From IMG/VR virus record IMGVR_UViG_3300037067_020597, positions 1 to 64,000 of that record: a DNA stretch of 64,000 nucleotides, one strand, 5' to 3'. Shown in pieces: positions 1-64,000 of this stretch (position 1 is the first letter of the stretch; each line of letters opens with the position of its first letter). The notes beneath the pieces were generated by a model. That model worked only from the letters and a program-made list of their open reading frames with translations. It did not search any database and was not told the origin of the DNA. Source of the DNA: a virus. Taxonomy: Duplodnaviria > Caudoviricetes. The position numbers and the translations under genes are program-made.

Positions 1-417
1 ATTGATTTACCAGCTAATTGGAAATCACCTTTCTCATACACTGATGTTGGTGACATACAGCTTCAAGTTGGTTGCTTAGATGAGGGAATGACCCAAATCA
101 TTTGGCCAGGTACTGCCGCTACTCCGACTCCAGTTTATACATGTCAGACGGCTGATGTAGTCGATGGCCCCGGTTTGATTGCTCAAGAGAATTGTCCTAT
201 AAGCTGGTTAATTACAGACAAATCGACTCAGACTGAATATTTATCCAGACAAAAAAGCGACACGAGCAAGTCATTATCGTCGATTGGTGATCTATCCTTT
301 TCCTTTGAAGGGACTTCGGGAGCGATTACAGTAAGTGCTAATATCAATACGGCGAGATTGAATTGTTGTTTAGGGTACAGAGTGACTGTTTCTGTTACGG
401 CGAGTGAGATAAAGTAA
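1..417 (+). CDS. 5'-truncated Cys-rich virion/fibre protein (C-terminal part)
   Basis: Frame 1 is open from base 1 (IDLPANWKSPF...) to TAA at 417. It shares CP[IV]SW...FS[FY].G..G...CCLGY with the next gene. Confidence 0.7.
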   Translation: MDLPANWKSPFSYTDVGDIQLQVGCLDEGMTQIIWPGTAATPTPVYTCQTADVVDGPGLIAQENCPISWLITDKSTQTEYLSRQKSDTSKSLSSIGDLSFSFEGTSGAITVSANINTARLNCCLGYRVTVSVTASEIK

Positions 418-426
418 AACAGGTGT

Positions 427-3204
427 TTGATGAATTGCCATGCATTAAATAACCGATCCAACATTACAGACGGTACTATCGTTATAGATAGTAATGGCAA
501 TCAATGGCAGTATGATTCCAAATTGAACACATGGACCTGTATAGGAACTTTTATCGCTGCACCGATTGTCACAGAAGATCAGAACGGTCTAATTTCTCCT
601 GAGATCTTCACACGTATCAACGCAATAACAGAAGCGGTCGACGATGGGTTGAAATTTGACTTTCTGAAAATTTATCCTAATCTATCCGGATATTATTATT
701 TATTTCAATCGTCAAATTACACAATTTCATTTGAGCCTGAATCAAGCCATGATTTGCGAATAGAGATTAATCGCCCTAGATTATTGGCGCTGCTATCACA
801 ATTAAAATGCCCTGGAGAACAAGGGTTAGAAGGAGAACAAGGCAATCAAGGTGCTAATGGAACTCCAGGAGAATCTGAAGCAAAATACGCTGCTACAATA
901 GAAGACAATGCTCTAGTAATTGACGCATCTGCTCAATCGACGATAGATACACCGATCTCACTGAGATTATTTAAAAACAACTCATCTAAAAGTTCATTAA
1001 CAATATTGCAGCCAATAGATGGTGAACCGTTTGCCATAGTTTATTCAGAAGTTGTTTTAGAAGACGGGTCGTTTTTGAACTATGATATTGCTACTGCTAC
1101 ATTATCTGGTAGACTAATATCAAACGATTGGTCGACAAATAATTGGTATTATAAGGCTAATGAAATTGGCCGAAAAGGTCCATCGGGTAATGAAGGTTCT
1201 GGTTTTTTTCAAATAATCAATAATAATCTTGTAGATGATACAGTCGAGGCCACGAAAGCAGTCATATCATTACGATATGATGGATTAAAATCAGATATTT
1301 ATTATTTTGATGACACTTTATTTGTTAATAATTGCGTATCCAAACTGGCTATTTTACATGCGTGTGCTACGACAGCCGTTGAGTCTCTTAAAACTGTTGA
1401 TGACTTATCTCTTGCAGCTGTAAGGCCAACTACCAGCACATGTAAAGATATAGTTCGATATCAGTTTGAGGAGAAACAGCACATAGCACCCGAATTGCAG
1501 TTTGTTGAATGGACACCGGTCAGTGCATGTTGGACCAAGAATCAATTTAGACAATTCAATTGGAAAGATTATACACCAGCATCAATTGTAGCGTGGAGAC
1601 AAGCAAATTCAGACACAAATGCTGATTCACGTTATCCATGGATGATAATTGAACCGCAATTTCCAGGGCAGCGGTGTTGTCAAGAGGATTTCTTTTTCTG
1701 TTCGAATGTGAATGATGTTAGTGGCGGCTGCCCTGTTTTAGTTGTTGAGCCGATTACACCATCAATCACTGAAATTTGTTGCCCATGTGATTGTCCAAGC
1801 TATTTAGATACGAGCCTTGAAATCGATATTCCTTACAATTCTGATACATCTAGTAATCCGACATGCCAAGGATTTGAATGCGTTATAAATGGAACTCTGC
1901 AGCACTATGATGTAACAGTTAATGTGCCATCCACTATTACAGGAGATGTCACAATTACTTTCAGCAGCCTATTTAATTATATATGTGAAGAGGCTAGATA
2001 TATCAGTAGTGCTTCTTGTCCTGATTATCCTAATACTGGTTCATGTCCTGTTTCTTGGTCTGCAGTTTGCACGAATGATAACTCACTTGGAGGGAAGCAA
2101 TATTCTACAATTGGATCGCCGATCGTATTTTCATATTCTGGCCCTAAAGGAGTAGCTTTAAAATTCGCGCTTGATATCAACCTTGAAGGGGCCGATTGTT
2201 GTCTTGGTTATTCAGTTCTTGCTTGTGCTTATGGCCCTACAACACGGCCTGGGGCTACGGGAGCAACAGGAGCTCCAGGAGCAACAGGAGCAACGGGTGC
2301 AACAGGAGCAACGGGTGCAACAGGTACACCGCCAATTCCAAATCCGCCGCTGCCGCCATCGCCATCACTACCGCCGCCGCCAATATGGCCGCCTCCGTTG
2401 CCGCCGCTGCCGCCGATAGTACCACCAGAAAAACCGCCCGGACCTCTTCCGTCCTATCCACCTGGTCCATATCCACCAGAAATATGCCCTGGTGATTGTA
2501 TGTGGTTTATGTCTCCTGGTGGCGGCGACTGGAGTTTAGTAAGAAACCAATGCACTCCTGGTTGTTACTGTCCACCGCCTGATTATTATACTGTTGTAAC
2601 ACCTTACGGTGGAGGCTGGGTTGCATATACAAGATGTCGGCCTGGAACACCATCACCGTCGCCATCGCCGTCTCAGGGGTATCCATCACCTGTGTATCCG
2701 TCTTCATCGCCGTCGCCTTCACCATCACCATCGCCTTCACCATCACTATCGCCTTCACAGATTTGTACATCTTCAGTTTCCGGTGTCATTGATACCGACT
2801 CTTATGGCTGGCAACCAGCAGCACATATCAGCGGCTCCAGTATAACTTGTACATTCAAGTACGAAGATTCGGAGAATTGTGGCGGTCCTAATGGGAACAT
2901 TCAGAGTGGAGAGTGCGTGTGTACTGTGACATTCGAGACATCTGCACATGTCTCCTATTCAATCAGCGGCGTATCAGAGAAATTTAATTCCGGATACGAC
3001 TATTTTACTATTTATCGTGATGGTGCAATGAAAGCACAGGTATCATCATCAAATGAATTGATTGAATGCGAGATGCTCAGCGTATCAGATGATGCTAATG
3101 AAGATTTGCCTCCCGGAACATATACATTTAGATTCGTGGCGGATACTGGAGACAATCGATACCATGTCAATATGACTCATACTGGAACAGTCTCATGGAG
3201 TTAA
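427..3204 (+). CDS. Cys-rich virion fibre/decoration protein with collagen, poly-Pro and Ser-Pro tracts
   Basis: 925 aa ORF with GEQGLEGEQGNQGANG and (GAT)n collagen repeats, a PPPP tract and SPSPSPSPSL; AGGTG SD upstream. Confidence 0.7.
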   Translation: MMNCHALNNRSNITDGTIVIDSNGNQWQYDSKLNTWTCIGTFIAAPIVTEDQNGLISPEIFTRINAITEAVDDGLKFDFLKIYPNLSGYYYLFQSSNYTISFEPESSHDLRIEINRPRLLALLSQLKCPGEQGLEGEQGNQGANGTPGESEAKYAATIEDNALVIDASAQSTIDTPISLRLFKNNSSKSSLTILQPIDGEPFAIVYSEVVLEDGSFLNYDIATATLSGRLISNDWSTNNWYYKANEIGRKGPSGNEGSGFFQIINNNLVDDTVEATKAVISLRYDGLKSDIYYFDDTLFVNNCVSKLAILHACATTAVESLKTVDDLSLAAVRPTTSTCKDIVRYQFEEKQHIAPELQFVEWTPVSACWTKNQFRQFNWKDYTPASIVAWRQANSDTNADSRYPWMIIEPQFPGQRCCQEDFFFCSNVNDVSGGCPVLVVEPITPSITEICCPCDCPSYLDTSLEIDIPYNSDTSSNPTCQGFECVINGTLQHYDVTVNVPSTITGDVTITFSSLFNYICEEARYISSASCPDYPNTGSCPVSWSAVCTNDNSLGGKQYSTIGSPIVFSYSGPKGVALKFALDINLEGADCCLGYSVLACAYGPTTRPGATGATGAPGATGATGATGATGATGTPPIPNPPLPPSPSLPPPPIWPPPLPPLPPIVPPEKPPGPLPSYPPGPYPPEICPGDCMWFMSPGGGDWSLVRNQCTPGCYCPPPDYYTVVTPYGGGWVAYTRCRPGTPSPSPSPSQGYPSPVYPSSSPSPSPSPSPSPSLSPSQICTSSVSGVIDTDSYGWQPAAHISGSSITCTFKYEDSENCGGPNGNIQSGECVCTVTFETSAHVSYSISGVSEKFNSGYDYFTIYRDGAMKAQVSSSNELIECEMLSVSDDANEDLPPGTYTFRFVADTGDNRYHVNMTHTGTVSWS
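2245..2760 (+). repeat. Coding low-complexity tract: (Gly-Ala-Thr)n, poly-Pro, (Ser-Pro)n
   Basis: Direct translation; the repeat units are codon multiples. Confidence 0.9.
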
Positions 3205-3205
3205 A

Positions 3206-3409
3206 ATGAATTGCAAACTTACGACAGTATTTAAGCCTGGAAGAGGTGGCGATGGCGTTTATGAGCACACATGCTCAGAATGTGGTAAAATATGGATCTC
3301 GGCAGAGCCTAATATCATTGCCACTTGTAAATTATCTAATTCTGAAGAGTCTAAGGCCGACACAGAAGTAAAGGTAATAACATCTTGTGGCGGCTGTGAA
3401 GATACTTAA
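3206..3409 (+). CDS. Small Cys-rich protein
   Basis: 67 aa with CSECG and CGGC; tightly coupled to the upstream gene. Confidence 0.6.
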   Translation: MNCKLTTVFKPGRGGDGVYEHTCSECGKIWISAEPNIIATCKLSNSEESKADTEVKVITSCGGCEDT

Positions 3410-3449
3410 TTCTTAAATATATCTGCTGTATCTAAAGTTGTGGTGAGTC

Positions 3450-4094
3450 ATGATCAAATCACTATACAAAATACATGACAATAAAACGATTGCTGTCGTC
3501 GGATCTGGTCCAACGGCAGTTGATTTTTTACATAGCAGTGCTGATATCTCGATTGGTGTGAATGGCGCAGCTAAACTAGGTAAAAAATTCGATTATTTTA
3601 TGTGTGGTGACGTTCGTTCGTCGTCCTATGACTGGTTTGAAGTTGATTGCTCTAGAGTTAGAATTATAGCGAAGCTAACTGCATCGCTTGATAAGATTCT
3701 CTATCCATTAGATATCTTTCCAGATATAGAGCGAGCTGCAGTTATCACTACTAAACAGCATACGTTGAACTTGCCGGTACCAATTGAACCACATTTGACC
3801 TTTGTGTATAAATGGCATAAGCCAGGCAGGCTGCAGCAGGATATGAATTTTTTGATGTTTGGAGGTACCATAAGCTGTTGCGCTGTCCAGCTTGCCTATA
3901 TCATGGGTGCTTCTAAGATCGTGCTTTATGGTTGCAATTTCACCAGCAGAGGCAAGCATTATTTTTATAGTACGAGAAGACCTGGATCGATCTCTGATAG
4001 CCAACGAACAGTAATGAATACAGTAATTAATGAAGTTAAAGAGCGAGGGGTACAAATTCAGATTATTGGAGAAACGACACTAAATCCCACTTAG
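3450..4094 (+). CDS. Maf/DUF115 (MptE-like) glycosyltransferase-like protein
   Basis: IAVVGSGPT...IGVNGA...DYFMCGD...TISCCAVQLAYIMGASKIVLYGCNF motif order. Confidence 0.7.
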   Translation: MIKSLYKIHDNKTIAVVGSGPTAVDFLHSSADISIGVNGAAKLGKKFDYFMCGDVRSSSYDWFEVDCSRVRIIAKLTASLDKILYPLDIFPDIERAAVITTKQHTLNLPVPIEPHLTFVYKWHKPGRLQQDMNFLMFGGTISCCAVQLAYIMGASKIVLYGCNFTSRGKHYFYSTRRPGSISDSQRTVMNTVINEVKERGVQIQIIGETTLNPT

Positions 4095-4095
4095 G

Positions 4096-5610
4096 ATGAT
4101 TATTATGACAACAGTAACAGTCATTATGTCGGCATTGAATGAGGAATATATTGATAAGACGATAGAGACTATCATTGCGAACACCATGCCAGGTTTGATT
4201 GATGAGTTTATAATCGTCGATGATGGCAGTAAGATACCTGTCACTTCGGATAGGACGAATGTAAGAATTATACGTAATCAATTTCGAGAAGGATTGCAGA
4301 GATCTCGAAATACAGCTGCAGCAGCTGCCAAATCTCCAATTGTAGTATCAATCGATCCACACGTGAAGGTTTCACCCAATTGGCTACTGCCAATTGTTGA
4401 TCGATTGAAGAAGAATTACAACTGCATAGCTGTCCCACTTACAAGAGGGCTTGATGCGCCAACATGGTCAGAAACAACAGCCGCATATGCCAAGACTGGC
4501 TGGAGATGGAATCTCGACTTTAATTGGATACAAGATGATGGTACCGACGTGACTCCGGCGATGGCTGGTCATTGTTTTGCTTTTACGAAACAATGGTGGC
4601 AAGAAATTGGCGGTTTTGATACAGGCATGTACAAATGGGGCTGTGAAAATATCGAATTCTCTTTGCGAACTTGGTTGGCTGGCGGGACAGTAGAGATAAT
4701 TCGTGATTCAGTAGTTGCACATTGGTTTAAGAATACGTTCAATTATGAGTTTGACACAACCACATTAGAACAAAATAAGGCACGTATAGCAGAAGTGTGG
4801 TTCGGCGATTATAAACAGTTATTTTATCAATCAATTCGTAAGAAACCAGGCGACATCAAATTTGGCGATATTTCTGAACGAGAAGTCATACGCGATCGCA
4901 TTCAAAAAAGGCCGTTTCAATGGTTCCTCGATAATTTCTTGCCAGATTTGCAAGGCATCGAGATGCTGAAAAACAAGCATGCCAATAAAAGAGTAGCTGT
5001 TCTCGGTGCTGGGCCATCTTTAGATCATGTCACGAAAGGGATGTTAGCAGATTTTGATGTAGTAATAGGTGTTAATTACAATGCGATTGTGTTCGATTGC
5101 GACTATGTTGTTTTTCATGATTTGAAGCCAGCAGAAGCGGTCATGGATTCGAATAAATATCAGAACAGGCAGTTGCTTATTCCTAAAAAGCTTAAAATAG
5201 GTGCTGGCACATCATCAGTTGAACCACCTGCCAAATTTACTAACTGTACCACATATGAGCTTGGGCAACAGGATAAAAGCTCTTGTCTCAATAATAAAGA
5301 TCAACCGTTTTTCCATCACGCATCTACAGTCCATACTGCTATTCACATAGCCGCCTTTATCGGTGCAAAGACAATTACGCTGTTTGGGTGTGATGCTAGA
5401 TTGGCACCAGATGGTCGAAGTCACACTACATTAGTCCCACAATATAACCGTGGGAGATATTGGCCCAACAACAAAGATACTGAAAATTATATTGCTCGCA
5501 TCAATCGTGGGTACGACATGTTGCTTGGGCCATTGAAAAAGTGGAATATATCTCTACTGAGATATGAATATATGCCTAGTAGCGTGCCTGCTGCAGTATC
5601 TTCGAAGTAA
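4096..5610 (+). CDS. Polypeptide GalNAc-transferase-like (GT27-like) domain fused to a Maf/DUF115-like domain
   Basis: IVDD, REGLQRSR, DPH (DxH), WRWNLDFNW, TPAMAG, WGCENIEFSLRTWLAGG, AEVW, PFQWFLDN. The C-terminal half has VAVLGAGPS...GAKTITLFGCD. Confidence 0.85.
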   Translation: MIIMTTVTVIMSALNEEYIDKTIETIIANTMPGLIDEFIIVDDGSKIPVTSDRTNVRIIRNQFREGLQRSRNTAAAAAKSPIVVSIDPHVKVSPNWLLPIVDRLKKNYNCIAVPLTRGLDAPTWSETTAAYAKTGWRWNLDFNWIQDDGTDVTPAMAGHCFAFTKQWWQEIGGFDTGMYKWGCENIEFSLRTWLAGGTVEIIRDSVVAHWFKNTFNYEFDTTTLEQNKARIAEVWFGDYKQLFYQSIRKKPGDIKFGDISEREVIRDRIQKRPFQWFLDNFLPDLQGIEMLKNKHANKRVAVLGAGPSLDHVTKGMLADFDVVIGVNYNAIVFDCDYVVFHDLKPAEAVMDSNKYQNRQLLIPKKLKIGAGTSSVEPPAKFTNCTTYELGQQDKSSCLNNKDQPFFHHASTVHTAIHIAAFIGAKTITLFGCDARLAPDGRSHTTLVPQYNRGRYWPNNKDTENYIARINRGYDMLLGPLKKWNISLLRYEYMPSSVPAAVSSK

Positions 5611-5615
5611 TTATT

Positions 5616-5945
5616 ATGGACATTGTGGCACTTTTAATTGCATCAGTGGCCTTGATTGTTTCTTTGTTGGCATTGGTACTCGTAGTGTTAATCTACCGGG
5701 AACTTGTAAGGGATTCCTTTGCTAATCGCGACATGGAAAGATCGGCTTCGCAAGCTGCCCCCGGAGCAAATTCCAGAGGACAAGAATCTTCAACGAGAGT
5801 TGTTGATGCCTCCGAGCAGCCCGTTTCCTCTTCATTTTGCCATGCGCCAGATTTGGCCCCCGAAGTGCTCGCACCGTCACTCGGAAAACCCCCAATCCCC
5901 AAAGGTGGCTTTGGAACAAGAGTTGTTAAAAAACGTGGCGGATGA
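5616..5945 (+). CDS. Membrane-anchored hypothetical protein
   Basis: N-terminal hydrophobic helix followed by a low-complexity tail. Confidence 0.6.
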   Translation: MDIVALLIASVALIVSLLALVLVVLIYRELVRDSFANRDMERSASQAAPGANSRGQESSTRVVDASEQPVSSSFCHAPDLAPEVLAPSLGKPPIPKGGFGTRVVKKRGG

Positions 5946-6009
5946 AGAATTAGAGGAATCAATTTTTGTATTTGGATTAGGTGATGACTGCACAATCAGG
6001 AGAGTGGCA

Positions 6010-7080
6010 ATGAACGCAATAGGAATTGATATTGGAACTAAGAATATTGTTGTATCATTTCGCCACAACAAAAAGCTTGTGTTCCTGAAAGAAATCAACG
6101 GTTATTATCTTATACCAAGGCCCAGCAAGTTTGTAGAAAATATGCTGGATGACCCAAACAAGGTGCGTTCTGATGGGACGAAACGACCAGCAAAATGGAT
6201 ACGTCTAGAAGGACAAGATGGCATATATGTTTTGGGGAGAGATGCAGAAGAGCTGGCTTATGCTCATAACGATACACTATTACGGCCAATGGCCGAAGGA
6301 GGCGTTGCTGCAGATGAAGCCGCTTTAATGGTTCTTTCAAGTATAGTCCAGGGCTTGTTATCGATGTCCGAGCATGATGCTGGTGAATTCGAGCCCGAAG
6401 TAAAATTATGCTATTGCACGACAGCTAAGGCGCTTAATCGTGGCATTAATATTGACTACCATCAGCAAGTAGTCAATCTTATAATTTCTGGATATGAAAC
6501 TGAATCGACTATTACAACTACTTCGATCAAGGAGTCGCATGCTCTTGTTCTTAAAGAAACACCTGACGCTACCGGCATTGGAATTTCGTGGGGAGCCGGA
6601 ACTGTGACAGTTAGTTATGTTCTCTGGGGCAATGAAATTTATTCGTTTAGTTGGGTTGGTGCTGGGGATTGGATTGATACTGAGGTTGCCAAACGGCATG
6701 GTTATGATCCAGAATCGCCGCGTAAGAAATCATCTGAGACGCCTACAACTGTCTGCAGAGCAAAAGAAAAGATTGATTTAACGCAGAATTATACATCAAG
6801 ATTAGAATTGGATATTATACTGCATTATCGTATCCTAATTCAGAATGTTATCCGTGGTATTGTTCAAGGTTTCATCGATCATGAAACCAGTGCCCGTATT
6901 GATAAACCGATTGACGTGTTTATGGCCGGTGGTACAGCGTCTCCGCTTGGGTTTGAAGAAATGGTGGCTCAGTTATTCCAAGAGGAAAAACCGCCATTTG
7001 CAGTCAACAAAATAAAAAGATGCAAAGATCCATTATTTGCTGTCGCAGAGGGTTGTTTGATTGCGGCAGAATCTACGTAA
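6010..7080 (+). CDS. Actin-fold (MreB/ParM/FtsA-like) ATPase
   Basis: Phosphate-1 GIDIGTKN, phosphate-2-like GISWGAGT, adenosine motif MAGGTA. The start at 6010 has an AGGAG SD; the longer track start at 5719 overlaps the upstream gene. Confidence 0.8.
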   Translation: MNAIGIDIGTKNIVVSFRHNKKLVFLKEINGYYLIPRPSKFVENMLDDPNKVRSDGTKRPAKWIRLEGQDGIYVLGRDAEELAYAHNDTLLRPMAEGGVAADEAALMVLSSIVQGLLSMSEHDAGEFEPEVKLCYCTTAKALNRGINIDYHQQVVNLIISGYETESTITTTSIKESHALVLKETPDATGIGISWGAGTVTVSYVLWGNEIYSFSWVGAGDWIDTEVAKRHGYDPESPRKKSSETPTTVCRAKEKIDLTQNYTSRLELDIILHYRILIQNVIRGIVQGFIDHETSARIDKPIDVFMAGGTASPLGFEEMVAQLFQEEKPPFAVNKIKRCKDPLFAVAEGCLIAAEST

Positions 7081-7149
7081 AATCAAAAATATACACTAGT
7101 CATTACAGGCTTATGTTCAAGCAAAATTCAGGGAGAAGGAGACATTGTT

Positions 7150-7329
7150 ATGCCTAGATTTGATGGTACTGGTCCCCAGGGTGCTGGTCCTAGAACTGGT
7201 CGGGGTTTAGGACCCTGTGGGCAAGGTTCAACTGGCCAAGGTCGTGGATTGGGTCAAGGTCGTGGATTGGGCTTAGGCCGTCGATTTGGTGGCGGTGGTG
7301 GTCGTTCTCAACCAACTCCGAAACGATAA
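7150..7329 (+). CDS. DUF5320-like Gly/Arg-rich small protein (not in ORF track)
   Basis: Hand translation gives MPRFDGTGPQGAGPRTGRGLGPCGQG...GRGLGLGRRFGGG (59 aa), with a strong GGAGAAGGAG SD. Confidence 0.8.
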   Translation: MPRFDGTGPQGAGPRTGRGLGPCGQGSTGQGRGLGQGRGLGLGRRFGGGGGRSQPTPKR

Positions 7330-7360
7330 CTGAGCGGTCCAGAATCGTATTTGACGGAGT

Positions 7361-8926
7361 ATGATCGTTGAAGAAAAAGAAATCGGACCTGATCAATATA
7401 GTGGACCTAGTGAATTTGTCCACCTTCATCTACACACATTAGCATCTACTCTAGATGGCGTTCCTTCAGCGGAACAATATGCTGATGCTTGTTTAAAGGC
7501 TGGCTTTCCAGCGATGGCTGCTACAGAGCATGGCCATATGGCCTCTTTTCCCGACATATATTTCGCATTCAAGAAGAGAAAATTGAAAGGAGTTGCTGGC
7601 GCGGAGATATATTATAATGACTATGAGCCATTGCGTAAAAAGGCGGAAGAGAAAGGTATCAAGCGTGATTCTTTGCCTGATAAATTGAAGCAGCGCATAA
7701 TGCGTAATCGTCATCTCACAGTTTTGGCGAAGAACTCTATTGGTGTTTCCAATCTTATCAAATTGACGACGCTTGCCTGGGAACATTCTTATATTGGGAA
7801 GCCACGTATATGGTTCGATCGGCTATGTGAGTTTAAAGAAGGTTTAATTGTTTTATCGGGATGCATAAATGGTCCAATATCATATGAACTTCGTTTGGAT
7901 ATTGATAGCAAAAACGACACCGGTAGGAGTTATTCGCGCAGCAAGGCCGATAAGACTGCATTAACATATTTAAAGGAATTTAAGGATGCATTTGGTGAAG
8001 ACTTTTTTATTGAAGTGCAGATGCCATGTCTTCCGGAGCTTCATGATACTGAGTTGTTCAGAACTTTAATTGAATATGCCGATGCTTACAGTGTGAAGCC
8101 TGTTCTCTCTAATGATGTTCACTATCTTACTAAGGATGACGCATATATCCAGCGCGTGATGATGGCTGTTGATCAGAAAACCAACGTCAATGATAAAAAT
8201 ATGTTTACTTCTCAGAGTGATGAACAATATTTTAAATCTCGTGCTCAATTGTGGGCTACATTCAAAAATCATGGTTATGCAGAAGGAGTCAGTGATGCAA
8301 AGTTTGAAGAAATATGTGATAACACATTATTGATAGCAGATCGGTGTGAAGTGCTATCGCCGGACATGTCGCCCAAGATTCCCGATTGGTCTGCTGTGGA
8401 AAAAGGTGTCAATGCAAATGCTCGATTGCGTGAGATTGTTTATGAGCAGCTTAAATTGCGAGGTTGGGATAAAGATACAAAGAAATGGCCGTGTGATGGT
8501 CGAATGGTGACTTACGCTGAGCAAGCAGAGATAGAGTTGGAAAGATTCATCGATAAGGGATTTTCTAGCTACTTCCTCATTACAAGAGATTGGATTCAAT
8601 GGGGAAGAGAAAAAGGTTGGCCTTTTGGGCCAAGAGGATGTACTATTCCAAACTCTTTGATATTAGTCGGTCCAGGTGTGCAGAAAAAGATAGAAGATCT
8701 CACAATAGGCGATGAAATAATAGATGGCTTTAGCAATAAACAAACTATCGAGAATAAGTTCATCTACGATATATCAGAGGAGTTATATGTATTTGAGCTT
8801 GACGATGGTGAGATTACTGTTACAGCAGATCATAAGTTTTATGTAATAAGAGATGGTGTGGTTGTGCTGCTACCAGCATCCGAAATCAAATCTACAGATG
8901 AGTTCATTGGTAATTTGCAGGACTAA
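7361..8926 (+). CDS. dnaE: DNA polymerase III alpha, N-terminal piece (PHP domain) ending in the N-half of a split intein
   Basis: FVHLHLHT, TEHG, HLTVLAKN, SGCING, NDVHY and ELERFIDKGFSSYFL...GPRG, followed by the intein start CTIPNS. Confidence 0.92.
   Translation: MIVEEKEIGPDQYSGPSEFVHLHLHTLASTLDGVPSAEQYADACLKAGFPAMAATEHGHMASFPDIYFAFKKRKLKGVAGAEIYYNDYEPLRKKAEEKGIKRDSLPDKLKQRIMRNRHLTVLAKNSIGVSNLIKLTTLAWEHSYIGKPRIWFDRLCEFKEGLIVLSGCINGPISYELRLDIDSKNDTGRSYSRSKADKTALTYLKEFKDAFGEDFFIEVQMPCLPELHDTELFRTLIEYADAYSVKPVLSNDVHYLTKDDAYIQRVMMAVDQKTNVNDKNMFTSQSDEQYFKSRAQLWATFKNHGYAEGVSDAKFEEICDNTLLIADRCEVLSPDMSPKIPDWSAVEKGVNANARLREIVYEQLKLRGWDKDTKKWPCDGRMVTYAEQAEIELERFIDKGFSSYFLITRDWIQWGREKGWPFGPRGCTIPNSLILVGPGVQKKIEDLTIGDEIIDGFSNKQTIENKFIYDISEELYVFELDDGEITVTADHKFYVIRDGVVVLLPASEIKSTDEFIGNLQD
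8639..8923 (+). mobile_element. Split intein N-fragment (95 aa)
   Basis: Block A Cys1 (CTIPNSLI), KIEDLTIGDEI, block B TVTADHKF, PASEIKSTDEF, then a stop codon. Confidence 0.88.
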
Positions 8927-8936
8927 AGAGCCATCC

Positions 8937-9947
8937 GTGAAGATATTCAAGGTAGAGTATTATTGTGAAAAATGTGGTGCGAAATGTTCTACTACCAATC
9001 ATAATCTACGATATAGAACGCATCATAAGGGCGAACATATATGTCAAAAATGTCTGATAAAACTTGAGAAGTCAAGGGGTCTTTTTGACGCCTTACCTAG
9101 TTGTTATCATTATCAGGTTTTTCTTGGTTGTGTAGAATACCAATTGGCAATACAATATTTGGTCGGGATATATTCGAAAATACTTATTAAATTTAACTGT
9201 CGACAATGTGGTTGCGAATGTATTATCAGATGGTCCAAAATGGCAGACAGAAAATATTATAAGTATGACAATGTATGTTCAAGCTGTCTAAATTATCTAA
9301 TACAAAATGATCCGGGTAAAATAGCCATAAATCAAGCAAATTCAAAGGCATTATGGTGTGATGCTAGTTATAGGCGCAAGTGTTTGAAAGCATTTGAGTT
9401 GCATAATAAGAATATGCAACTCAATACAGCATACGCGCATAAGCATCGCAGAAGGAGTAGATCGGTCGAGGGTTTTATCGAAATCAATGGGCAGTCGATA
9501 AGATTTGATAGCGCTTTTGAGTTGATATTTTTATGGCAAGTGAGGAATAAATACCAGAAGATCCGTAGATGCAATTTCGCTATTGCATATAGTAGTCATT
9601 TTTATCATCCTGATTTCTTGGTTATCGGGCCTGATGGATATAAGTCGATCATAGAGATAAAGGGATTCTATAAAAGTAACATATCTGAGAAACAAGAGGC
9701 AGCAGAAAAGTATATAGCTGAGACAGGAATCGCAGATTCTTATATTTTGTACGATACTGAATTGTTGTTATCTGAGGGTATTTTACGGGGCGTTGGTGGT
9801 GCTCACATGTGGAAACAGATCAGAGAGATCAATAATGAAACAACTGTTACCTTCACAAGTGAAGAACATAAGCGAATTGCAGAAATTGGTCGATCAAGGT
9901 TCCGTAGAGAGACTAAAAACAAAAAAGATATCAAAACGACAATATAG
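8937..9947 (+). mobile_element. Free-standing PD-(D/E)xK (TnsA-like) homing endonuclease with Zn-finger repeats
   Basis: CxxC repeats followed by FDSAFE...YHPDFLV...IIEIKG. GTG start at 8937, just after the IntN stop; sits between the two intein halves. Confidence 0.75.
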
Positions 9948-10152
9948 CGGTAAAGTGTATGATTTACAGGTAAGCAATACTAATTCATATAGATTGAACG
10001 GTATCTTTAGTTCTAATTCTGCAGCCGGATCGCTTGTATGTTACTTGCTCGGCATTCACAATGTTAATTCATTGGCCTGGGAATTGTCTTTTGATCGCTT
10101 TTTGGCTAGCTCTCGTGGTGGGTATTTATTGAAGGTCAAGGTTGAAGGTTAA
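9835..10152 (+). CDS. dnaE: Split intein C-fragment plus a 44-aa DnaE extein
   Basis: KVYDLQV...NGIFSSN|SAAGSLVCYLLGI...LSFDRFL. The start is uncertain (ATG 9835 or TTG 9793) and overlaps the end of the endonuclease. Confidence 0.85.
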   Translation: MKQLLPSQVKNISELQKLVDQGSVERLKTKKISKRQYSGKVYDLQVSNTNSYRLNGIFSSNSAAGSLVCYLLGIHNVNSLAWELSFDRFLASSRGGYLLKVKVEG

Positions 10153-10599
10153 ATGACAGACATATATACACACGCACTAAGGTCGCTGCATGCAGCAATG
10201 ACCGATCACTTGCTCCTCATTGGTGAGCCATGTCCATTGCTTGGTCGGCTTAATATGCGACTTATCGAATTGGTTGGTTGTCTGCCTCCTGGTAATTCCG
10301 ACCATGCTAACAGCATATATAGGCTAGCTGCGATAACGCTTGAAGCGACAATACTCAGCGTGATAGATAGGCTGAAAGGATTCACGGATGAGCACAATAG
10401 TTTAGAATTGCGAACGAAGGCTATTGCTAGTATACAAAGTGCTACAGATTGCATTAAAGTGACGGAACCAATCACTGTTCCAGAACGCTGTACTGCATTT
10501 TTTAATATTCTTGGAGTTGTGATGACGCAACTAAAGGATATTACAGGGACGGAGTATCCTCGACTTACTGATGGTGAAGGTAAAGTAATCGGGAACTGA
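10153..10599 (+). CDS. Hypothetical protein
   Basis: 148 aa ORF in operon context. Confidence 0.6.
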   Translation: MTDIYTHALRSLHAAMTDHLLLIGEPCPLLGRLNMRLIELVGCLPPGNSDHANSIYRLAAITLEATILSVIDRLKGFTDEHNSLELRTKAIASIQSATDCIKVTEPITVPERCTAFFNILGVVMTQLKDITGTEYPRLTDGEGKVIGN

Positions 10600-10601
10600 C
10601 A

Positions 10602-11090
10602 ATGATTACAATATATGCATGTGGTTATACTATTGATAATGGGAAGCCCACGCAGCGTGGTGCTTGCGCTGCCAGTTTGGAGCATTACGATTCCAGCAAT
10701 CGTAAGGCAGTTCGAGTTGTTAGTGAGCCAGTCGGTAATAGCACAGGGCCGCAATGCGATATCAAGGGGGCAATACTTGGGTTGATGAGCATCAATGCGA
10801 GTCCAGTATTGCAATTTAGAAAAGCGCCTGTAAATCTCTATGCATCTAAGTATGTTGCACAACTTTTAGAGTGTGGAGATGACGGCCGATTCAAAGCAAC
10901 ACCAAAGAAAAATGCAGAGTTGGTTCGTCGTTTACGAGAAAAGGTGAGCTTGTTTGAGAATCTAACGGTATATGTTGGTACGAAAGAACAACTCCAGCAA
11001 CCTTTGGATATATCAAAGACAGCTGTTAATTCTGGTCTTCATAGCGATACTGGTACTTTGGTTTTGCACACAGATACTCTGGTTGTATAA
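10602..11090 (+). CDS. RNase HI-fold protein, catalytic residues degenerate
   Basis: ITIYACG...RGACAASL...STGPQCDIKGAILGL...NLYASKYV follows the RNase HI motif order. Confidence 0.55.
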   Translation: MITIYACGYTIDNGKPTQRGACAASLEHYDSSNRKAVRVVSEPVGNSTGPQCDIKGAILGLMSINASPVLQFRKAPVNLYASKYVAQLLECGDDGRFKATPKKNAELVRRLREKVSLFENLTVYVGTKEQLQQPLDISKTAVNSGLHSDTGTLVLHTDTLVV

Positions 11091-13895
11091 ATGGGAAAGT
11101 ACGATTTCAAGACTATTGTAGAGGCTGCATATAAAAAGCTTGAAAAGCTTCAGAAGTCAGAAATATATCGCAAGCGGCTGGATTTTGAAATAAATCAAAT
11201 AATGCAGCAAGGAGCGGAACGATATTACGAAGATATAATTGAAGGAAATCGTAAATTTGATAAGAATCCAAACCAGTTGCTATTGCCGTGGCTTTTGAGT
11301 CGATTTACAGGCGATGCTAATATAGATCCCATTGCAAATAGAGAAGGGCCGTTGGTACTAAGTGCTAAGTATGATGATATACAAGAAATTATTAGGAAAA
11401 CCGGAAAATTGCCTTCTGATATAAGGCAAGATGATGATAAGCCTGATATTGATATCGATTGTTTGCCAGAAGCCAGAGATCAAATAAAAGGGTATCTGGC
11501 AAAGCGGTATGGTACTCACAATGTTGCGAGTGTTGGCACATGGCAAGCCTATCTCTTTAAACAAGCCATTGCTGATGCTTATTCTGCTCTTGGGTTTGAA
11601 GATGCCGATCGTAGCGCCGGTGCTAAAGTTCGATCGATTGAACTGACAAAGATGCTGCCTGATGACGTCAATGAAATGCGTGAAGGTGGTTTCGGATCAT
11701 GTAAGGGTCGTATAAGAGATGATAATGGTCCTGAGAGAGAATGTGGATTTAGACATAAGGAGTTACAATGCCCTCAATGTGGCAGTACTGATACTGATAC
11801 GCCCACCATTGCGATGATCATGCGTGATTATCCAGAGATTGGCCAGTTTATTGAAGAAGATAAAGAAAATCGTCAAGAAGTTATTGATATTGCTATCCGT
11901 TTGGTTGGCCGCATTAAACATGCCGGAAAGCATGCAGGTGGTGTTATAATTGCTGATCGTGATTTATTTGGTAATGTACCGATGCAATATGATAGCAAGA
12001 GCGGGCAATGGGTTAGCATTTGGACAGAAGGCCGTAATACACAGCTATCGAAGTTTGGATACATTAAATGGGATGTTCTAGGACTTAAAAACTTGTCATA
12101 TATCAAAACAGCGTGTGAGATGATTCGAGAAAATCATGGTATCACATTTGGTGATCGATTGGAGGGATGGGAAGAGTCAAGTCCTATTGACGATATTGCT
12201 GGCTATTATTGGAAAGATGGTGAAAAGATTCCAATTTCATTAAATGATCCGGCAGCACTTAAATTAGCGAATGATTCATTAACCGACAGTATTTTTCAGT
12301 TTGACACTGAACTTGCTAAACGAACATTATCATCTGGGGTTCGTACTTTTCGCGACTTGTTGATTTTTAATGCTATGGGACATCCAGGCCCCATGCAAAG
12401 TATACCTGATTACGTCAAGAACCGTGACGATCCGTCTAATAGTTGGGCTAAAGGCGAGCATAAAGATATCGTTGAAATCTTGAAGCCAACTAGTGGAGTC
12501 ATTGTGTTTCAAGAACAGCTAACTTCGATTTGGCAGCGTATCGCTGGATTTACAGGTCCGGAATCTCAGGACGCTAGGAAAGCTGTTGCGAAGAAATGGA
12601 AAGAAAAGCTGAAGCCAGTTAGAGAACATTGGCTAGCCGGTGCAGGTAAGAAAATCGGCGAATCGAAAGCGGCGGCTTATTGGGACAAAATGGAGACATT
12701 TGGTCGCTATGCTTTTAATGCCAGCCATGCTATTTGCTATTGTTTGTGGGCATATCGTTGTTTATGGCTAAAGGCTCACTATCCAGAAGAATGGTGGGCG
12801 AGCGTAATGGGCTTATGTGATCAAAAAGCTCTTGAAAGATATATGTCTGCTGCTCGTAGTGAAGGGGTTGAATTCGGTGAGATTAATACAACGAAGCTCA
12901 CATTGCGACCGACTGCTCATTCAGGTCAAGACGCCGAACACAAGCACATAGCACTTGGTTTGACAAGCTTGAAAAAGATTGGGGACAAAGCGGCTGAGGC
13001 TTTTGTTGATTCGGTTAGCGGAAATACTTATACTGATATCGATAATTTTATAACTAAAAAGGGTAAAAGCAAAATACTTTTCGAGCGTCTAATAAAGTTA
13101 GGTGCATTTTCTAAGATACACCCCAATAAGCGTGCAACATGGATGTGGTATCTGCATGAATATGGCACAGGAAATGTAGAGGAATTTGAATTTGATGGCG
13201 TTGATGAAGAAGCTAGAGCAGAAGTAGCTGCATCCAAGGCTGCACAGCTGGTTAAAAAATCAAAGTTGAAAGAATTTAGCCATCCGATCAAGATTCTAAA
13301 AGCCTATCATCTTCGCCGGTTATTTGCAGAATCTAAATGGACGGAAGAGACTATTCAGGATGAGCGAAATCGCCAAGAAGCTGAGTATAGGCGATTGTAC
13401 CCAAAAAGGAAGAAAATACCAGCTAAAATAACGAATTGGAAACCAGAAATCAAAGTCACTCGTGAAGCTATAATGGCTATATATCCGGAAGACTATGGCT
13501 TTGATCAATTATTAAGATTTGAAAAAGAATTCTTAGGATATCATTGGCATTCACCGATAGATCTATATCGTGTCAGCGGAGATCATACAGTCGACAAAGC
13601 CAAAGTCAATGACTGTGTGGAGGGTGTAATAGTAGAAGTCACTCAAGCTAAAACGAAGCGTAATTCTGACTTCCTGCGCATCACTGTTTCTGACGGGCGT
13701 AAGAGATGTCTTGTGTTGGTTTGGGAACAGGATATGAAGAATCAGGCTAAGAAATATCTGCAACCTGATAAAGGAGTTAGAATCAGGGTTGATTATGATA
13801 AGGATCGCGGTAGCTTCACTTTAAAAAGAGGAACAGTCATTGAACCTCTTTGGTCTAAGGCAGCATGGCAGAAATTACAGGCTGATGCTGAGTAA
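11091..13895 (+). CDS. dnaE: DNA polymerase III alpha, C-terminal piece (palm, fingers, OB fold)
   Basis: PDIDID, GKHAGGVII, KWDVLGLKNL, VFQEQ, YAFNASH, EKEFLGY and a C-terminal OB-like region. Confidence 0.93.
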   Translation: MGKYDFKTIVEAAYKKLEKLQKSEIYRKRLDFEINQIMQQGAERYYEDIIEGNRKFDKNPNQLLLPWLLSRFTGDANIDPIANREGPLVLSAKYDDIQEIIRKTGKLPSDIRQDDDKPDIDIDCLPEARDQIKGYLAKRYGTHNVASVGTWQAYLFKQAIADAYSALGFEDADRSAGAKVRSIELTKMLPDDVNEMREGGFGSCKGRIRDDNGPERECGFRHKELQCPQCGSTDTDTPTIAMIMRDYPEIGQFIEEDKENRQEVIDIAIRLVGRIKHAGKHAGGVIIADRDLFGNVPMQYDSKSGQWVSIWTEGRNTQLSKFGYIKWDVLGLKNLSYIKTACEMIRENHGITFGDRLEGWEESSPIDDIAGYYWKDGEKIPISLNDPAALKLANDSLTDSIFQFDTELAKRTLSSGVRTFRDLLIFNAMGHPGPMQSIPDYVKNRDDPSNSWAKGEHKDIVEILKPTSGVIVFQEQLTSIWQRIAGFTGPESQDARKAVAKKWKEKLKPVREHWLAGAGKKIGESKAAAYWDKMETFGRYAFNASHAICYCLWAYRCLWLKAHYPEEWWASVMGLCDQKALERYMSAARSEGVEFGEINTTKLTLRPTAHSGQDAEHKHIALGLTSLKKIGDKAAEAFVDSVSGNTYTDIDNFITKKGKSKILFERLIKLGAFSKIHPNKRATWMWYLHEYGTGNVEEFEFDGVDEEARAEVAASKAAQLVKKSKLKEFSHPIKILKAYHLRRLFAESKWTEETIQDERNRQEAEYRRLYPKRKKIPAKITNWKPEIKVTREAIMAIYPEDYGFDQLLRFEKEFLGYHWHSPIDLYRVSGDHTVDKAKVNDCVEGVIVEVTQAKTKRNSDFLRITVSDGRKRCLVLVWEQDMKNQAKKYLQPDKGVRIRVDYDKDRGSFTLKRGTVIEPLWSKAAWQKLQADAE

Positions 13896-14005
13896 TAAGC
13901 TGCATTCTAATGTTTAGCCGAAGATGTACTATTCGGCATTCTGCGTAACCAAACATAATAGGGATGATGGTGTGTTCCTATCTGAACCAAGGCAGCTGAC
14001 AGGCT

Positions 14006-15625
14006 ATGAAATTTAAAGAATTCCGAACAATCCAACTTACCTCTCCCCCAATACCTGGTGATAATCCGCCAGAGAATACGGTTTATCTATGGTTCCAGGA
14101 GATCGGCGACAATACACAAATATTGAACTATCGGTATTCGGATGGTTCTGAAAGAAATGTGGTTGGAGGTGGGAATCCAGGTGCTACTGGTGCTACTGGT
14201 ATTAGAGGATATACTGGAGCCACAGGTTCGAGCGTTCAAGGTGCTTCCGGTGCAACTGGGCCTGGTGGAGGAGATACTGGTGCAACTGGTTCAACTGGCC
14301 CAGCAGGCGCAACCGGACTCGGCTTAACGGGCGCAACAGGCCCACGTGGTGCTTCTGGGGCCACGGGACCATTGGGAGGCCCTATTGGTGCGTCTGGGGC
14401 TACGGGTTCCGTTGGTCCTCCTGGTGCAACCGGACCAAGCGGAGGGCCTACGGGGGCCACAGGAGCGACAGGTGTTGCCGGCGCGACCGGTCTGGCAGGA
14501 GTAATTGGTGCTTCCGGCTCTCAAGGGGCAACTGGAGTAGGCTTAATTGGAGCTACTGGACATACAGGATCTACTGGTCCTACTGGTTCTAGTGCCACTG
14601 CCGGTGAAAACGTAGTCATCAACGGTGGCTTCGACATTTTTCAACGCAATACCAATACTAGCAATACTTGGTATGTTGCTCCCGACGACACTTATTGTTT
14701 TGACAGGTGGATTTCACTTAGTCAATCAAGTTCAGTTTCGTCTATGCGGTACAACACTACTACAGGGTCTTCGTCTAATCCTGGACCATTTGTTGGCCGT
14801 ATAACAAACAGCAGCGCCGCTACTCAGAGATATGGTCTACTCCAAATCGTAGAAGGTTTTAATTCATTTCCACTTCGTGGCCAGACAGTCATATTGCAAG
14901 CTAAGATTGCCAGTAGCACCAGTTACACAGTTAGATATGCTGTTTTGGAATGGACCGGTGTTTCAGATACTGTGACTAGCGATGTGGTTAAGGATTGGAC
15001 TAGCTCGACTTATACTCCTAACAATTTCTTTTTGAGTAGCAATTTAGCTGTGTCTGCTATCGGCTCTACTTCTGTATCAGCTACTCCAACGACAATTGCG
15101 CTAAGTGCTTCTGTCAGTAGCACTTGCAATAATTTAATCATATTCTTTTGGACTGAATCGGCAGTGGCACAAAATGTGGAACTCATCATATCTGATGTTG
15201 ATTGTCATATCGGCAGCGCTCGTACGAGAAGCCCGCGACCAGTAGCAGAAGAATTGATTCTGTGCCAACGATATTTTGAAAAGAGTTATCATTTAGATGT
15301 TAAACCTGGAACGTCTACAAAAGATGGTATGGAGCAGGGGTGGGTTATTCCGACTAGCTTTGGATGGATGAAAACACCAGGAGTAACGCACTATTTGGTT
15401 TCGAAGCGCATTGCTGCAACACCAATTCTCTATTCGCCTCAGACCGGGGCAATAGGCCGTGTTGGTGAATACAATGCTGGTTCAACTTGGCTTGTAGACC
15501 GTGAAGCTGTTGCTGTATATGTTGGCAATAATTCTTATGCTATACAAAAACCAAACCCTGAAGCTGCTTTATGGGGTAATGATAATTATATCTGGCACCA
15601 ATGGGCAGTCGACGCAGAACTGTAA
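14006..15625 (+). CDS. Collagen-like fibre protein A
   Basis: About 45 Gly-X-Y triplets (GAT/GPS/GAS), then [10 protein letters not shown]...FDRW...CQRYFEKSY...WAVDAEL. Confidence 0.8.
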
Positions 15626-15634
15626 AGGGTTATT

Positions 15635-17185
15635 ATGAAATTTAAAGAATTTCGGACAATTCAGCTTACGTCTCCGCCCGTTTTTGGTGACAATCCACCA
15701 GAAAATACGATCTATCAGTGGTTTACTGATGAACCGAATAACACGGTGATGGTTACATGTCGTTATTCTGACGGCTCAGAGAAGACAATTTCTGGCGGTT
15801 CTGGTCATATTGGTGCAACAGGTGCGACTGGTCCTATCGGAGCTACTGGCCCCAGCGGTGGTCCCGTGGGCGCGACAGGTGCAACTGGGTTAACTGGTGC
15901 GACTGGTCCTTCTGGCGGGCCGGTTGGTGCGACCGGTGCTACAGGTATTGGGTTAACTGGTGCTACTGGTCCTTCTGGCGGTCCAACAGGTGCGACAGGC
16001 ACACCAGGTGCCACTGGTATAAGGGGTGCTTCCGGTGCTGCTGGCACTAATGGGGCTTCTGGTCCTCGTGGTGCTTCTGGTGCTTCCGGGGCTACTGGTA
16101 TCATCGGTGCTTCTGGAATGAGCATTACTGGCCCGACCGGTGCAACCGGAGTAAGTGGAGCTTCAGTAGGATATAATGTTATTATTAATGGTGCATTTGA
16201 ATTTTTTCAACGCAATAACAATTCCACATCAACCAATTACTCGACCTCGGATGATACATATTGTTTTGATCGATGGATTGGCCTTACACAAACAGCTGCA
16301 GTCAACTGTCAGAGACGGAACGCAACAACCGGTACATCTGCTCGCCCCGGCCCATTCTATGGATGGATGGTTCAACCTAACGCAACGGCTCAACGAATGG
16401 GTTTATTGCAGATAGTGGAAGGATGTAACACATATCATTTACGTGGGCAATCGGTAACATTACAAGCGAAAATTTTAAGCACTCCTAATGCAGCGAATAT
16501 TCGCTATGCTATATTGGAATGGACCGGGGTAGCCGATACGGTTATAAGCGATGTTGTAAGAGATTGGACAAGCACATCTTACACTCCAAACAACTTCTTT
16601 TTGAGCAGTGGTGTAGTTGTTTCTGGGACAGGAGCTGTGGCAGTCCCCGCTTCTGGTACACAAGAGATAACATTAACAGCTACTGTAAGTGCAGCTTGTA
16701 GTAATTTGATGATTTTCTTTTGGACTGAATCGCCAGCTGCACAAAATGCAGCTATCGGTTTAACTAATGTCGATTGTCATGCAGGGGGCTACACTCGTGT
16801 TTTCAGCCCAAGACCAATAGCAGAAGAGTTAATGTTATGCCAGCGATATTATGAGAAGAGCTATGACGTAGACATAAAACCAGGAACAGTGCAAATACGA
16901 GATGGTGCACATGGTTCATTACCAGAAAGCTTATGGTGGTTGTATAATTTCTGCGTCCATTATGCCACCACTAAACGCCTGCCGGTTGCGCCAACGTTAT
17001 ATGCACCCTACACAGGTACAGCAGGCCGAGCAAGTCTTTATAGTATTGTTCAAGCTTATTATAAAGATGCCGTTATAGCGGTCATTGAGAACAACACAAC
17101 TGGGTATTCTATAGCGTCGGCTGGCGGGTATTTTGAAGCAAGTTATGTTGCGTGGCATCACTTTGTGACAGAATGTGAATTATAA
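15635..17185 (+). CDS. Collagen-like fibre protein B (paralogue of A)
   Basis: Same N-terminus ([15 protein letters not shown]), Gly-X-Y tract, and [10 protein letters not shown]...CQRYYEKSY...ECEL. Confidence 0.8.
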
Positions 17186-18091
17186 TACTGCTTTATAACG
17201 CATTAGCTTTACTAGACAGCTGCCGAGATCCATAAAGTAATCGTGCTCTGCCATAGCGCCTATACATTCAATACCAAGCTTATTGAATGGAGCAAGGTTT
17301 GGTTTTTGTCCAATTGGTATTGCTTCTGTGATTGTGGTCCCGTCTACTAAATCGAATTGTTGCATAAACTGCATGAAATATGGCCCTGGTATTGGTATAT
17401 CATGTAGCAAATAGAACAGATATCTATTCTTGGCTATATTACTGACTTTAAAGAAATCAATGAGATTATCCAACACCAATACTTGATTAGCTCCTTCGAA
17501 GTTTAGCTCGTTCGTTTCAATATGATAATACCATATCTGTTTTGTTGGCAGTTTTATTCGTGGCGTATTAGTCAACTCGAATAGTTTGGATAGTTGTATC
17601 GTGCTAATCATATGATCAAAATCTATGCGTTGCCCTCCCCATATCAAATAATGATCGCCAATTTCCGATATCGATCCTCTTTTGCTATCATTAATTAATT
17701 TTTGGACATACTTCTGTTGCAGCTGGTTATATAATCGGTTGGCTTTGACACTGTAAATGAAATGATCGCCTCTTGATTTTATGCATGGCAAAGCTTGCGA
17801 TGGGACATCATCGCCAAAGAGCTTATTCAACCAAGCATTTATAATGGTGTCATCTGGTGATAACAAACCACCATTCAAAGAATAAAGTGTTTTATAAATA
17901 AACGATATTTTGCCACCAAGATGCGTTACTACATCGTCAATTCTGTCGTCTCTGATTATAAAATTGTCGGCTAAAGCCGGTCTAAAGCTATAAAACCGTG
18001 AGCGTGAAAACGGCACAACGAGCCATTGTTCACCCAGTATCTCTCTGGCTAGCAGACCGACTATCCCACTACCGAGAATTACTCCTTGCAT
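17180..18091 (-). CDS. Dinucleotide-binding (FAD/NAD) oxidoreductase-like protein
   Basis: N-terminal VILGSGIVG (GxGxxG), DHMISTI, and C-terminal IGAMAEHDY. Confidence 0.5.
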
Positions 18092-18525
18092 GTTGCTCTC
18101 GATATCTTTTGTGCAACAGTGAGAGAATCACTGTCTGGAACATCGTCAATTGGAGTCACTAATTCATCCAATTCCCAACGAGCAAGCTGTTTGCTATCGA
18201 AAGGATTAACGAAAGGATCTGTGAATTTAGGCAACGGCGTAGGCGGTATTGGTTTTCCAGCTCTGCACTCTGGGCATGAAACAAATTTGTGTCCATTTTT
18301 CTCGACAATATCACGCGCGTCAATATAAAACCCGGCGCAGCAAAAAGGACACATAGCAGAAAATTTGGATGCTATATCTAAAACAAATTCGAAGGGTCGG
18401 CCTTGTGTGACTGATTCCTGGTTTGGAGAATCTGATGGCAGATCTACAAAGAAAGTAACTAAATCGAATTGTGTCGGACTATCATCTTGTTGTAATACTA
18501 TCCTGTTGGAGTCGTCGCTGACCAT
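18079..18525 (-). CDS. Zn-ribbon hypothetical protein
   Basis: CPFC...CPEC. Confidence 0.55.
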   Translation of the reverse strand: MVSDDSNRIVLQQDDSPTQFDLVTFFVDLPSDSPNQESVTQGRPFEFVLDIASKFSAMCPFCCAGFYIDARDIVEKNGHKFVSCPECRAGKPIPPTPLPKFTDPFVNPFDSKQLARWELDELVTPIDDVPDSDSLTVAQKISRATCKE

Positions 18526-18974
18526 TGCTTGTTTTCCTTATTACTCTGAATTTTTAGGGCACGATCTTTTAACTCTGTGAAAGCGCTTGCGCCAACCCAT
18601 AATTCTAAATACTTGTCATCTTTTACAACCACGGATGGTGTAATGCTGACATTAACGGCTACAATAGATATGCATATATGATAACAAATGAAATTTCCAT
18701 TCATGTGTTGCCCGCTTAGATCGCAGAATATACCACTAGGGCATGATCGATTATCAATTATTCTGTAAGGCTTGTAATTTTTAATGATAGCATCTTTAAT
18801 TTCGTCCATACATCGCTGACATATATCAAATGAATGTATAATGGGCGTGGAAATGGTCATAGAATTATTAACAACAGACACCTCTTTAGCATCGAGAGAA
18901 TAATATGTGAATTCATTCGACACGCTTATACCGCATCTGTCACAGACGATTCCACGTTTATCTGAACTTAGCAT
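18498..18974 (-). CDS. Zn-binding hypothetical protein
   Basis: CDRC...CQRC...CDLSG. Confidence 0.55.
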   Translation of the reverse strand: MLSSDKRGIVCDRCGISVSNEFTYYSLDAKEVSVVNNSMTISTPIIHSFDICQRCMDEIKDAIIKNYKPYRIIDNRSCPSGIFCDLSGQHMNGNFICYHICISIVAVNVSITPSVVVKDDKYLELWVGASAFTELKDRALKIQSNKENKQWSATTPTG

Positions 18975-19012
18975 AATATCATCCTCGAAATTGTTGTTAG
19001 TATTATATACCT

Positions 19013-19729
19013 ATGGATCTTCAAACATTTGACTGGAAATCAGGATCGAATCGACCATTTATCCCACGAGAGATAATTACTAATTGGGACGTAGGTGCTA
19101 TGGGAATTCAAGAAATGCAGAATGAGCGTAAATTAAGAATGTTGAGACAACTTAATAATACTTGCTTAGCCTGTACAATGTGTGAGCTTGGAAGAAAGGA
19201 TGCAGAGAAAAATGGTACCTGCCGAGATCCACATGTATTATCTAATATGAATCCAAGCAACATCTTTGTATGCGGTCAAGGGCCGGGATGGGATGAGCTT
19301 AAAGAAGGAGCACCATTTGTAGGAGCTTCCGGCAAGAATTTTGACAAGGAGCTGACTAAACACAGTATAGATAGATCGCAGTTCTACATAACCAATACAG
19401 TTAGATGCTTCGTTACTGGCAACGCAAGGCCACCACAATTGTGCGTGGACAGATGTAAGCCCTTTCTCATGATGGAAATAGGGCTAATGCATCCGAAGTT
19501 AGTGGTTACTTTAGGTTCTATTGCTTTTGAAGCTTTATGTCCTGGAGTAGGATATCAGCAATCACTCGGAAAAATCATAAAAAGTGAAGAATTTGATGTG
19601 AAAGTGTTCGCTGTCTATCACCCGTCCCCACTTAATTTGGCAGATAAGGGAAGACGATCCGAATTTGAACACCAAATTGCGGTTTTGGCGGGAATAGTGA
19701 AAAAGCTATCTAAAACTACTCCTGAGTAG
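19013..19729 (+). CDS. Uracil-DNA glycosylase family 4 (4Fe-4S)
   Basis: CLACTMCELG, GQGPG.DE...PFVGASG, YITNTVRC..N.RP, YHPSP. Confidence 0.88.
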   Translation: MDLQTFDWKSGSNRPFIPREIITNWDVGAMGIQEMQNERKLRMLRQLNNTCLACTMCELGRKDAEKNGTCRDPHVLSNMNPSNIFVCGQGPGWDELKEGAPFVGASGKNFDKELTKHSIDRSQFYITNTVRCFVTGNARPPQLCVDRCKPFLMMEIGLMHPKLVVTLGSIAFEALCPGVGYQQSLGKIIKSEEFDVKVFAVYHPSPLNLADKGRRSEFEHQIAVLAGIVKKLSKTTPE

Positions 19730-20108
19730 ATTCGAGATTATAGGGTACTAAGAAATATATGGGTTTTCCAGCACGGGTTCTCTTGCGTAAGATATATTCG
19801 TTTCCTTTTTGCCGCAAAAAATGCTTCATACGCATCATCAATGCTGATGGGTTTGTTATCTCTGGGCTTGCCGCTTCAAGCAGCTTGCCGATTTCTATGG
19901 GTTCTCCAGTTTCTACAGCGGCAAATAATAAATTGTAAGCAGCCTCAGTGGCCAACGTTGCGGGGTCGTTGATTGGTGCTTTTACTTTTTCATTAGCAGC
20001 AGCTTTTATATTTTCGATTGTTTCTTCACTTAATTTGCGGACATCTTCAGCGATAATTTGTTCCACTGAATCGCCTAAATCGACAGTGATGACGTTGATT
20101 TTTGCCAT
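19716..20108 (-). CDS. Hypothetical protein
   Basis: 130 aa ORF. Confidence 0.55.
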   Translation of the reverse strand: MAKINVITVDLGDSVEQIIAEDVRKLSEETIENIKAAANEKVKAPINDPATLATEAAYNLLFAAVETGEPIEIGKLLEAASPEITNPSALMMRMKHFLRQKGNEYILRKRTRAGKPIYFLVPYNLESTQE

Positions 20109-20161
20109 TATGTATTCCTGTATTTAAGTGTAGACATTAAAATACAAAGCAGAGATTAGAG

Positions 20162-20995
20162 ATGCAAAACAACAGTTGTATTGTGTGTGGTTCTGATAAA
20201 GATTTAGATGCTGAATTGACTATATCTGTTGATGGCCAAAAGATTACTGTCAAGGTTTGTGCAAAGCATGCGGACGACATAACACCCAAGGCCGCTAAAG
20301 CTGCATATTTGAAATGGAAATCCGACAGAGATACGCAGATGCAAGATTTCTTAGCTCAAGCAGCTAAGCTAGGAATGAAAGTGGTACCGCAGGATGGCTT
20401 GATGACTGTTAAACAGTCATCAAATGGGATTATTGGGCCTGCGGCAACTCCTGGTCCATTAGCAAGCCCAGATCCGGCTGCGCCTGTGGGGGCACCAGCG
20501 ACTGTTGGTCCTGCAGCGACATTGCACGGCACTAGAGAAGATGGTGTATTACCTGCCTCAGAAGTCGATGACATCATGCAGCGCCGCGTTACTGGTTTAG
20601 CTGGGTCAGTAGGAAACACGGGCATTGAAAGACATACAGCATACAATCCCAATGAATTGGAGTCCAAGTTGCCCGATGGTGCCAGAGAGGGTCTAGTAAA
20701 AATGGAGTTGGCCGAAGGGAGGCATGGAACTCCATTGGCAATTCCTGCAATTAGACAAGACGGACTTGGAGAGACTAGAGTTAGAATTTCTAAGTCTATG
20801 ACTGATGCCGATTTACAACGCAGATTTAAACAACAAGCTTCAGCATCTGTTTCTGATGAGACTAACTCAGCCCATTCTTTTAAAGATGGTTATGACTTGC
20901 ATAAATGTCCGATATGCAAGGGTGAAGGACATATCGCGAAAAATCAGACGGAAATAATTCCATGCCCAAAATGTGGTGGTTCGGGCATATTATAG
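20162..20995 (+). CDS. Hypothetical protein with N- and C-terminal Zn fingers
   Basis: CIVCG...CAKH at the N-terminus; CPICKG...CPKCGG at the C-terminus. Confidence 0.65.
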   Translation: MQNNSCIVCGSDKDLDAELTISVDGQKITVKVCAKHADDITPKAAKAAYLKWKSDRDTQMQDFLAQAAKLGMKVVPQDGLMTVKQSSNGIIGPAATPGPLASPDPAAPVGAPATVGPAATLHGTREDGVLPASEVDDIMQRRVTGLAGSVGNTGIERHTAYNPNELESKLPDGAREGLVKMELAEGRHGTPLAIPAIRQDGLGETRVRISKSMTDADLQRRFKQQASASVSDETNSAHSFKDGYDLHKCPICKGEGHIAKNQTEIIPCPKCGGSGIL

Positions 20996-21238
20996 ACCTG
21001 GTGGTGATAGGCTGAATTGTCTTGTAGAGACGCCCAAGAATTTTCTATGTCTTGGTTTTAGCGGGATGCCACTTGGCTGAGATGTGAAGCCAAGAACACG
21101 TGATCCAAGATCACCACCATTTTTTGGCTTCACATCAGTATCGCTTAGACTTAAGAGTGATCTTCGCCCATAGTTAGCACCAGTTGCTTTTTGGAGGGCT
21201 TTTAATAAATCACCTTCATTAAGCAATTTTAATTTCAT
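20990..21238 (-). CDS. Small basic protein (MKLKLLNE N-terminus)
   Basis: 82 aa; the N-terminal motif is shared with 43161 and 43442. Confidence 0.6.
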   Translation of the reverse strand: MKLKLLNEGDLLKALQKATGANYGRRSLLSLSDTDVKPKNGGDLGSRVLGFTSQPSGIPLKPRHRKFLGVSTRQFSLSPPGL

Positions 21239-21678
21239 TCTTCACTGCCTGGTGATTGTCCCGGTTTGCTGACTGCAATTATATCTTTAAGATCAGGATG
21301 ATAGCCTGCATCCTGCTCATTCCATCCGTCGCCTTCACTGACTTCTTTTCTGATATCTTCGAGAATATTAATCGCCTTTTCTTGTTCGATACCGCAGACT
21401 CCCTGTGTAGCCATTTCTTGCTTCATGGCTTTTTCGAACAATGGGTCAGTAATATACTTATAGTTGTGAACCTTTCTGAAGGCTCTGCAGACTCCTTCAT
21501 GGCACACAAAATCGACAGATTTTAGCTCGAATAAGTCGTTTATTTGCTCTTGTAAATATTGTAGTGATTTAGAATCGGCATCAGCAAGATCTTTTGGTGG
21601 ATCTGGAATTCCCAACTGCGTTTTGTGTTGCAGGTATGTTTGGACAGCTTCAGTTAATAATCTTTCATTGCGATTCAT
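21235..21678 (-). CDS. Hypothetical protein
   Basis: Start moved to MNRNERLLTE because it has a GGGAGA SD. Confidence 0.6.
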   Translation of the reverse strand: MNRNERLLTEAVQTYLQHKTQLGIPDPPKDLADADSKSLQYLQEQINDLFELKSVDFVCHEGVCRAFRKVHNYKYITDPLFEKAMKQEMATQGVCGIEQEKAINILEDIRKEVSEGDGWNEQDAGYHPDLKDIIAVSKPGQSPGSEE

Positions 21679-21750
21679 AAGTATTCTCCCATAAAAACTT
21701 TGCTTGGACCCCTGTAATTCTACAACCCCCATGATCGTTGATGAATCAAT

Positions 21751-22047
21751 ATGAGGAATGAAGAATATACTTTAGAAAAACCCAATCCGATAATTCAACA
21801 GTTAGATCAAGTTGAGTTGTTGACTGTCAAAAGGGTGAAATATTTATCTACGAGACCGGGATACGCACCCAGTCCTCACGGTAGATGGAGTGTTGTCGGG
21901 TTAGTCGATGGCGATGCCTTGCTTGCTAAAGACAATACTCTCATACGTATTCCAGTGGGAGACATCAAAAAGGTTTGTACTCACGACCGCCAACAGGTTT
22001 TAGACTTCTTAGAAGAACTTTGTTACAAAGGCAAAAGAAATGGCTAA
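21751..22047 (+). CDS. Hypothetical protein
   Basis: 98 aa; overlaps the recA start. Confidence 0.6.
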   Translation: MRNEEYTLEKPNPIIQQLDQVELLTVKRVKYLSTRPGYAPSPHGRWSVVGLVDGDALLAKDNTLIRIPVGDIKKVCTHDRQQVLDFLEELCYKGKRNG

Positions 22048-23158
22048 AAAGAAACCAGCTGCTAAATCTGAAGCTGAAAAGCAATCTGGCCCAATGGATT
22101 TTGATAGCATGATTGCTGAACTAGAGAAAAAATTTGGCGATTCAGTTCAGTGGGGTGGTGCGGCCACTATTAAGCCGACCCAAGCAACTTCTACTGGCTT
22201 GGCTAGCTTGGATATAGCATTAGGATGCCATGGTATTCCTGATGGCAGAATCATAGAAATATATGGCACAGAGTCAAGTGGTAAGACGACTCTTGCGTTG
22301 CAGATAGTGTCCAGCTTTCAGCAGCAGAACAAATTGACTGCATATATCGATGCAGAGCATGCTCTCGATTATAATTGGGCAACAAACATCGGTGTCGACG
22401 TTAAGAAATGGTTATTATCGCAACCTGATAGCGGTGAGCAAGCTCTTGATATCGTTCAATCATTAGCGACTTCTGGTATAGTTAAATTGGTGGTTGTGGA
22501 TTCTGTAGCAGCACTTGTCCCGCAAGAAGAGCTAGATGGAGATATCAGTGATAGGCAGATAGGCGCACAGGCTAGGTTGATGTCTAAAGGTATGCGAAAG
22601 TTGGCTGGAATATGTTTGAGGAGCGGTACAACAGTTATATTCATAAATCAGCTGCGTGACAAAATAGGTCAAATCGGCCCAAGTTACATGCATCCAGAAA
22701 TAACGCCTGGTGGTAGAGCATTGAAATTCTATTCTTCAATGCGGCTTGAGGTTCGCAGAGCAGAAACCTTACGGACCTCTAATATTCCATATGGAATGGT
22801 TACGAAAGTAAAAGTTGCCAAGAACAAAGTCGCTCCACCATTTCGATCTGCTGCTCTTGAGATCCATTATGGCGCGGCAAGCGGAATTTACGGATTCAAT
22901 AAGGTGCAAGCCTTAGTGAACGGCGCTGTTGAAACTTCAGTCGTTAAGCTTAGGGGATCTAATTATTACTTTAACGATCAGAAAATTGCTGTTGGTAAGG
23001 AGAAGCTAGCCGAAGTATTAAATGCCGACCCAGAACTGTTTAATACCATCTATGCAGAAGTCTATCATACGGCACAAGATGGAATCGTTGGTTCCGAAGA
23101 TAGTGATAGCCCCAAAGATACAGGAGAAGATGAATCTAGTTTCGATGAGGAAGGCTAA
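22040..23158 (+). CDS. recA: RecA recombinase
   Basis: GRIIEIYGTESSGKTT, YIDAEHALD, VVVDSVAALVP, FINQLR, GGRALKFYSS, KNKVAPPF. Confidence 0.97.
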   Translation: MAKKKPAAKSEAEKQSGPMDFDSMIAELEKKFGDSVQWGGAATIKPTQATSTGLASLDIALGCHGIPDGRIIEIYGTESSGKTTLALQIVSSFQQQNKLTAYIDAEHALDYNWATNIGVDVKKWLLSQPDSGEQALDIVQSLATSGIVKLVVVDSVAALVPQEELDGDISDRQIGAQARLMSKGMRKLAGICLRSGTTVIFINQLRDKIGQIGPSYMHPEITPGGRALKFYSSMRLEVRRAETLRTSNIPYGMVTKVKVAKNKVAPPFRSAALEIHYGAASGIYGFNKVQALVNGAVETSVVKLRGSNYYFNDQKIAVGKEKLAEVLNADPELFNTIYAEVYHTAQDGIVGSEDSDSPKDTGEDESSFDEEG

Positions 23159-23475
23159 TGGCCAGAGCACCGCTTTACGATATTAACCAGATTGTCTATC
23201 TGCAAGAGTCTGCTGCATTAGGATTCTTGGAAGCTTATACTATAAAGGACATAAGTTATCAGCCCAATGGTAAGCTGATATATACATTAACCACATCATT
23301 GAAGCAGCCAGCAGCTGTTCAGACTGTCGGCGACAGAATCACAGGGCAACGCACTTTACCAATAAGATTCTATGAAGAAGACTTGATCGAATACAAAGAA
23401 GCACTTGAGGTCTGTATTACAAACTTGCAAAGACAACTAGACGATTTGCAACGTTTGTACCAAGGACTCAGCTAA
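23158..23475 (+). CDS. Hypothetical protein
   Basis: Coupled between recA and the helicase. Confidence 0.65.
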   Translation: MARAPLYDINQIVYLQESAALGFLEAYTIKDISYQPNGKLIYTLTTSLKQPAAVQTVGDRITGQRTLPIRFYEEDLIEYKEALEVCITNLQRQLDDLQRLYQGLS

Positions 23476-24896
23476 TGATCGAGGCTCTTCAATCGGAACA
23501 AGAATCTAATATCGATACACCTTTTGGCCCGAACATGGAAGCGGGTATTGTGTCGCTATTTCTTGATTTTCCAGAGTTGTTCATCCCGACGTCTAAGTTT
23601 ATTACTCTGGACATATTCTCTAGACCAGAAGTACAATATATCATTGGAGTACTGAAACGTGATTATGACGAATTTGGCGTCTTGCCAACTCGTCCACTAT
23701 TGCACGATCGGCTAGCTAAAGTCTTGACGATGGACGATCCATATGAAGAAATTTTAGCTATTGTTGATAAGCCATCTGATCCTAGAGAGACTCCAATTTT
23801 GCGTAATATCTTGCGTGATTGGATAGAGCATCAGTTATATTCACAACTATACTCCGATGAAGGTGTTGCTGCTTATGAGCGTCGAGATCATGAATTCTTA
23901 CGCAAAATTGTCGATTCTGCATCTGCACTGAACTCGGTTGGAAAGCAAGGGTTTTGGTTCTATGATCAAATCGATGAAGTATTTGCTGATGCTGCAATCG
24001 AGCATATCAATACTGGCTTTAAAGATTTAAATAAGCGATTAAACGAAGGAGGCCCATCTCCTGGTGAAGTGTTAATTATATTGGCACCCACTGGCGTGGG
24101 CAAGACCTTAACGCTAATCAATATGGCTTATTCAGCTATGGAAGAAGGCCATAACGTCTTGTTTATCACGTTTGAACTTTCGACATATAAAACTGCCATA
24201 AGACTGGCTTCTCTTATGTCGAAAGTTCCGATGAGTGATTTTACAAGAGCCAATATTTGTTCGTTGCCAGAAGAAGAACAAGAGGAAATCAGGGGTGCAC
24301 AGACTAAGGTACGTAATGCTATCCGTGCGGGCCGAGACAAATCTGGAGAATTATTGATATATGAATTACCGCCCGATGAATGCAGCGTAGATGATATATA
24401 TGGTATCATTGAAGGGCATCGAAAGACCAAGGGATGGGAACCCAAGGTAGTTGTACTCGACTATTTAGAGTTGATGCTAAGCCGTCGCAGCTGTAATAAC
24501 AACGAAGGAGATTATACCAGGCAAAAAAGCGTTGCTACAGAAATGCGTGGTTTAGCTAAAAATGAAAAGGTTTTAGTCTATTCGGCTACACAGACTAATC
24601 GCAGTGGTGCTAAATCCGGTTCTAGGGATGATGCCCCCAATGCAGCAGCAGATCCTACTCATATAGACTTGGATAAGGCAGCTGAGAGTTTTGGGAAGGC
24701 AATGCCTGTCGATTACGTAGTCAGTTTAAATCAGACTACAGATGAATACAGAGCAGGTATGGGAGCTGATGGAAAGCCATCGCCCAATGGGGCGACTGTA
24801 AGACTTTGGATAGCGAAAAATCGTAATGGTCCAAAGTTTGTCTCTATCACCACCAAAGTATTTTACGAGAAAATGTCAATCAAACAAATCGAATAG
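23475..24896 (+). CDS. dnaB: DnaB/gp41-like replicative helicase
   Basis: APTGVGKT, ITFELS, VVLDYLELM, ATQTNR, IAKNRNGP. Confidence 0.9.
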   Translation: MIEALQSEQESNIDTPFGPNMEAGIVSLFLDFPELFIPTSKFITLDIFSRPEVQYIIGVLKRDYDEFGVLPTRPLLHDRLAKVLTMDDPYEEILAIVDKPSDPRETPILRNILRDWIEHQLYSQLYSDEGVAAYERRDHEFLRKIVDSASALNSVGKQGFWFYDQIDEVFADAAIEHINTGFKDLNKRLNEGGPSPGEVLIILAPTGVGKTLTLINMAYSAMEEGHNVLFITFELSTYKTAIRLASLMSKVPMSDFTRANICSLPEEEQEEIRGAQTKVRNAIRAGRDKSGELLIYELPPDECSVDDIYGIIEGHRKTKGWEPKVVVLDYLELMLSRRSCNNNEGDYTRQKSVATEMRGLAKNEKVLVYSATQTNRSGAKSGSRDDAPNAAADPTHIDLDKAAESFGKAMPVDYVVSLNQTTDEYRAGMGADGKPSPNGATVRLWIAKNRNGPKFVSITTKVFYEKMSIKQIE

Positions 24897-24907
24897 AGGG
24901 AACAGTA

Positions 24908-25309
24908 ATGCCTGACAATGATCTACTGGCAAGATCGCTTACCACCACCATCGAAATGATTCAGCCGAAAAAGGGGGTATATCAAGTTTCTCCTTTGTTG
25001 ATTGGTAACGATTATGTTGCCATTGCTCCAATCGAGGTCAAGAAGGACAGTAGTATCATAGTGCCAGATGAAGAATCGACTATTGGTATTATTGTTGGAA
25101 TTGGCCCGCTGGTGCCAGAGGGGATGCGTACCGCTTTTACTATTGGCAATACCGTCAGATTCAACCCCAAGACTCCGATCTGCTTGTTAGATGGGCTATA
25201 TCCGTTCTATAACAAGGCGCGGATCGTCTTGACTCGATTCCACAGTATTTTGGCAGCTGTATCTGGCGAGCCTGTTCAAGTCATTGGGCTTGATAAAGCC
25301 AAGGAATAG
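24908..25309 (+). CDS. GroES-like co-chaperonin
   Basis: DYVAIAP..K.SSIIVPD...GIIVGIGP...IGNTVRF...ILAAV. Confidence 0.6.
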   Translation: MPDNDLLARSLTTTIEMIQPKKGVYQVSPLLIGNDYVAIAPIEVKKDSSIIVPDEESTIGIIVGIGPLVPEGMRTAFTIGNTVRFNPKTPICLLDGLYPFYNKARIVLTRFHSILAAVSGEPVQVIGLDKAKE

Positions 25310-25314
25310 AGATA

Positions 25315-25722
25315 ATGCCGTTTTATAATTATATCTGCAGCGATTGTATCGCTGTAGAAGAGAAAAAGATTGGTAGAGAACTCACAGAGGAAGAGCAGAT
25401 TCCTCTGGTATTTGAAGTCTTCCATGCAATGTTCCCTACAAAAAAGGAGTTAGCTGAGAAGACGCAATGCCCAGCATGTCGTGGACATAACACACACACT
25501 ACTCTATTAGAGACCTCACAATCTTTTCGTATTCTTGGCGGTGATTGGCGAGAATTCAAGAAGAAAAACGCTGCGGCATTGCAGCGTGATATGGCTTTAC
25601 ATCAATTGGAGAATGACGACCCGTATGGGTACATGAGGACTCCGAGCGAGAAAGCTGATTTGGCTGACCAATTGCGTTCTAGTAGCAAGAAACGGCCTAA
25701 GAGGAAGCATTTTTTGACTTAA
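25315..25722 (+). CDS. FmdB-like zinc-ribbon protein
   Basis: MPFYNYICSDC...CPAC. Confidence 0.65.
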   Translation: MPFYNYICSDCIAVEEKKIGRELTEEEQIPLVFEVFHAMFPTKKELAEKTQCPACRGHNTHTTLLETSQSFRILGGDWREFKKKNAAALQRDMALHQLENDDPYGYMRTPSEKADLADQLRSSSKKRPKRKHFLT

Positions 25723-25723
25723 T

Positions 25724-26947
25724 ATGGTTTTAGCTAACGATTCCTTCTGTTATTATTGTGTTCTTTTCGATAAGAACCTAAAACCCGCAATTGCGGGTTT
25801 TCGAGCTTTGGGAAAAGAAGTCATAGATCCCCTATTTTTGCCATATATGGGGAAAACGATTTATGATATAAAGCAGCTTACTGCGAAGTATTACAAGCTA
25901 TTAGAGAAATCATTATTAAGTGGCAGGACAGTAGTGACTAATGATTTCAAATCGATATTGACTGGTTTTACTTTTGATGGTTTTGGTTTTGATAGTCTGC
26001 CGCGAGAGCAGCTAAATGTTTATGATGTTTTCTCACCGGTCCCTCAAATTCCAGATACGTATGATGAAGCTGCAGCTGTAGTCCACGATCAGTTAGATAA
26101 GCTAGAACGAAGTAGACTGAAGATTTGGCAAAAAGTAGCCGCCAATGCTTCTGTTGTTTATGAGAGTTTGGAGCGGCAAGGCGTATTAGTTGGCGGATTG
26201 CGTCGATACCCTAAATGGACTCATCGGACAGTGAGTGGACGCAGTAAGAATACTGGTTTTAATTTACAAGGAACGACTGCTAAAGACGATATTTCTGATC
26301 CTTATGGTAATCAATCAGATTTGTTTTTGAATTTCGATTGGAGAGCGGCAGACATACGTGTAGCGGCACTTCTGAGCGGCGATGAGCATTTAAATGAGAT
26401 GTCTCTTGGTTCAGATCCATATCAAGCAATAGCAGATATCATAGATCAACCGCGCAAAGATTGTAAAATCATGTTGTTGCGTGCCATCAATTCTATCGAT
26501 ATAGAGCATCCAGTCATTCAGATGTTTCCAGAATTGAAAAAATGGATGGCTACTCAGAAAGAGAAATTGGAAAACTCACAACCTGTAAGGAGCATATTGG
26601 GTAGAGAATTTTTCAATGCTGAGAGACCACGTTCTGCTTTCAACTCCACAATGCAGGGATCAATAGCACAAGCGATGCAATTGACAATTAGGAAGGTTTG
26701 GGAAGAGCACTATAGACTTCTTGCTGAGACACATGATTCTATAACTATAGCTTGCAATGCGGATAGAAATATATTCAAAGAGACTGTTAGAGCTGTAGCT
26801 AATATCATGTGCAAGCCATTTGCAGGAATCTTGAAAAGCAATCCTACATTTCCTGTGCGTGTCAATATTGGTAAATCTTGGTGTCAATGGAAGCCGTTTG
26901 GGCTATATCTAGATGTAGATAAGTTTCAATCTTGTCGACGTATTTAA
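25724..26947 (+). CDS. Short family A DNA polymerase-like protein
   Basis: Motif A NFDWRAADIRVAALLSGD, AFNSTMQGSIA, motif C ETHDSI; motif B is reduced. Confidence 0.7.
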   Translation: MVLANDSFCYYCVLFDKNLKPAIAGFRALGKEVIDPLFLPYMGKTIYDIKQLTAKYYKLLEKSLLSGRTVVTNDFKSILTGFTFDGFGFDSLPREQLNVYDVFSPVPQIPDTYDEAAAVVHDQLDKLERSRLKIWQKVAANASVVYESLERQGVLVGGLRRYPKWTHRTVSGRSKNTGFNLQGTTAKDDISDPYGNQSDLFLNFDWRAADIRVAALLSGDEHLNEMSLGSDPYQAIADIIDQPRKDCKIMLLRAINSIDIEHPVIQMFPELKKWMATQKEKLENSQPVRSILGREFFNAERPRSAFNSTMQGSIAQAMQLTIRKVWEEHYRLLAETHDSITIACNADRNIFKETVRAVANIMCKPFAGILKSNPTFPVRVNIGKSWCQWKPFGLYLDVDKFQSCRRI

Positions 26948-26962
26948 CCAGACGGTCTTGAT

Positions 26963-27478
26963 ATGACAGAAGAAAAAATAAATTCGCCGCAATGGTTCCA
27001 AGAACACGTACCACCTGAGGTGGCTAATAGTTCTCTATTTCAATTCAACATCAAGCTACCCGATAATAAGTCTTACCACATCAATCTGATCGATGATGTC
27101 GATATAAATTTCGAAATTCTAGAAGAACAGCACGAGCGTATTCCAGCCCAATATGTCTATTGGGCTGCTATTTACAGTGAGTTGAGATACGCCATTGCTA
27201 AATTAGAATTAAAAATCAAATCTCGCAAGCACGCAATTGTTCGCAAGATGCTTGAGGAATTCCGTGCAAGGAATATCAGAGCGACAGATAAGCAAACTGC
27301 TGTGCTTTTGGATGGCGATGCGGACCTTGTGAGATTAGAAGCCGAGTTGATCATACAGCAGAAGAATTGTGGGAAAGTATATCACATGGTTGAAGCGATT
27401 CGGCTTCGTTCCGAGCATAGTCGTTCGTTGGCTGGCTTCAAACGCCAAGAGAGAGAACAATCTGGTAGACAAACTTAA
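26963..27478 (+). CDS. Helical protein, possible UvsY-like recombination mediator
   Basis: ILEEQHERIPAQYVYWA plus a coiled coil; lies directly before the SSB. Confidence 0.4.
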   Translation: MTEEKINSPQWFQEHVPPEVANSSLFQFNIKLPDNKSYHINLIDDVDINFEILEEQHERIPAQYVYWAAIYSELRYAIAKLELKIKSRKHAIVRKMLEEFRARNIRATDKQTAVLLDGDADLVRLEAELIIQQKNCGKVYHMVEAIRLRSEHSRSLAGFKRQEREQSGRQT

Positions 27479-27489
27479 GGAGATTTCAC

Positions 27490-28725
27490 GTGGGATATGA
27501 CATTGAGACTATTAGGAATCAAGTAAGAGCCAAGATGAAGAAGGGGCGAGACCCAACAGAATTTCGCGCCCCTAAGATTGAAGATGGCAAGACGCTGAAG
27601 TATCGATTCTACATTTTGCCGCCACTGCGAGTCGGCGACGTTTGCAATGACGGCAAAGTGAAGTGCGAACGCGAAATGGAGCTATTTGCGATTTCTAACG
27701 GTGCGCATTACATTGATAACAAACGGCTAGGCTGTCCTCGCATTATCGAGGACGAGGAATGTGATATTTGCCAATATGCCTTTGATCTGCTTCAAGAGAT
27801 TGATGGTTCAACGACAGAAGGCAAGAAACGGCGAAGTGAGATTGGCAAACAATTGCTTCCCGGCCAATATCACTTGGTCAATCTTTATTTTCCGCCAGTC
27901 AAAGTCAACCCTGAAGAGTTGCGCGGCAAGGTATTTTGGTTCAATGCACCGAAGACAGTTGTTGATATTTGGCTTGAGTGCCTGTATCGCGATGACGACG
28001 GAGGCGATCCTGAGGAACCGTTGCCGTTCGGCGTATTCTTCGACGAGAACAACGCGAACCAGTTTCAACTAGAAGTGGTTAAAGACGGCCAGATGAATTC
28101 ATACAAGAGGTCGAAATTCATCGGTGCGCCTCGGCCCATTGTTACAGACAAGAACACCAAGCAGGCAGATGTGAAGCGCATCAAGGAGATCCTCGCAAAG
28201 AGATACAACTTGTGGGAAAAGCTGCCTGAAATTAATCGTGATGAAATTGCTCGCGTTGCGGCTGCTTTGAGTGGTAAGGCTCCCAAGGCGGCATCCGGTG
28301 GCTTCGATCAGGATGAAGAAGCTGTCGAAGACGAGATTATGGAGACTCCACCGGCCAAGACAGAATCGAAGCAGGCCACAGCCGCTAAGGCTGCTGCGAA
28401 ACCAGCCGCCACCAAGTCGTCGGCCAAACCAGCTACATCTGCCACATCTGCCAAGCCTGCCACATCTGCCAAATCTACTGCCAAGGCAGCGCCAGCAAAG
28501 GCTAAGCCAAAGGAAGAGTTGGAGGATGAATTAGAGGACGATCTTGAGCCTGAAGCTGAGCTTGAGGAAGATTCCAATGACATCGCTGGAGAAGCTCCAT
28601 TCGATGAAGAGGCTGAGGTTGGCGAGGAAGCTGAGGAAACCGAAGCAGCAGAGGTTGAAGACGAGGGTGGCGGTGAAGATGTCGACAGCGAAGTCGACCG
28701 CCTATTAGACGAACTCGACAGCTAG
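27490..28725 (+). CDS. Single-stranded DNA-binding protein (gp32-like) with Lys/Ala linker and acidic tail
   Basis: RFYILPP...H...CP..I..EECDIC core, very acidic C-terminus, AAGGAG SD and GTG start. Confidence 0.75.
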   Translation: MGYDIETIRNQVRAKMKKGRDPTEFRAPKIEDGKTLKYRFYILPPLRVGDVCNDGKVKCEREMELFAISNGAHYIDNKRLGCPRIIEDEECDICQYAFDLLQEIDGSTTEGKKRRSEIGKQLLPGQYHLVNLYFPPVKVNPEELRGKVFWFNAPKTVVDIWLECLYRDDDGGDPEEPLPFGVFFDENNANQFQLEVVKDGQMNSYKRSKFIGAPRPIVTDKNTKQADVKRIKEILAKRYNLWEKLPEINRDEIARVAAALSGKAPKAASGGFDQDEEAVEDEIMETPPAKTESKQATAAKAAAKPAATKSSAKPATSATSAKPATSAKSTAKAAPAKAKPKEELEDELEDDLEPEAELEEDSNDIAGEAPFDEEAEVGEEAEETEAAEVEDEGGGEDVDSEVDRLLDELDS

Positions 28726-28742
28726 CAGTATGTCGTAAATTC

Positions 28743-28782
28743 CAGGGCGAGAGTTCGATTATCGGGCTCTCGCCCTGTTTGT
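28743..28782 (+). terminator. Rho-independent terminator after the SSB
   Basis: CAGGGCGAGAG...CTCTCGCCCTG stem followed by TTTGT. Confidence 0.8.
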
Positions 28783-28783
28783 T

Positions 28784-29671
28784 ATGAGGGATGTTATGGC
28801 TCAGAAATGCGCACTATTGGTAGACGCCAGGAATTTGATGTATCGGGCAATCTTTGCTAATAGAAAGCAGTCAAGATATCGCAATCAGCATCCTTTCACC
28901 ATTATGTTACGTTTCATGGTGGGTTGGCTAGACAAGTTCAAGCCAGAGAGTGTCAATATATTTTGGGATGCAAAGCGATCTACTCTGTGGAGAATGAAAG
29001 TTTTTGTTGGTTATAAAGATAAGCCTGATAAATATACAATCGATATCAAAGATGAGCTAATTAGTACGCAAATTGCTGCGAAAGCCATGTTCTCATACAT
29101 GGGATGTAGGCAGTTTAGCAAGGATCGGATGGAAGCGGACGACCTAATCTATGCTACATGCAAAGTCTTAGCTCCATCGCCTATTGTAGTATGCTCTTCT
29201 GATAGTGATTATCAACAGCTGGTATTTCGTATGTCTCACGTCAAATGCTTTGATCCTATGCGTGAGACTTTTATGCCTCTTCAAGATTACGATCCTGTAA
29301 TACAAAAAGCATTATGCGGCGATAAATCAGATATGATTAATGGTTATACTGGTATAGGACCAATTAAAAGCACAGCTATGGCTAGATCCAGCGTGGACAG
29401 ACAGAAATTTCTCGACACAGCAGGTATGAAGCCGTATATCAGGAATCTATTATTAATAGATTTATCACTATGTCCTGACTTACTCAAGAACCAATTATAT
29501 GTGCAGCGAATATTAGACGCACAGCCGACTTTTGATAAGAATAAATTGTTTGATCTGGCTCGTAAATATAAAGTTGGTGGATTTGTTACAGAATATCCTA
29601 GATTAGCTGCTAGATTTAAGCAGCTTATAATTCATCCAGAGGATAAAGATGACCAGGACAGCAAGAGTTAA
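28784..29671 (+). CDS. 5'-3' exonuclease (FEN / T4 RNase H-like)
   Basis: LLVDARN, FWDA, MEADDLI, SSDSDYQQL, LCGDKSDMING..GIGP. Confidence 0.9.
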   Translation: MRDVMAQKCALLVDARNLMYRAIFANRKQSRYRNQHPFTIMLRFMVGWLDKFKPESVNIFWDAKRSTLWRMKVFVGYKDKPDKYTIDIKDELISTQIAAKAMFSYMGCRQFSKDRMEADDLIYATCKVLAPSPIVVCSSDSDYQQLVFRMSHVKCFDPMRETFMPLQDYDPVIQKALCGDKSDMINGYTGIGPIKSTAMARSSVDRQKFLDTAGMKPYIRNLLLIDLSLCPDLLKNQLYVQRILDAQPTFDKNKLFDLARKYKVGGFVTEYPRLAARFKQLIIHPEDKDDQDSKS

Positions 29672-29700
29672 TAAAATGGTGTCATAATCAAACATATTCT

Positions 29701-31080
29701 ATGACACCCAATATGGTCGGTCTACAATTTGGTCGGCTGACAGTTCTAGAGCGAGCCCCTAATGCTGGTAAATTTTCTGCTTGGTATTGCTCTTGTTCTT
29801 GTGGTACAATCAAGACCAAACCAATTCGCGGGTTTAGCTTAAGAAACGGTCAGACACAAAGTTGTGGTTGCATATTACGCGAGCTTTTGAATAAGCGTAA
29901 TTTCAGACACGGTTGTACGAAACACTACGGCAGCACTAACAGACGTACACCTGAATATATTAGTTGGAGTGCTATGATACAACGTTGTACTAACCCGAAG
30001 CATAGATTCTATAGGAGATATGGTGGTGCAGGCATTAGGGTTTGTGATCGGTGGTTACGATTTGAGAATTTTTTGGCGGATGTTGGTCACAGACCACATC
30101 AAGATTATTCAATTGGTAGAATTGAAAATAATCTTGGTTATGAACCAGGTAATTGTAGATGGATGGCACCAGAAGAGCAAGTAAATAATACATCATATTC
30201 ACGACATATTACAATTGCAAACGAGACTAGAACTATCACGCAATGGTGTCGTCATCTGAACATAGATGTAAGAACTGTAAACTCTCGAATTCACAGGGGA
30301 TGGTCGCCAGAAGAAGCGATAGTAACTCCTATAAGAAAGCGTGAAATGGCAACAAAAGAAGAGATGTCTAGGGTTGGTAGATCTAATTCAAGACGTGGCA
30401 AATCACAGGAACGCCACGTAGCACACTTATTGACTGATTGGTCGGGGGTAGAGTTTAGGCGTAGGAAAGTAGAGGGGAGAGATGCTTCGGTAGTAGCACG
30501 CGAATCGACCGCAGACGTAATAGCGGTTCTACACGACTTTAGATTTTCTGTGGAGGCTAAGAGTGGCAAAGGATTCAGTCTTGATGCGCTAATGGGCAAT
30601 CCTAATACTGCTTTATTTTCAACATGGTGGTTTCAGACTTGTTATGATGCACAATTGGTTTCTAATATCAGTGGGAATAAGATATTCCCAATGTTGTTCT
30701 TTAAGCCAAATCCAAACACTGATTGGGTTGCTTTTTCTGAATACGCTATATCAATATTAACATCAAAACAAGACAACACCATCAAACAGGAACTGTGGTT
30801 TCCCCATATCTATTTTGGAGCATATAAGTTATCGAAACAAATTGGATCAATTACTTTTTCTAAAAAGAATAAAATTACGACAGAGATTCAGTTAGATCCG
30901 GTTATTATCTGTAGATGGAAAGATTTTGCCGCAAATGTCAGACCAGATGGACTATTTCTAGACGAGAAGGAACCAAAGATATTAAGAAATCATCCAGAAG
31001 GTGAACCATGGCATGCGGTGGATGTGGAAATAGAAAACCAGTTAGGGTTGCAAGAGCAAGCTCAAGTAAGCCAATCGTAA
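29701..31080 (+). CDS. HNH-type homing endonuclease in frame with a Holliday junction resolvase-like PD-(D/E)xK nuclease
   Basis: FGRLTV...CSCG...SWSAMIQRC...YGGAGIRVC...GRIENN.GYEPGNCRW. From Met at 30346: RGKSQERHVA...ADV...FSVEAKSG. Confidence 0.75.
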   Translation: MTPNMVGLQFGRLTVLERAPNAGKFSAWYCSCSCGTIKTKPIRGFSLRNGQTQSCGCILRELLNKRNFRHGCTKHYGSTNRRTPEYISWSAMIQRCTNPKHRFYRRYGGAGIRVCDRWLRFENFLADVGHRPHQDYSIGRIENNLGYEPGNCRWMAPEEQVNNTSYSRHITIANETRTITQWCRHLNIDVRTVNSRIHRGWSPEEAIVTPIRKREMATKEEMSRVGRSNSRRGKSQERHVAHLLTDWSGVEFRRRKVEGRDASVVARESTADVIAVLHDFRFSVEAKSGKGFSLDALMGNPNTALFSTWWFQTCYDAQLVSNISGNKIFPMLFFKPNPNTDWVAFSEYAISILTSKQDNTIKQELWFPHIYFGAYKLSKQIGSITFSKKNKITTEIQLDPVIICRWKDFAANVRPDGLFLDEKEPKILRNHPEGEPWHAVDVEIENQLGLQEQAQVSQS

Positions 31081-31163
31081 TTAGGCAGGTAGTAAAGCAA
31101 AATCTGCCATCATATAGACCTCTCCATATTCAACGGTCTGGAGTAAGAAAGGCAAGAGTATAA
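31008..31163 (+). CDS. Small basic protein MACGGCG... (not in ORF track)
   Basis: Hand translation gives 51 aa; AAGGTG SD; TAATG overlap with the next gene. Confidence 0.7.
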   Translation: MACGGCGNRKPVRVARASSSKPIVIRQVVKQNLPSYRPLHIQRSGVRKARV

Positions 31164-31462
31164 TGGGATGTGGTGGATGTGGAGGAAAAGCCGCTGCTAC
31201 AGTTGCGCAGAACAGAGTTATTGGAGCGCAACAGGTTAGACCGAAAGCTACACCCAGGCTGACACAAGTTCCCAAATTGCGCCCGTCGCCAACGACGAAA
31301 GTTGTTATCAGATCTACTCCTAGGACAACTATTAAAACAAAGCAGCAACTAAGAGACTTGAAAGTTTGTCCGCTGTGTAATTCCACCTTGACTCCGATTC
31401 TAACGGGTAATGGAGCAAAAAATCGCAAACGGTGCTTACGCTGCAATAGAACGTTCGTATAA
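31163..31462 (+). CDS. Small basic Cys-motif protein MGCGGCG...
   Basis: Lys/Arg-rich, with CPLC and CLRC. Confidence 0.7.
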   Translation: MGCGGCGGKAAATVAQNRVIGAQQVRPKATPRLTQVPKLRPSPTTKVVIRSTPRTTIKTKQQLRDLKVCPLCNSTLTPILTGNGAKNRKRCLRCNRTFV

Positions 31463-31485
31463 TTTATCGCTGTATTAAATAATAT

Positions 31486-32001
31486 ATGAATATGGACTTT
31501 GCGATTATCGGTGCTTGGTTAATTTGTGCGGTAGCATCTGAACGAGCAACTGAGGCTATTACTACGTCACTATTCTTTGCACCATTACGGCAATTTCTGG
31601 GCCGGGCCGCAATAGCAGATCAGCTGACTGATAAATATGAAGAAATATTTATCAGTAGGATTTTTGTCAAAGCGGCGAAATGGTCGTCCGATTTGGTGTC
31701 GTGTGGGTGGTGTACTAGTTTTTGGACATCTCTGTTTTTCTCTTTGTTTTTGCCGGGGGGATATTTTTCACTTATCGCTGCCGATAATATCATAGTAAAA
31801 ACTATTGCCCTCTGGGGTTTTGCAAATCTGTGGCATTCTATCTTCAGGTTAATTCATAACGGTCGTGTTGCGGCTATAGATATCAATTTGAAGATTATTG
31901 ACATTGACACTGATGTAAATAATAATGGAGGTTCTGATGGAGAATTTGGAGAGGGAGTTGGCGAGGCGGACTCAATCGGAATTGAACCGCCAACGGTTTG
32001 A
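31486..32001 (+). CDS. DUF1360-like membrane protein
   Basis: ERATEAIT...PLR...LVSCGWCTSFW with hydrophobic helices. Confidence 0.6.
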   Translation: MNMDFAIIGAWLICAVASERATEAITTSLFFAPLRQFLGRAAIADQLTDKYEEIFISRIFVKAAKWSSDLVSCGWCTSFWTSLFFSLFLPGGYFSLIAADNIIVKTIALWGFANLWHSIFRLIHNGRVAAIDINLKIIDIDTDVNNNGGSDGEFGEGVGEADSIGIEPPTV

Positions 32002-32464
32002 GCCTCCTACCATACGAACCGCATCAGATATTAAGCGTGTACTGGCCCAACTAGAGCCAAGTGCTACGATTAATACGAGCGCTAGTGATGTTACTCTGGC
32101 TGCTGAGATGACTGGGACAGACACTGAAAACCGTAGCCAAAAGTTTCGTGTATCAGCAAAAACGAAGACTAGCTCTGTGCGAGATGTCCTGCTCGAAGGG
32201 CTTAATATGGTTAAGCAAAGAGAGGAGGCAGCCGCTCAAGTTCGAGATGAGCAGATACCAATAGCTGTCGATGGCAAAGAAATGAAATCTCCATCAGTGA
32301 TGGCCGAGAATAATTTTATTGCCATCGATCCGGTGATAGGTAGAACTCTTGGCGGTTATCGCTGTGGACATTATATCCAATGGGATTTGTCCGATGGCTT
32401 TACGTATCGTTATGACATATTTGTTCACAGACTAACTAGATTCAAAACTGAGAAGAAGTTATGA
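31925..32464 (+). CDS. Hypothetical protein
   Basis: Operon-coupled ORF. Confidence 0.6.
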   Translation: MEVLMENLERELARRTQSELNRQRFEPPTIRTASDIKRVLAQLEPSATINTSASDVTLAAEMTGTDTENRSQKFRVSAKTKTSSVRDVLLEGLNMVKQREEAAAQVRDEQIPIAVDGKEMKSPSVMAENNFIAIDPVIGRTLGGYRCGHYIQWDLSDGFTYRYDIFVHRLTRFKTEKKL

Positions 32465-32769
32465 GAGAAATCGAATTGCCGCCGCTAGCAACATATAAAG
32501 CATTAGCGACATGGAAGCCACGGTATGCTGACTTTGTTGTGTGGGCTGGCTGGTTCCGGGTTTGGTTCGGCCTCGTAAACAATTTCGATCCCAAGAGTGG
32601 CAAAACGTCTGTCATATTTGAAGGAACGCCAAGGTTGCTTTTTACTTTGACAGATGAAGAAATACAAAAGAATGCATACGTTTTTGATCTGGATCATATC
32701 CGTAACAATAAACGCGGACGCTGGTATATCCAGCAGTGTATAGATGGGAACACAATCTGGTATATCTAA
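32461..32769 (+). CDS. Hypothetical protein
   Basis: ATGA overlap with the upstream gene. Confidence 0.6.
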   Translation: MREIELPPLATYKALATWKPRYADFVVWAGWFRVWFGLVNNFDPKSGKTSVIFEGTPRLLFTLTDEEIQKNAYVFDLDHIRNNKRGRWYIQQCIDGNTIWYI

Positions 32770-33331
32770 AATCGTCCCGGTAATGCTACCGCACCCTGAA
32801 CCGTTGTCGGATTTGGCAATGGTTTCCAATATGTTGTGTTATATAGTTAAATATTATCAAAATGTCGGCATTAGCTGCCTGATAACGCATAAAGACGGCA
32901 ATGTTAGTATATCAATGGGCGATTGGAACGGCCAGACGATCGACTTGGCAAATATTAAGGATTCTATGTCTCTTGTTGCAATCGACTTCTTGCATAAACA
33001 GGGACAACTTCTGGCAGCCATATCGAATGCTGCTGGTGTCAAGCAAGCTATTTATTATTTTGCACTTGATACTGGTGTTCCGGTTTTGGTAGATATTAGG
33101 CTAAGTTTGAATAAATTTCTTGGTCCAGGGATGATTAGAGATGTATTTGGCAAGACGTTTGATACACAGCAGATATTGAAGGTCGACGTAATATCTGAAC
33201 AGTTAATTGAGCAAATCAGAGATGGAGCAGGAAATTTTGGTGATGGTGTCATAATCAAGCCAAGTAGATTTAGGTTTACTGAAGCAGATGGCAAATTGAT
33301 GCCGCTTTATATTAAGGTTCAACACGATTAA
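32744..33331 (+). CDS. Hypothetical protein with weak ligase-like C-terminal motifs
   Basis: DGVIIKP...LYIKV resembles nucleotidyltransferase motifs IV/V. Confidence 0.45.
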   Translation: MGTQSGISKIVPVMLPHPEPLSDLAMVSNMLCYIVKYYQNVGISCLITHKDGNVSISMGDWNGQTIDLANIKDSMSLVAIDFLHKQGQLLAAISNAAGVKQAIYYFALDTGVPVLVDIRLSLNKFLGPGMIRDVFGKTFDTQQILKVDVISEQLIEQIRDGAGNFGDGVIIKPSRFRFTEADGKLMPLYIKVQHD

Positions 33332-33344
33332 GCGAGGTGGTGTC

Positions 33345-33872
33345 ATTTTAGTTCTAACAGCAGGGCTCCCAGCTGCGGGTAAATCGAAGGCTATAGATAT
33401 TCTAGCCAAGCATAAAGAATATACTTGGCATATTATCAGACCGTCAGACTGGGTTCCTGAAAATCTAGCTACATTGGATGAGAAAACACAACGAGAATTC
33501 AATATAGGTTGTTGGTCTGTTGCACTTGAGAAGTGTAAAGAAGCAATCGCTCAAGTACCACCTAACGAAATCATTGTATTAGATACGTGTAATTCAAAGT
33601 TTAATTCGCACGTATCGATGATAGCTGACGCAAAGAAAGCACTACATAAGGTAGTCTTGTTTTTCGTTCAAGCCAATGTTGATTTGTGTTTAGAAAGAAA
33701 CTCGCAGTTGTCCAAAACATTGTTATGTGATTATGTTGATAGATTCAAGTCGTCATTACCAAAATACAAGAAGTCTTGTGATCTTTTTGTGGTAGTACGA
33801 AACAATGGGATTTTGGAACAACTCGAAACAGAATTATATGATGTTTGGAAACGATTGTGCCAGAGTATCTAA
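33345..33872 (+). CDS. P-loop kinase (polynucleotide kinase/AAA_33-like), probable ATT start
   Basis: The frame upstream of the track start encodes LVLTAGLPAAGKS (Walker A); IVLDTCN and CLERN lie downstream. GAGGT SD 6 nt before the ATT. Confidence 0.7.
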   Translation: MLVLTAGLPAAGKSKAIDILAKHKEYTWHIIRPSDWVPENLATLDEKTQREFNIGCWSVALEKCKEAIAQVPPNEIIVLDTCNSKFNSHVSMIADAKKALHKVVLFFVQANVDLCLERNSQLSKTLLCDYVDRFKSSLPKYKKSCDLFVVVRNNGILEQLETELYDVWKRLCQSI

Positions 33873-35686
33873 ACCCACACCCACACGATTTGTACTTGGT
33901 TGGGCCAAATGGTGATACTATACATATTCGAAAAGGACGTAGAGTAAGACTGCCCGACTTTTTTGATCGCTATGTTAGTAAGGATAACGCTGGGACTAAA
34001 GGGTATTTAGTTAATGTCGACAAAATACCCGTAGCACCGCCTCCAAGACGAGAGATCAGGGCTGTGCGCCAGCTGGGGCGGCCAGTCAAGATAGTAAGAC
34101 AGCCAATAAAAGATGTAAAACATCAACGTCCCATCGTAGGGCGTATGCACAGAAATAATGATCCGGCACGATCAAAGAACTTTACAGGCCAAGTATATCC
34201 GATTAGCAACGGCGTTGGTGTTGGAATATTGACATATAATCGACCAGCATCGCTACGTCGGTTGATAGATTCTATTTCTCAGTATACGGATACGTGTCGC
34301 ACAACTATATTCGTGAGTGACGATGGCAGCACGAACCCAGATCAACTACAATACTTAGAAGAGCTTAAATTACGTGGCGACATAATAGTTGTACAGAATA
34401 AAAACCAATTAGGTGTCGCTGGTAATAGTAATCGTTTGATGAGGTGTCTTTCACGCTTTCCTAAGAAACTCCTATTGAACGACGATGTTGAAATATTGGC
34501 AGAAGGGTGGGAGCATTTTTATTTTTCGGTAATGCAACGAACCAATTTTCATCATTTTTGCTACCGGCAGCCTGGAGTATATGGCGCTGTCAAAGGAAAT
34601 AATGTAACAGTAAATGGCGTTGTTTTGAATGTCGTGGATAATAAACCGCACGGCGCTGTAATGGCATTTGATCATACTGCTTTTTCTAATATTGGATATT
34701 TTGATGAGCAGTTTGGGCAATATGGTGTTGAGCATGTAGATTGGTCTACCAGGCTGTCGGATAGCAAGCTACAACAACCTGGTTTTTTCGATGTCAATGG
34801 TTCTGACGCATATTTTATAGTCCATGCAGAACATTCGGCTGTGGAAAATAGAATTGAAAAGTTTAGAGCGGCTAAGGCAATATTGAATAAAGTTGGCGTC
34901 AGACCTGTTTATGTTGAGGCTAGTGATAAAACCATGGTGCCGCGCATATCATGTGTGATACCATTTCGGGAAATCGACAGAAAAAGCTCTATATTTACTG
35001 TTCTTAATAATATCAGAGCACAACGATTTCCAGATATTGAAATCGTGATGTCCGAGGAAGATGAACGATCTAAAATTAAGGATAATGAATGTGCTCCTGC
35101 AATGCACATTTTTACAGTGGGACAGCCAAGCGCAGCATTCAATAAGAGTAAAGCGTGGAATGTTGGCGTAAGCATATGTACATGTGACATGCTAGTCTTA
35201 CATGATGCAGATACTTTAGCACCTGGTGAATATTTTCAAGCAGTCGCTGACGAATTGACTACAGCAGAATCATGCCATCTTTGCAAGCAGATATTTTACA
35301 TAGGCGCAGCTGCGACAGAAGCAATTAACTCAACTGGTGTAATTAATCGGCCACCGTATGATCTATTAGTCGATTATTTTGAAGGTGGTACAATTGCATG
35401 TCGCCGAAAAGCATATTGGAGAATAGGCGGCTTCTCCGAAGAATTTGTGGGATATGGTGTAGAAGATAACGATTTTTATTTTAGATTGTCGAAGGCCACT
35501 ATTTGGCGTGAAAACAGACATTTCGATCTTTTACATCTATATCATATAAGAGTTAATAATTGGGCGGCATTTCATAAAAAGAACAAAGAATTAGGGCAGA
35601 AGCTCGATGCATTGTCGCTCAATGATAGAATAACTCGCCAGCGTCAATTGTTAATCAGAAGTGGGCGTGGTCATCATTTAGATTAG
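33845..35686 (+). CDS. Double GT-A (GT2 plus galactosyltransferase-like) glycosyltransferase
   Basis: GILTYNRP...VSDDGS...LLNDDVE; second domain CVIPFRE...LHDAD...GGFSEEFVGYGVEDNDF. Confidence 0.85.
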   Translation: METIVPEYLNPHPHDLYLVGPNGDTIHIRKGRRVRLPDFFDRYVSKDNAGTKGYLVNVDKIPVAPPPRREIRAVRQLGRPVKIVRQPIKDVKHQRPIVGRMHRNNDPARSKNFTGQVYPISNGVGVGILTYNRPASLRRLIDSISQYTDTCRTTIFVSDDGSTNPDQLQYLEELKLRGDIIVVQNKNQLGVAGNSNRLMRCLSRFPKKLLLNDDVEILAEGWEHFYFSVMQRTNFHHFCYRQPGVYGAVKGNNVTVNGVVLNVVDNKPHGAVMAFDHTAFSNIGYFDEQFGQYGVEHVDWSTRLSDSKLQQPGFFDVNGSDAYFIVHAEHSAVENRIEKFRAAKAILNKVGVRPVYVEASDKTMVPRISCVIPFREIDRKSSIFTVLNNIRAQRFPDIEIVMSEEDERSKIKDNECAPAMHIFTVGQPSAAFNKSKAWNVGVSICTCDMLVLHDADTLAPGEYFQAVADELTTAESCHLCKQIFYIGAAATEAINSTGVINRPPYDLLVDYFEGGTIACRRKAYWRIGGFSEEFVGYGVEDNDFYFRLSKATIWRENRHFDLLHLYHIRVNNWAAFHKKNKELGQKLDALSLNDRITRQRQLLIRSGRGHHLD

Positions 35687-35695
35687 GATAACAGC

Positions 35696-36655
35696 ATGCG
35701 TGTGTTATTTTGTAATAAACCCGGTGGTGCATGGGGTTTCGTTACTGAGAGTATGATAAACGCACTTCGTGATGTTGGCATAGAGACAGCAAGATGGGAT
35801 GGTAACTACAATACTTGGCAGTCTTTTGCTCCGGATGTTTATATTGGATCGAGCGGCCATAAGCAGCCGATACCGAGTGTGCGATCATGTAAGGTCGCAC
35901 TGCAAGTAAATCCGTTTGGCCCAATTAAAGTAGAGCCAAACATCAACGAATCAACTGATACGATTGAATGGGTTAAATCGGTGCGACCGAATGTTGTCTT
36001 CGGCTATGCACATGAAAGCGATCGTTTTTATTGGTCATATTGGGCAAACGTGGCCCAATGGATTCCGATGGCGACAGCTGGAGATGTCACGATATTTAAA
36101 CATACAAATGGAACACATAACCAATTCGATATAGGTTATGTCGGTGGCCGCTGGCCATATAAAGCCCAAGATATAGATGCCTATTTATTGCCGGTATTGC
36201 GCGATAAGTCTATATCGCACAGAGTATGCGGATGGGGCACATGGCCAGAAGGATTATGTTCCGGCAAAATCACAGATGAAGAAGTGCCAATATTGTTGGC
36301 AAGTTGTAAAATTGCACCGTGTATTAGTGAACCTCATACACTAGAACATGGAATCGATTTGCCTGAAAGGGTGTTTAAGGCGGCATTAAGCGGTGCAGTT
36401 GTAGTTCACGATCCTGCGAAGGGTCTAGAGAGATATCTTCCACACGCAATAATAGCAAGCAACCCTAAGTCATTCCATTTTGAGATTAGGAGCCTACTTG
36501 CTGATCAGAGCTTTTTGTCAAGCATAGCTGAAACACAGCGCCAAGATGTTTTACAAGCCCATACATATCATCATAGAATGGCTACGTTGATGACGTCACT
36601 GGGATTTGACGGGGAAGCAGAGTCGCTGTTATGTGCAGTAGAGAAATTTAAATGA
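35696..36655 (+). CDS. CgeB/YkvP-like GT-B glycosyltransferase
   Basis: DIGYVGG...RVCG.G.W...LPERVFKAALSGAVVV...HTYHHRM. Confidence 0.75.
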   Translation: MRVLFCNKPGGAWGFVTESMINALRDVGIETARWDGNYNTWQSFAPDVYIGSSGHKQPIPSVRSCKVALQVNPFGPIKVEPNINESTDTIEWVKSVRPNVVFGYAHESDRFYWSYWANVAQWIPMATAGDVTIFKHTNGTHNQFDIGYVGGRWPYKAQDIDAYLLPVLRDKSISHRVCGWGTWPEGLCSGKITDEEVPILLASCKIAPCISEPHTLEHGIDLPERVFKAALSGAVVVHDPAKGLERYLPHAIIASNPKSFHFEIRSLLADQSFLSSIAETQRQDVLQAHTYHHRMATLMTSLGFDGEAESLLCAVEKFK

Positions 36656-37620
36656 TTGCAATAGACTTTTCAATGTTAAGCCAAAACAGACTGCCACGCT
36701 GTGCATATCAGCTTGCAAATTTGGCAGAAATAGCAGATCGTATGCATCTTTCTGTGAAGGTAATAGCTACCGATAATCAATTAGCAAAAATGCCGATTTT
36801 GCGGCGCGTTGAACATCTAATATCAAATGATTATACTGATGTGACCTTGTATATCGCGAAATCAGACACATTTTATTTCGATCGCAATTGGAGAAATATA
36901 GAGAATCTACTAGCCTATAAGGTTTGTTTAAGTTCGTCTGATAGAGTTTTCAGAGAAAGAGATGGCAGTTGGAAAGGAGAATCCGGTGGTGCTGTTCAGA
37001 ATCGATGCGATTTGTATATGCCAGTGAATTGTACTCCACAGCTATTGCAGAGCCATGGTCATAAGACGATCCCTGTAGCACACCGGACCTCAACACAAGT
37101 TTTTGATCTATTTGCTAAAATGGGGTTAGATTATGCTTATCTTGATGATGATGTTCAAACCATCAGAGACGCTTTTACGGTAGAGAATATCGGGTTAGCC
37201 GGTTTTATGGGACGCAGTGGATATGGTGAGCGACGTAACACAAGCGGCATGCCGACATGGGTCAATTTACTATGGGTTGCCGGAGCATCAGCACATCAAT
37301 ATATTAAAAACTTGCTCTCTTATACAGCTTGTGTCGATTTGCGTGGTGCTGGCGATAAAAGTCTACGATTTATAGAAGCTGTTATATTTGGACGCACAAT
37401 AATAACGAGGCAACAGAGATCGCCATATCTTCCACCTTTGATAGATGGACACAATGCCATTATCGTGAAAGAATGGAGTGAATTGGATTCACGTGTTGAT
37501 TTGCCGCTTTGGCAATCTGTCGTTGAACAAGCTACTAAAGATTATTTGACACACTGGTCACAATTAGCACAGTTTAAGATGATACTAGAAAGGGCTGGAT
37601 ATGATCAACATAGTGCTTGA
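36652..37620 (+). CDS. Putative GT-B glycosyltransferase
   Basis: YIKNLLSYTACVDLRGAGDKSLRFIEAVIFG is a GT-B C-terminal-like motif. Confidence 0.55.
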   Translation: MIAIDFSMLSQNRLPRCAYQLANLAEIADRMHLSVKVIATDNQLAKMPILRRVEHLISNDYTDVTLYIAKSDTFYFDRNWRNIENLLAYKVCLSSSDRVFRERDGSWKGESGGAVQNRCDLYMPVNCTPQLLQSHGHKTIPVAHRTSTQVFDLFAKMGLDYAYLDDDVQTIRDAFTVENIGLAGFMGRSGYGERRNTSGMPTWVNLLWVAGASAHQYIKNLLSYTACVDLRGAGDKSLRFIEAVIFGRTIITRQQRSPYLPPLIDGHNAIIVKEWSELDSRVDLPLWQSVVEQATKDYLTHWSQLAQFKMILERAGYDQHSA

Positions 37621-37927
37621 ATTCGATGCAGCCGATAAGAAGATTTTTAGATTTACTATACGTAGTGAGGAAGATTGGATCTCCCACCTATCGTCTGGCG
37701 ATGAAATAGGATTCGATCTTGTAGAGTCAAAAGAATTCTTTTATGTTACAATATCACGTCGTGTGTATCTGGTCGGCCACACAGAGCCGATTTATGTGAT
37801 ATGCGTCCCTACGAAATTTAAGACAGTCAACGAAGCAGAGAAATTTTTTGATAAGTTCAAAAAACAATTTGGTAATGATTTATCAATTGATAGAGATGAA
37901 ACTGATATTTTAGAGCAGCCAGAATAG
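37601..37927 (+). CDS. Hypothetical protein
   Basis: 108 aa ORF. Confidence 0.5.
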   Translation: MINIVLEFDAADKKIFRFTIRSEEDWISHLSSGDEIGFDLVESKEFFYVTISRRVYLVGHTEPIYVICVPTKFKTVNEAEKFFDKFKKQFGNDLSIDRDETDILEQPE

Positions 37928-38275
37928 CTAAATTCTCATGATAAGTTTTTGATCTGGTTCGTATTCAAGTATCTCTACATCGAATACGAAAACATCTTTG
38001 AGTACTCGTGGATAAGTGAATTTTATTGCTTGCCATCCTTTTTTATCCATCCATTTAGCATCGCGTATATCTAGTTCTACTGTGCCACAAAACCATTCTT
38101 CAGGGAGATTCCTTCTAGCGAATCTCATTGCTATGTGTGGATCTTCGAATACAGGAACTATGGGCCTATCTTTTTCACGTATTACTAAGATAGGCACCCA
38201 TTTTTGAGTTCCACATTCAACTTTCATTTCTTGGGCTGTCATTTGCCCTTGCGTGCAGAAGAGGCAATAAGTCAT
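37928..38275 (-). CDS. Hypothetical protein
   Basis: 115 aa; overlaps the next minus-strand ORF by 4 nt. Confidence 0.55.
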   Translation of the reverse strand: MTYCLFCTQGQMTAQEMKVECGTQKWVPILVIREKDRPIVPVFEDPHIAMRFARRNLPEEWFCGTVELDIRDAKWMDKKGWQAIKFTYPRVLKDVFVFDVEILEYEPDQKLIMRI

Positions 38276-38514
38276 AATGGCGGTAGTGGTAGTTCTTTGC
38301 GAGTAGAGAAATATTTAAATGCAGCTTGCAGCTCTTCAGACGAGAACCCTATATCGAGGATGCAGTCTCGCCATCGTTTAGCATATCTAGATATTAGAGC
38401 ATATTCCATACCAGTTATTGGAACAGCTGTACCATTCTTCCTGCAAGTACATATGGTCCTGTCATACTCCTCGGTATTTATGTAGTATTGCTCTGCTAAG
38501 TCATAGACATCCAT
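38272..38514 (-). CDS. Hypothetical protein
   Basis: 80 aa ORF. Confidence 0.5.
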   Translation of the reverse strand: MDVYDLAEQYYINTEEYDRTICTCRKNGTAVPITGMEYALISRYAKRWRDCILDIGFSSEELQAAFKYFSTRKELPLPPL

Positions 38515-38620
38515 AGTGTTAAAATACGTTCTATTTCGTAATTATTTGGATTATTCGAGCAAAATTAATGTGGGCAGAGAAAAGATAGTAAGCGTAAACA
38601 ACCTTTGTCGGAGATTAACG

Positions 38621-39025
38621 ATGAGTGCTCAACCAGCCAATACCGCGATTTCGGTTTTTCGGAATGTCCGAAGCTATCGCCAAGATCTTCGCCATGAGGC
38701 AATCGGTGCTTTGATCAAGCGATTACGTCCCTTGGTCATGAGTGTTCCTGGACAGGAAATACTGGTCGGCGTTTTGGCCAGGGATACTACTGTCTCGGAC
38801 TTCAGCCCGTATTGCGGCGAAGCTCGTTTTGGCGCAAGCCGTGGCTTCCCGATTGTGGTCGGTCTGTACAAGGTCGAGAGCTTTGCTTCGGCCCAGGAAA
38901 ATCTTCCTGGTATCGATTTCGCTTTCCAGATTGGAAGCGACATGTTCTTGACCAATACCCAGGCCAACCTGACACGAGACCTCCAGGCAGACCTGCGAGC
39001 AGACGCCGCCGTTCATGCAACCTAA
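38621..39025 (+). CDS. Probable highly expressed structural protein
   Basis: GGAGATTAA leader before MSAQPAN; C/G-ending codon bias; followed by hairpins. Confidence 0.65.
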   Translation: MSAQPANTAISVFRNVRSYRQDLRHEAIGALIKRLRPLVMSVPGQEILVGVLARDTTVSDFSPYCGEARFGASRGFPIVVGLYKVESFASAQENLPGIDFAFQIGSDMFLTNTQANLTRDLQADLRADAAVHAT

Positions 39026-39083
39026 TGCTAGCGATAGCATTATGAACTCGACCACAACAGCGGCCCTAAAAAGCCGCTGTTGT
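39023..39083 (+). terminator. Tandem hairpins after the 38621 gene
   Basis: TAATGCTA/TAGCATTA (39023-39042) and ACAACAGCGGC/GCCGCTGTTGT (39054-39083); no clear U-tract. Confidence 0.55.
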
Positions 39084-39102
39084 CGTATCCAAACATACTT
39101 AT

Positions 39103-39432
39103 ATGAGACACTTTGATAAAATCCTGTCTGAAGCTCTTAATCGTCACAGCCTAAAAGGGGATGATTTAAGAGACGCAATGTATGAAATCGCTCAGAGGGC
39201 TTTAAGGCTTGAGGTCGACGACAACGAGGAAGAATTGGATCACCTTGCAAATGCAATGCAAGAACTAAAAACTGAGGAAAATGCAGACGAATTTGAGCGA
39301 TATCGGGACGAAATTGTCCGCAGAAATGAAGATAATCCTCGGTTTAGCAAAATATTGAGGAAAAGAATCAAGCAGGGCTGTGATTTATCTTTGTGGATGT
39401 TTAAGCATTTGGTTGATCGGGCTCAGAAATAG
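39103..39432 (+). CDS. Hypothetical protein
   Basis: 109 aa with an MRHFDKILSE N-terminus. Confidence 0.6.
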   Translation: MRHFDKILSEALNRHSLKGDDLRDAMYEIAQRALRLEVDDNEEELDHLANAMQELKTEENADEFERYRDEIVRRNEDNPRFSKILRKRIKQGCDLSLWMFKHLVDRAQK

Positions 39433-39515
39433 CTGCTAGATATTGAAGTGCCTACACTGCTACGAAGGCATCTGCTTGCCAAATATAGTTATGACACATT
39501 AGATGGGAGATTAAT

Positions 39516-40049
39516 ATGTCCGCCCAAGTTCCATTTACTGCCTACTTTCGAACTGTTCCTGCACGTGGCAGAGAGAAATGGGTATATGTCAGAGATTTGC
39601 AGCGCCTCGGCGTTCAGCTTTACGCTGAATTAGAGGCGGTATCTGGAATTACATTGCCTATCCCCGGTGGTGGACAAAACGGCTTAAGTGGCCAGTTTGG
39701 CAGTATTGTTGATGGGACGGGTGTTCGCCCACAATTTGGTAATAATCCTTCGTTGTTGATGATTGAAGGATTTTATACAGCCAGCAGCAGCCCCAGCGCT
39801 CAACCTGCACTGCCAATGATGCTTATTCATTCGAACGAAGTCCTTACTGGCCCAAGAGGACCACGTTTATGGGGTAATGACAGCAATTATCCGACTACTA
39901 CTGTCAACAACGAAGCAGCAGCTCTACGTACTCTTCTTAATAATGCTGCTGCAGCTATCACGGATGATTCCGGTGGACATCCGGAGCTATTTAGACTCAA
40001 TTATAAAGACATTACGTTTGGCGATTCTGGGATCACATTCCCGACATAG
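39516..40049 (+). CDS. Putative virion structural protein
   Basis: GGAGATTAA leader; lies directly upstream of the neck gene. Confidence 0.6.
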   Translation: MSAQVPFTAYFRTVPARGREKWVYVRDLQRLGVQLYAELEAVSGITLPIPGGGQNGLSGQFGSIVDGTGVRPQFGNNPSLLMIEGFYTASSSPSAQPALPMMLIHSNEVLTGPRGPRLWGNDSNYPTTTVNNEAAALRTLLNNAAAAITDDSGGHPELFRLNYKDITFGDSGITFPT

Positions 40050-40088
40050 CAACTTATTCTCATCTCTGTAGTCGGTAAGTAAGTATCC

Positions 40089-40883
40089 TTGTCTCAAAGA
40101 TATGACGGAGGATCTGAGTATATGGCTATAGTTGGACCAAATGATTTGCCTGTGGTTTTAAAGCTCAACCCAGATCCAATGAAGGCATACGCATTGGCTC
40201 AACTTGGGCATCCGGCTGTTAATGTAGAGATTTCTGAAGCTCAATTTGAAATAGCTCTGCGCACTACTTGCGATTTTATAGCTGGTTATTTTCCTAGAGA
40301 ACAGAAGCTTGCTCTTTTTTATACAGAGCCGTTAGTTCCAACTTACGCGATGCCAGATGATGCCTATTGGATTCAAGAAGTTCAATGGGACCCGGTTACA
40401 ACTCGTATCGATGATGTCTTTGGTGCAGAAAGCTTTCTATTTAACATCGGCAATATTTCTGGTATTCAGAACATCCTGACAGATTATTATTTGTTGCAGG
40501 CGTATCGTCGGTCTTCTCAACAAATTCTTGGAACTATAGGGCATTGGGATGTGCTTAATGAAGGCGGACCTGGACCAGGCAATCAACTTATAAGATTGTA
40601 TCCGACACCAAAGGGTGCTTTCCCTGTGACTGTTCTTTATTATCCAACTATCACACATTTTCGCAGCCCACAAGCACGCATGCTGGCCAGTGAGATGCTT
40701 CTGGCTGAAACGAAAATCATGGTCGGCGCTGCTCGTAGAAAAATTGCTGGAGTCCCGATGCCTGATGGCGGTAGTCTCGCTTTAGACGGCGAAGCACTAG
40801 CCAGTGAAGGAAAAGAGGAAAAAGCCGCTTTGATTGAAAAGGCCGTGCATTTGGGAGAGCCCATGCCCATTATCAAAGCATAA
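40089..40883 (+). CDS. Neck protein (T4 gp13-like)
   Basis: YALAQLGHPAVNVEISEAQFEIAL...IRLYPTP...ETKIMVGAARRK...DG..L..EG.EE. Confidence 0.8.
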   Translation: MSQRYDGGSEYMAIVGPNDLPVVLKLNPDPMKAYALAQLGHPAVNVEISEAQFEIALRTTCDFIAGYFPREQKLALFYTEPLVPTYAMPDDAYWIQEVQWDPVTTRIDDVFGAESFLFNIGNISGIQNILTDYYLLQAYRRSSQQILGTIGHWDVLNEGGPGPGNQLIRLYPTPKGAFPVTVLYYPTITHFRSPQARMLASEMLLAETKIMVGAARRKIAGVPMPDGGSLALDGEALASEGKEEKAALIEKAVHLGEPMPIIKA

Positions 40884-40919
40884 TCCCCGGTAGTGGGGTA
40901 ACAGATTAGAGAGGCGAAT

Positions 40920-42947
40920 ATGCAAATTCAAGAACTCGACATCAATATTACATCAGCTACGGATCTCAATAATCTCGCTTTTGGTGACTTCAACAGATTG
41001 ACGAGCGATGCTGCCTACACAATCAGCGGAATAGCGTCTGGAGAAGGTAGCGGAGATGGCATACCAACTAATGCTATATTGTTTATCAATGTAGGGTCAT
41101 ATCGTATCGATTTCGCTAATGAGAGTGGAAATACCACAGCTGCGAATAGGATTATTACATTAACTGGCGGTGCAGTTAGCATTCCGCCGCGCGGGACGAT
41201 AGAGCTTGTTTATGATGTTACAAGTAGCAGATGGAGAGAAGTTAATTCTGTGACGGAACCATCGAGATCTCCATCGCCATCTTGGTTATCACCGTCATTT
41301 TCGCCATCACCTTCTTTGTCTACATTATTCTCACAATCGCCATCTTTATCGCCATTATTTTCGCAGTCGCCATCTACATCACCATTTCCTGGTATATTAT
41401 TAGGGAGGGGTTGCACCTTTTCTGCGGGATCTACTACGAACATTTTAGATGATAGATGCTCCGAATCTTCAATTATTATCTTATTAGAATTCGATAGTAA
41501 AATCGGGGAACCACATAACCAGTTAGTGTCTTATATTTCTAATAAAACTACATCGGGGTTTGTTATAAATCATGTAAATGCACAAGGTAATGAACTCGCA
41601 TCTTATATCATGATTAATGACACAAGCGGTGCCGTAAAAACAGGTAGCGGTACGCTGGAAAATGGAACATCTACTGTTATTTATGATGCCAATGTGAACG
41701 TGGATTCTAAGATATTTTTGCAAGCTACGAGTCCAGGTACATTTGAAAAATTCCCTGGGATTATCAATAAGTCTAATGGCTCTTTTGAAATAGCACACGG
41801 ATCTGCAAGTGGCATTGAGACATTCGATTATGCTATATTTAATATGGAGAGCGGTACGGACGGCATTTGTCTTGGAAGTGACACATTGACTATAGGAACT
41901 TCTACAACTGTGACTGATCCGTTATTACCCTGTGGTACTATGGTCTTTTTGCAGGCTACATGCGCGTTATTTAATATTTATTGGAAACTATACAACACCG
42001 GTATTGATAGCATCATTCTTTCTACTAGCGCTGCTGCAGGCACGGAAACTTTCGACTATATTTCATTTCCTAGAGATGTAATATGTTTTCCGTCACTATC
42101 TCCATCACTATCACCATCGTCATCACTATCACCATCGTTGCCATCGCCGTCATTATTGTCGCCATCTCCATTTCCTGATATTCTTTCTAGAGGTACGTGT
42201 GTGCTTAGCGCAGCTACTTCTACTACGGTTTATGACGAGAACGTGTCGCCAACTTCGATAATTATTACATTAAAATCAGATAATAATCAAGCAGCATATC
42301 TTTTATGTGTCAGTTCTAAGTCTAATGGTTCATTTGTGATTACGCATAATCAAGGACAAGGCAATGAATTAATCAATTATATTGTTTTGAACGGATCTAA
42401 CGAGATGATTGGGGCTAGCAGTGGCACGCTTAATGCTGGTACTAGTACAACTATTAACCATCCTCTTGTTAACCCATATACGAAAATATTTCTACAAGCA
42501 ACTGGATCGACCTGTAATACTTTTATGAGATGGCCAAGAGTTTTTAATCAGATGGGATCTTATTTTACAATTGGACATGAAAACGCTGCTGGCATAGAAA
42601 CGTTTGATTATGCCATCTTTCGTATAGATATTGATACATATGATGGTATCTATTTGGGCAGTGGCGAACTAAGCATACCTCCAGCTACTGATACAACTAT
42701 CATGAATGCTGGTGTTACAGCTAATTCAACAATTTTATTACAATCGACAAACGCTCAAATGTATGGCGGCAATCCAACTTATGCTTATTGGCGAATTAAA
42801 ACAAAATCTGAAGGCTCATTTGTTATTGCTTCAAATTTTGTGGATCATGCATCTTTTAGCTATGCTGTGATTAATGGTGGAGCACCTATTCCTTCGGCAT
42901 CGCCGTCACCCTCTCCGTCACCGTTATCATCACCATCACCGGAGTAG
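40920..42947 (+). CDS. Virion fibre/decoration protein with duplicated domains and three Ser-Pro linkers
   Basis: Repeated G.GTL..GTST.I...V...S.I.LQAT...GIETFDY units, separated by SPS tracts. Confidence 0.65.
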   Translation: MQIQELDINITSATDLNNLAFGDFNRLTSDAAYTISGIASGEGSGDGIPTNAILFINVGSYRIDFANESGNTTAANRIITLTGGAVSIPPRGTIELVYDVTSSRWREVNSVTEPSRSPSPSWLSPSFSPSPSLSTLFSQSPSLSPLFSQSPSTSPFPGILLGRGCTFSAGSTTNILDDRCSESSIIILLEFDSKIGEPHNQLVSYISNKTTSGFVINHVNAQGNELASYIMINDTSGAVKTGSGTLENGTSTVIYDANVNVDSKIFLQATSPGTFEKFPGIINKSNGSFEIAHGSASGIETFDYAIFNMESGTDGICLGSDTLTIGTSTTVTDPLLPCGTMVFLQATCALFNIYWKLYNTGIDSIILSTSAAAGTETFDYISFPRDVICFPSLSPSLSPSSSLSPSLPSPSLLSPSPFPDILSRGTCVLSAATSTTVYDENVSPTSIIITLKSDNNQAAYLLCVSSKSNGSFVITHNQGQGNELINYIVLNGSNEMIGASSGTLNAGTSTTINHPLVNPYTKIFLQATGSTCNTFMRWPRVFNQMGSYFTIGHENAAGIETFDYAIFRIDIDTYDGIYLGSGELSIPPATDTTIMNAGVTANSTILLQSTNAQMYGGNPTYAYWRIKTKSEGSFVIASNFVDHASFSYAVINGGAPIPSASPSPSPSPLSSPSPE

Positions 42948-42951
42948 AATC

Positions 42952-43161
42952 ATGAACCAATTAAGCACACTGAACAAAATTTGTTTTGTCGTCTGTATTG
43001 TCACGATCATCTTAAGTGCCTTGCTTGGCATGGCTATGATTTGGACCAATATTGATCCGGCAATAGCATCGAAGACGTTTTTGACTTTCGGCATCTTTTT
43101 TATCAGCGCCATTGCCATTAGCGGTGTCAATGCATACTTCAAGGCCAACAAAAAAGAATAA
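42952..43161 (+). CDS. Small two-helix membrane protein
   Basis: Two hydrophobic segments; start placed after the upstream stop codon. Confidence 0.6.
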   Translation: MNQLSTLNKICFVVCIVTIILSALLGMAMIWTNIDPAIASKTFLTFGIFFISAIAISGVNAYFKANKKE

Positions 43162-43433
43162 TGCGATTGCAATTACTAAGTGAATCTGGGCCGCAGTACG
43201 ATACCTTGGAGAAGAACAAGGTAAAGCTGACTGACGAAGAACGTAACAAAGTGATGAATGCTGCAGCTACTTGGCACCATGGCAAAAATGGTGGTGCAAC
43301 TCCGGCAATAAAGAAATCTGTGATTCGCGGAAAGACATATTTTTATTGCAATACACACAGATGCTATCAATCCGCAAAAACGCTTGATGCGGCCATAAAC
43401 AAATTCTTTAAGACAGTGGAGCCATCTGCTTAG
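43161..43433 (+). CDS. Small protein (MRLQLLSE N-terminus)
   Basis: 90 aa; TAATG overlap. Confidence 0.65.
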   Translation: MRLQLLSESGPQYDTLEKNKVKLTDEERNKVMNAAATWHHGKNGGATPAIKKSVIRGKTYFYCNTHRCYQSAKTLDAAINKFFKTVEPSA

Positions 43434-43441
43434 GTGATAAT

Positions 43442-43897
43442 ATGCGATTAACGTTGTTATCTGAAGGAACGGCGTCATCTGAACTCGGAGACGTCACTGC
43501 CCTTAAGAATTCATTAGCTAGCAAGCTTGCTGTAGCTCTACAAAGAATGGGATTTCGTAAGCCTGACACCAAACTTGCAGAATCACCTACTGATGATGCT
43601 ATAGTTTATATCGAGGCTGGTCGAAATGCGATAGTGCCACACTCTCAGATTATCATGGTTACTATCGAGGACGATGACAGAGTAAGAATACAAATACCAA
43701 GTGATATAAGCAGAACCGGAAAGAAAAATTTGGCTGATGCCCTGGGAATTGAAGATTTCTTTGTTACTGGATCTATTGGTGAAGCTATAGCAAGATTAAA
43801 AGATATAAAGAATAGGGCTGACAATCTCATACGCCAGCAAGGAGTACGCGGCTCTTTGTCTGCTGGCCATATAGGCGAGAGCGATATCGTCGCATAA
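43442..43897 (+). CDS. Hypothetical protein (MRLTLLSE N-terminus)
   Basis: 151 aa; AGGTG SD. Confidence 0.65.
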   Translation: MRLTLLSEGTASSELGDVTALKNSLASKLAVALQRMGFRKPDTKLAESPTDDAIVYIEAGRNAIVPHSQIIMVTIEDDDRVRIQIPSDISRTGKKNLADALGIEDFFVTGSIGEAIARLKDIKNRADNLIRQQGVRGSLSAGHIGESDIVA

Positions 43898-43924
43898 AAT
43901 ATATGGTAGCAAAGTGAGGCTGCC

Positions 43925-44443
43925 ATGCGACAAATCTACATAGCCAACAAATTGGAAGTGGTCGGCCCAGACAGTGTAGTTATTCCTGGTTGTGAGCCAG
44001 AAGCGACATTCACAACTACAAGTTTGTCTTGGCTACATCGGTGCCAAAGTGCTTATGTTAAATTGTCAGTTGCGTTGGCTGCAATTCCTGGTTCTACTGT
44101 CGAGTGGCAGATAAACAACGGAGAATCAAATGGCTCGGCTAAAAAATGGTTTGTGCTTCCTCCATATAATGTAGAATGTCCGTGTCAGCCTATGCCTGAC
44201 TATTATGCGATATTGCGTAGTTTGGGTAATAGTAATGATAGCGAGCCGCAAGAACTTGATTGCGGACAGATAGATCAAGGATGGTGTCCTGCGAAGGACT
44301 ATAACCAACAGCCGCCTCCGCCAGTGAAGAGATATGTTCCTGAGGGGGTAATTTACGGGATTGCCCCATCTTTGTTATTTGGGCCTTATTATTATGGCAA
44401 CGATCCTAGAGAAGCGCAGGGCGAAATTCCTCTCTCGATGTGA
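43925..44443 (+). CDS. Hypothetical virion protein
   Basis: Lies within the head-tail module. Confidence 0.6.
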   Translation: MRQIYIANKLEVVGPDSVVIPGCEPEATFTTTSLSWLHRCQSAYVKLSVALAAIPGSTVEWQINNGESNGSAKKWFVLPPYNVECPCQPMPDYYAILRSLGNSNDSEPQELDCGQIDQGWCPAKDYNQQPPPPVKRYVPEGVIYGIAPSLLFGPYYYGNDPREAQGEIPLSM

Positions 44444-44450
44444 GAAATAA

Positions 44451-45056
44451 ATGATTCACAGCTTTACTAATGTCGATGAGAGACCGCTATCATCTGATAT
44501 GCAGGTGGATTTTCGTAGCGATATCGAGAAGTCCAATCCTCTCTATCAGGTTCATGACGCAGATGCGTCTGATATAATGATGGCTAAGAAAATAGCATTT
44601 GAAATGGTCCAGGTCAACGGTGCTCTTGTCCGCGTTCATCCTCGGACAGACAACATGGACCATGATAAAGTGTTCGATGAAGACGCAGACCCGACATACT
44701 GGGCTCCTATCAGCATTAAAGGGTTTTTCATTCCTAACCCTATGGAATATGAACTGACACTATGGGGAGTTGATTGTGCGAACAAACAAGAAGTCGTGTT
44801 TGCTCTCGAACAAGTAGCAGATCTATTACCAGACAGGCTGTTCCGACCTGGGGATTTAATTGAGCTACCATTCGATTCATTGTCTCAGCAGAAACCGAAA
44901 TATTTTATGGTCGATAACGCATCTGAAATTGGTAATTTCAGATATAATTGGCTATACCTGAAATGTTACACTACACTAATTGTTGGTGATGTTAATATTC
45001 GACCTCCTCAAGATGCAGCAGCAAGCATCGATGAATATACTGATGAGGTGGATTAA
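44451..45056 (+). CDS. Neck/head-closure protein (T4 gp14-like)
   Basis: FDED...ISIKGFF...EYELTLWGVD...PGDLIELP; module position. Confidence 0.6.
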   Translation: MIHSFTNVDERPLSSDMQVDFRSDIEKSNPLYQVHDADASDIMMAKKIAFEMVQVNGALVRVHPRTDNMDHDKVFDEDADPTYWAPISIKGFFIPNPMEYELTLWGVDCANKQEVVFALEQVADLLPDRLFRPGDLIELPFDSLSQQKPKYFMVDNASEIGNFRYNWLYLKCYTTLIVGDVNIRPPQDAAASIDEYTDEVD

Positions 45057-45394
45057 TGAAGGAATTTTCTAACGTAAGAGAATTGATTGGTCAAATAGGA
45101 TTAGATCTGCAGGCAAAGGCTGGTAGTTTCAGTAATACATTTCGAAAGAGCATACGTAGAGAGTTAAGCAGCTTTGATGAGGGCGTAAAAGATGTCAAGA
45201 TTTCCATAGAGCAGGTTCCTGGAGGCTCATTGATTTCATTACATATCGGTGATTGGGTCGAGCCACAGAAGAAAGTTAAGTATGAACGTCAATTTCGTAG
45301 TCTTGTACGACGATTAGGTGCCACACCAACTGGGATTTGTCGTGGGGTTATGCCTGGTGCTTTGGCTACATTCTTGAACGAGGGTGCGAGATAA
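45056..45394 (+). CDS. Hypothetical virion protein
   Basis: Translationally coupled in the module. Confidence 0.55.
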   Translation: MKEFSNVRELIGQIGLDLQAKAGSFSNTFRKSIRRELSSFDEGVKDVKISIEQVPGGSLISLHIGDWVEPQKKVKYERQFRSLVRRLGATPTGICRGVMPGALATFLNEGAR

Positions 45395-46257
45395 TGGCTC
45401 TTTACGAATTCACACCAGATGTTCTTGAGACGCCCAGAACTTCAAAGCCTGTACCAGGGCCTGAGTTGAAGCCAGCTATTGAACTTTATCCAACAGCTGT
45501 TGCACAAAGCAGTGATGTTCAGCAGGGGCGTCACAGCCTGTATGGAGACCCGCTCGGAACGCAGCCGGAGTATGCAGAAGAATTCTTAATGCCTGGGTTT
45601 CGTGCGCTAGATGAGGCCATGAAGACCTATTGGTCAGGAATAAGAATTCCAACTAAAGATTCTTATCGATTTATGCGAATCAAAGTGGCTGGCGGCGATA
45701 AGAGTGTGCTTATTTGGCGCGATCAATTGAAGGATGGAAGGGTCAAATTTCCAGTCGCTTCAATAAGTCGAATCAGCCACGAATTCAATCCATACAAATT
45801 CAGCTCTCCTGCGCTGTTTATGGCTCGCAGATATACAAGCAGCCGCATGGATCGAGTAGCATTGATAAGACGCCCTGTTCCTTTTTTGGTTAAGTATACA
45901 TTAACAATTTGGGCATCATGGAAGAATGATGCAGACCATGCTGCTGCTCAGATTGCTACCAGATTCAACCCCCTTGCTGAATTTGTGATGAGTGACCATC
46001 ATTTACGGGGTAGTGTGCAGCTTAGATATGAAGGCTGGGCTGATACAAGTGAAAAAGAGGCTGGATTTGATCAAAAAGCCAATACGCGGTATGAATTTTC
46101 TATGACAGCAGAAGCATGGCTACCTCTGCCAGAGTTGGTAGTCCCCACAATTCTTGGACACGTCAACACCGTGAAAGAGCAGACAATTGGCGAAATAGTT
46201 GGGCGTGGCAACACGACTAGGCTATTTTATGAACCTGCTAGTAATGCAAATATGTGA
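45394..46257 (+). CDS. Tail terminator/completion protein (T4 gp15-like)
   Basis: KFPVASISRI...PVPFLVKYTLTIW...QIATRFNP...YEFSMTAEAWLP. Confidence 0.65.
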   Translation: MALYEFTPDVLETPRTSKPVPGPELKPAIELYPTAVAQSSDVQQGRHSLYGDPLGTQPEYAEEFLMPGFRALDEAMKTYWSGIRIPTKDSYRFMRIKVAGGDKSVLIWRDQLKDGRVKFPVASISRISHEFNPYKFSSPALFMARRYTSSRMDRVALIRRPVPFLVKYTLTIWASWKNDADHAAAQIATRFNPLAEFVMSDHHLRGSVQLRYEGWADTSEKEAGFDQKANTRYEFSMTAEAWLPLPELVVPTILGHVNTVKEQTIGEIVGRGNTTRLFYEPASNANM

Positions 46258-46313
46258 GCAGATTTTCTGCGTAAATACCATCATGGGTTATATTATGACT
46301 TAGGGTAAAACTC

Positions 46314-46562
46314 ATGAAGCAACATACCAGAGAGACCAATTTTGTCGTTCAGATTTACAACAGCAGTAGGCAGATGATACCAATATCTGTACGACCACCG
46401 GGCGGCGACTTCTTTTTGCATGAACAGACTATCTATTTGAGGCCCGGCAAAACGGTCCGGCTTCCGAAGAGTTTTTTGAATGATTCGCAAGTGTCTAATC
46501 TGACAACTAAGCGGATGATAAGAATTCTTCACGATAGCGAAAAGTCTGTCCCTCAAGTCTGA
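46314..46562 (+). CDS. Small hypothetical protein preceding the sheath
   Basis: 82 aa ORF. Confidence 0.55.
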   Translation: MKQHTRETNFVVQIYNSSRQMIPISVRPPGGDFFLHEQTIYLRPGKTVRLPKSFLNDSQVSNLTTKRMIRILHDSEKSVPQV

Positions 46563-46741
46563 GGGTCATATTACGAATATCTAATGTTCTGTGGGCTGCT
46601 ATACATATCGAGCGAAATATATAAGAGAACCGCTGTTGGTTTGGCGGCATTTTAGCATTAAGAGAAATTAAGATTTGCCTTGTCGCCCCTAGTTGTCGGC
46701 AAATCTATCGTAGTTTGATACTCGACAACGGAGATTAACAA

Positions 46742-49594
46742 ATGCCCACATATCTCAGCCCTGGTGTTTATCCAAGGGAAATAGACCTTAGTGCAGTTAC
46801 TGGTACTGCCGGACCGCTCCGTGCGGCATTTGTGGGGACTGCCAAAAAAGGTCCAATGAATACCCCCACTTTTGTGACAAGTGCACAACAAGCAATTGAC
46901 GTATTCGGGGAGCCCTTTGTCGAGAGTTATTTAATGTATGCTGTACTTGCTTACCTTGAAGAGAGCAATCAGGCATATATTATTCGAGTCGGCATTGAAT
47001 GCCAGGATGGACAACCTGAGGAACTCAGCGACATTTGTGTTGACACTTCCGGCAACTGCCTGAATGGCTGGAATCGAATTCCAGTCTTTACAGGAATTGA
47101 TTATGGCAAGCTGACGCTAAGGGCTGTGACAGAAGCTGCTCCATTATCATTCCATGACGCCGGTGTCGAAGATATCACCTTTACCGATGTTAGTGTATCA
47201 GTCACTGATGGGCCGACTGATGCTACGTTGAACTTCACAACTGGCACATATGTCAGCGATCAATATACCGGTTGCACTGACGACACCTTCTCACTATTCA
47301 TCACTGGTGCCCCTGATGATGGTTATTCCATTAAGGGTTGTACGTTTAATCTCTTCCGTAGTAGAGATAGTGCCCTGATGGTAAGTGGGACGCTTGATGA
47401 GAAGACAACCGGTGTCAGTACCGATATTGAGATCGGCGACGGTCTTGTTTGCGAAATCGTTGTAACTGATGGGCGGCTTGACGCAAACGACGTTTTCGGA
47501 TTTACCGCCAAGCCGTATAACCGAGAATTCGATGTCGAAGTGAATGGCACTGGCACGGCATATATCATGCCAGTTGCTGATTACACTACTGCTGACGACT
47601 TTATCGAAGCAGTCAACACACTGATAACAACAGAAGAGTATGTGGCTGTCGTTGTCACTGAGAGCGGCACTGAATATCCTCAATTTCGGACGAAAGTTGC
47701 TGGTGATCGTATCCAGTTGGTTGGATCTTGCGCCTTCGCTGCTGAAGTTGGGGTTCAACAGTACGTGTATGATATCCCACGCAGCTATCTGTTGGGGACT
47801 GATGCAGAGCCGTACTTCATCAATAGCCAGAGCAATCGAGTTTCGATTGATATAATACCAGCAGACAGAAGCGACACCATCAGTATCGTTTTCACCATTC
47901 CGGTTGGTACTAATTTGTCTGTGGCTACTATCGCGGCTGCGATCAACAGCAATGGAGTGTATGGCGGCGAGACGTACTTTACCTCGTTTGCTATTACTGC
48001 CCCTGGCAACATTCAACATGTCATTGTCTTGACGTCCGACACACACAAGCTCGATCAGTTGATGTTGAAGGCGAACTATTCCAATCTCAAGACTTTGATG
48101 TTTGCGGAAGAAATCGGAGTGCTTTCTCCTTACACAAAGGCGTATCGCGGGTTCTATGACAGTCGTGTCTCATTGCCCGCAACTGGCGAAATCACACCGT
48201 CTGTACCACTATCCTGTGAGTCAGATCCTAGCAGCGCGCAGTGCGCATTGGATACCGCCTACTTTCAGAATATTGTTGGATGGTTTGTGGCGACAAGCGC
48301 AGGGACCTGGTTGGATAGATACACTCTGACCCTTCAGTTGCAAACGCAAATCGCCGGGAACTCTGCCGCACGGTATCAGTTGGTCATCAGCGATCCTGAT
48401 GGGGCGACAGCCGACAATGTGCAGAACATTAGCTTCGACAAGACCGATGATCGGTACATTGGAAGTGTTTTGAACCCAGGTACTACTTATGGTGGTACCA
48501 ATGGAAATGATTTCGTCAATTGGGAGGACCGCCCGTCGTTCTTGAACAATGATGAATTAGATCCGACCACCTATGAAGTGCGGCAGCCAGCACAGCTATC
48601 GAGCCATACGTTCAGTGGTGGTGCCAATGGTATTCCTACCGATCCGGCATATTCGAGCGAATTGGATGCTGCTATCATCGGTAATCCACAGGATTCCAGC
48701 GGAATGTATGGAATTCAAAACTCCGAAACTTATGATATCAATCTCTTGATCATTCCTGGAATGACATCGGGAGCTGTCATAGGTCAGGGGTTGCAATTGT
48801 GCGAAAGCCGTGGAGATGTTCTTTATATCGTCGATCCGCCATTTGGATTAAGACCACAACAGGTTGTTGATTGGCACAATGGAATGCTGCTGTCAGATTT
48901 GTCACATGCCATTAACAGTAGCTACGGTGCTTTGTATTGGGGCTGGCTAGAGATTTATGACCAGTTCAGTAAGCAAAATATCTGGACTCCACCATCTGGT
49001 CAAGTTGCCTCAGTATTCGCAAGAACTTCGAGAGTTGCCGATCAATGGATGGCACCGGCAGGTATCAACCGTGGTTACTTGCTGACCCCTCTGGCCGTCG
49101 AATACAACCCAAGCCAAGGGGAGCGAGATCTCCTGTACGGGTCCGGCAATGCTGTTAATCCGTTAGTGTCATTCCCGAAAGACGGGATTGTCGTTTTTGG
49201 TCAACGGACGCTGCAGCGGACTGAGACTGCTTTAGATAGAGTCAACGTGAGAATGTTGCTAATCTATCTAAAGAAGAATCTGGTCCAGATACTTCGAGCA
49301 TTCGTTTTTGAGCCAAATGATTCGACCACTTGGGCACAAGTCAGAACCCTGATTAACCCATTCATGGCGGATATCCAGGCCCGTCGTGGTTTGGATGCCT
49401 ACAATGTGGTTTGTGACGAATCAAATAACACGCCACAAAGAAGAGATATGAACCAGTTGTGGGTATCGGTCTTCATTAAACCGACACGCGCGATCGAGTT
49501 CATCGTCTTGAATCTTGTCGTTATGCAGTCTTCGGCCTCCTTCAGTTCCGAAGAAGTGTTGGCAGCAGGTGGAGTTGTGGTTAGTGGAAGATAG
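46742..49594 (+). CDS. Contractile tail sheath protein (gp18-like)
   Basis: MPTYLSPGVYPREID...KGPMNTP; W.APAGINRG; VNP...G.VVFGQRT; RVNVRMLL; FVFEPND. Confidence 0.95.
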   Translation: MPTYLSPGVYPREIDLSAVTGTAGPLRAAFVGTAKKGPMNTPTFVTSAQQAIDVFGEPFVESYLMYAVLAYLEESNQAYIIRVGIECQDGQPEELSDICVDTSGNCLNGWNRIPVFTGIDYGKLTLRAVTEAAPLSFHDAGVEDITFTDVSVSVTDGPTDATLNFTTGTYVSDQYTGCTDDTFSLFITGAPDDGYSIKGCTFNLFRSRDSALMVSGTLDEKTTGVSTDIEIGDGLVCEIVVTDGRLDANDVFGFTAKPYNREFDVEVNGTGTAYIMPVADYTTADDFIEAVNTLITTEEYVAVVVTESGTEYPQFRTKVAGDRIQLVGSCAFAAEVGVQQYVYDIPRSYLLGTDAEPYFINSQSNRVSIDIIPADRSDTISIVFTIPVGTNLSVATIAAAINSNGVYGGETYFTSFAITAPGNIQHVIVLTSDTHKLDQLMLKANYSNLKTLMFAEEIGVLSPYTKAYRGFYDSRVSLPATGEITPSVPLSCESDPSSAQCALDTAYFQNIVGWFVATSAGTWLDRYTLTLQLQTQIAGNSAARYQLVISDPDGATADNVQNISFDKTDDRYIGSVLNPGTTYGGTNGNDFVNWEDRPSFLNNDELDPTTYEVRQPAQLSSHTFSGGANGIPTDPAYSSELDAAIIGNPQDSSGMYGIQNSETYDINLLIIPGMTSGAVIGQGLQLCESRGDVLYIVDPPFGLRPQQVVDWHNGMLLSDLSHAINSSYGALYWGWLEIYDQFSKQNIWTPPSGQVASVFARTSRVADQWMAPAGINRGYLLTPLAVEYNPSQGERDLLYGSGNAVNPLVSFPKDGIVVFGQRTLQRTETALDRVNVRMLLIYLKKNLVQILRAFVFEPNDSTTWAQVRTLINPFMADIQARRGLDAYNVVCDESNNTPQRRDMNQLWVSVFIKPTRAIEFIVLNLVVMQSSASFSSEEVLAAGGVVVSGR

Positions 49595-49599
49595 AGCTT

Positions 49600-49634
49600 A
49601 AGAAAAGCCAGCTGGAATCTAGCTGGCTTTTCTT
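49600..49634. terminator. Bidirectional rho-independent terminator after the sheath
   Basis: AAGAAAAGCCAGCT-ggaatct-AGCTGGCTTTTCTT. Confidence 0.85.
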
Positions 49635-49682
49635 GTATCTAAGATTGTATCGGCTATGGGTAAATATAGTGGAGGGCCGACT

Positions 49683-51257
49683 ATGATTTTATGGGATAAA
49701 ACTAAAGAGCAGTTTGGATATGACAAGATATCTGCCAAATCAAAAAGCAAGTTAGTAGTGGCTTGTGATAATTGTAAAACAGAATTAATAAGAATATCAA
49801 GCTCATATAAACAGAAAGTAAAGAAAAACGGCAAATTCTTATGTCATAATTGTGCTACTAAAAGCACGGATTTTAAAGAGCAGTGTTCTATTAGAGCAAG
49901 GCAATTATGGCAAGACGACAGCTACATAAAAAACAACCTATCTGCTGTTAAATCTGATGAATACCGTCAAGCTAAAAGCATTGAGTCTAAAAAGAGATGG
50001 CAAGATGCCAATTTTAGAGCTAAGATGATGACGGTTGAGATGACAGCTGCTCGCAAAGTCAGTAGCTCGAAAACAGCTAAGATTCTCTGGAAAGATCCAA
50101 AATATCGTACTAAATTGAGTAGAAGAATTAGTGATAGAATGTTAAAGCGATGGAAACAAGAAGGATATAGAGAATTTATAGTAGAGGTTGCTAGAGATAA
50201 TACTACTAAATTATGGGAGGATGGTGTATTTAACGATTCGTTTGGAGAAGAATTTTGTGGTAAGATGCAAATTATTAATAAGGCTAAATGGCAAGATGAA
50301 GAATATCGTCAAAAGATGGCTGTTGTTTTGCTTAATCAACCACGTGTTTCTTCTATACAAACGATTTTATATTCTATTCTTGATGATTTGGGTGTTAGAT
50401 ATTTCAGAGAGCACGACAATAGATCTGCTGATGTTGAGTGTCTTATAGGCCCTTGGACGTTTGATTGTGTCATTCCCAGAGAAAATAAGACGACTTTATT
50501 GATCGAATGTCAAGGTGATTATTGGCATTCGCGAAAAGATAGACAAATACGCGACCAACAAAAATCTTCATATATAACAAATAATCTTTTAGGTCAGTAT
50601 GAATTGAAGTATTTGTGGGAACATGAATTTCTTTGTCAAGATAAAATAAAAGAAATATTGAAATATTGGCTAGGACTCAATGAGCCTGAACTAATCAATT
50701 TCAGTTTTAATGATATACAAATTAAAATTACTCCAGCCTTAGATTATAAACCATTATTAGGAAAATATCATTATCTTCCGAACGCTGGTAGAGGTGGAAT
50801 AGTTTATGGTGCCTATCTGAAGAATGAACTGATTGCTGTTTGTGCGTTTTCACCATTAATCAGACAGAACATATCAATTCCAGGATATGATGCTGGTGCT
50901 GTTAGAGAGCTATCTCGCCTTTGTCTCCATCCTAAATATCGAAAGAAGAATTTCTTATCATGGTTCGTGTCTTCTTGTTTAAAGGCACTTGATGATAAAT
51001 TCAAGTGTGTTATTTCATATTGTGATACAACTTTCAACCATACTGGTGCTATTTATAAAGCATGTAATTTCAAATTAGATGGAGAAATATCACCAGATTA
51101 TTGGTATGTCTCTGATGACGGCTGGATTATGCATAAGAGAACGTTGTATGGGCATGCGATTAAGATGCAAATGACTGAGAAAGTATTTGCTGAGAAATAC
51201 AGATTCAAACAAGTATGGGGACAGAAAAAATTAAGATTTAGATACGATAGAGATTAA
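49683..51257 (+). mobile_element. Vsr/DUF559-like endonuclease fused to a Mom-like acetyltransferase domain
   Basis: W.D..YR.K repeats, then FDCVIP...LIECQGDYWHS, then YHYL...ELSRLC...VISYCD...HTGAIYKACNF. GGAGG SD before the ATG at 49683. Confidence 0.7.
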
Positions 51258-51420
51258 CAGGCTGATTTCTCTGAATCACGAGGCCCACCGCACATCAAAC
51301 ATAAGTTAAAAGCAATACGATGTTGGTGGAGCTTTTGGTACTCGAACTTGCGATCTCGCATACAATCTCCAGTGCTGAACCTGCCAACATCCATTGTATC
51401 ATGCGAAGGAGACCCTGACA

Positions 51421-51927
51421 ATTCCTGGATTCAATATATGTGGTACCGGTAGCGGGCCTGCCGCCAATCTTGAGACTCGCAGAAAGCATCGTTGGGTGTT
51501 CCGGACACTCGGAGCAGTGAATCCTGCGGCATTGCTAGTTTTGCAGGCGGCATCACGGCCTAACTTCAAATTCGCAGAGCCAGAAATGCACCACGACCAG
51601 GAAGTAGCCTACTTCGCTGGCAAGCAAACTTGGGAACCTGTGAGCATGAAATGGTATGATGTCGAGCAAGATCCCGACGTCTCAGATACCATCTATACCT
51701 GGTTACGTACAGTTGTCGATCTGCCGACAGCTATTGTCAATGCGCCATCTGTATATAAACAGCAAGCTACTTTGGAGATGATTGGGGCTGCTGGGAATAC
51801 GACAGAGACGTGGATTATGTGTAATGCTTGGCCTAAAGAGGTCAATTGGGGCGATCTTGATTATACCGCCACAGATATCTCGACAATTGAAGCAACGTTG
51901 AGATACGACCGGGCTATCAAGGCGTAG
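51421..51927 (+). CDS. Tail tube protein (gp19-like), probable ATT start
   Basis: RKHRWV...SRPNF...AGKQTWEPVSM...W....AWP.EVNWGDLDY...I...L.YD; AAGGAG SD. Confidence 0.85.
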   Translation: MPGFNICGTGSGPAANLETRRKHRWVFRTLGAVNPAALLVLQAASRPNFKFAEPEMHHDQEVAYFAGKQTWEPVSMKWYDVEQDPDVSDTIYTWLRTVVDLPTAIVNAPSVYKQQATLEMIGAAGNTTETWIMCNAWPKEVNWGDLDYTATDISTIEATLRYDRAIKA

Positions 51928-52021
51928 CCCTGCTCTATATCTATTCTGATAGTATATAATTGGCTTGTTCCATATCAAATCTAAGATAGTGGAACCCGCT
52001 CTTACCTTGTATTGGTTTGCC

Positions 52022-52543
52022 ATGCCTGGATTTAACATAGGCCAGAACAATCAAGCTGCTCAGCCTGGGGCCGCTGTCGAATCGGCTCGCCAACATCGTT
52101 GGAAGTTCGCTACACTTGATCCGCTAAAAGACATACTCATATATGCGCATAAGTCTGGCAGACCGAAAGTTGAATTTGATAGAGCACAGTTACATCACAG
52201 CCAAGACGTTTTGTGGTTTCCTGGCAAGCAGAAATGGTTGCCGATAGATGTTAGTTTCTATCATATCATAACAAACACCGATTCTGCATATAAGATTTAT
52301 CAATGGTGGTCAACTAGAGTTGTTAATCTTGCTTCATCTACTATTAATATCGTGAAGCAAGCTTGTACGTTGGAGTTACTAAATGGAGAGGGCACATCGA
52401 TATATAAGTATACAATGTATGGTTGCTGGCCATCTAAAATTACGCCAGATGAATTAGACTATGCATCGTCTAAGGTTGGTGAAATCACATTCACATTGGA
52501 AATGGATAAAGCCAAAGAAGAGAATCTACAGGAAGCAGAATAA
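52022..52543 (+). CDS. Tail tube paralogue 2
   Basis: MPGFNIG...RQHRW...GRP...PGKQKW...GCWPSKI...LDY...FTLEMD. Confidence 0.75.
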   Translation: MPGFNIGQNNQAAQPGAAVESARQHRWKFATLDPLKDILIYAHKSGRPKVEFDRAQLHHSQDVLWFPGKQKWLPIDVSFYHIITNTDSAYKIYQWWSTRVVNLASSTINIVKQACTLELLNGEGTSIYKYTMYGCWPSKITPDELDYASSKVGEITFTLEMDKAKEENLQEAE

Positions 52544-52544
52544 T

Positions 52545-53108
52545 ATGCCAGGCTTTATTGTTAATGATGTGGGAGGTGGATCTGCCAGCCGAGCGGCAGC
52601 TGGAATAAAGCCTGTTTACAACTATACATGGGATATTAAGAGTTTATTTGAAGACCCCATTAATACAACCAGGCTTCTGGCCAAAGACGCCACGATGCCA
52701 ACTTTTACTATTACTAAGGATACTGTAGATGGTTCTTCTCTGACTTATAAATATGCAGGAATGGTAGTATGGGAAGATATAAAAGTTACCTTTTATGATG
52801 TTGTTCTTGGTGGTGATTCACCGGGGGCCATTCAACTTAAGGCATCCACAATATTTAAGACTTGGCGCGAAACGGTTTGGTCGAATAGCACTGGGCTGCG
52901 TAGCCCATCAGATTACAAAAAAGAATCTAAAATATCAACTTATACTCTTGATTGGCAAGCTGAATCTGCTTGGACATTGCATGGTAGCTGGCCGAGCGTA
53001 GTTAAAGAGGGTGATTTAACATACACAAATACGGACATCAAGGTGGTCGAAGTTACCATTTCTTATGATTGGGCCGTTTTAGATGAATCTCCTGGCACTA
53101 CACAATAG
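52545..53108 (+). CDS. Tail tube paralogue 3
   Basis: MPGFIV...MPTF...YAG...W.DI.VTFYD...GSWP...GDLTY...VTISYD. Confidence 0.75.
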   Translation: MPGFIVNDVGGGSASRAAAGIKPVYNYTWDIKSLFEDPINTTRLLAKDATMPTFTITKDTVDGSSLTYKYAGMVVWEDIKVTFYDVVLGGDSPGAIQLKASTIFKTWRETVWSNSTGLRSPSDYKKESKISTYTLDWQAESAWTLHGSWPSVVKEGDLTYTNTDIKVVEVTISYDWAVLDESPGTTQ

Positions 53109-53161
53109 TGTTCTGCATAGTAGATACAATTCAGAAATACGCCAGCCACTAGAGGTAATTT

Positions 53162-54187
53162 ATGCTTGACGATCGCACAGAAGAAGTTGCTTTGACTAAT
53201 GAGGAATCAGAAGTCAAAGACCAGAAACAAGAGCAGCCTCAAACGAAATCTCTGACAGACCGGCCAGCTTCAGAGATTGCTAGTATGATTAACGGTGGAT
53301 CATCTGATATCGACATTATTGATATCATTTCTAGAGCTTCACCAGAGCAGTTAATTCCTTGGGAAGAAACGACGTTGCCGAGTAAAGGTCTATACTACGG
53401 CTGGACTTCGGGCGTTATATCTGTGAAAGCATGGTCATCGAAAATTGACAAGATTTTGGCCACTGCCCGGTTAGCTCAAACTGGGCAATCGATCGATTAT
53501 ATGATCAAAGAATGTTGCAAATTTCCAGACGGATTCAACACTCAAGATCTACTAGTTGGCGACCAAATTTATTTGCTGTATTACTTGCGTGGTATTACGC
53601 ACGGCAATGAATATGAGTTTGCAACTACATGCCCGAATCCACAGTGTGGCCAATCTGCAACGCATTCTATTGACCTTAATGAGTTGGTCAATACTATAGT
53701 GTGGGCTGACGAAGGACTCGGATCTGAACCTTTCAGAGTCAAGTTGCCATATTTATCCAAGACCATCGAACGAGAGGTTACTGCTGGCATCAGATTTTTG
53801 CGAGTGAAAGATGCCAGTCAAATCCAGAGAGCGAAGAAAGCTCAGAATATCATTGGTGGTTCGAATAGGGCAAGAATCAGGCCAAGAGATCGTGCACAGC
53901 AAATCGATCGTAGCCGAGAAGAAATAACGCTCGATGACGTCGTTACACAGAATATCGAAACTGTGATTGTCGATATCATGGGTAGCACTGATAGATTTAA
54001 GATCAGAAGTATCGTTGGCAAGATGCATTCTACCGATATTGCTGTTATCAGGGAATGGCTGACAGAGCACACTCCAAGCATTGAAACAATGGTCGAGATG
54101 CAGTGTGCTAACTGTGGCGAGACCCATCGCGCTATGTTACCAATAACAGAATCCTTTTTTCGTCCACAGGTCCCACGAGCAATGTGA
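53162..54187 (+). CDS. Baseplate hub/tail assembly chaperone (T4 gp26-like)
   Basis: LPSKGLYY, LLVGDQIYLL..LRGIT.G..Y, CPNPQC, IDLNEL, C..CG...ESFFRP. Confidence 0.7.
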   Translation: MLDDRTEEVALTNEESEVKDQKQEQPQTKSLTDRPASEIASMINGGSSDIDIIDIISRASPEQLIPWEETTLPSKGLYYGWTSGVISVKAWSSKIDKILATARLAQTGQSIDYMIKECCKFPDGFNTQDLLVGDQIYLLYYLRGITHGNEYEFATTCPNPQCGQSATHSIDLNELVNTIVWADEGLGSEPFRVKLPYLSKTIEREVTAGIRFLRVKDASQIQRAKKAQNIIGGSNRARIRPRDRAQQIDRSREEITLDDVVTQNIETVIVDIMGSTDRFKIRSIVGKMHSTDIAVIREWLTEHTPSIETMVEMQCANCGETHRAMLPITESFFRPQVPRAM

Positions 54188-54200
54188 AAAAGAGTGGAAT

Positions 54201-54383
54201 ATGCTGATGGAGCAGCAATTCATGCTACGGTGTGGAATAGGCGGGACAGGAGAGTTGACGCTTTTTGAGCAGAATTGTATGACTGCTGAAGAACGTGCTT
54301 GGTGGGCCAAGAAGCTAGAAAGAGTGGCTGAGGAGCGTAATCGCAAGGCACAAGGATCGATGCCTAATCTACCTCACCAATAA
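54201..54383 (+). CDS. Second chaperone segment (frame open from 54147; possible frameshift partner)
   Basis: QQFML..GIGG...MTAEERAWW; no good SD. Confidence 0.55.
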   Translation: MLMEQQFMLRCGIGGTGELTLFEQNCMTAEERAWWAKKLERVAEERNRKAQGSMPNLPHQ

Positions 54384-54451
54384 TTATTTTCTTAATAAAG
54401 TATATTGGTTTTGTTTCAGCCCTAGCAAAGATACTAAAACTGAGGTGCACT

Positions 54452-55333
54452 ATGGCCATATACCAACGAATTTCTGCCCGTCGCGGCAATACTGTGCAAT
54501 TAGACACGCGATTCATGCGTGGAGGGATTGCGACTGCACCATATGCCATTCGTAAGGTGGAAATTTATAAGACTCAAGTCATTCCATCGAATCTCATTTC
54601 GACTTTTGTTGTGGTCGACCCATGTGACCCAACTTACCCTTCACCCGTCGAATACATTAGGACCAACACAGAGCCTGGCTTGTGTGGTACAGAAGGGCAA
54701 GAAGGAGTAATAGTTCCTGGTGAGTATCGGCTCATGCTTGATGTACCGCCAGACATCCCAGTTCCAGACGTTTATTTTGATGTTTGGACATATTTGCCCA
54801 CAAATCCATGCCTTCTACAAGAAGAATATGGATCAGAAGTGGTCTGTTTAGAGGATACCAGCGGCTGTATCTATCCCGATTTTGATAATCCAATTGTTGC
54901 TGGTATGCTATTGCAAGCCTGTAACAAATTCTGGGTTTATTCTGATGACTGGGATGTCTCTGACTCTTTAACTTCTATCAGGCTTGGTTTTGAACCTCTT
55001 GATCAGAAGTTCAATCAACCGGAAGTGAGACCGCTGGAAATTGGCATCATGCCGCTCCCATTGTATGATTATGACTTTAATTTGGTCGCGCCGATATTGC
55101 CATATTTAACCGCAACCATCACAATTGAGACCGAATTTCGAGAAGTGCTGGTAACTGATGCACCAATGGAGATTGGCCTAAGACAAGGTTCTTATCGCTC
55201 AAATCCTTATGTGTTTAGATATATGATTCATACTGATAGGTTCCTTAAAGGTACGTATCAGTACAGCATCGTTGTAACGTTGCCAGATGGTTCAACACGA
55301 TGTAGCAAGAAATTTATTTTAACCATATCGTAA
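54452..55333 (+). CDS. Putative virion protein
   Basis: 293 aa; AGGTG SD. Confidence 0.6.
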   Translation: MAIYQRISARRGNTVQLDTRFMRGGIATAPYAIRKVEIYKTQVIPSNLISTFVVVDPCDPTYPSPVEYIRTNTEPGLCGTEGQEGVIVPGEYRLMLDVPPDIPVPDVYFDVWTYLPTNPCLLQEEYGSEVVCLEDTSGCIYPDFDNPIVAGMLLQACNKFWVYSDDWDVSDSLTSIRLGFEPLDQKFNQPEVRPLEIGIMPLPLYDYDFNLVAPILPYLTATITIETEFREVLVTDAPMEIGLRQGSYRSNPYVFRYMIHTDRFLKGTYQYSIVVTLPDGSTRCSKKFILTIS

Positions 55334-55335
55334 TT

Positions 55336-58116
55336 ATGGCTGATGACTCGACTCAAATTGGATTAACAACATATATCGAGGCAATACAAATAACGCCATC
55401 GGTATCGAGTTTCAGTATAAGCAATGTGATATTAGGTGCTTCCAGATGGCAAAATCCTGGAAATCGTTTTGATGTTTTAAATGATGGTACTGTTGATATA
55501 AATGATTATAATACTATCATTAATTATATCGCTAGCAATGGTAGCGGTATGCTTCCAAGAAAAAAGCCAGAGAATCAGCCATATGTAGATGTCAATGGCG
55601 ACGGGCAAATCACTAGTCAAGATGCCGACCAATTGTTGGCATATCTACAACGCAAGAAGCTAATCGACACTACACCCACAACGTCATATCCTATTGTTGA
55701 CTTCAAGATCAAGCGCGATCTCGTCAATCCGATTACTGTCACAACCATCAAAGATGTAGCTGCGCAGCAGAACATTTTTCCAACGGCTGATTATTTAATT
55801 TTTAGACGCAATTTATCAACAAACGAACTAACACCAGCACAATATTCTGAATCAGTTGCCAGTAGAGATAGCCTAGTGTTCGTCAATTCACAGGTTATGG
55901 TGCCTATTCATCCATTCACACCTGGATGTGATAATAATTCTTGTATCTTAAGGTTAATCAAAGAGAGAATCGCCGCTGCTGAAATATTGCCTATCAGATT
56001 TAACAAGATAGCTGGTGCAACTGGTGTTCTTGCCGCTGGTGCAGGATTGCCAATACCTGGGACTGACACAAGTGAGATGCCAGCACAGCCTGTAGTAGAA
56101 GGACAGGCTGTTGAGCCTATAGTTTATGTTGAACAGACTACAGAAACAGACACAGATACGACAGATACGACGGATACAACTGTTGTTACGCCTCCTGTCG
56201 TGGTTTTAGATCCTTTCCCATCGCCATGCGTTATTATCGGTGAAATCAAGTTCGTTTGTGCACAAACGAGCGGCAGCAGCAATACTAGCACTAGTTATTG
56301 CACTGCTAAAATGACGTCAAATACAACGCCAACACCATACGTAGCAAGTGCTGATAGCGAAGCGTCGTCATTACATTCAACCTATTTAGGACAATACATT
56401 TTTAAATCCTATAGGTATGGTGTATTACAAATTTCTACTACATTAGATCCGACGACATCAGATTTTTATCATTGGATTGCCGGAGATTATGAAATAAATT
56501 GGGCATTGGCTGGCGGCGATGATCCAGCGCGTATGGCTGGATTTATCGATCCTAGAACAATTCCCGGTGCTTATATGATATGTTTAGAAGATGTATCAGG
56601 TCCTCGTGGTTCCGTTTTTGATTCATGTGTTTTAGTTATACCACAGCTGGATGGATCAATTCGTTGTGCTTGGAATGGTGAATCTGGACATGTTTTTCAG
56701 CACAAGATGTTTGGTCCTGGTGGTAATGTATTATTTGATCCATTTCAACGCGGTAATGAATGGTACACATGGGAGGTTCCAGGATATTCATGTCCAGCTT
56801 GGAAGGCGTTTAATAGAGCGAATGTTGATGAAGCTGATCAATGGGAGAGTGCATCGACGGTTTTTCCACATTATTTGCAATATGATTTCCATAGTAGTGT
56901 TATTGTTAATAAATATGCTTTATTGGAGCGTAATTCCTTTGATTATGTTGGATTTCCACGAGATTTTACGCTACAAGGTTCGAATGACAATGTGAATTGG
57001 ACAGTACTTGATACTAAAACTGGTATGCATGCGCCAGGTCCTAATTCTTGGACACAATATTTCACTTTTACCAACGGATCGGCATATCGATATTACCGAC
57101 TAAATGTTACCTCAGTAATAGGCGGCGGCAATAGAGTTAATGTAGGCGAGCTTAAGTTAATTTGTTCTTCAATCGATGGTGCTGACAATTCGAGCAATAC
57201 GACATGTACGGCAGTTATGTCTTCTGATAACTTGCCGACTCCTAAGGCTGCTATGGCTAGTGGCGAATACTATTCTTCATACCGCGATACCACATATTCT
57301 GCGTGGAAAGCTTTTAATGGGACGAATCTTGGTGAACCTGATAGATGGATAAGCGCTAATTCGGTTCCCCCATGGCACATCACTTACGATTTTGGATCTG
57401 ATTCACCTGTGGCTATAAATAAATATGCTATCCAGCAGCAGAATTATAATGGTGTCACTGTGGTAAATGATCAGATTGTAAATGAACAGAATTATAGTAC
57501 TAATGATGGATTTCCAAGAGACTTTACATTGCAAGGATCTCACAATGGAACTACTTGGGTTGTCTTAGACACAAGAGTCAACGTTACTGCCCCTGGAATG
57601 AACAACTGGACTGCTGACTTCACTTTTAGTAACGGGACAGCATATCGTTATTATAAAATCAATGTTACAGCTGTGAATGGGCAGTTAGCAATGCCTGTCA
57701 CTGGTGCGACGGGAGCCACAGGACCAACTGATTGTGTGATCACAGCCAGCCCATCGGCTACAATTCGTTATGTTGTGATCACACAATATAATGAGGACGA
57801 AAGGACTACAGCAATATTTCATACTGCTGGCCATTCACAAACGACGTTATATTCTAATCAAGATCTGATAATCACATTTAATGCTTATGATGTGAAAGGC
57901 GTTTATGCAGCTTCTCTATGGCTTGATGGTGTAAAAATTCCTATATCTACAGGTCCGCACGCCGACACAACAACAGGAGGCGTCAATTTCGGTGTTGCTA
58001 TTGGTAAGCGTGCCGCAGGAGTCCACAATTACACCATCATAGCAACAAACAACGATGGTGTAGAAACGACACCTCCGTACACTTGTTGGTTTACTGTATT
58101 GCAAGGCGGGGCGTAA
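55336..58116 (+). CDS. Large adhesin-like virion protein: dockerin, two F5/8 type C (discoidin) domains and an Ig-like domain
   Basis: WQNP.NRFDV.NDG.VD..D...YVDVNGDGQITSQDA; two copies of AWKAFN...YDF...KYA...PRDFTLQGS.D...W.VLDT...YRYY. Confidence 0.75.
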   Translation: MADDSTQIGLTTYIEAIQITPSVSSFSISNVILGASRWQNPGNRFDVLNDGTVDINDYNTIINYIASNGSGMLPRKKPENQPYVDVNGDGQITSQDADQLLAYLQRKKLIDTTPTTSYPIVDFKIKRDLVNPITVTTIKDVAAQQNIFPTADYLIFRRNLSTNELTPAQYSESVASRDSLVFVNSQVMVPIHPFTPGCDNNSCILRLIKERIAAAEILPIRFNKIAGATGVLAAGAGLPIPGTDTSEMPAQPVVEGQAVEPIVYVEQTTETDTDTTDTTDTTVVTPPVVVLDPFPSPCVIIGEIKFVCAQTSGSSNTSTSYCTAKMTSNTTPTPYVASADSEASSLHSTYLGQYIFKSYRYGVLQISTTLDPTTSDFYHWIAGDYEINWALAGGDDPARMAGFIDPRTIPGAYMICLEDVSGPRGSVFDSCVLVIPQLDGSIRCAWNGESGHVFQHKMFGPGGNVLFDPFQRGNEWYTWEVPGYSCPAWKAFNRANVDEADQWESASTVFPHYLQYDFHSSVIVNKYALLERNSFDYVGFPRDFTLQGSNDNVNWTVLDTKTGMHAPGPNSWTQYFTFTNGSAYRYYRLNVTSVIGGGNRVNVGELKLICSSIDGADNSSNTTCTAVMSSDNLPTPKAAMASGEYYSSYRDTTYSAWKAFNGTNLGEPDRWISANSVPPWHITYDFGSDSPVAINKYAIQQQNYNGVTVVNDQIVNEQNYSTNDGFPRDFTLQGSHNGTTWVVLDTRVNVTAPGMNNWTADFTFSNGTAYRYYKINVTAVNGQLAMPVTGATGATGPTDCVITASPSATIRYVVITQYNEDERTTAIFHTAGHSQTTLYSNQDLIITFNAYDVKGVYAASLWLDGVKIPISTGPHADTTTGGVNFGVAIGKRAAGVHNYTIIATNNDGVETTPPYTCWFTVLQGGA

Positions 58117-58117
58117 A

Positions 58118-61039
58118 ATGGGATTGACAGCCACAAGTCAAATTACTCAGCAAACAACACCAGAAGCGGTTCAGGAATTTCCTATATCATTTGATAATAG
58201 ATATATGGTTACTGGGTTTGTAAACGCAAGCCTAATACCTGGTACGCCTTTCGTTAATATGTGGGGCAATGTTACTCTTGCTGGTTTGTTGTCAACTGAT
58301 AATAAAGGTGTCATTACTAGAGTTGATAGACAATATCAAAGCTTGAACCAAGATAATGTATCTCTTGCTTACGATGAAGAGACGATGAATTCGGTATTGG
58401 CACTGCTACGGATTTGTCGATGGCCCAACATTTCACATTATATAGCATTCTTAGACGATGCTAATACACTTTATCCTTGTGCAATAACATATCTAGAAAC
58501 AAATCAATGGGTTTCGCAACCTATAAACATCGATATCGACCACACAATTTTCACTACGCAATATGCAGTGTGGCATACTCATCAGCTAGAATATTTTGGT
58601 CTTGATTTGCCGCAGAACGGTGAAGTATGGAGTGGGGGACTGGTCCTTGGCTCATCCGATAGTATGATGAACTTGGGAGAGTATCGCACTTACGATGTGA
58701 TGTTTGGCAATCAAGATGTTTTTAGTCCTACATATATTGAGAAACTAACTGTTACTTTGCCGGTTCCAGGATACCAATATTTGCGTGCAGCGGGTTACAA
58801 GACTCCATTTATTCGAGCAGATCTGCCATATACGCTCGAATGGTTTAACGATTCTCCGGATGTCGCTGCAACAGAATTATATTGTCGTGACTTATGTTGT
58901 GCAGGATGTGACGGAGATTACTATGGCAGTTTTGCGCCATCGGGATCGATTAGAGTAGATGGACATCCTATTGGTACGCAGAGGTTATGGCTGATAAAGG
59001 GCATAAATGCTTTTGGCACAACTATTACACAAATGTGGTTTAGCGCTGTAGCAACATGCCCCAGGAGATTGACGTATTTCGGTGACTTTATAGAAGATTG
59101 TAAACTGCCACCATCTCCTATTCCGCCACCACCGACACCGACTCCGCTGCCACCGCCACCATCACCTTCATTCAGCCCGTCACCTTCGCCTTCGTTGTCA
59201 CTATCGTCATGGCAGTCTGCGTCTTTATCGCCATCACCATCACCATCTGTTTCGCCGTCGCCGTCTGTTTCGTCTTGGGCATCTCCTTCGGCATCGCCAT
59301 CATTGTTGTCGCCATCGACGAGTTTGTCGCCGTCTCCTAGCATCTCATCATCACCAGCAACTTCAGCATCGCTTTCACTCTCTCCGTCATTATCTGTATC
59401 GCAGTCGCCTTCAACTTCGATATCGCTATCTCCTACGCCTTCTATATCACTGTCGCCTTCGCCATCATTGTCATTGTCTGGATCACCCTCACCCTCACCT
59501 TCACCATCGGCTGATGTCAGCCATTATGATTGGTACTCAAGAGTGGCCGATGCTTTCGACGGTCGTTTTGTTATCACTTGGGTGCGTTACAGTCAATCAC
59601 CATCAGATAGAAAGCAGTATCAATATAACCCGATTGTCATGGCACAGGTATTTAATGCTGACAATACGCCAATGACGGGGCAGTTTATTGTGCCGTCATA
59701 TACCGATAAAACAAGTATTTGTCCAGATGTAGCGATGAATTGGGATGGATCATTTATTATTACCTGGTGTGGTCCAGATGTTGATTATGGTGTCGGTGTT
59801 CAAGCACGTAGGTTTGATTCGTCTGGTAATCCAATAGGAGATCAGTTTAGAGTAAATGCATTGGCTGACGCCAGTTACGAGACACCAGCTATTGCTATAA
59901 GGCAAGGTATATCAGATGGCAGTTTTATGATTGTGTGGGCCGAGTATTGGAACACTGGTCAACGTGAGATTTATGGTCAGAGGTTTAATTCTTCTGGTGC
60001 TAAAGTTGGTACAACTAACCTCAGAATAAGCACGACATCTGGATATTATAAAGAAAATCCAGATGTCGACATGGCTGATAATGGCAATATGTTTGTTGTA
60101 TGGGAAGGCGCGAAGGTTGACGTTCCTAACATATGGGGGCAGCGATTAAATAGTACTGGTGGTTTAGTTGGTGGTGAGTTTCAGGTCAACACTAGCTCGA
60201 CTACGATGCTCAGTGAAGACCTGAATCCAAGAGTTTCTGTTGCGGCGAATGGCTTAACCGTTGTGTCTTATCAGTTATTTGCTGCTGGAGATGCTCCTCA
60301 GTTTAATGTTTATGCACGCAGATACAACGCTTCCGGAGTTGCACAAGGCAACAACTTCAGAGTTAACCAATATACGGGTAGTGGTTGGCGTCGATGGTCG
60401 GAACCAGCCTGTGACCGTGATGGCAATTTTTCTATCTGCTGGCATTCACTAGGTCAAGACGATCCGATAACGACTGATTATGGCATTATGGGGCGATCTT
60501 ATAATGCCGCTGGTACTGCAGTGACGAATGAATATTGTATAAATAACTACCAATTAGAACATCGCGGCATTGATTACCAGATGTATCCTGCTATGACACG
60601 ACGATGTGGTAGTGGCCAATGGGTATGCTCTTGGAATGGATATCAAGGAATTGCACCATCAGGTGGCACCTTAGGCATATGGCATTCGCAAGTTAAAGAT
60701 GTTGGTGATATCAGAAGGCAACCGTTGCCAGGATTATGGTGGGCTATGAATGCACCACTTTCTGGAACTTATAATGTGGGTTCAAATATTACCATTTCTT
60801 GGACTGCTACTGGCGTTCAGCCTGGATACACTGTATGTCTGTGCTATGCATCGCAGCCTAACTTGTCTGGCGAGGAGCATTGGATTACAGTTGGTGAAAT
60901 CCAAGCTATTAACGAAATTGCAACTTGGACTTGGAACACCACTGGTGCTACTCCTGGTACATGGTATATCGGTGGCTATATTTGGAACGGTAGTGCTCCT
61001 ACCTATGCGTTTGCTACAACATCATTTATTTTGCAGTAG
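58118..61039 (+). CDS. Large virion protein with a long Ser-Pro linker and F[QR]VN beta-repeat domain
   Basis: SP tract of about 130 aa; repeated ARR[FY]...G..FRVN...P.VA units. Confidence 0.7.
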   Translation: MGLTATSQITQQTTPEAVQEFPISFDNRYMVTGFVNASLIPGTPFVNMWGNVTLAGLLSTDNKGVITRVDRQYQSLNQDNVSLAYDEETMNSVLALLRICRWPNISHYIAFLDDANTLYPCAITYLETNQWVSQPINIDIDHTIFTTQYAVWHTHQLEYFGLDLPQNGEVWSGGLVLGSSDSMMNLGEYRTYDVMFGNQDVFSPTYIEKLTVTLPVPGYQYLRAAGYKTPFIRADLPYTLEWFNDSPDVAATELYCRDLCCAGCDGDYYGSFAPSGSIRVDGHPIGTQRLWLIKGINAFGTTITQMWFSAVATCPRRLTYFGDFIEDCKLPPSPIPPPPTPTPLPPPPSPSFSPSPSPSLSLSSWQSASLSPSPSPSVSPSPSVSSWASPSASPSLLSPSTSLSPSPSISSSPATSASLSLSPSLSVSQSPSTSISLSPTPSISLSPSPSLSLSGSPSPSPSPSADVSHYDWYSRVADAFDGRFVITWVRYSQSPSDRKQYQYNPIVMAQVFNADNTPMTGQFIVPSYTDKTSICPDVAMNWDGSFIITWCGPDVDYGVGVQARRFDSSGNPIGDQFRVNALADASYETPAIAIRQGISDGSFMIVWAEYWNTGQREIYGQRFNSSGAKVGTTNLRISTTSGYYKENPDVDMADNGNMFVVWEGAKVDVPNIWGQRLNSTGGLVGGEFQVNTSSTTMLSEDLNPRVSVAANGLTVVSYQLFAAGDAPQFNVYARRYNASGVAQGNNFRVNQYTGSGWRRWSEPACDRDGNFSICWHSLGQDDPITTDYGIMGRSYNAAGTAVTNEYCINNYQLEHRGIDYQMYPAMTRRCGSGQWVCSWNGYQGIAPSGGTLGIWHSQVKDVGDIRRQPLPGLWWAMNAPLSGTYNVGSNITISWTATGVQPGYTVCLCYASQPNLSGEEHWITVGEIQAINEIATWTWNTTGATPGTWYIGGYIWNGSAPTYAFATTSFILQ
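59107..59510 (+). repeat. Coding Ser/Pro low-complexity tract
   Basis: Direct translation: PPPSPSFSPSPSPSLS... Confidence 0.9.
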
Positions 61040-61059
61040 CACTGAGTATTTCACTGCAC

Positions 61060-62148
61060 ATGTACATCCCCATACCGCCCGAAAAGATAACTGCCTGGGT
61101 TTATAAGAACTTTCCAGACTGCAAGCCGCGAAAAAACGGTGATGAATTACGTATCAACAATCCGTTTAATGGCGATGCTGGATATCATTTCAATATAAGT
61201 GTAATAAAGGCCAAAGCACATGATTGGCGCGGTGATGCTGATTGGGTAGGCTATAACCCTAATACTGGCAAGCTAAACTATAGAACCTTCATACGGTTCG
61301 TTCAACAATATCTCACGCTTAAGCATGGAAGGTGCTCATTCTCTGAGGCCGTTCAAGACATTCTCGGAACGTCTTCTGGCACACGTGCGCTGTGGAAGTG
61401 GCACAAAACACGTCTAATGCCAGAGTGCAAAGAAAACGTATCTCTTGCACTTCCAGAGGGCACTCTAGAATTCGGTAAGTCGTCTAAATTGACGTCTGGA
61501 TTATTATCATGGTTGGAAAGCAGGGGAGTAGATGAGAAGAAAATCAACAAATACAAAATAATGTATTGCGGTCTCAATGTGGTGTGGCCGTATTTTGAAT
61601 ATGATGAATTATGCTATTGGCAAAGTCGATCTCGTATTAATAAGATTTTTCGATTCCCGCCAGAGAGTGTTGGTGTAACCAAAGGTCAATTTCTTTATGG
61701 TTTCGATCAGATAGAACCGGCCAGTTATATCATAATTACTGAATCGATTTTCAATTGTCTGACTCTGGAAGATCAGTGTTTAGCGACAGGCGGTGCATCA
61801 CTTACAAATATACAAGTTAAGAAGATACGTTTGCTTGGGCCAAAAGATGGAATTATCCTTGCACCCGACTATGATAAAGCTGGGATAGAGAGCGTATTAC
61901 ATAATGCAGCGTTGCTTCAACCCCTCAATTACAAAATTTATTATGCATTGCCGCCAGTAGTTAAGCTGCCAAATGGCGACCTTAGTAATGATTGGAACGA
62001 TCTTGTAAAGGTGGCTAATGCCGCCGAGATACGAGAGGCTTTTGAGAAGAGCGTCAAACCATTTAATGTGCAGCAGAGGCTGTATCTAGAGCACAAATTG
62101 AAGACGCTTGGAATTGCAGCATGTCCTAAGCTACTGCGGCACTTTTAG
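61060..62148 (+). CDS. DNA primase (TOPRIM, gp61/DnaG-like)
   Basis: WQSR, LYGFD, IITESIFNC, ATGGAS, APDYDKAG, DWND. Confidence 0.85.
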   Translation: MYIPIPPEKITAWVYKNFPDCKPRKNGDELRINNPFNGDAGYHFNISVIKAKAHDWRGDADWVGYNPNTGKLNYRTFIRFVQQYLTLKHGRCSFSEAVQDILGTSSGTRALWKWHKTRLMPECKENVSLALPEGTLEFGKSSKLTSGLLSWLESRGVDEKKINKYKIMYCGLNVVWPYFEYDELCYWQSRSRINKIFRFPPESVGVTKGQFLYGFDQIEPASYIIITESIFNCLTLEDQCLATGGASLTNIQVKKIRLLGPKDGIILAPDYDKAGIESVLHNAALLQPLNYKIYYALPPVVKLPNGDLSNDWNDLVKVANAAEIREAFEKSVKPFNVQQRLYLEHKLKTLGIAACPKLLRHF

Positions 62149-62546
62149 CGTTTTCGTAGGCTATCAAGTGCCCATGTTCCGACGATGAGAGCAGACATCA
62201 CTCTGCAGAACTTCCGAAGCATTTGCCCAATGCTGAGCAGGCTGTTGGTATCGACTTTACCATATTCGTCCAGAGCCACGTCAAGCTCATTGGTCATTTT
62301 TATCCAGACGGGATTTCTTGTCGCTTCTAGGTGATTGAACAATTCATCGCGGGCATTAATGATTTCAACAAGATGTGCAACCTCTTCCCTACACGCTTTT
62401 GTTCTTTGAGACGACAACGTACCCCCCTCTATCAAGCTTAGCAGACGGCCACGTTGTACGATGTCTTTTTGCTGTCTGATGAACTGCTCTCTGAGTTCTT
62501 CGTATCCCATAATTCTGTTGCTTGCATGCTCTCTCATCATCTGCAC
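62145..62546 (-). CDS. Hypothetical coiled-coil protein
   Basis: 133 aa ORF. Confidence 0.5.
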   Translation of the reverse strand: MQMMREHASNRIMGYEELREQFIRQQKDIVQRGRLLSLIEGGTLSSQRTKACREEVAHLVEIINARDELFNHLEATRNPVWIKMTNELDVALDEYGKVDTNSLLSIGQMLRKFCRVMSALIVGTWALDSLRKR

Positions 62547-62612
62547 CTCTATCTTTTTATAGCACGAGAGAATTATATCGTTAATTTAGTAGAACCGGTA
62601 AATATAATATAC

Positions 62613-62882
62613 CTATTTGGGGGTATATTCAGACAGAATTATAACCTTAGATTTGGCAAATTGCCTATAGGCGGTTTTCCATGACCTTAACTTTCGAAAC
62701 CATTCCATTTTGTCACGAACTGACAGCCGTGACAAGCGTGGCAGCGCGGCTCTTATCATCGGTATCTCTGATTTATCCATTGCTTCATGCTTTAGAAGCA
62801 CTAGGCGTTTGCCGTCGTCGTCCAATAAGAGGAATAGGGCTGGTTTTTTGGCGGGGTCAAAATTGATAAAGAGGAGTTTCAT
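62613..62882 (-). CDS. Hypothetical protein
   Basis: 89 aa ORF. Confidence 0.5.
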   Translation of the reverse strand: MKLLFINFDPAKKPALFLLLDDDGKRLVLLKHEAMDKSEIPMIRAALPRLSRLSVRDKMEWFRKLRSWKTAYRQFAKSKVIILSEYTPK

Positions 62883-64000
62883 GTGGCCACCAATAATAAA
62901 AGGCTTGTTAACGACGGTATCGCTAAAATAAGTACAGCCCCATCGGTTGTAGTCAAGATTAATATACCCACTACATCAAATGAGATTTTCCCAAATTGCG
63001 GCACTAACTGTATCGAATATGAATTTACGGCAATGTTAAATGGTGGAGAGCAAGTCAGAGCCAAATTTGCCGATCCACACTTCACTATGTACAAGAATTT
63101 TATCGGCAACTCGTATTTTCACTATAGCCGTAATGAATCACTAGGTCCGGTCGATATTGAAAGTCTCATTAGATGGGGGGCAGTTAGTGAATTAAGGACT
63201 GCTACTCAATCTCATGCGTTAGTGACAATGGCACCTTCTGGAGTTACTAATACCTCTGAAATAGAATTACTAGCAGTCGATTACCCATCTTATTTTTTAG
63301 CTGCCGGTGATGCTGGTGGCGGTAGCTATCAAGGCAATGTTGCCAGTGTTATACGGCAAGTTGTCCAGAAATATGGAAAAGGTCGATGTAACTTAGAGTT
63401 TGATGCCGATACAAGAGATAATAAATTTAATAGATGGTGGCAATTGAGAATGGACCCTAAGACATTCATTTTGTCACTGTTGGATTGGACGACAAGCTTG
63501 TCTGATAATCAGACACGTTGGTTTTTATATCCAGATGCTAGTACGTTGATAATAAAGGAGCAGGCGTCTGTAGAATCAAAGCAGAGAGCAACCTATGAGT
63601 GGCGTGGATTTGGAGGTGGCTCAGACAAAAGACCGGGCGATATTCTAGAATGGGAGTTTATAGGTGACAATGCTTTGCAAATGTTGAATAATCAGATGGT
63701 TACTAGTGGTATGTCGTCGGTGTCAGGTGAGTACTTTGATCGATCAACACATAAGCAGAAAATGGATGTGGTGTTTATTGGCGATGAGCAGACGCCAAAT
63801 AAATATAAGCCACAGGTTGATAATACAGGCAAGATAGGCACATCGACTAGGCTATGGAGATCATACGATAAACCCAGCGGTGATGGTGATCCATTATCAG
63901 ACGTTGTTGGTTGGACAGGAATATCCTCGATCCCAGAGTTTTCGGCTGGTGATTTAGGTTTGAGGTATCGTGATTTTATTGACGGGAGAGCACGTGGTGC
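62883..64000 (+). CDS. 3'-truncated ORF, possibly baseplate hub (gp27/late control D-like)
   Basis: Hand translation from a GTG with GAGGAG SD is open to the window end (MATNNKRLVNDG...). Function is inferred from context only. Confidence 0.55.
   Translation, partial: MATNNKRLVNDGIAKISTAPSVVVKINIPTTSNEIFPNCGTNCIEYEFTAMLNGGEQVRAKFADPHFTMYKNFIGNSYFHYSRNESLGPVDIESLIRWGAVSELRTATQSHALVTMAPSGVTNTSEIELLAVDYPSYFLAAGDAGGGSYQGNVASVIRQVVQKYGKGRCNLEFDADTRDNKFNRWWQLRMDPKTFILSLLDWTTSLSDNQTRWFLYPDASTLIIKEQASVESKQRATYEWRGFGGGSDKRPGDILEWEFIGDNALQMLNNQMVTSGMSSVSGEYFDRSTHKQKMDVVFIGDEQTPNKYKPQVDNTGKIGTSTRLWRSYDKPSGDGDPLSDVVGWTGISSIPEFSAGDLGLRYRDFIDGRARG

Follow-up and report, generated by a model that had tools for sequence, protein, structure and literature searches.

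A jumbo-phage protein joining a GT27-like glycosyltransferase domain to a Maf/sialyltransferase-like domain: a candidate cassette for O-glycosylation of fibre-like proteins

Introduction

Mucin-type O-glycosylation is defined by the GT27 enzymes, the polypeptide GalNAc-transferases (ppGalNAc-Ts), which are regarded as Golgi enzymes found essentially in eukaryotes. Can a bacteriophage encode a close relative of them and, if so, what would such an enzyme modify in a bacterial cell? The question arises from the initial annotation of a 64,000-nt stretch of the IMG/VR virus record IMGVR_UViG_3300037067_020597 (the window, that is, the whole stretch of DNA that was analysed), which had assigned a GT27-type catalytic domain to positions 4096-4950 and had proposed that the phage starts O-glycan chains on proteins of its own virion. 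A literature search found no paper on GT27-type enzymes in phages.

The gene, its phage and its homologues

The features discussed are listed in Table 1. Positions 4096-4950 do cover the N-terminal domain of the gene product, P0001, but the gene continues to 5610 with a second catalytic-type domain. The AF2 model of P0001 (pLDDT 92.7, pTM 0.87) and the translation agree that strand beta-1 of a Rossmann fold, at residues 7-13, opens the protein, with neither signal peptide nor membrane anchor. Because no N-terminal anchor is present in either, P0001 is predicted to be a soluble, cytoplasmic protein.

The contig is that of a jumbo phage of the myovirus type. INPHARED phage records gave zero matches to P0001 (tblastn) or to 25 kb of the window (megablast). 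The ‘Moraphage’ lineage of jumbo phages, in which four glycosyltransferases are core (PMC12619734), was also considered, and no link to this contig was established. The window additionally encodes a Mom-like DNA-modification domain (49656-51257).

We found about 50 full-length homologues of P0001 at 30-84% identity, all metagenomic and located on contigs of up to 388 kb; some had been named ‘polypeptide N-acetylgalactosaminyltransferase’ by the JGI pipeline. After this phage family, the best named non-phage matches among 1.84 billion representatives were eukaryotic GalNAc-T-like proteins. When 185,579 prokaryotic species genomes were scanned for two conserved motifs, a search limited by its patterns, the return was one weak match from Chloroflexia (26% identity).

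Table 1 Features of the window discussed in the text
Feature	Position (nt)	Strand	Size or residues	Basis or remark
3' end of a fibre-like gene paralogous to P0003	1..417	+		Cut by contig end
P0003, fibre-like, proposed acceptor	427..3204	+	925 aa	Translation, tract scan
P0002, free-standing C-domain paralogue, MptE/Maf-like	3450..4094	+	214 aa	hhalign
P0001, two-domain glycosyltransferase	4096..5610	+	504 aa	Open ORF and translation
GT27-like (ppGalNAc-T-type) GT-A catalytic domain of P0001	4096..4956	+	aa 1-287	PDB phmmer, Foldseek, Pfam
Maf/MptE/sialyltransferase-like domain of P0001	4957..5580	+	aa 288-495	VIA-align, Foldseek
Second glycosyltransferase island	33845..36655	+		Pfam PF00535, PF10111, PF02709, PF13524
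Tail spike or fibre-like protein, candidate acceptor	40920..42947	+	675 aa	Tract scan, Pfam
Candidate acceptor	58118..61039	+	973 aa	130-residue S/P/T-rich region, aa 336-468 (tract scan)

GT27-like N-terminal domain

Every motif by which the initial annotation had recognised a GT27 enzyme is present within residues 1-285, far beyond chance: IIVDD (39-43), REGLQRSR (64-71), IDPH (86-89), WLLP (96-99), WRWNLDFNW (136-144), TPAMAG (153-158), FD.GM..WGCENIEFSLRTW..GG (174-197), V.H.F (207-211), N..R.AEVW...YK (227-240), G.IS.R...R (257-266) and PF.W.L.N..P.L (273-285). The DxH pair is formed by D87 and H89, the C-terminal His is H209 and WGCENIE occupies residues 181-187. A phmmer search of all PDB sequences retrieved 16 distinct GT27 sequences that align with residues ~7-286, their E values ranging from 1e-45 to 1e-29 (GalNAc-T1/2/4/7/9/10/12 and Toxoplasma T3; animal, fly and Toxoplasma enzymes), and the next family, GT2, appeared at E 1e-4 only. 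In Pfam the domain matches PF00535 and PF02709, the same pair as in animal GalNAc-Ts.

The fold is in agreement with these results. Foldseek ranks 1-49 for the P0001 model are GT27 throughout, and the overlay on GALNT2 that had been named as a check (GalNAc-T2, 6e7i and 4d0z) gave an rmsd of 2.0 Å over 306 columns at E 1.4e-27. Residues of GalNAc-T2 and P0001 correspond as follows: D176 to D43, R201 to R64, R208 to R71, D224 to D87, H226 to H89, E334 to E184, N335 to N185, H359 to H209 and Y367 to Y217, and, for the aromatics of the peptide groove, F280 to F142, W282 to W144 and F361 to F211. D43, R64 and R71 are thereby matched to the UDP/sugar-binding Asp and Arg residues of GT27. All of the P0001 residues listed, with DxH, C-terminal His, WGxENxE and groove aromatics among them, are 100% invariant in 30 main-clade homologues at identities of at least 46%. 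The donor pocket is different: three positions of the N-acetyl pocket are changed (I253 to T116, G309 to H159 and L310 to C160), and GalNAc itself is therefore not established as the donor.

The nearest known system for this domain is thus eukaryotic GT27 (human GalNAc-T2, PDB 2FFU and 4D0T; fly PGANT9; Toxoplasma GalNAc-T3), to which the phage GT-A domain is ~30% identical in animals and 38-44% in alveolates. Both have the Mn2+ site of DxH and C-terminal His, WGxENxE, the Tyr of the flexible loop and the groove aromatics. The type II membrane anchor and stem and the ricin-B lectin of GT27 are absent from the phage enzyme, which carries the Maf/MptE-like domain instead and would work in the bacterial cytoplasm, whereas eukaryotic GT27 works in the Golgi.

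A second family deserves mention in this respect. Gnt1 of Dictyostelium is cytoplasmic and has no lectin domain, like the phage enzyme. With OGNT of Trypanosoma it belongs to the cytoplasmic or Golgi polypeptide alpha-GlcNAc transferases of GT60, which resemble GT27 in DxH and in a retaining mechanism. The family model, PF11397, is not matched by P0001 in Pfam at E 0.1 or better, and the strong matches of the phage enzyme are GT27 throughout. GT60 enzymes O-glycosylate Ser/Thr or Hyp and are sister to GT27 in GT-A phylogenies (PMC7185993); the DxH of the phage protein, which had been taken as a mark of GT27, is therefore present as described but is not exclusive to that family, as GT60 also has it (PMC7185993).

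The same data bear on a very different use of the enzyme, namely glycosylation of modified bases in the phage DNA. DNA hypermodification is a common task of phage glycosyltransferases, according to work cited in PMC12619734, and the Mom-like domain of the window would fit it. P0001, however, retains the peptide groove of GT27 and matches no known DNA glycosyltransferase family in Pfam or PHROG, and a hydroxymethylase of the thymidylate-synthase family was found in 0 of five records, of which two are 99-100% complete. We consider this reading extremely unlikely.

Phylogenetic position

Phylogeny, too, separates the protein from bacterial GT2. Rather than clustering inside that family, the phage clades and eukaryotic GT27 split together from bacterial GT2/7C proteins with a support of 94/96, in a tree that samples these three groups. 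Sequence, fold, active-site conservation and phylogeny thus all support the GT27 rather than bacterial GT2 identity of the domain proposed in the initial annotation.

The phage enzymes form a deep clade of their own. Monophyly of the eukaryotic enzymes received only 72/65 in the careful tree search, and a better-scoring tree in a constraint test unites the phage clade with a protist subclade. A placement of the phage clade cleanly outside monophyletic eukaryotes, as obtained with FastTree and a quick IQ-TREE run, was withdrawn after the constraint test and in view of the 72/65 support, at which we make no claim on how the phage clade and the two eukaryotic clades branch relative to one another.

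C-terminal domain and its free-standing paralogue

A ricin-B lectin domain (CBM13) is typical of GT27 enzymes, although the CAZy family is defined by its catalytic domain. Its absence, as initially described, is borne out by Pfam, in which P0001 has no PF00652 match. The place of the lectin is taken by a domain with the motifs GAGPSLD (304-310), HD (341-342), HHAST (407-411), GCD (431-433) and SHT (442-444). These are kept even in a divergent clade where the active site of the N-terminal domain has decayed.

In VIA-align, the 15 top ranks for the C-terminal domain consist of Maf, MptE, sialyltransferases, SteA and pyrophosphokinases, after which the score drops to Z 4.9. Maf (5mu5) leads with Z 12.4, 173 aligned residues and an rmsd of 3.8 Å, followed by the MptE HPPK 8sd5 (Z 11.8) and GT29/GT42 sialyltransferases (Z 9.0-9.6). 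The fold is also common to pyrophosphokinases, among which thiamin pyrophosphokinases reach Z ~8. Foldseek returned the same set with HPPK ranked first. From the alignment ranges, the catalytic E324 and D415 of 5mu5 map approximately to HD 341-342 and GCD 431-433 of the phage domain.

PF01973 scores 31.6 bits in P0001 and 24.3 bits in P0002, against a gathering cut-off of 34.6, and most P0001 homologues carry PF01973 among their precomputed Pfam hits. The C-domain profile aligns weakly with Cst-II (E 0.18) over most of the domain, with GxGPS, S/T and GxD motifs in common; the catalytic-base His of Cst-II is unpaired with any phage His in this HMM alignment. P0002 matches the C-domain profile with an hhalign probability of 95% and the A2 profile in two stretches, and has weak matches to PF01973 and to a phrog annotated ‘alpha-2,3-sialyltransferase’. 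Its orthologues, at ~50% identity, occupy the same position in two related loci (L009 and L010), and viral MptE-like proteins of ~220 aa are widespread.

The C-terminal domain and P0002 have a modified GT-A/MptE-like fold in common with Maf (PF01973/DUF115, 5MU5) and with the GT42/GT29 sialyltransferases (Cst-II, ST6GalNAc2). Maf is a cytoplasmic Ser/Thr O-glycosyltransferase able to use CMP-Kdo, to which the phage domain is likened by fold, its sequence similarity being marginal. Transfer of both Kdo and Neu5Ac to Ser/Thr is described for Maf enzymes (bioRxiv 10.1101/2020.06.03.131540). The flanking domains and flagellin acceptor of Maf are not features of the phage system, in which a core of ~215 aa is fused to a GT27 domain.

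The C-terminal domain and P0002 could, alternatively, be no glycosyltransferases at all. They might be non-catalytic modules, or kinases of MptE/thiamin-pyrophosphokinase type with a small molecule or sugar as the substrate to be activated, and the GT27 domain alone would then transfer sugar. As structural match, MptE HPPK nearly equals Maf (Z 11.8 vs 12.4), thiamin pyrophosphokinases follow, and HPPK comes first in Foldseek. Yet the fusion partner of the domain is a glycosyltransferase, its motif pattern aligns with that of the GT42 enzyme Cst-II, relatives carry a CMP-Kdo synthetase (see below), and of the widespread viral MptE-like proteins one PHROG family is annotated as sialyltransferase. 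On balance, the kinase or non-catalytic reading appears distinctly unlikely.

The GT27 homology of the initial annotation is confirmed, but not the view of the enzyme as a lone initiator. With a Maf/sialyltransferase-like domain in place of the lectin and a paralogous gene in front, a multi-step cassette is suggested instead.

Conserved gene order and candidate acceptors

A collagen-motif protein with an S/T/P tract precedes the enzyme directly at 13/13 loci with DNA, relatives at 33-56% identity included. These are the loci in which the upstream gene was readable (the window, L002-L012 and L017), and in all of them the gene for the fibre-like protein with its S/T/P tract is followed by that for the MptE-like protein and then by that for the GT27-like enzyme. 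In the upstream proteins the Gxx repeats at ~128-150 are kept, whereas the S/T/P tract is hypervariable: across loci its composition is conserved but its sequence is not, with poly-T, PTTT and SPSPS among the variants. S/T/P linkers are also common in general and do not require glycosylation.

In the window this neighbour is P0003. Its collagen-like Gxx repeats lie at aa 130-150 and 609-635; it also has a Pro-rich stretch, and its mucin-like S/P tract covers aa 739-786 (nt 2641-2784). Its family is confined to this phage group, and beyond the short collagen repeats no virion domain was recognisable by Pfam, PHROG, PDB sequence, ESM Atlas and homologue searches. The gene lies in the replication region, outside the tail module; P0003 is a putative virion component. 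The truncated ORF upstream of it has 116/138 residues identical to the C-terminus of a 725-aa ORF in L008, where it stands directly ahead of the orthologue of P0003.

Two further candidate acceptors are encoded elsewhere in the window. The 675-aa protein has three S/P-rich tracts (aa 110-138, 389-420 and 653-675) and a K1-lyase C-terminal-like domain (PF24146, E 2.7e-8). The gene for the 973-aa protein closes the tail module, after those for sheath (46742), tube (51965), baseplate (53162) and a tail protein (55336). Of the two products of the second glycosyltransferase island, one is a double GT2/7C protein of 613 aa (33845-35686) and the other is GT1-like (35696-36655); judged from sequence, they could possibly act as chain extenders.

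In relatives the enzyme is adjoined by variable accessory glycosyltransferases, methyltransferases, WecB and a pyruvyl transferase. A cytidylyltransferase, the KdsB-type CMP-Kdo synthetase, was found in three of them and is absent from one 100%-complete relative. NeuB, the synthase for sialic, legionaminic or pseudaminic acid, was identified in 0/5 related records; the idea of a phage-encoded nonulosonic-acid pathway was dropped on this ground, and CMP-Kdo, derived from the host or from KdsB, is therefore favoured as donor.

Such gene content is also typical of polysaccharide loci. It would suit an enzyme that acts with the other phage glycosyltransferases to remodel the host envelope in the course of infection, changing either a surface glycan such as LPS, capsule or EPS or a precursor linked to lipid, for instance to block superinfection, and leaves phage proteins untouched. 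Glycosyltransferase clusters of jumbo phages have been interpreted in this way (PMC7824862), and Pfam alone gives only generic GT2/7C domains for P0001. The enzymes to which it is nearest, by 25-40 orders of magnitude, are, however, the protein-specific GT27 enzymes, the groove aromatics F142, W144 and F211 are invariant, membrane segments are lacking, and the loci inspected showed neither flippase nor polymerase genes. Envelope remodelling would also leave the strict adjacency to S/T/P-tract proteins without explanation, and we judge it unlikely.

A target among host proteins (flagellin, pilin, adhesins or cytoplasmic proteins) deserves separate consideration, with O-glycosylation serving takeover or exclusion and the Maf-like domain acting as on flagellin. 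The top structural match of the C-terminal domain, Maf, is indeed a flagellin glycosyltransferase, and host proteins would be within reach of a cytoplasmic enzyme. Against this, Maf was matched over residues 262-495 of its 632 only, the phage domain of ~215 aa has no flanking Maf domains, and what is conserved beside the enzyme in the genome is a protein of the phage that bears mucin-like tracts. We regard a host-protein target as very unlikely.

Proposed function

We favour a cytoplasmic two-step protein O-glycosylation cassette that acts on phage fibre proteins, with P0001 as a bifunctional enzyme, and put its probability at roughly 55%. The idea first proposed from sequence, initiation of O-glycans by the phage on proteins of its own virion, is plausible and gains support from the strictly conserved synteny with proteins bearing mucin-like S/T/P tracts.

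In the first step, by analogy with the chemistry of ppGalNAc-Ts, the GT27-type domain would bind a UDP-sugar through Mn2+ (D87-x-H89 and H209) and move the sugar, probably a HexNAc and not necessarily GalNAc, with retention (alpha linkage) onto Ser/Thr of Pro-rich, mucin-like tracts. Ser/Thr residues flanked by Pro are preferred by ppGalNAc-Ts. In the second step, for which fold and context are our guides, the C-terminal domain and P0002 would use a CMP-activated ulosonic acid. The most likely donor sugar would be Kdo, drawn from the pool of a Gram-negative host and boosted by phage KdsB in some relatives; a sialic-acid-like sugar is the alternative. The outcome would be either capping of the first sugar or direct modification of Ser/Thr, as Maf does on flagellin. 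Proposed acceptors are the large collagen-motif fibre-like proteins encoded upstream and tail-module proteins with SPSPS or poly-Thr tracts. Glycosylation would take place in the host cytoplasm ahead of virion assembly and may provide the particle with a mucin-like glycan coat.

A bolder combined reading holds that true mucin-type glycans are built in the bacterial cytoplasm, as an alpha-HexNAc capped by Kdo or a sialic-acid-like sugar (‘sialyl-Tn-like’) on virion fibres, and that, in addition, the phage enzymes are a lineage of ancient origin, either sister to the whole of eukaryotic GT27 or ancestral to it. We consider this combination doubtful.

There is some precedent for self-glycosylation. 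In mycobacteriophages of the Che8/Corndog/Myrna type, cytoplasmic O-glycosylation of their own structural proteins is thought to be phage-encoded (Freeman et al. 2023, as cited in PMC12619734). Following that citation, the sugars are placed there at the C-termini of subunits of the capsid and the tail tube, whereas internal mucin-like tracts of fibre-like proteins are proposed here. The cited system belongs to another phage lineage and host type, and from that account its enzyme families are not known as GT27- or Maf-like.

Significance

The analysis reveals a sizeable, deep-branching clade of bacteriophage GT27-like enzymes that have an intact active site and neither anchor nor lectin, and are fused to a Maf/sialyltransferase-like domain. 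The cassette predicted here would add to the mycobacteriophages a second example of phage virion glycosylation, one that differs in mechanism and has enzyme and mucin-like substrate encoded adjacently. Such a protein would also be a ppGalNAc-T-like enzyme that is soluble by nature and expressed in bacteria, possibly with built-in capping, for use in the production of mucin-type glycopeptides in E. coli. Finally, the evolutionary origin of GT27 becomes a testable question. If the phage enzymes were indeed the ancient lineage of the bolder reading above, the enzyme that initiates mucin-type glycosylation would have a connection to prokaryotic viruses and not be a eukaryotic invention.

A GT27-type catalytic domain

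The interval 4096-4950, which the initial annotation had assigned to a polypeptide GalNAc-transferase (GT27) catalytic domain, is the 5' part of the gene for a two-domain enzyme, P0001. All eleven GT27 motifs listed at that time were recovered in its translation, between residues 39 and 285. In a phmmer search of every PDB sequence, the best relatives of the N-domain (aa 1-287) were GalNAc-transferases T1, T2, T4, T7, T9, T10 and T12 together with Toxoplasma T3 (E 1e-45 to 1e-29, alignments spanning residues ~7-286), and the next family was a GT2 with E 1e-4. The Pfam scan identified PF00535 and PF02709, a pair also carried by animal GalNAc-Ts, no match to GT60 and, as previously stated, no ricin lectin domain. 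The best Foldseek matches of the AlphaFold2 model (36 homologues as input; pLDDT 92.7, pTM 0.87) were GT27 structures without exception, the top one being human GalNAc-T2 (T2; rmsd 2.0 Å over ~306 columns).

According to the HMMER alignment (T2 in full-length numbering), the UDP- and sugar-binding residues D176, R201 and R208 correspond to phage D43, R64 and R71, the DxH motif (D224, H226) to D87 and H89, the C-terminal His (H359) to H209, the WGxENxE motif (W331, E334, N335) to W181, E184 and N185, the flexible-loop Tyr (Y367) to Y217 and the peptide-groove aromatics (F280, W282, F361) to F142, W144 and F211. All are invariant in 30/30 homologues of the main clade (identity down to 46%); judged by sequence, P0001 has GT27-like catalytic machinery and a GT27-like peptide groove. 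Three positions of the T2 GalNAc N-acetyl pocket are altered, I253 to T116, G309 to H159 and L310 to C160, and are equally invariant across the 30 homologues; the two Ala substitutions of PDB entry 6e7i are at I253 and L310. Since this pocket is altered but invariant, GalNAc should not be assumed as the donor sugar.

GT27 enzymes typically have a lectin domain and a membrane anchor, whereas P0001 has neither. It begins directly at the first Rossmann strand and, being anchorless, must work in the cytoplasm. In every respect compared (sequence, catalytic residues, fold and phylogeny) the N-domain agrees with GT27 catalytic domains; we predict that it is an active GT27-type enzyme (probability about 0.9), which would work like a ppGalNAc-T. 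GT27-like proteins of 284-306 aa that lack the Maf-like domain also exist (P0043-P0046, P0087 and one in locus L016; 47-52% identical to the N-domain), and one such stand-alone gene is accompanied on its contig by a further GT2/7C gene and by a gene resembling UDP-galactopyranose mutase.

Phylogenetic position

A search of 1.84 billion representatives with the N-domain returned 7018 matches. Protist GalNAc-T-like proteins (38-44% identity; Chromera, Vitrella, Porospora, Alphamonas, Lapot and Dermamoeba) were the highest named matches outside the phage family, followed by animal enzymes. The proposed affiliation with GT27 and not GT2 was borne out by an ML tree of 75 domains with narrow outgroup sampling, where the phage and eukaryotic group split from bacterial GT2/7C at 94/96. 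Within this group the divergent phage clade (P0047-P0053) was followed by the main phage clade and two eukaryotic clades; eukaryote monophyly received just 72/65, and a constrained tree uniting the phage clade with the protist-rich eukaryotic clade was not rejected. It can be said that the phage enzymes group with GT27, in deep clades of their own, and were not acquired recently from animals. Our literature search found no paper linking GT27 or GalNAc-T to phages; automatic annotation at JGI already names some homologues polypeptide N-acetylgalactosaminyltransferase.

The C-terminal Maf-like domain

Residues 288-495, overlooked in the initial annotation, are neither linker nor tail but a second domain. 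Its separate model (pLDDT 85.7), compared with ~48,000 PDB representatives, matched best the flagellin glycosyltransferase Maf (5mu5; Z 12.4, 173 residues aligned), followed by the archaeal MptE pyrophosphokinase (Z 11.8), the GT29 sialyltransferases ST8SiaIII, ST3Gal-I and ST6GalNAc2 (Z 9.0-9.6), the GT42 enzyme Cst-I (Z 9.1) and thiamin pyrophosphokinases (Z ~8), with later matches falling to Z 4.9; Foldseek gave the identical set. The profile aligned weakly with Cst-II (E 0.18) over most of the domain length, pairing GAGPSL with GNGPSL, HHAST with the R-I-T-S helix start and GCD with GID. The PF01973 match was slightly under the Pfam cut-off, and the domain's neighbours in a language-model atlas were viral MptE-like proteins of ~220 aa. 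The fold is common to Maf and sialyltransferases, yet the domain, onto which Maf catalytic residues map only approximately, is not a canonical Maf. The modelled fold would also allow a kinase, in keeping with the MptE match; for a putative CMP-sugar transferase we see even odds.

A free-standing paralogue of this domain, P0002, is encoded upstream of the enzyme, and its orthologues (~50% identity) keep that position in distant relatives. The divergent clade (~33% identity) has lost DxH, the C-terminal His, R64, R71 and W181 but retains every C-domain motif, which speaks for an independent function of the Maf-like domain; by its sequence, the N-domain there may have turned into a non-catalytic substrate-binding module.

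Conserved neighbourhood and putative acceptors

Among 5.8 billion proteins searched, ~50 two-domain homologues (30-84% identity) were found on contigs up to 370 kb. None comes from a cultured organism and all relatives are metagenomic; those in IMG/VR reach 388 kb with completeness of 99-100%, and no INPHARED record matched the enzyme or 25 kb of the window.

One or two large paralogous proteins (560-1040 aa) precede the enzyme in the window and in 12/12 related loci with DNA. This synteny extends to enzymes at 56, 52 and 33% identity and to a lineage whose enzyme (P0091) is without the Maf-like domain; in two further relatives, represented by gene calls only, the enzyme again follows a large protein, of 559 or 834 aa. 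The upstream proteins have in common a short collagen-like Gxx run (residues ~125-150) and, in the C-terminal half, an almost pure Ser/Thr/Pro tract of non-conserved sequence (SPSPSPS, poly-Thr, PTTTP, GPTTTS repeats). Mucin domains are marked by just this combination, a composition that is kept and a sequence that is free to change. In the window, only 3/49 ORFs of at least 150 aa bear such tracts (see table).

Downstream of the enzyme, gene content differs from phage to phage and in relatives includes a GT1-like enzyme, methyltransferases, NUDIX, pyruvyl transferase, GT2, WecB, a radical-SAM enzyme and epimerases, as would be predicted for an island that diversifies glycans around a fixed initiating enzyme. 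Jumbo-phage glycosyltransferase clusters are usually read as remodelling the host envelope (PMC7824862); these accessory genes fit that reading, but it leaves both the conserved peptide groove and the conserved neighbour gene unexplained. Glycosylation of DNA is unlikely, because the complete relatives searched have no thymidylate-synthase-family hydroxymethylase. We consider a polypeptide the probable acceptor and lean slightly towards the phage's own putative fibre-like proteins; modification of host proteins is possible but less likely.

KdsB-type CMP-Kdo synthetases occur in three relatives, scoring 259 and 213 bits (above the NCBIfam subfamily cut-off of 193) and 183 bits (just under it). 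KdsB is absent from one 100%-complete relative, and NeuB was found in 0/5 related records.

The window contains a second glycosyltransferase island and, 3' of DnaE, tandem collagen-like proteins, the Gxx repeat length of which varies strongly among related phages, growing to >750 residues.

Coordinates of the features discussed (in the window unless a locus is named)
Feature	Position	Strand	Remarks
P0001	4096-5610	+	single 504-aa ORF
P0002	3450-4094		214 aa; hhalign 95%, two profile stretches
P0003	427-3204		tract-bearing
Tailspike-type C-terminal domain protein	40920-42947		tract-bearing
Last tail-module protein	58118-61039		tract-bearing
GT27-like, no Maf-like domain	L016 6001-6855
Divergent-clade enzyme	L012 7262-8722
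KdsB-type	G001:C1:101885-102520 (L015 9874-10617)
KdsB-type	L010 1128-1904	-
KdsB-type	L011 2044-2799	-
Second island, GT2-type	33845-35686	+	613 aa; two GT2-type domains, second with 7C motif
Second island, GT1-like	35696-36655	+
Collagen-like, tandem	14006-15625; 15635-17185	+	GAT/GPx repeats
Collagen-like counterparts	L003 18542-20965; L007 18273-21479
Split DnaE region	7361-8926; 8853-9947; 10153-11090; 11091-13895
Uracil-DNA glycosylase superfamily	19013-19729	+	PF03167, E 5.7e-28
Mom-domain protein	49656-51257	+	533 aa; PF25680, E 2.5e-18
Volactin-type	5719-7080	+	453 aa; PF25216, E 2.8e-42
Volactin-type, relatives	L010 11774-13048; L011 11915-12991; L012 8839-10494

Genome setting

The IMG/VR record, of which the window covers the first 64 kb, is 74,962 bp long and has a CheckV completeness of 21%, which implies a genome of ~350 kb. 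As the window also encodes tail sheath, tail tube, a T4-type baseplate protein, a tail protein, RecA, a DnaB-like helicase, a gp32-like protein and a split DnaE, the virus is a contractile-tailed jumbo phage.

The first of the two DnaE (DNA polymerase III alpha subunit) genes encodes PHP plus the beginning of NTPase, and the second the remainder of NTPase with the finger and HHH domains; between them lie a TnsA/DUF790-like endonuclease-type ORF and two small ORFs. Relatives carry different cargo in this gap (epimerases, NUDIX), and the split is thus ancestral and the gap an insertion hotspot. In relatives too, the uracil-DNA glycosylase superfamily gene follows the DnaE region at the same site. 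Between the sheath and tube genes lies a protein with a C-terminal Mom-family domain and weak zinc-ribbon and restriction-endonuclease-like matches at its N-terminus, possibly a DNA-modification enzyme in an unusual position. Directly 3' of the glycosyltransferase gene, in the window as in distant relatives, is a gene matching Volactin, an archaeal actin homologue; its product looks like a phage-encoded actin-like protein.

Proposed mechanism and relevance

The N-domain would use a UDP-sugar and Mn2+ to glycosylate Ser/Thr in the Pro-rich tracts of the neighbouring fibre-like proteins, with retention of configuration. Afterwards or in parallel, the Maf-like domain and P0002 may transfer a CMP-activated ulosonic acid, with Kdo the leading candidate. 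This step is chemically reasonable, as Maf enzymes are cytoplasmic Ser/Thr O-glycosyltransferases that accept both CMP-Kdo and CMP-Neu5Ac (bioRxiv 10.1101/2020.06.03.131540). Phage self-glycosylation has already been reported for mycobacteriophages, according to a citation in PMC12619734. The GT27-type phage enzyme is relevant to glycobiologists and phage biologists alike.

Follow-up and report, generated by a model that had tools for sequence, protein, structure and literature searches.

Fractured genes were described in 2009 by Dassa, London, Stoddard, Schueler-Furman and Pietrokovski from ocean and lake metagenomes, and include three DnaE loci (DnaE-1, DnaE-2 and DnaE-3; PMC2677866). In such genes, a replication gene is carried at one locus as two open reading frames (ORFs), an N-terminal piece that ends in the first half of an intein (IntN) and a C-terminal piece that starts with the second half (IntC). 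A free-standing endonuclease with its own start and stop lies in the gap, the frames overlap, and the origin is phage-like. For 15 out of the 16 endonuclease starts that were examined, the paper reports an upstream RNA hairpin that masks the start (PMC2677866). Contiguous inteins with Cys1 and Ser+1 are present at the GRG|S site of DnaE in Bacillus phage G (gp329) and Methanobacterium virus PhiF1 (ORF57). The cyanobacterial DnaE intein (Npu, Ssp) is a natural split class 1 intein in the polymerase III (Pol III) alpha subunit that also has Cys1, and in Npu the residue before the terminal Asn is Ser.

We analyzed the first 64,000 nt (the window) of a 75-kb record from an uncultured virus (IMG/VR IMGVR_UViG_3300037067_020597; Duplodnaviria, Caudoviricetes). 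Its front dnaE gene shares the two-ORF layout, the free-standing endonuclease gene, the overlapping frames and the phage-like origin of the 2009 loci, and the Cys1 and Ser+1 of the contiguous inteins. The interruption falls precisely at the Gly-Ser step of the GRG|SAAGS nucleotidyltransferase motif, and the gene is carried at one locus as two same-strand ORFs (7361-8926 and 9835-10152). Three frames encode three products: the N-extein with IntN (521 aa), a nuclease (336 aa), and IntC with the 44-aa C-extein (105 aa). An earlier note on this DNA had described an interrupted GPRG|SAAGS motif, an IntN of 95 aa with C1 and TADH, a PD-(D/E)xK ORF in another frame, and an IntC in a third frame that overlaps the end of the endonuclease. 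We recovered each of these elements, with the N-extein ending ...GPRG at 8638, C1 encoded by TGT at 8639-8641, SSN at 10015-10017 and Ser+1 at 10018-10020. The insert (8639-10017) is 1379 nt long, which is not divisible by 3. There are 46 stops in the IntN frame downstream of IntN and 26 in the IntC frame upstream of IntC. The nuclease ORF has its own start and stop and is open solely in its own frame. Its 3′ end overlaps IntC by 113 nt in a different frame, and the intein halves are separated by 908 nt.

Table 1. Coordinates of the fractured front dnaE locus and the genes that follow it in the window.
Feature	Positions	Strand	Basis
N-extein of front dnaE, 426 aa, ends ...GPRG; PHP domain and first part of the Pol III alpha palm	7361..8638	+	Pfam PHP 1e-31; DNA_pol3_alpha profile positions 3-67; L001 alignment
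IntN, 95 aa (8639-8923) plus stop (8924-8926)	8639..8926	+	Cys1, block B T-x-D-H; Intein_splicing
Candidate free-standing homing endonuclease, 336 aa, GTG start	8937..9947	+	Family alignment, AF2 model, TnsA match
IntC, 61 aa from conserved Met (ATG 9835), ends SSN	9835..10017	+	Intein_splicing; block F Asp; Npu alignment
C-extein, 44 aa from Ser+1, SAAGS "GS" motif region of the palm, plus stop	10018..10152	+	Taq and L001 alignments
Gene X, 148 aa	10153..10599	+	Between both dnaE genes in all relatives
Gene Y, 162 aa, RNase H-fold	10602..11090	+	Between both dnaE genes in all relatives; structural match
Back dnaE, 934 aa	11091..13895	+	Pfam DNA_pol3_alpha, DNA_pol3_finger, HHH_6; conserved in L001-L008

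We interpret the locus as a genuine fractured gene with a split intein and a free-standing PD-(D/E)xK endonuclease gene, for which splicing and homing are the likely activities, and we assign this interpretation a probability of about 85%. The element is genuine and probably functional. We also searched for other features that could accompany the breaks. There was no Rfam match for an intron at either break (positions 7000-14000, E ≤ 1), and no promoter, terminator or regulatory hairpin was found beyond what shuffled sequences gave. A stem over the AAGAG/GTG nuclease start had a z-score of −1.58, and 18 of 200 shuffles folded equally well.

The comparison with relatives shows the site in its empty form. 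In the closest relative (L001) the back gene is 95% identical and the front gene is uninterrupted (472 aa). The window product minus the insert aligns without gaps across the junction to this uninterrupted gene, and thus the layout is not due to chance. At the nucleotide level, the alignment breaks exactly at 8637|10020. Seven other, independent metagenomic alleles (L007/L016, L009/L010, L011, L012, L017, L018 and L019) carry the element at this site with identical +1/+1 frame steps. We estimated selection by comparing the window with L007. The pN and pS values are 0.167 and 0.776 for IntN, 0.137 and 0.815 for IntC, 0.21 and 0.79 for the nuclease and 0.164 and 0.80 for the N-extein. Purifying selection on both intein halves and on the nuclease is as strong as that on the polymerase. 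The fractured-gene reading of the earlier note is borne out by the exact empty site, the seven further alleles and the selection on both halves. In L019 the nuclease lacks residues 1-196 but IntN and IntC are intact, which argues that the intein halves are kept for their own sake. Because the intein is as diverged as the host gene between the window and L007, there is no sign of recent transfer, and we detected no local shift in identity around the junction, as expected of a co-conversion tract, relative to L001 or L007. Among GenBank phages, neither the insert (blastn) nor the nuclease (tblastn) had a match, and the best identity of the N-extein was only 31%.

The nuclease is the least documented part of the locus. 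It comprises two CxxC..CxxC zinc ribbons followed by a PD-(D/E)xK core and a C-terminal helical part. The zinc-ribbon cysteines and the E..PD..ExK residues are invariant in the family alignment, where the core residues are E195, D226 (in YHPDF, likewise invariant), E240 and K242. The AF2 model (pLDDT 89) had TnsA and Bax1 as its top Foldseek matches. In the structural comparison, TnsA (1f1z) was the best match to the catalytic region, aligning over 126 aa with a Z-score of 8.6 and an rmsd of 3.5 Å; the next family scored over 2 Z units lower. Sequence-based searches gave weak Pfam matches to Tn7_TnsA-like_N and DUF790, and the PDB profile search matched Bax1 (8gy8, E 0.006). On the basis of the model, we assign the nuclease a canonical TnsA-like PD-(D/E)xK fold of the restriction-endonuclease-like type. 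The nuclease is not a GIY-YIG enzyme. A Vsr-like (EDxHD) motif was also rejected: there is no conserved His at the position of Vsr His69, and the residue seven after E240 is variable (S/N/D/T). The PDB profile search of the nuclease returned no sequence match to Vsr or 3r3p at E values up to 10, and neither Vsr nor I-Bth0305I was among the matches listed by Foldseek or by the structural comparison.

Homologues of the nuclease are rare: of 1.84 billion representative proteins, 266 matched at E ≤ 0.001 and only 8 of these reached E ≤ 1e-30. All the neighborhoods that we read are fractured genes. In the main searches, the relatives whose neighborhoods were read, down to E ~1e-25, all are flanked by pieces of dnaE that carry intein sequence; one distant relative sits in a fractured ribonucleotide reductase. 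This distribution bears on the possibility that the nuclease encoded by the middle ORF has no role in homing and could be, for example, a domesticated repair or anti-competitor nuclease residing in the gap. The fold class (TnsA, Bax1, VRR-NUC) does include many nucleases outside homing, and the candidate homing role comes with neither a co-conversion tract nor a sign of recent transfer. However, in all eight alleles the nuclease separates IntN from IntC, close to where the Npu DnaE intein is split. The element is present or absent as a whole, and the relatives read, as described above, all lie in fractured genes. The truncation in L019 also fits a homing cycle. We therefore consider a nuclease with no part in homing unlikely and retain the candidate homing endonuclease.

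The 75-kb record has just two intein matches, both to Pfam Intein_splicing: IntN covers profile positions 9-93 and IntC covers 114-155. IntN and IntC are complementary halves of one intein domain. IntN also matched an intein in the PDB (9hth_A, E 2e-6), and IntC aligned in register with the Npu DnaE intein structure 4kl5. In all eight alleles, C1, P4 and T.DHK of IntN are invariant. The same is true of the wider set formed by C1, TADH (T.DH), the block F Asp of VYD, the terminal Asn and Ser+1. The IntC end, SSN|S, is likewise invariant, and IntC spans 61-62 aa from the conserved Met. The class 1 splicing residues at these places (position 1, block B, block F, terminal Asn and +1) are thus all present. 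Net charges in the window are −12 for IntN and +7 for IntC; charge complementarity was rejected as a general trait, given that the values in L009 are −3 and −5.

An alternative is that the halves are splicing-dead and only keep the two polymerase pieces (426 aa and 44 aa) in non-covalent association. The penultimate residue is Ser rather than His in 8 of 8 alleles, and in a weak alignment the block F His of Npu pairs with Asn here. A penultimate His is not strictly required, since the active Npu DnaE split intein ends ...ASN and likewise has Ser before its terminal Asn. Moreover, synonymous sites are saturated among the eight alleles, yet all eight retain Cys1, Thr and His of block B, Asp of block F, the terminal Asn and Ser+1, none of which a mere clamp would require. 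A purely non-covalent role is quite improbable, and we favor a splicing-competent intein.

We also asked whether the true gene could hold one unbroken intein that includes the nuclease as an in-frame domain, with two false indels introduced in assembly or sequencing. The nuclease frame overlaps both of its neighbors (8853-8926 and 9793-9947), and two indels could in principle fuse the three frames. However, no fewer than 7 further assemblies, which come from different samples and show 42-65% nuclease identity, have the same two frame steps. Among these alleles, the positions of the IntN tail and stop vary, whereas the start codons of the nuclease and IntC are conserved. Fused intein-nuclease forms were not found among longer proteins, which is weaker evidence. 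We regard an artefact as very unlikely. That the element is junk in a decaying, dispensable front dnaE is scarcely credible: nothing specific favors it, although the back gene has a head of its own, and strong purifying selection acts on the exteins (pN 0.16 against pS 0.80) of a front gene that is present and intact in all relatives and bears the PHP domain and conserved GS motif, both missing from the back gene.

In all relatives, DnaE is encoded by two genes with two small genes between them. This second break in dnaE is a plain, old gene split, because it is conserved in all relatives, and the region around it (10100-11430) had no match to a second intein. The C-extein aligns to residues 425-458 of Taq Pol III alpha and to the end of the L001 gene. 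The back gene opens with a clade-specific head of ~115 aa, followed by the PDIDID catalytic motif and the remainder of the palm, and then by the fingers, HhH and OB. The idea that its head is a degenerate duplicated segment was not supported, as a profile-profile comparison with the front tail gave a probability of 0.4% (E 0.17, 32 columns). Of the two small genes, gene X had no match in Pfam, PHROG or Atlas, and the structure of gene Y matched RNase H families in Atlas (TM 0.79). The product of splicing would be the front subunit only (470 aa). The earlier note had proposed that the intein is needed for polymerase assembly; this stands for the front subunit but not for the joining of the whole polymerase, because DnaE remains in two genes in every relative.

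We propose the following model. The mobile element would consist of a split class 1 intein and a homing-endonuclease gene, inserted in the front dnaE of a large uncultured phage. IntN and IntC would associate and trans-splice by means of Cys1, Thr and His of block B, Asp of block F, the final Asn and Ser+1, yielding a seamless DnaE front subunit with the PHP domain and GS motif. This subunit would work with the separate back subunit, which bears the catalytic Asp-x-Asp. During co-infection, the nuclease would cut intein-less alleles at GRG|S, and repair would copy the whole element (homing). If so, the active site of Pol III alpha can come from two polypeptides, one of which is first stitched by an intein in the GS motif. 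The alleles provide a clean natural series for the homing cycle, with an empty site in L001, the full element in the window, L007 and others, and a truncated nuclease in L019. Protein-ligation tools are built on natural split inteins. Any newly found natural pair could be orthogonal to Npu and gp41-1, and the pair in the window together with the seven natural alleles, all with Ser at +1 and Gly at −1, offers variation for testing the determinants of speed and partner specificity. The nuclease itself may prove to be a compact PD-(D/E)xK enzyme that its zinc ribbons guide to a long target.

We compared the locus to the known systems. Compared with known intein alleles, the GRG|S site is that of phage G and PhiF1, and Npu is inserted at a different site. 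Window IntN aligns from Cys1 to the phage G and PhiF1 inteins (E 8e-6 and 5e-6), and IntC with its extein is 47% identical to Bacillus phage G. Those inteins are single in-frame inserts of ~250-400 aa that end in HN, unsplit and without a separate nuclease gene in the gap, unlike the window. The cyanobacterial DnaE intein is inserted at ..Y|CFNKSH, where the back gene of the window reads an uninterrupted YAFNASH, as the earlier note had observed. Its +1 residue is Cys and its IntC is ~36 aa, whereas those of the window are Ser and 61 aa. The cyanobacterial halves are at separate loci, and those of the window are adjacent with the nuclease gene between them. We therefore rejected an allele of the cyanobacterial split intein, given the intact YAFNASH site and the spacing of the halves. 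The earlier claim of a new trans-splicing pair holds for the allele, but fractured dnaE loci were published in 2009 (PMC2677866) and contiguous inteins at the same site are present in sequenced phages. The novelty in layout is limited to the allele, which is a well-supported new example.

The nuclease differs more. The endonucleases of the 2009 loci are GIY-YIG or Vsr-like, whereas that of the window is a canonical E..PD..ExK enzyme with TnsA as its best match. The lists of intein-associated nucleases in Dassa et al. 2009 (PMC2677866) and in a 2025 actinophage survey are without a canonical PD-(D/E)xK type. Tentatively, and at somewhat less than even odds, the nuclease may found an undescribed family of intein-associated homing endonucleases with two N-terminal zinc ribbons and a TnsA-like PD-(D/E)xK core. 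This family would be seemingly specialized for split-intein gaps in phage dnaE, with distant relatives in fractured ribonucleotide reductase, and would add a third type of nuclease to the GIY-YIG and Vsr-like ones of fractured genes. I-Bth0305I and the EDxHD enzymes (PMC3239194) similarly combine an N-terminal DNA-binding region with a C-terminal core of the restriction-endonuclease superfamily and are linked to fractured genes, but they use Asp/His chemistry where the window nuclease has Lys242, and the window nuclease also has zinc ribbons. The E/D/K catalytic pattern of the window nuclease is found in TnsA as well, which is the endonuclease subunit of the Tn7 transposase; TnsA is only 16% identical in sequence and lacks the zinc ribbons, and the window locus is an intein gap without transposon partners.

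The front dnaE gene is broken by an element made up of the two split intein halves, IntN and IntC, with a nuclease gene between them. The earlier note had described a fractured gene with a 95-aa IntN, a 336-aa ORF and an IntC in a third frame. This layout was confirmed by the reading frames and by the Pfam intein profile, which matches the first piece with its positions 9-93 and the last with 114-155; the record contains no other intein match. The insert (8639-10017) is 1379 nt long, a length indivisible by three, and there are 46 stops downstream in the IntN frame and 26 upstream in the IntC frame. The source record comprises 74,962 bp, the first 64 kb of which form the window, and has a completeness of 21% (CheckV). 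Because the contigs bearing its relatives span 234-388 kb, the record probably represents only part of a very large phage genome.

Features of the split front dnaE gene, with nonsynonymous divergence (pN) from the allele at related locus L007
Feature	Coordinates	Content	pN
N-extein	7361 to 8638	PHP domain and initial part of the Pol III alpha palm; ends ...GPRG	0.164
IntN	Cys at 8639-8641; stop 8924-8926	95 residues that include block A and block B (TADH) of the intein	0.167
Nuclease ORF	GTG 8937 to 9947	336 aa, second frame	0.21
IntC	ATG 9835; SSN at 10015-10017	61 residues, third frame; ends SSN	0.137
C-extein	Ser 10018-10020; stop 10150-10152	Ser, then 43 further Pol III alpha residues	

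We searched IMG/VR with the back dnaE gene as the query, which yielded eight loci. In the nearest relative, L001, the back gene is 95% identical to that of the window and the front gene is single (472 aa). The joined window exteins align to this front gene without a gap at the junction (about 85% identity overall), and the nucleotide alignment ends at 8637 and restarts at 10020. The element thus forms a discrete insert that separates the Gly codon from the Ser codon of GRG/SAAGS (slash, insertion point).

Searches with the polymerase or the nuclease retrieved seven further alleles (L007, on the same contig as L016; L009 and L010; L011; L012; L017; L018; L019), all with the insertion site, gene order and two +1 frame steps of the window. 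In all eight alleles, the window's included, C1, P4 and T-x-D-H-K of IntN are invariant, as are Y-G-x-V-x-D, TN-Y-LNG and SSN/S of IntC, which always extends 61-62 aa from a conserved Met. The IntN tail beyond the last conserved strand varies in length (95-109 aa) and stop position. Since these tails and stops differ and the samples are many, a shared sequencing error is ruled out. Comparison of the window with L007 shows saturation at synonymous sites (pS 0.78-0.82) and little nonsynonymous change in any part. The empty site, the recurrent alleles and the purifying pN/pS all support the fractured-gene reading.

In the back-gene tree, the window, which has the element, is sister to L001, which lacks it; likewise L007 carries the element and its sister L004 does not. 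Intein divergence between the window and L007 equals that of the host gene, and no co-conversion tract was seen. This pattern fits repeated loss and old gains alike, and the two cannot be told apart. In L019 (L019:3474-3930), the nuclease gene lacks residues 1-196, and with them both zinc ribbons, while IntN and IntC are intact; its remaining codons are open and 68% identical to those of the window. This state corresponds to the stage that follows decay of the nuclease in the published model.

The nuclease has 22 relatives at 42-65% identity, none with a name. Their alignment contains two CxxC...CxxC zinc ribbons and invariant E195, YHPD226F and E240-x-K242. Foldseek with the AlphaFold model (mean pLDDT 89) ranked TnsA first (E 2e-4) and Bax1 second. 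Structural re-alignment to TnsA gave Z 8.6 and rmsd 3.5 A over 126 residues (model 171-305), with VRR-NUC the next family at 6.2. A profile search of PDB sequences matched only Bax1 (E 0.006) and found neither Vsr nor I-Bth0305I. The family is small, with 266 of 1.84 billion representative proteins at E <= 0.001, and in each of six neighbourhoods read, to E about 1e-25, intein-bearing dnaE pieces flank the gene. A distant counterpart (254 aa, PD..ExK, 29% identical) lies between the halves of a split intein that fractures a class II-like ribonucleotide reductase and whose IntC ends HN/C (L020:1855-5367). Of all parts of the locus, the nuclease family is the likeliest to be undescribed.

In the most likely course, the operon would be transcribed as one unit (no promoter or terminator signal rose above shuffles) and three proteins would be made. 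IntN (net charge -12) and IntC (+7) would pair and trans-splice to yield a 470-aa front subunit, and the nuclease would cut intein-less alleles of co-infecting relatives, into which the element would be copied. Both splicing and cleavage are inferences. By itself the penultimate Ser of IntC is no bar to splicing, since the structure of the Npu DnaE intein, which aligns in register, likewise ends ...ASN; a caveat is that the Npu block F His lies opposite Asn in this weak alignment.

The C-extein, which aligns to Taq Pol III alpha residues 425-458, stops a few residues short of the catalytic PDIDxDF motif; that motif lies about 115 residues into the back gene (start 11091). This second break (10100-11430), between FL..R and PDIDID, contains no intein. 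The order front dnaE, gene X, gene Y, back dnaE is common to all eight IMG/VR relatives, so the break is an old gene split. Cellulophaga phage phi13:1 gp038/gp039 are split at the same position, and Bacillus phage G gp329 ends there, where gp330, a GIY-YIG endonuclease gene, comes next (loci L013:2837-6437 and L014:1961-5933); it looks like a recurrent break point beside the catalytic aspartates. The proposed need of the intein for polymerase assembly therefore holds for the front subunit, which it completes and which carries the GS motif, but the polymerase stays a two-chain enzyme. Gene X is unassigned. An RNase H fold was recognised in gene Y (10602-11090; Atlas TM 0.79), which may be an inactive RNase H-like polymerase partner; by eye, Cys (IYACG) stands in place of the usual first acidic residue. 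The back dnaE head (11091-11435, ~115 aa) is highly conserved in the clade. Its reading as a degenerate duplication of the front-gene tail was unsupported (profile comparison probability 0.4%).

In this phage group, dnaE is a hot spot for inteins. At PMQ/S in the back gene, three relatives (L006:4648-9497, L007:5148-9497, L008:3468-8317) carry a second fractured split intein, with nuclease genes that differ from the window's (L006, 567 aa, treble-clef zinc finger match; L007, 416 aa, weak TnsA-like match); the window is uninterrupted there (Q436/S437 of the 934-aa protein, about 12396-12401). Another split intein breaks the L018 back gene (L018:5617-8008) after ..YAFNK, which is four residues away from the split site of cyanobacterial DnaE, and a further nuclease-like ORF begins beyond it. 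Precomputed Pfam matches place contiguous LAGLIDADG-type inteins in the PHP and finger regions of the L009 front and back genes (L009:52-4026 and 7172-8969).

Dassa et al. 2009 (PMC2677866) describe 26 fractured loci with GIY-YIG or Vsr-like nucleases; three of these loci are in dnaE, at three different sites. The Vsr-like type was later named EDxHD, after I-Bth0305I (PMC3239194); in contrast, the window's nuclease lacks that family's conserved His and has a canonical Lys-based motif. A 2025 survey lists LAGLIDADG, HNH, GIY-YIG, Vsr-like and endonuclease VII-like intein-associated nucleases. The insertion site itself is not new, since contiguous inteins occupy exactly this position in phage G gp329 and PhiF1 ORF57. 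The novelty suggested earlier thus extends to the allele but not to its site or arrangement: the arrangement is known, and the locus is a new allele of it that is well populated.
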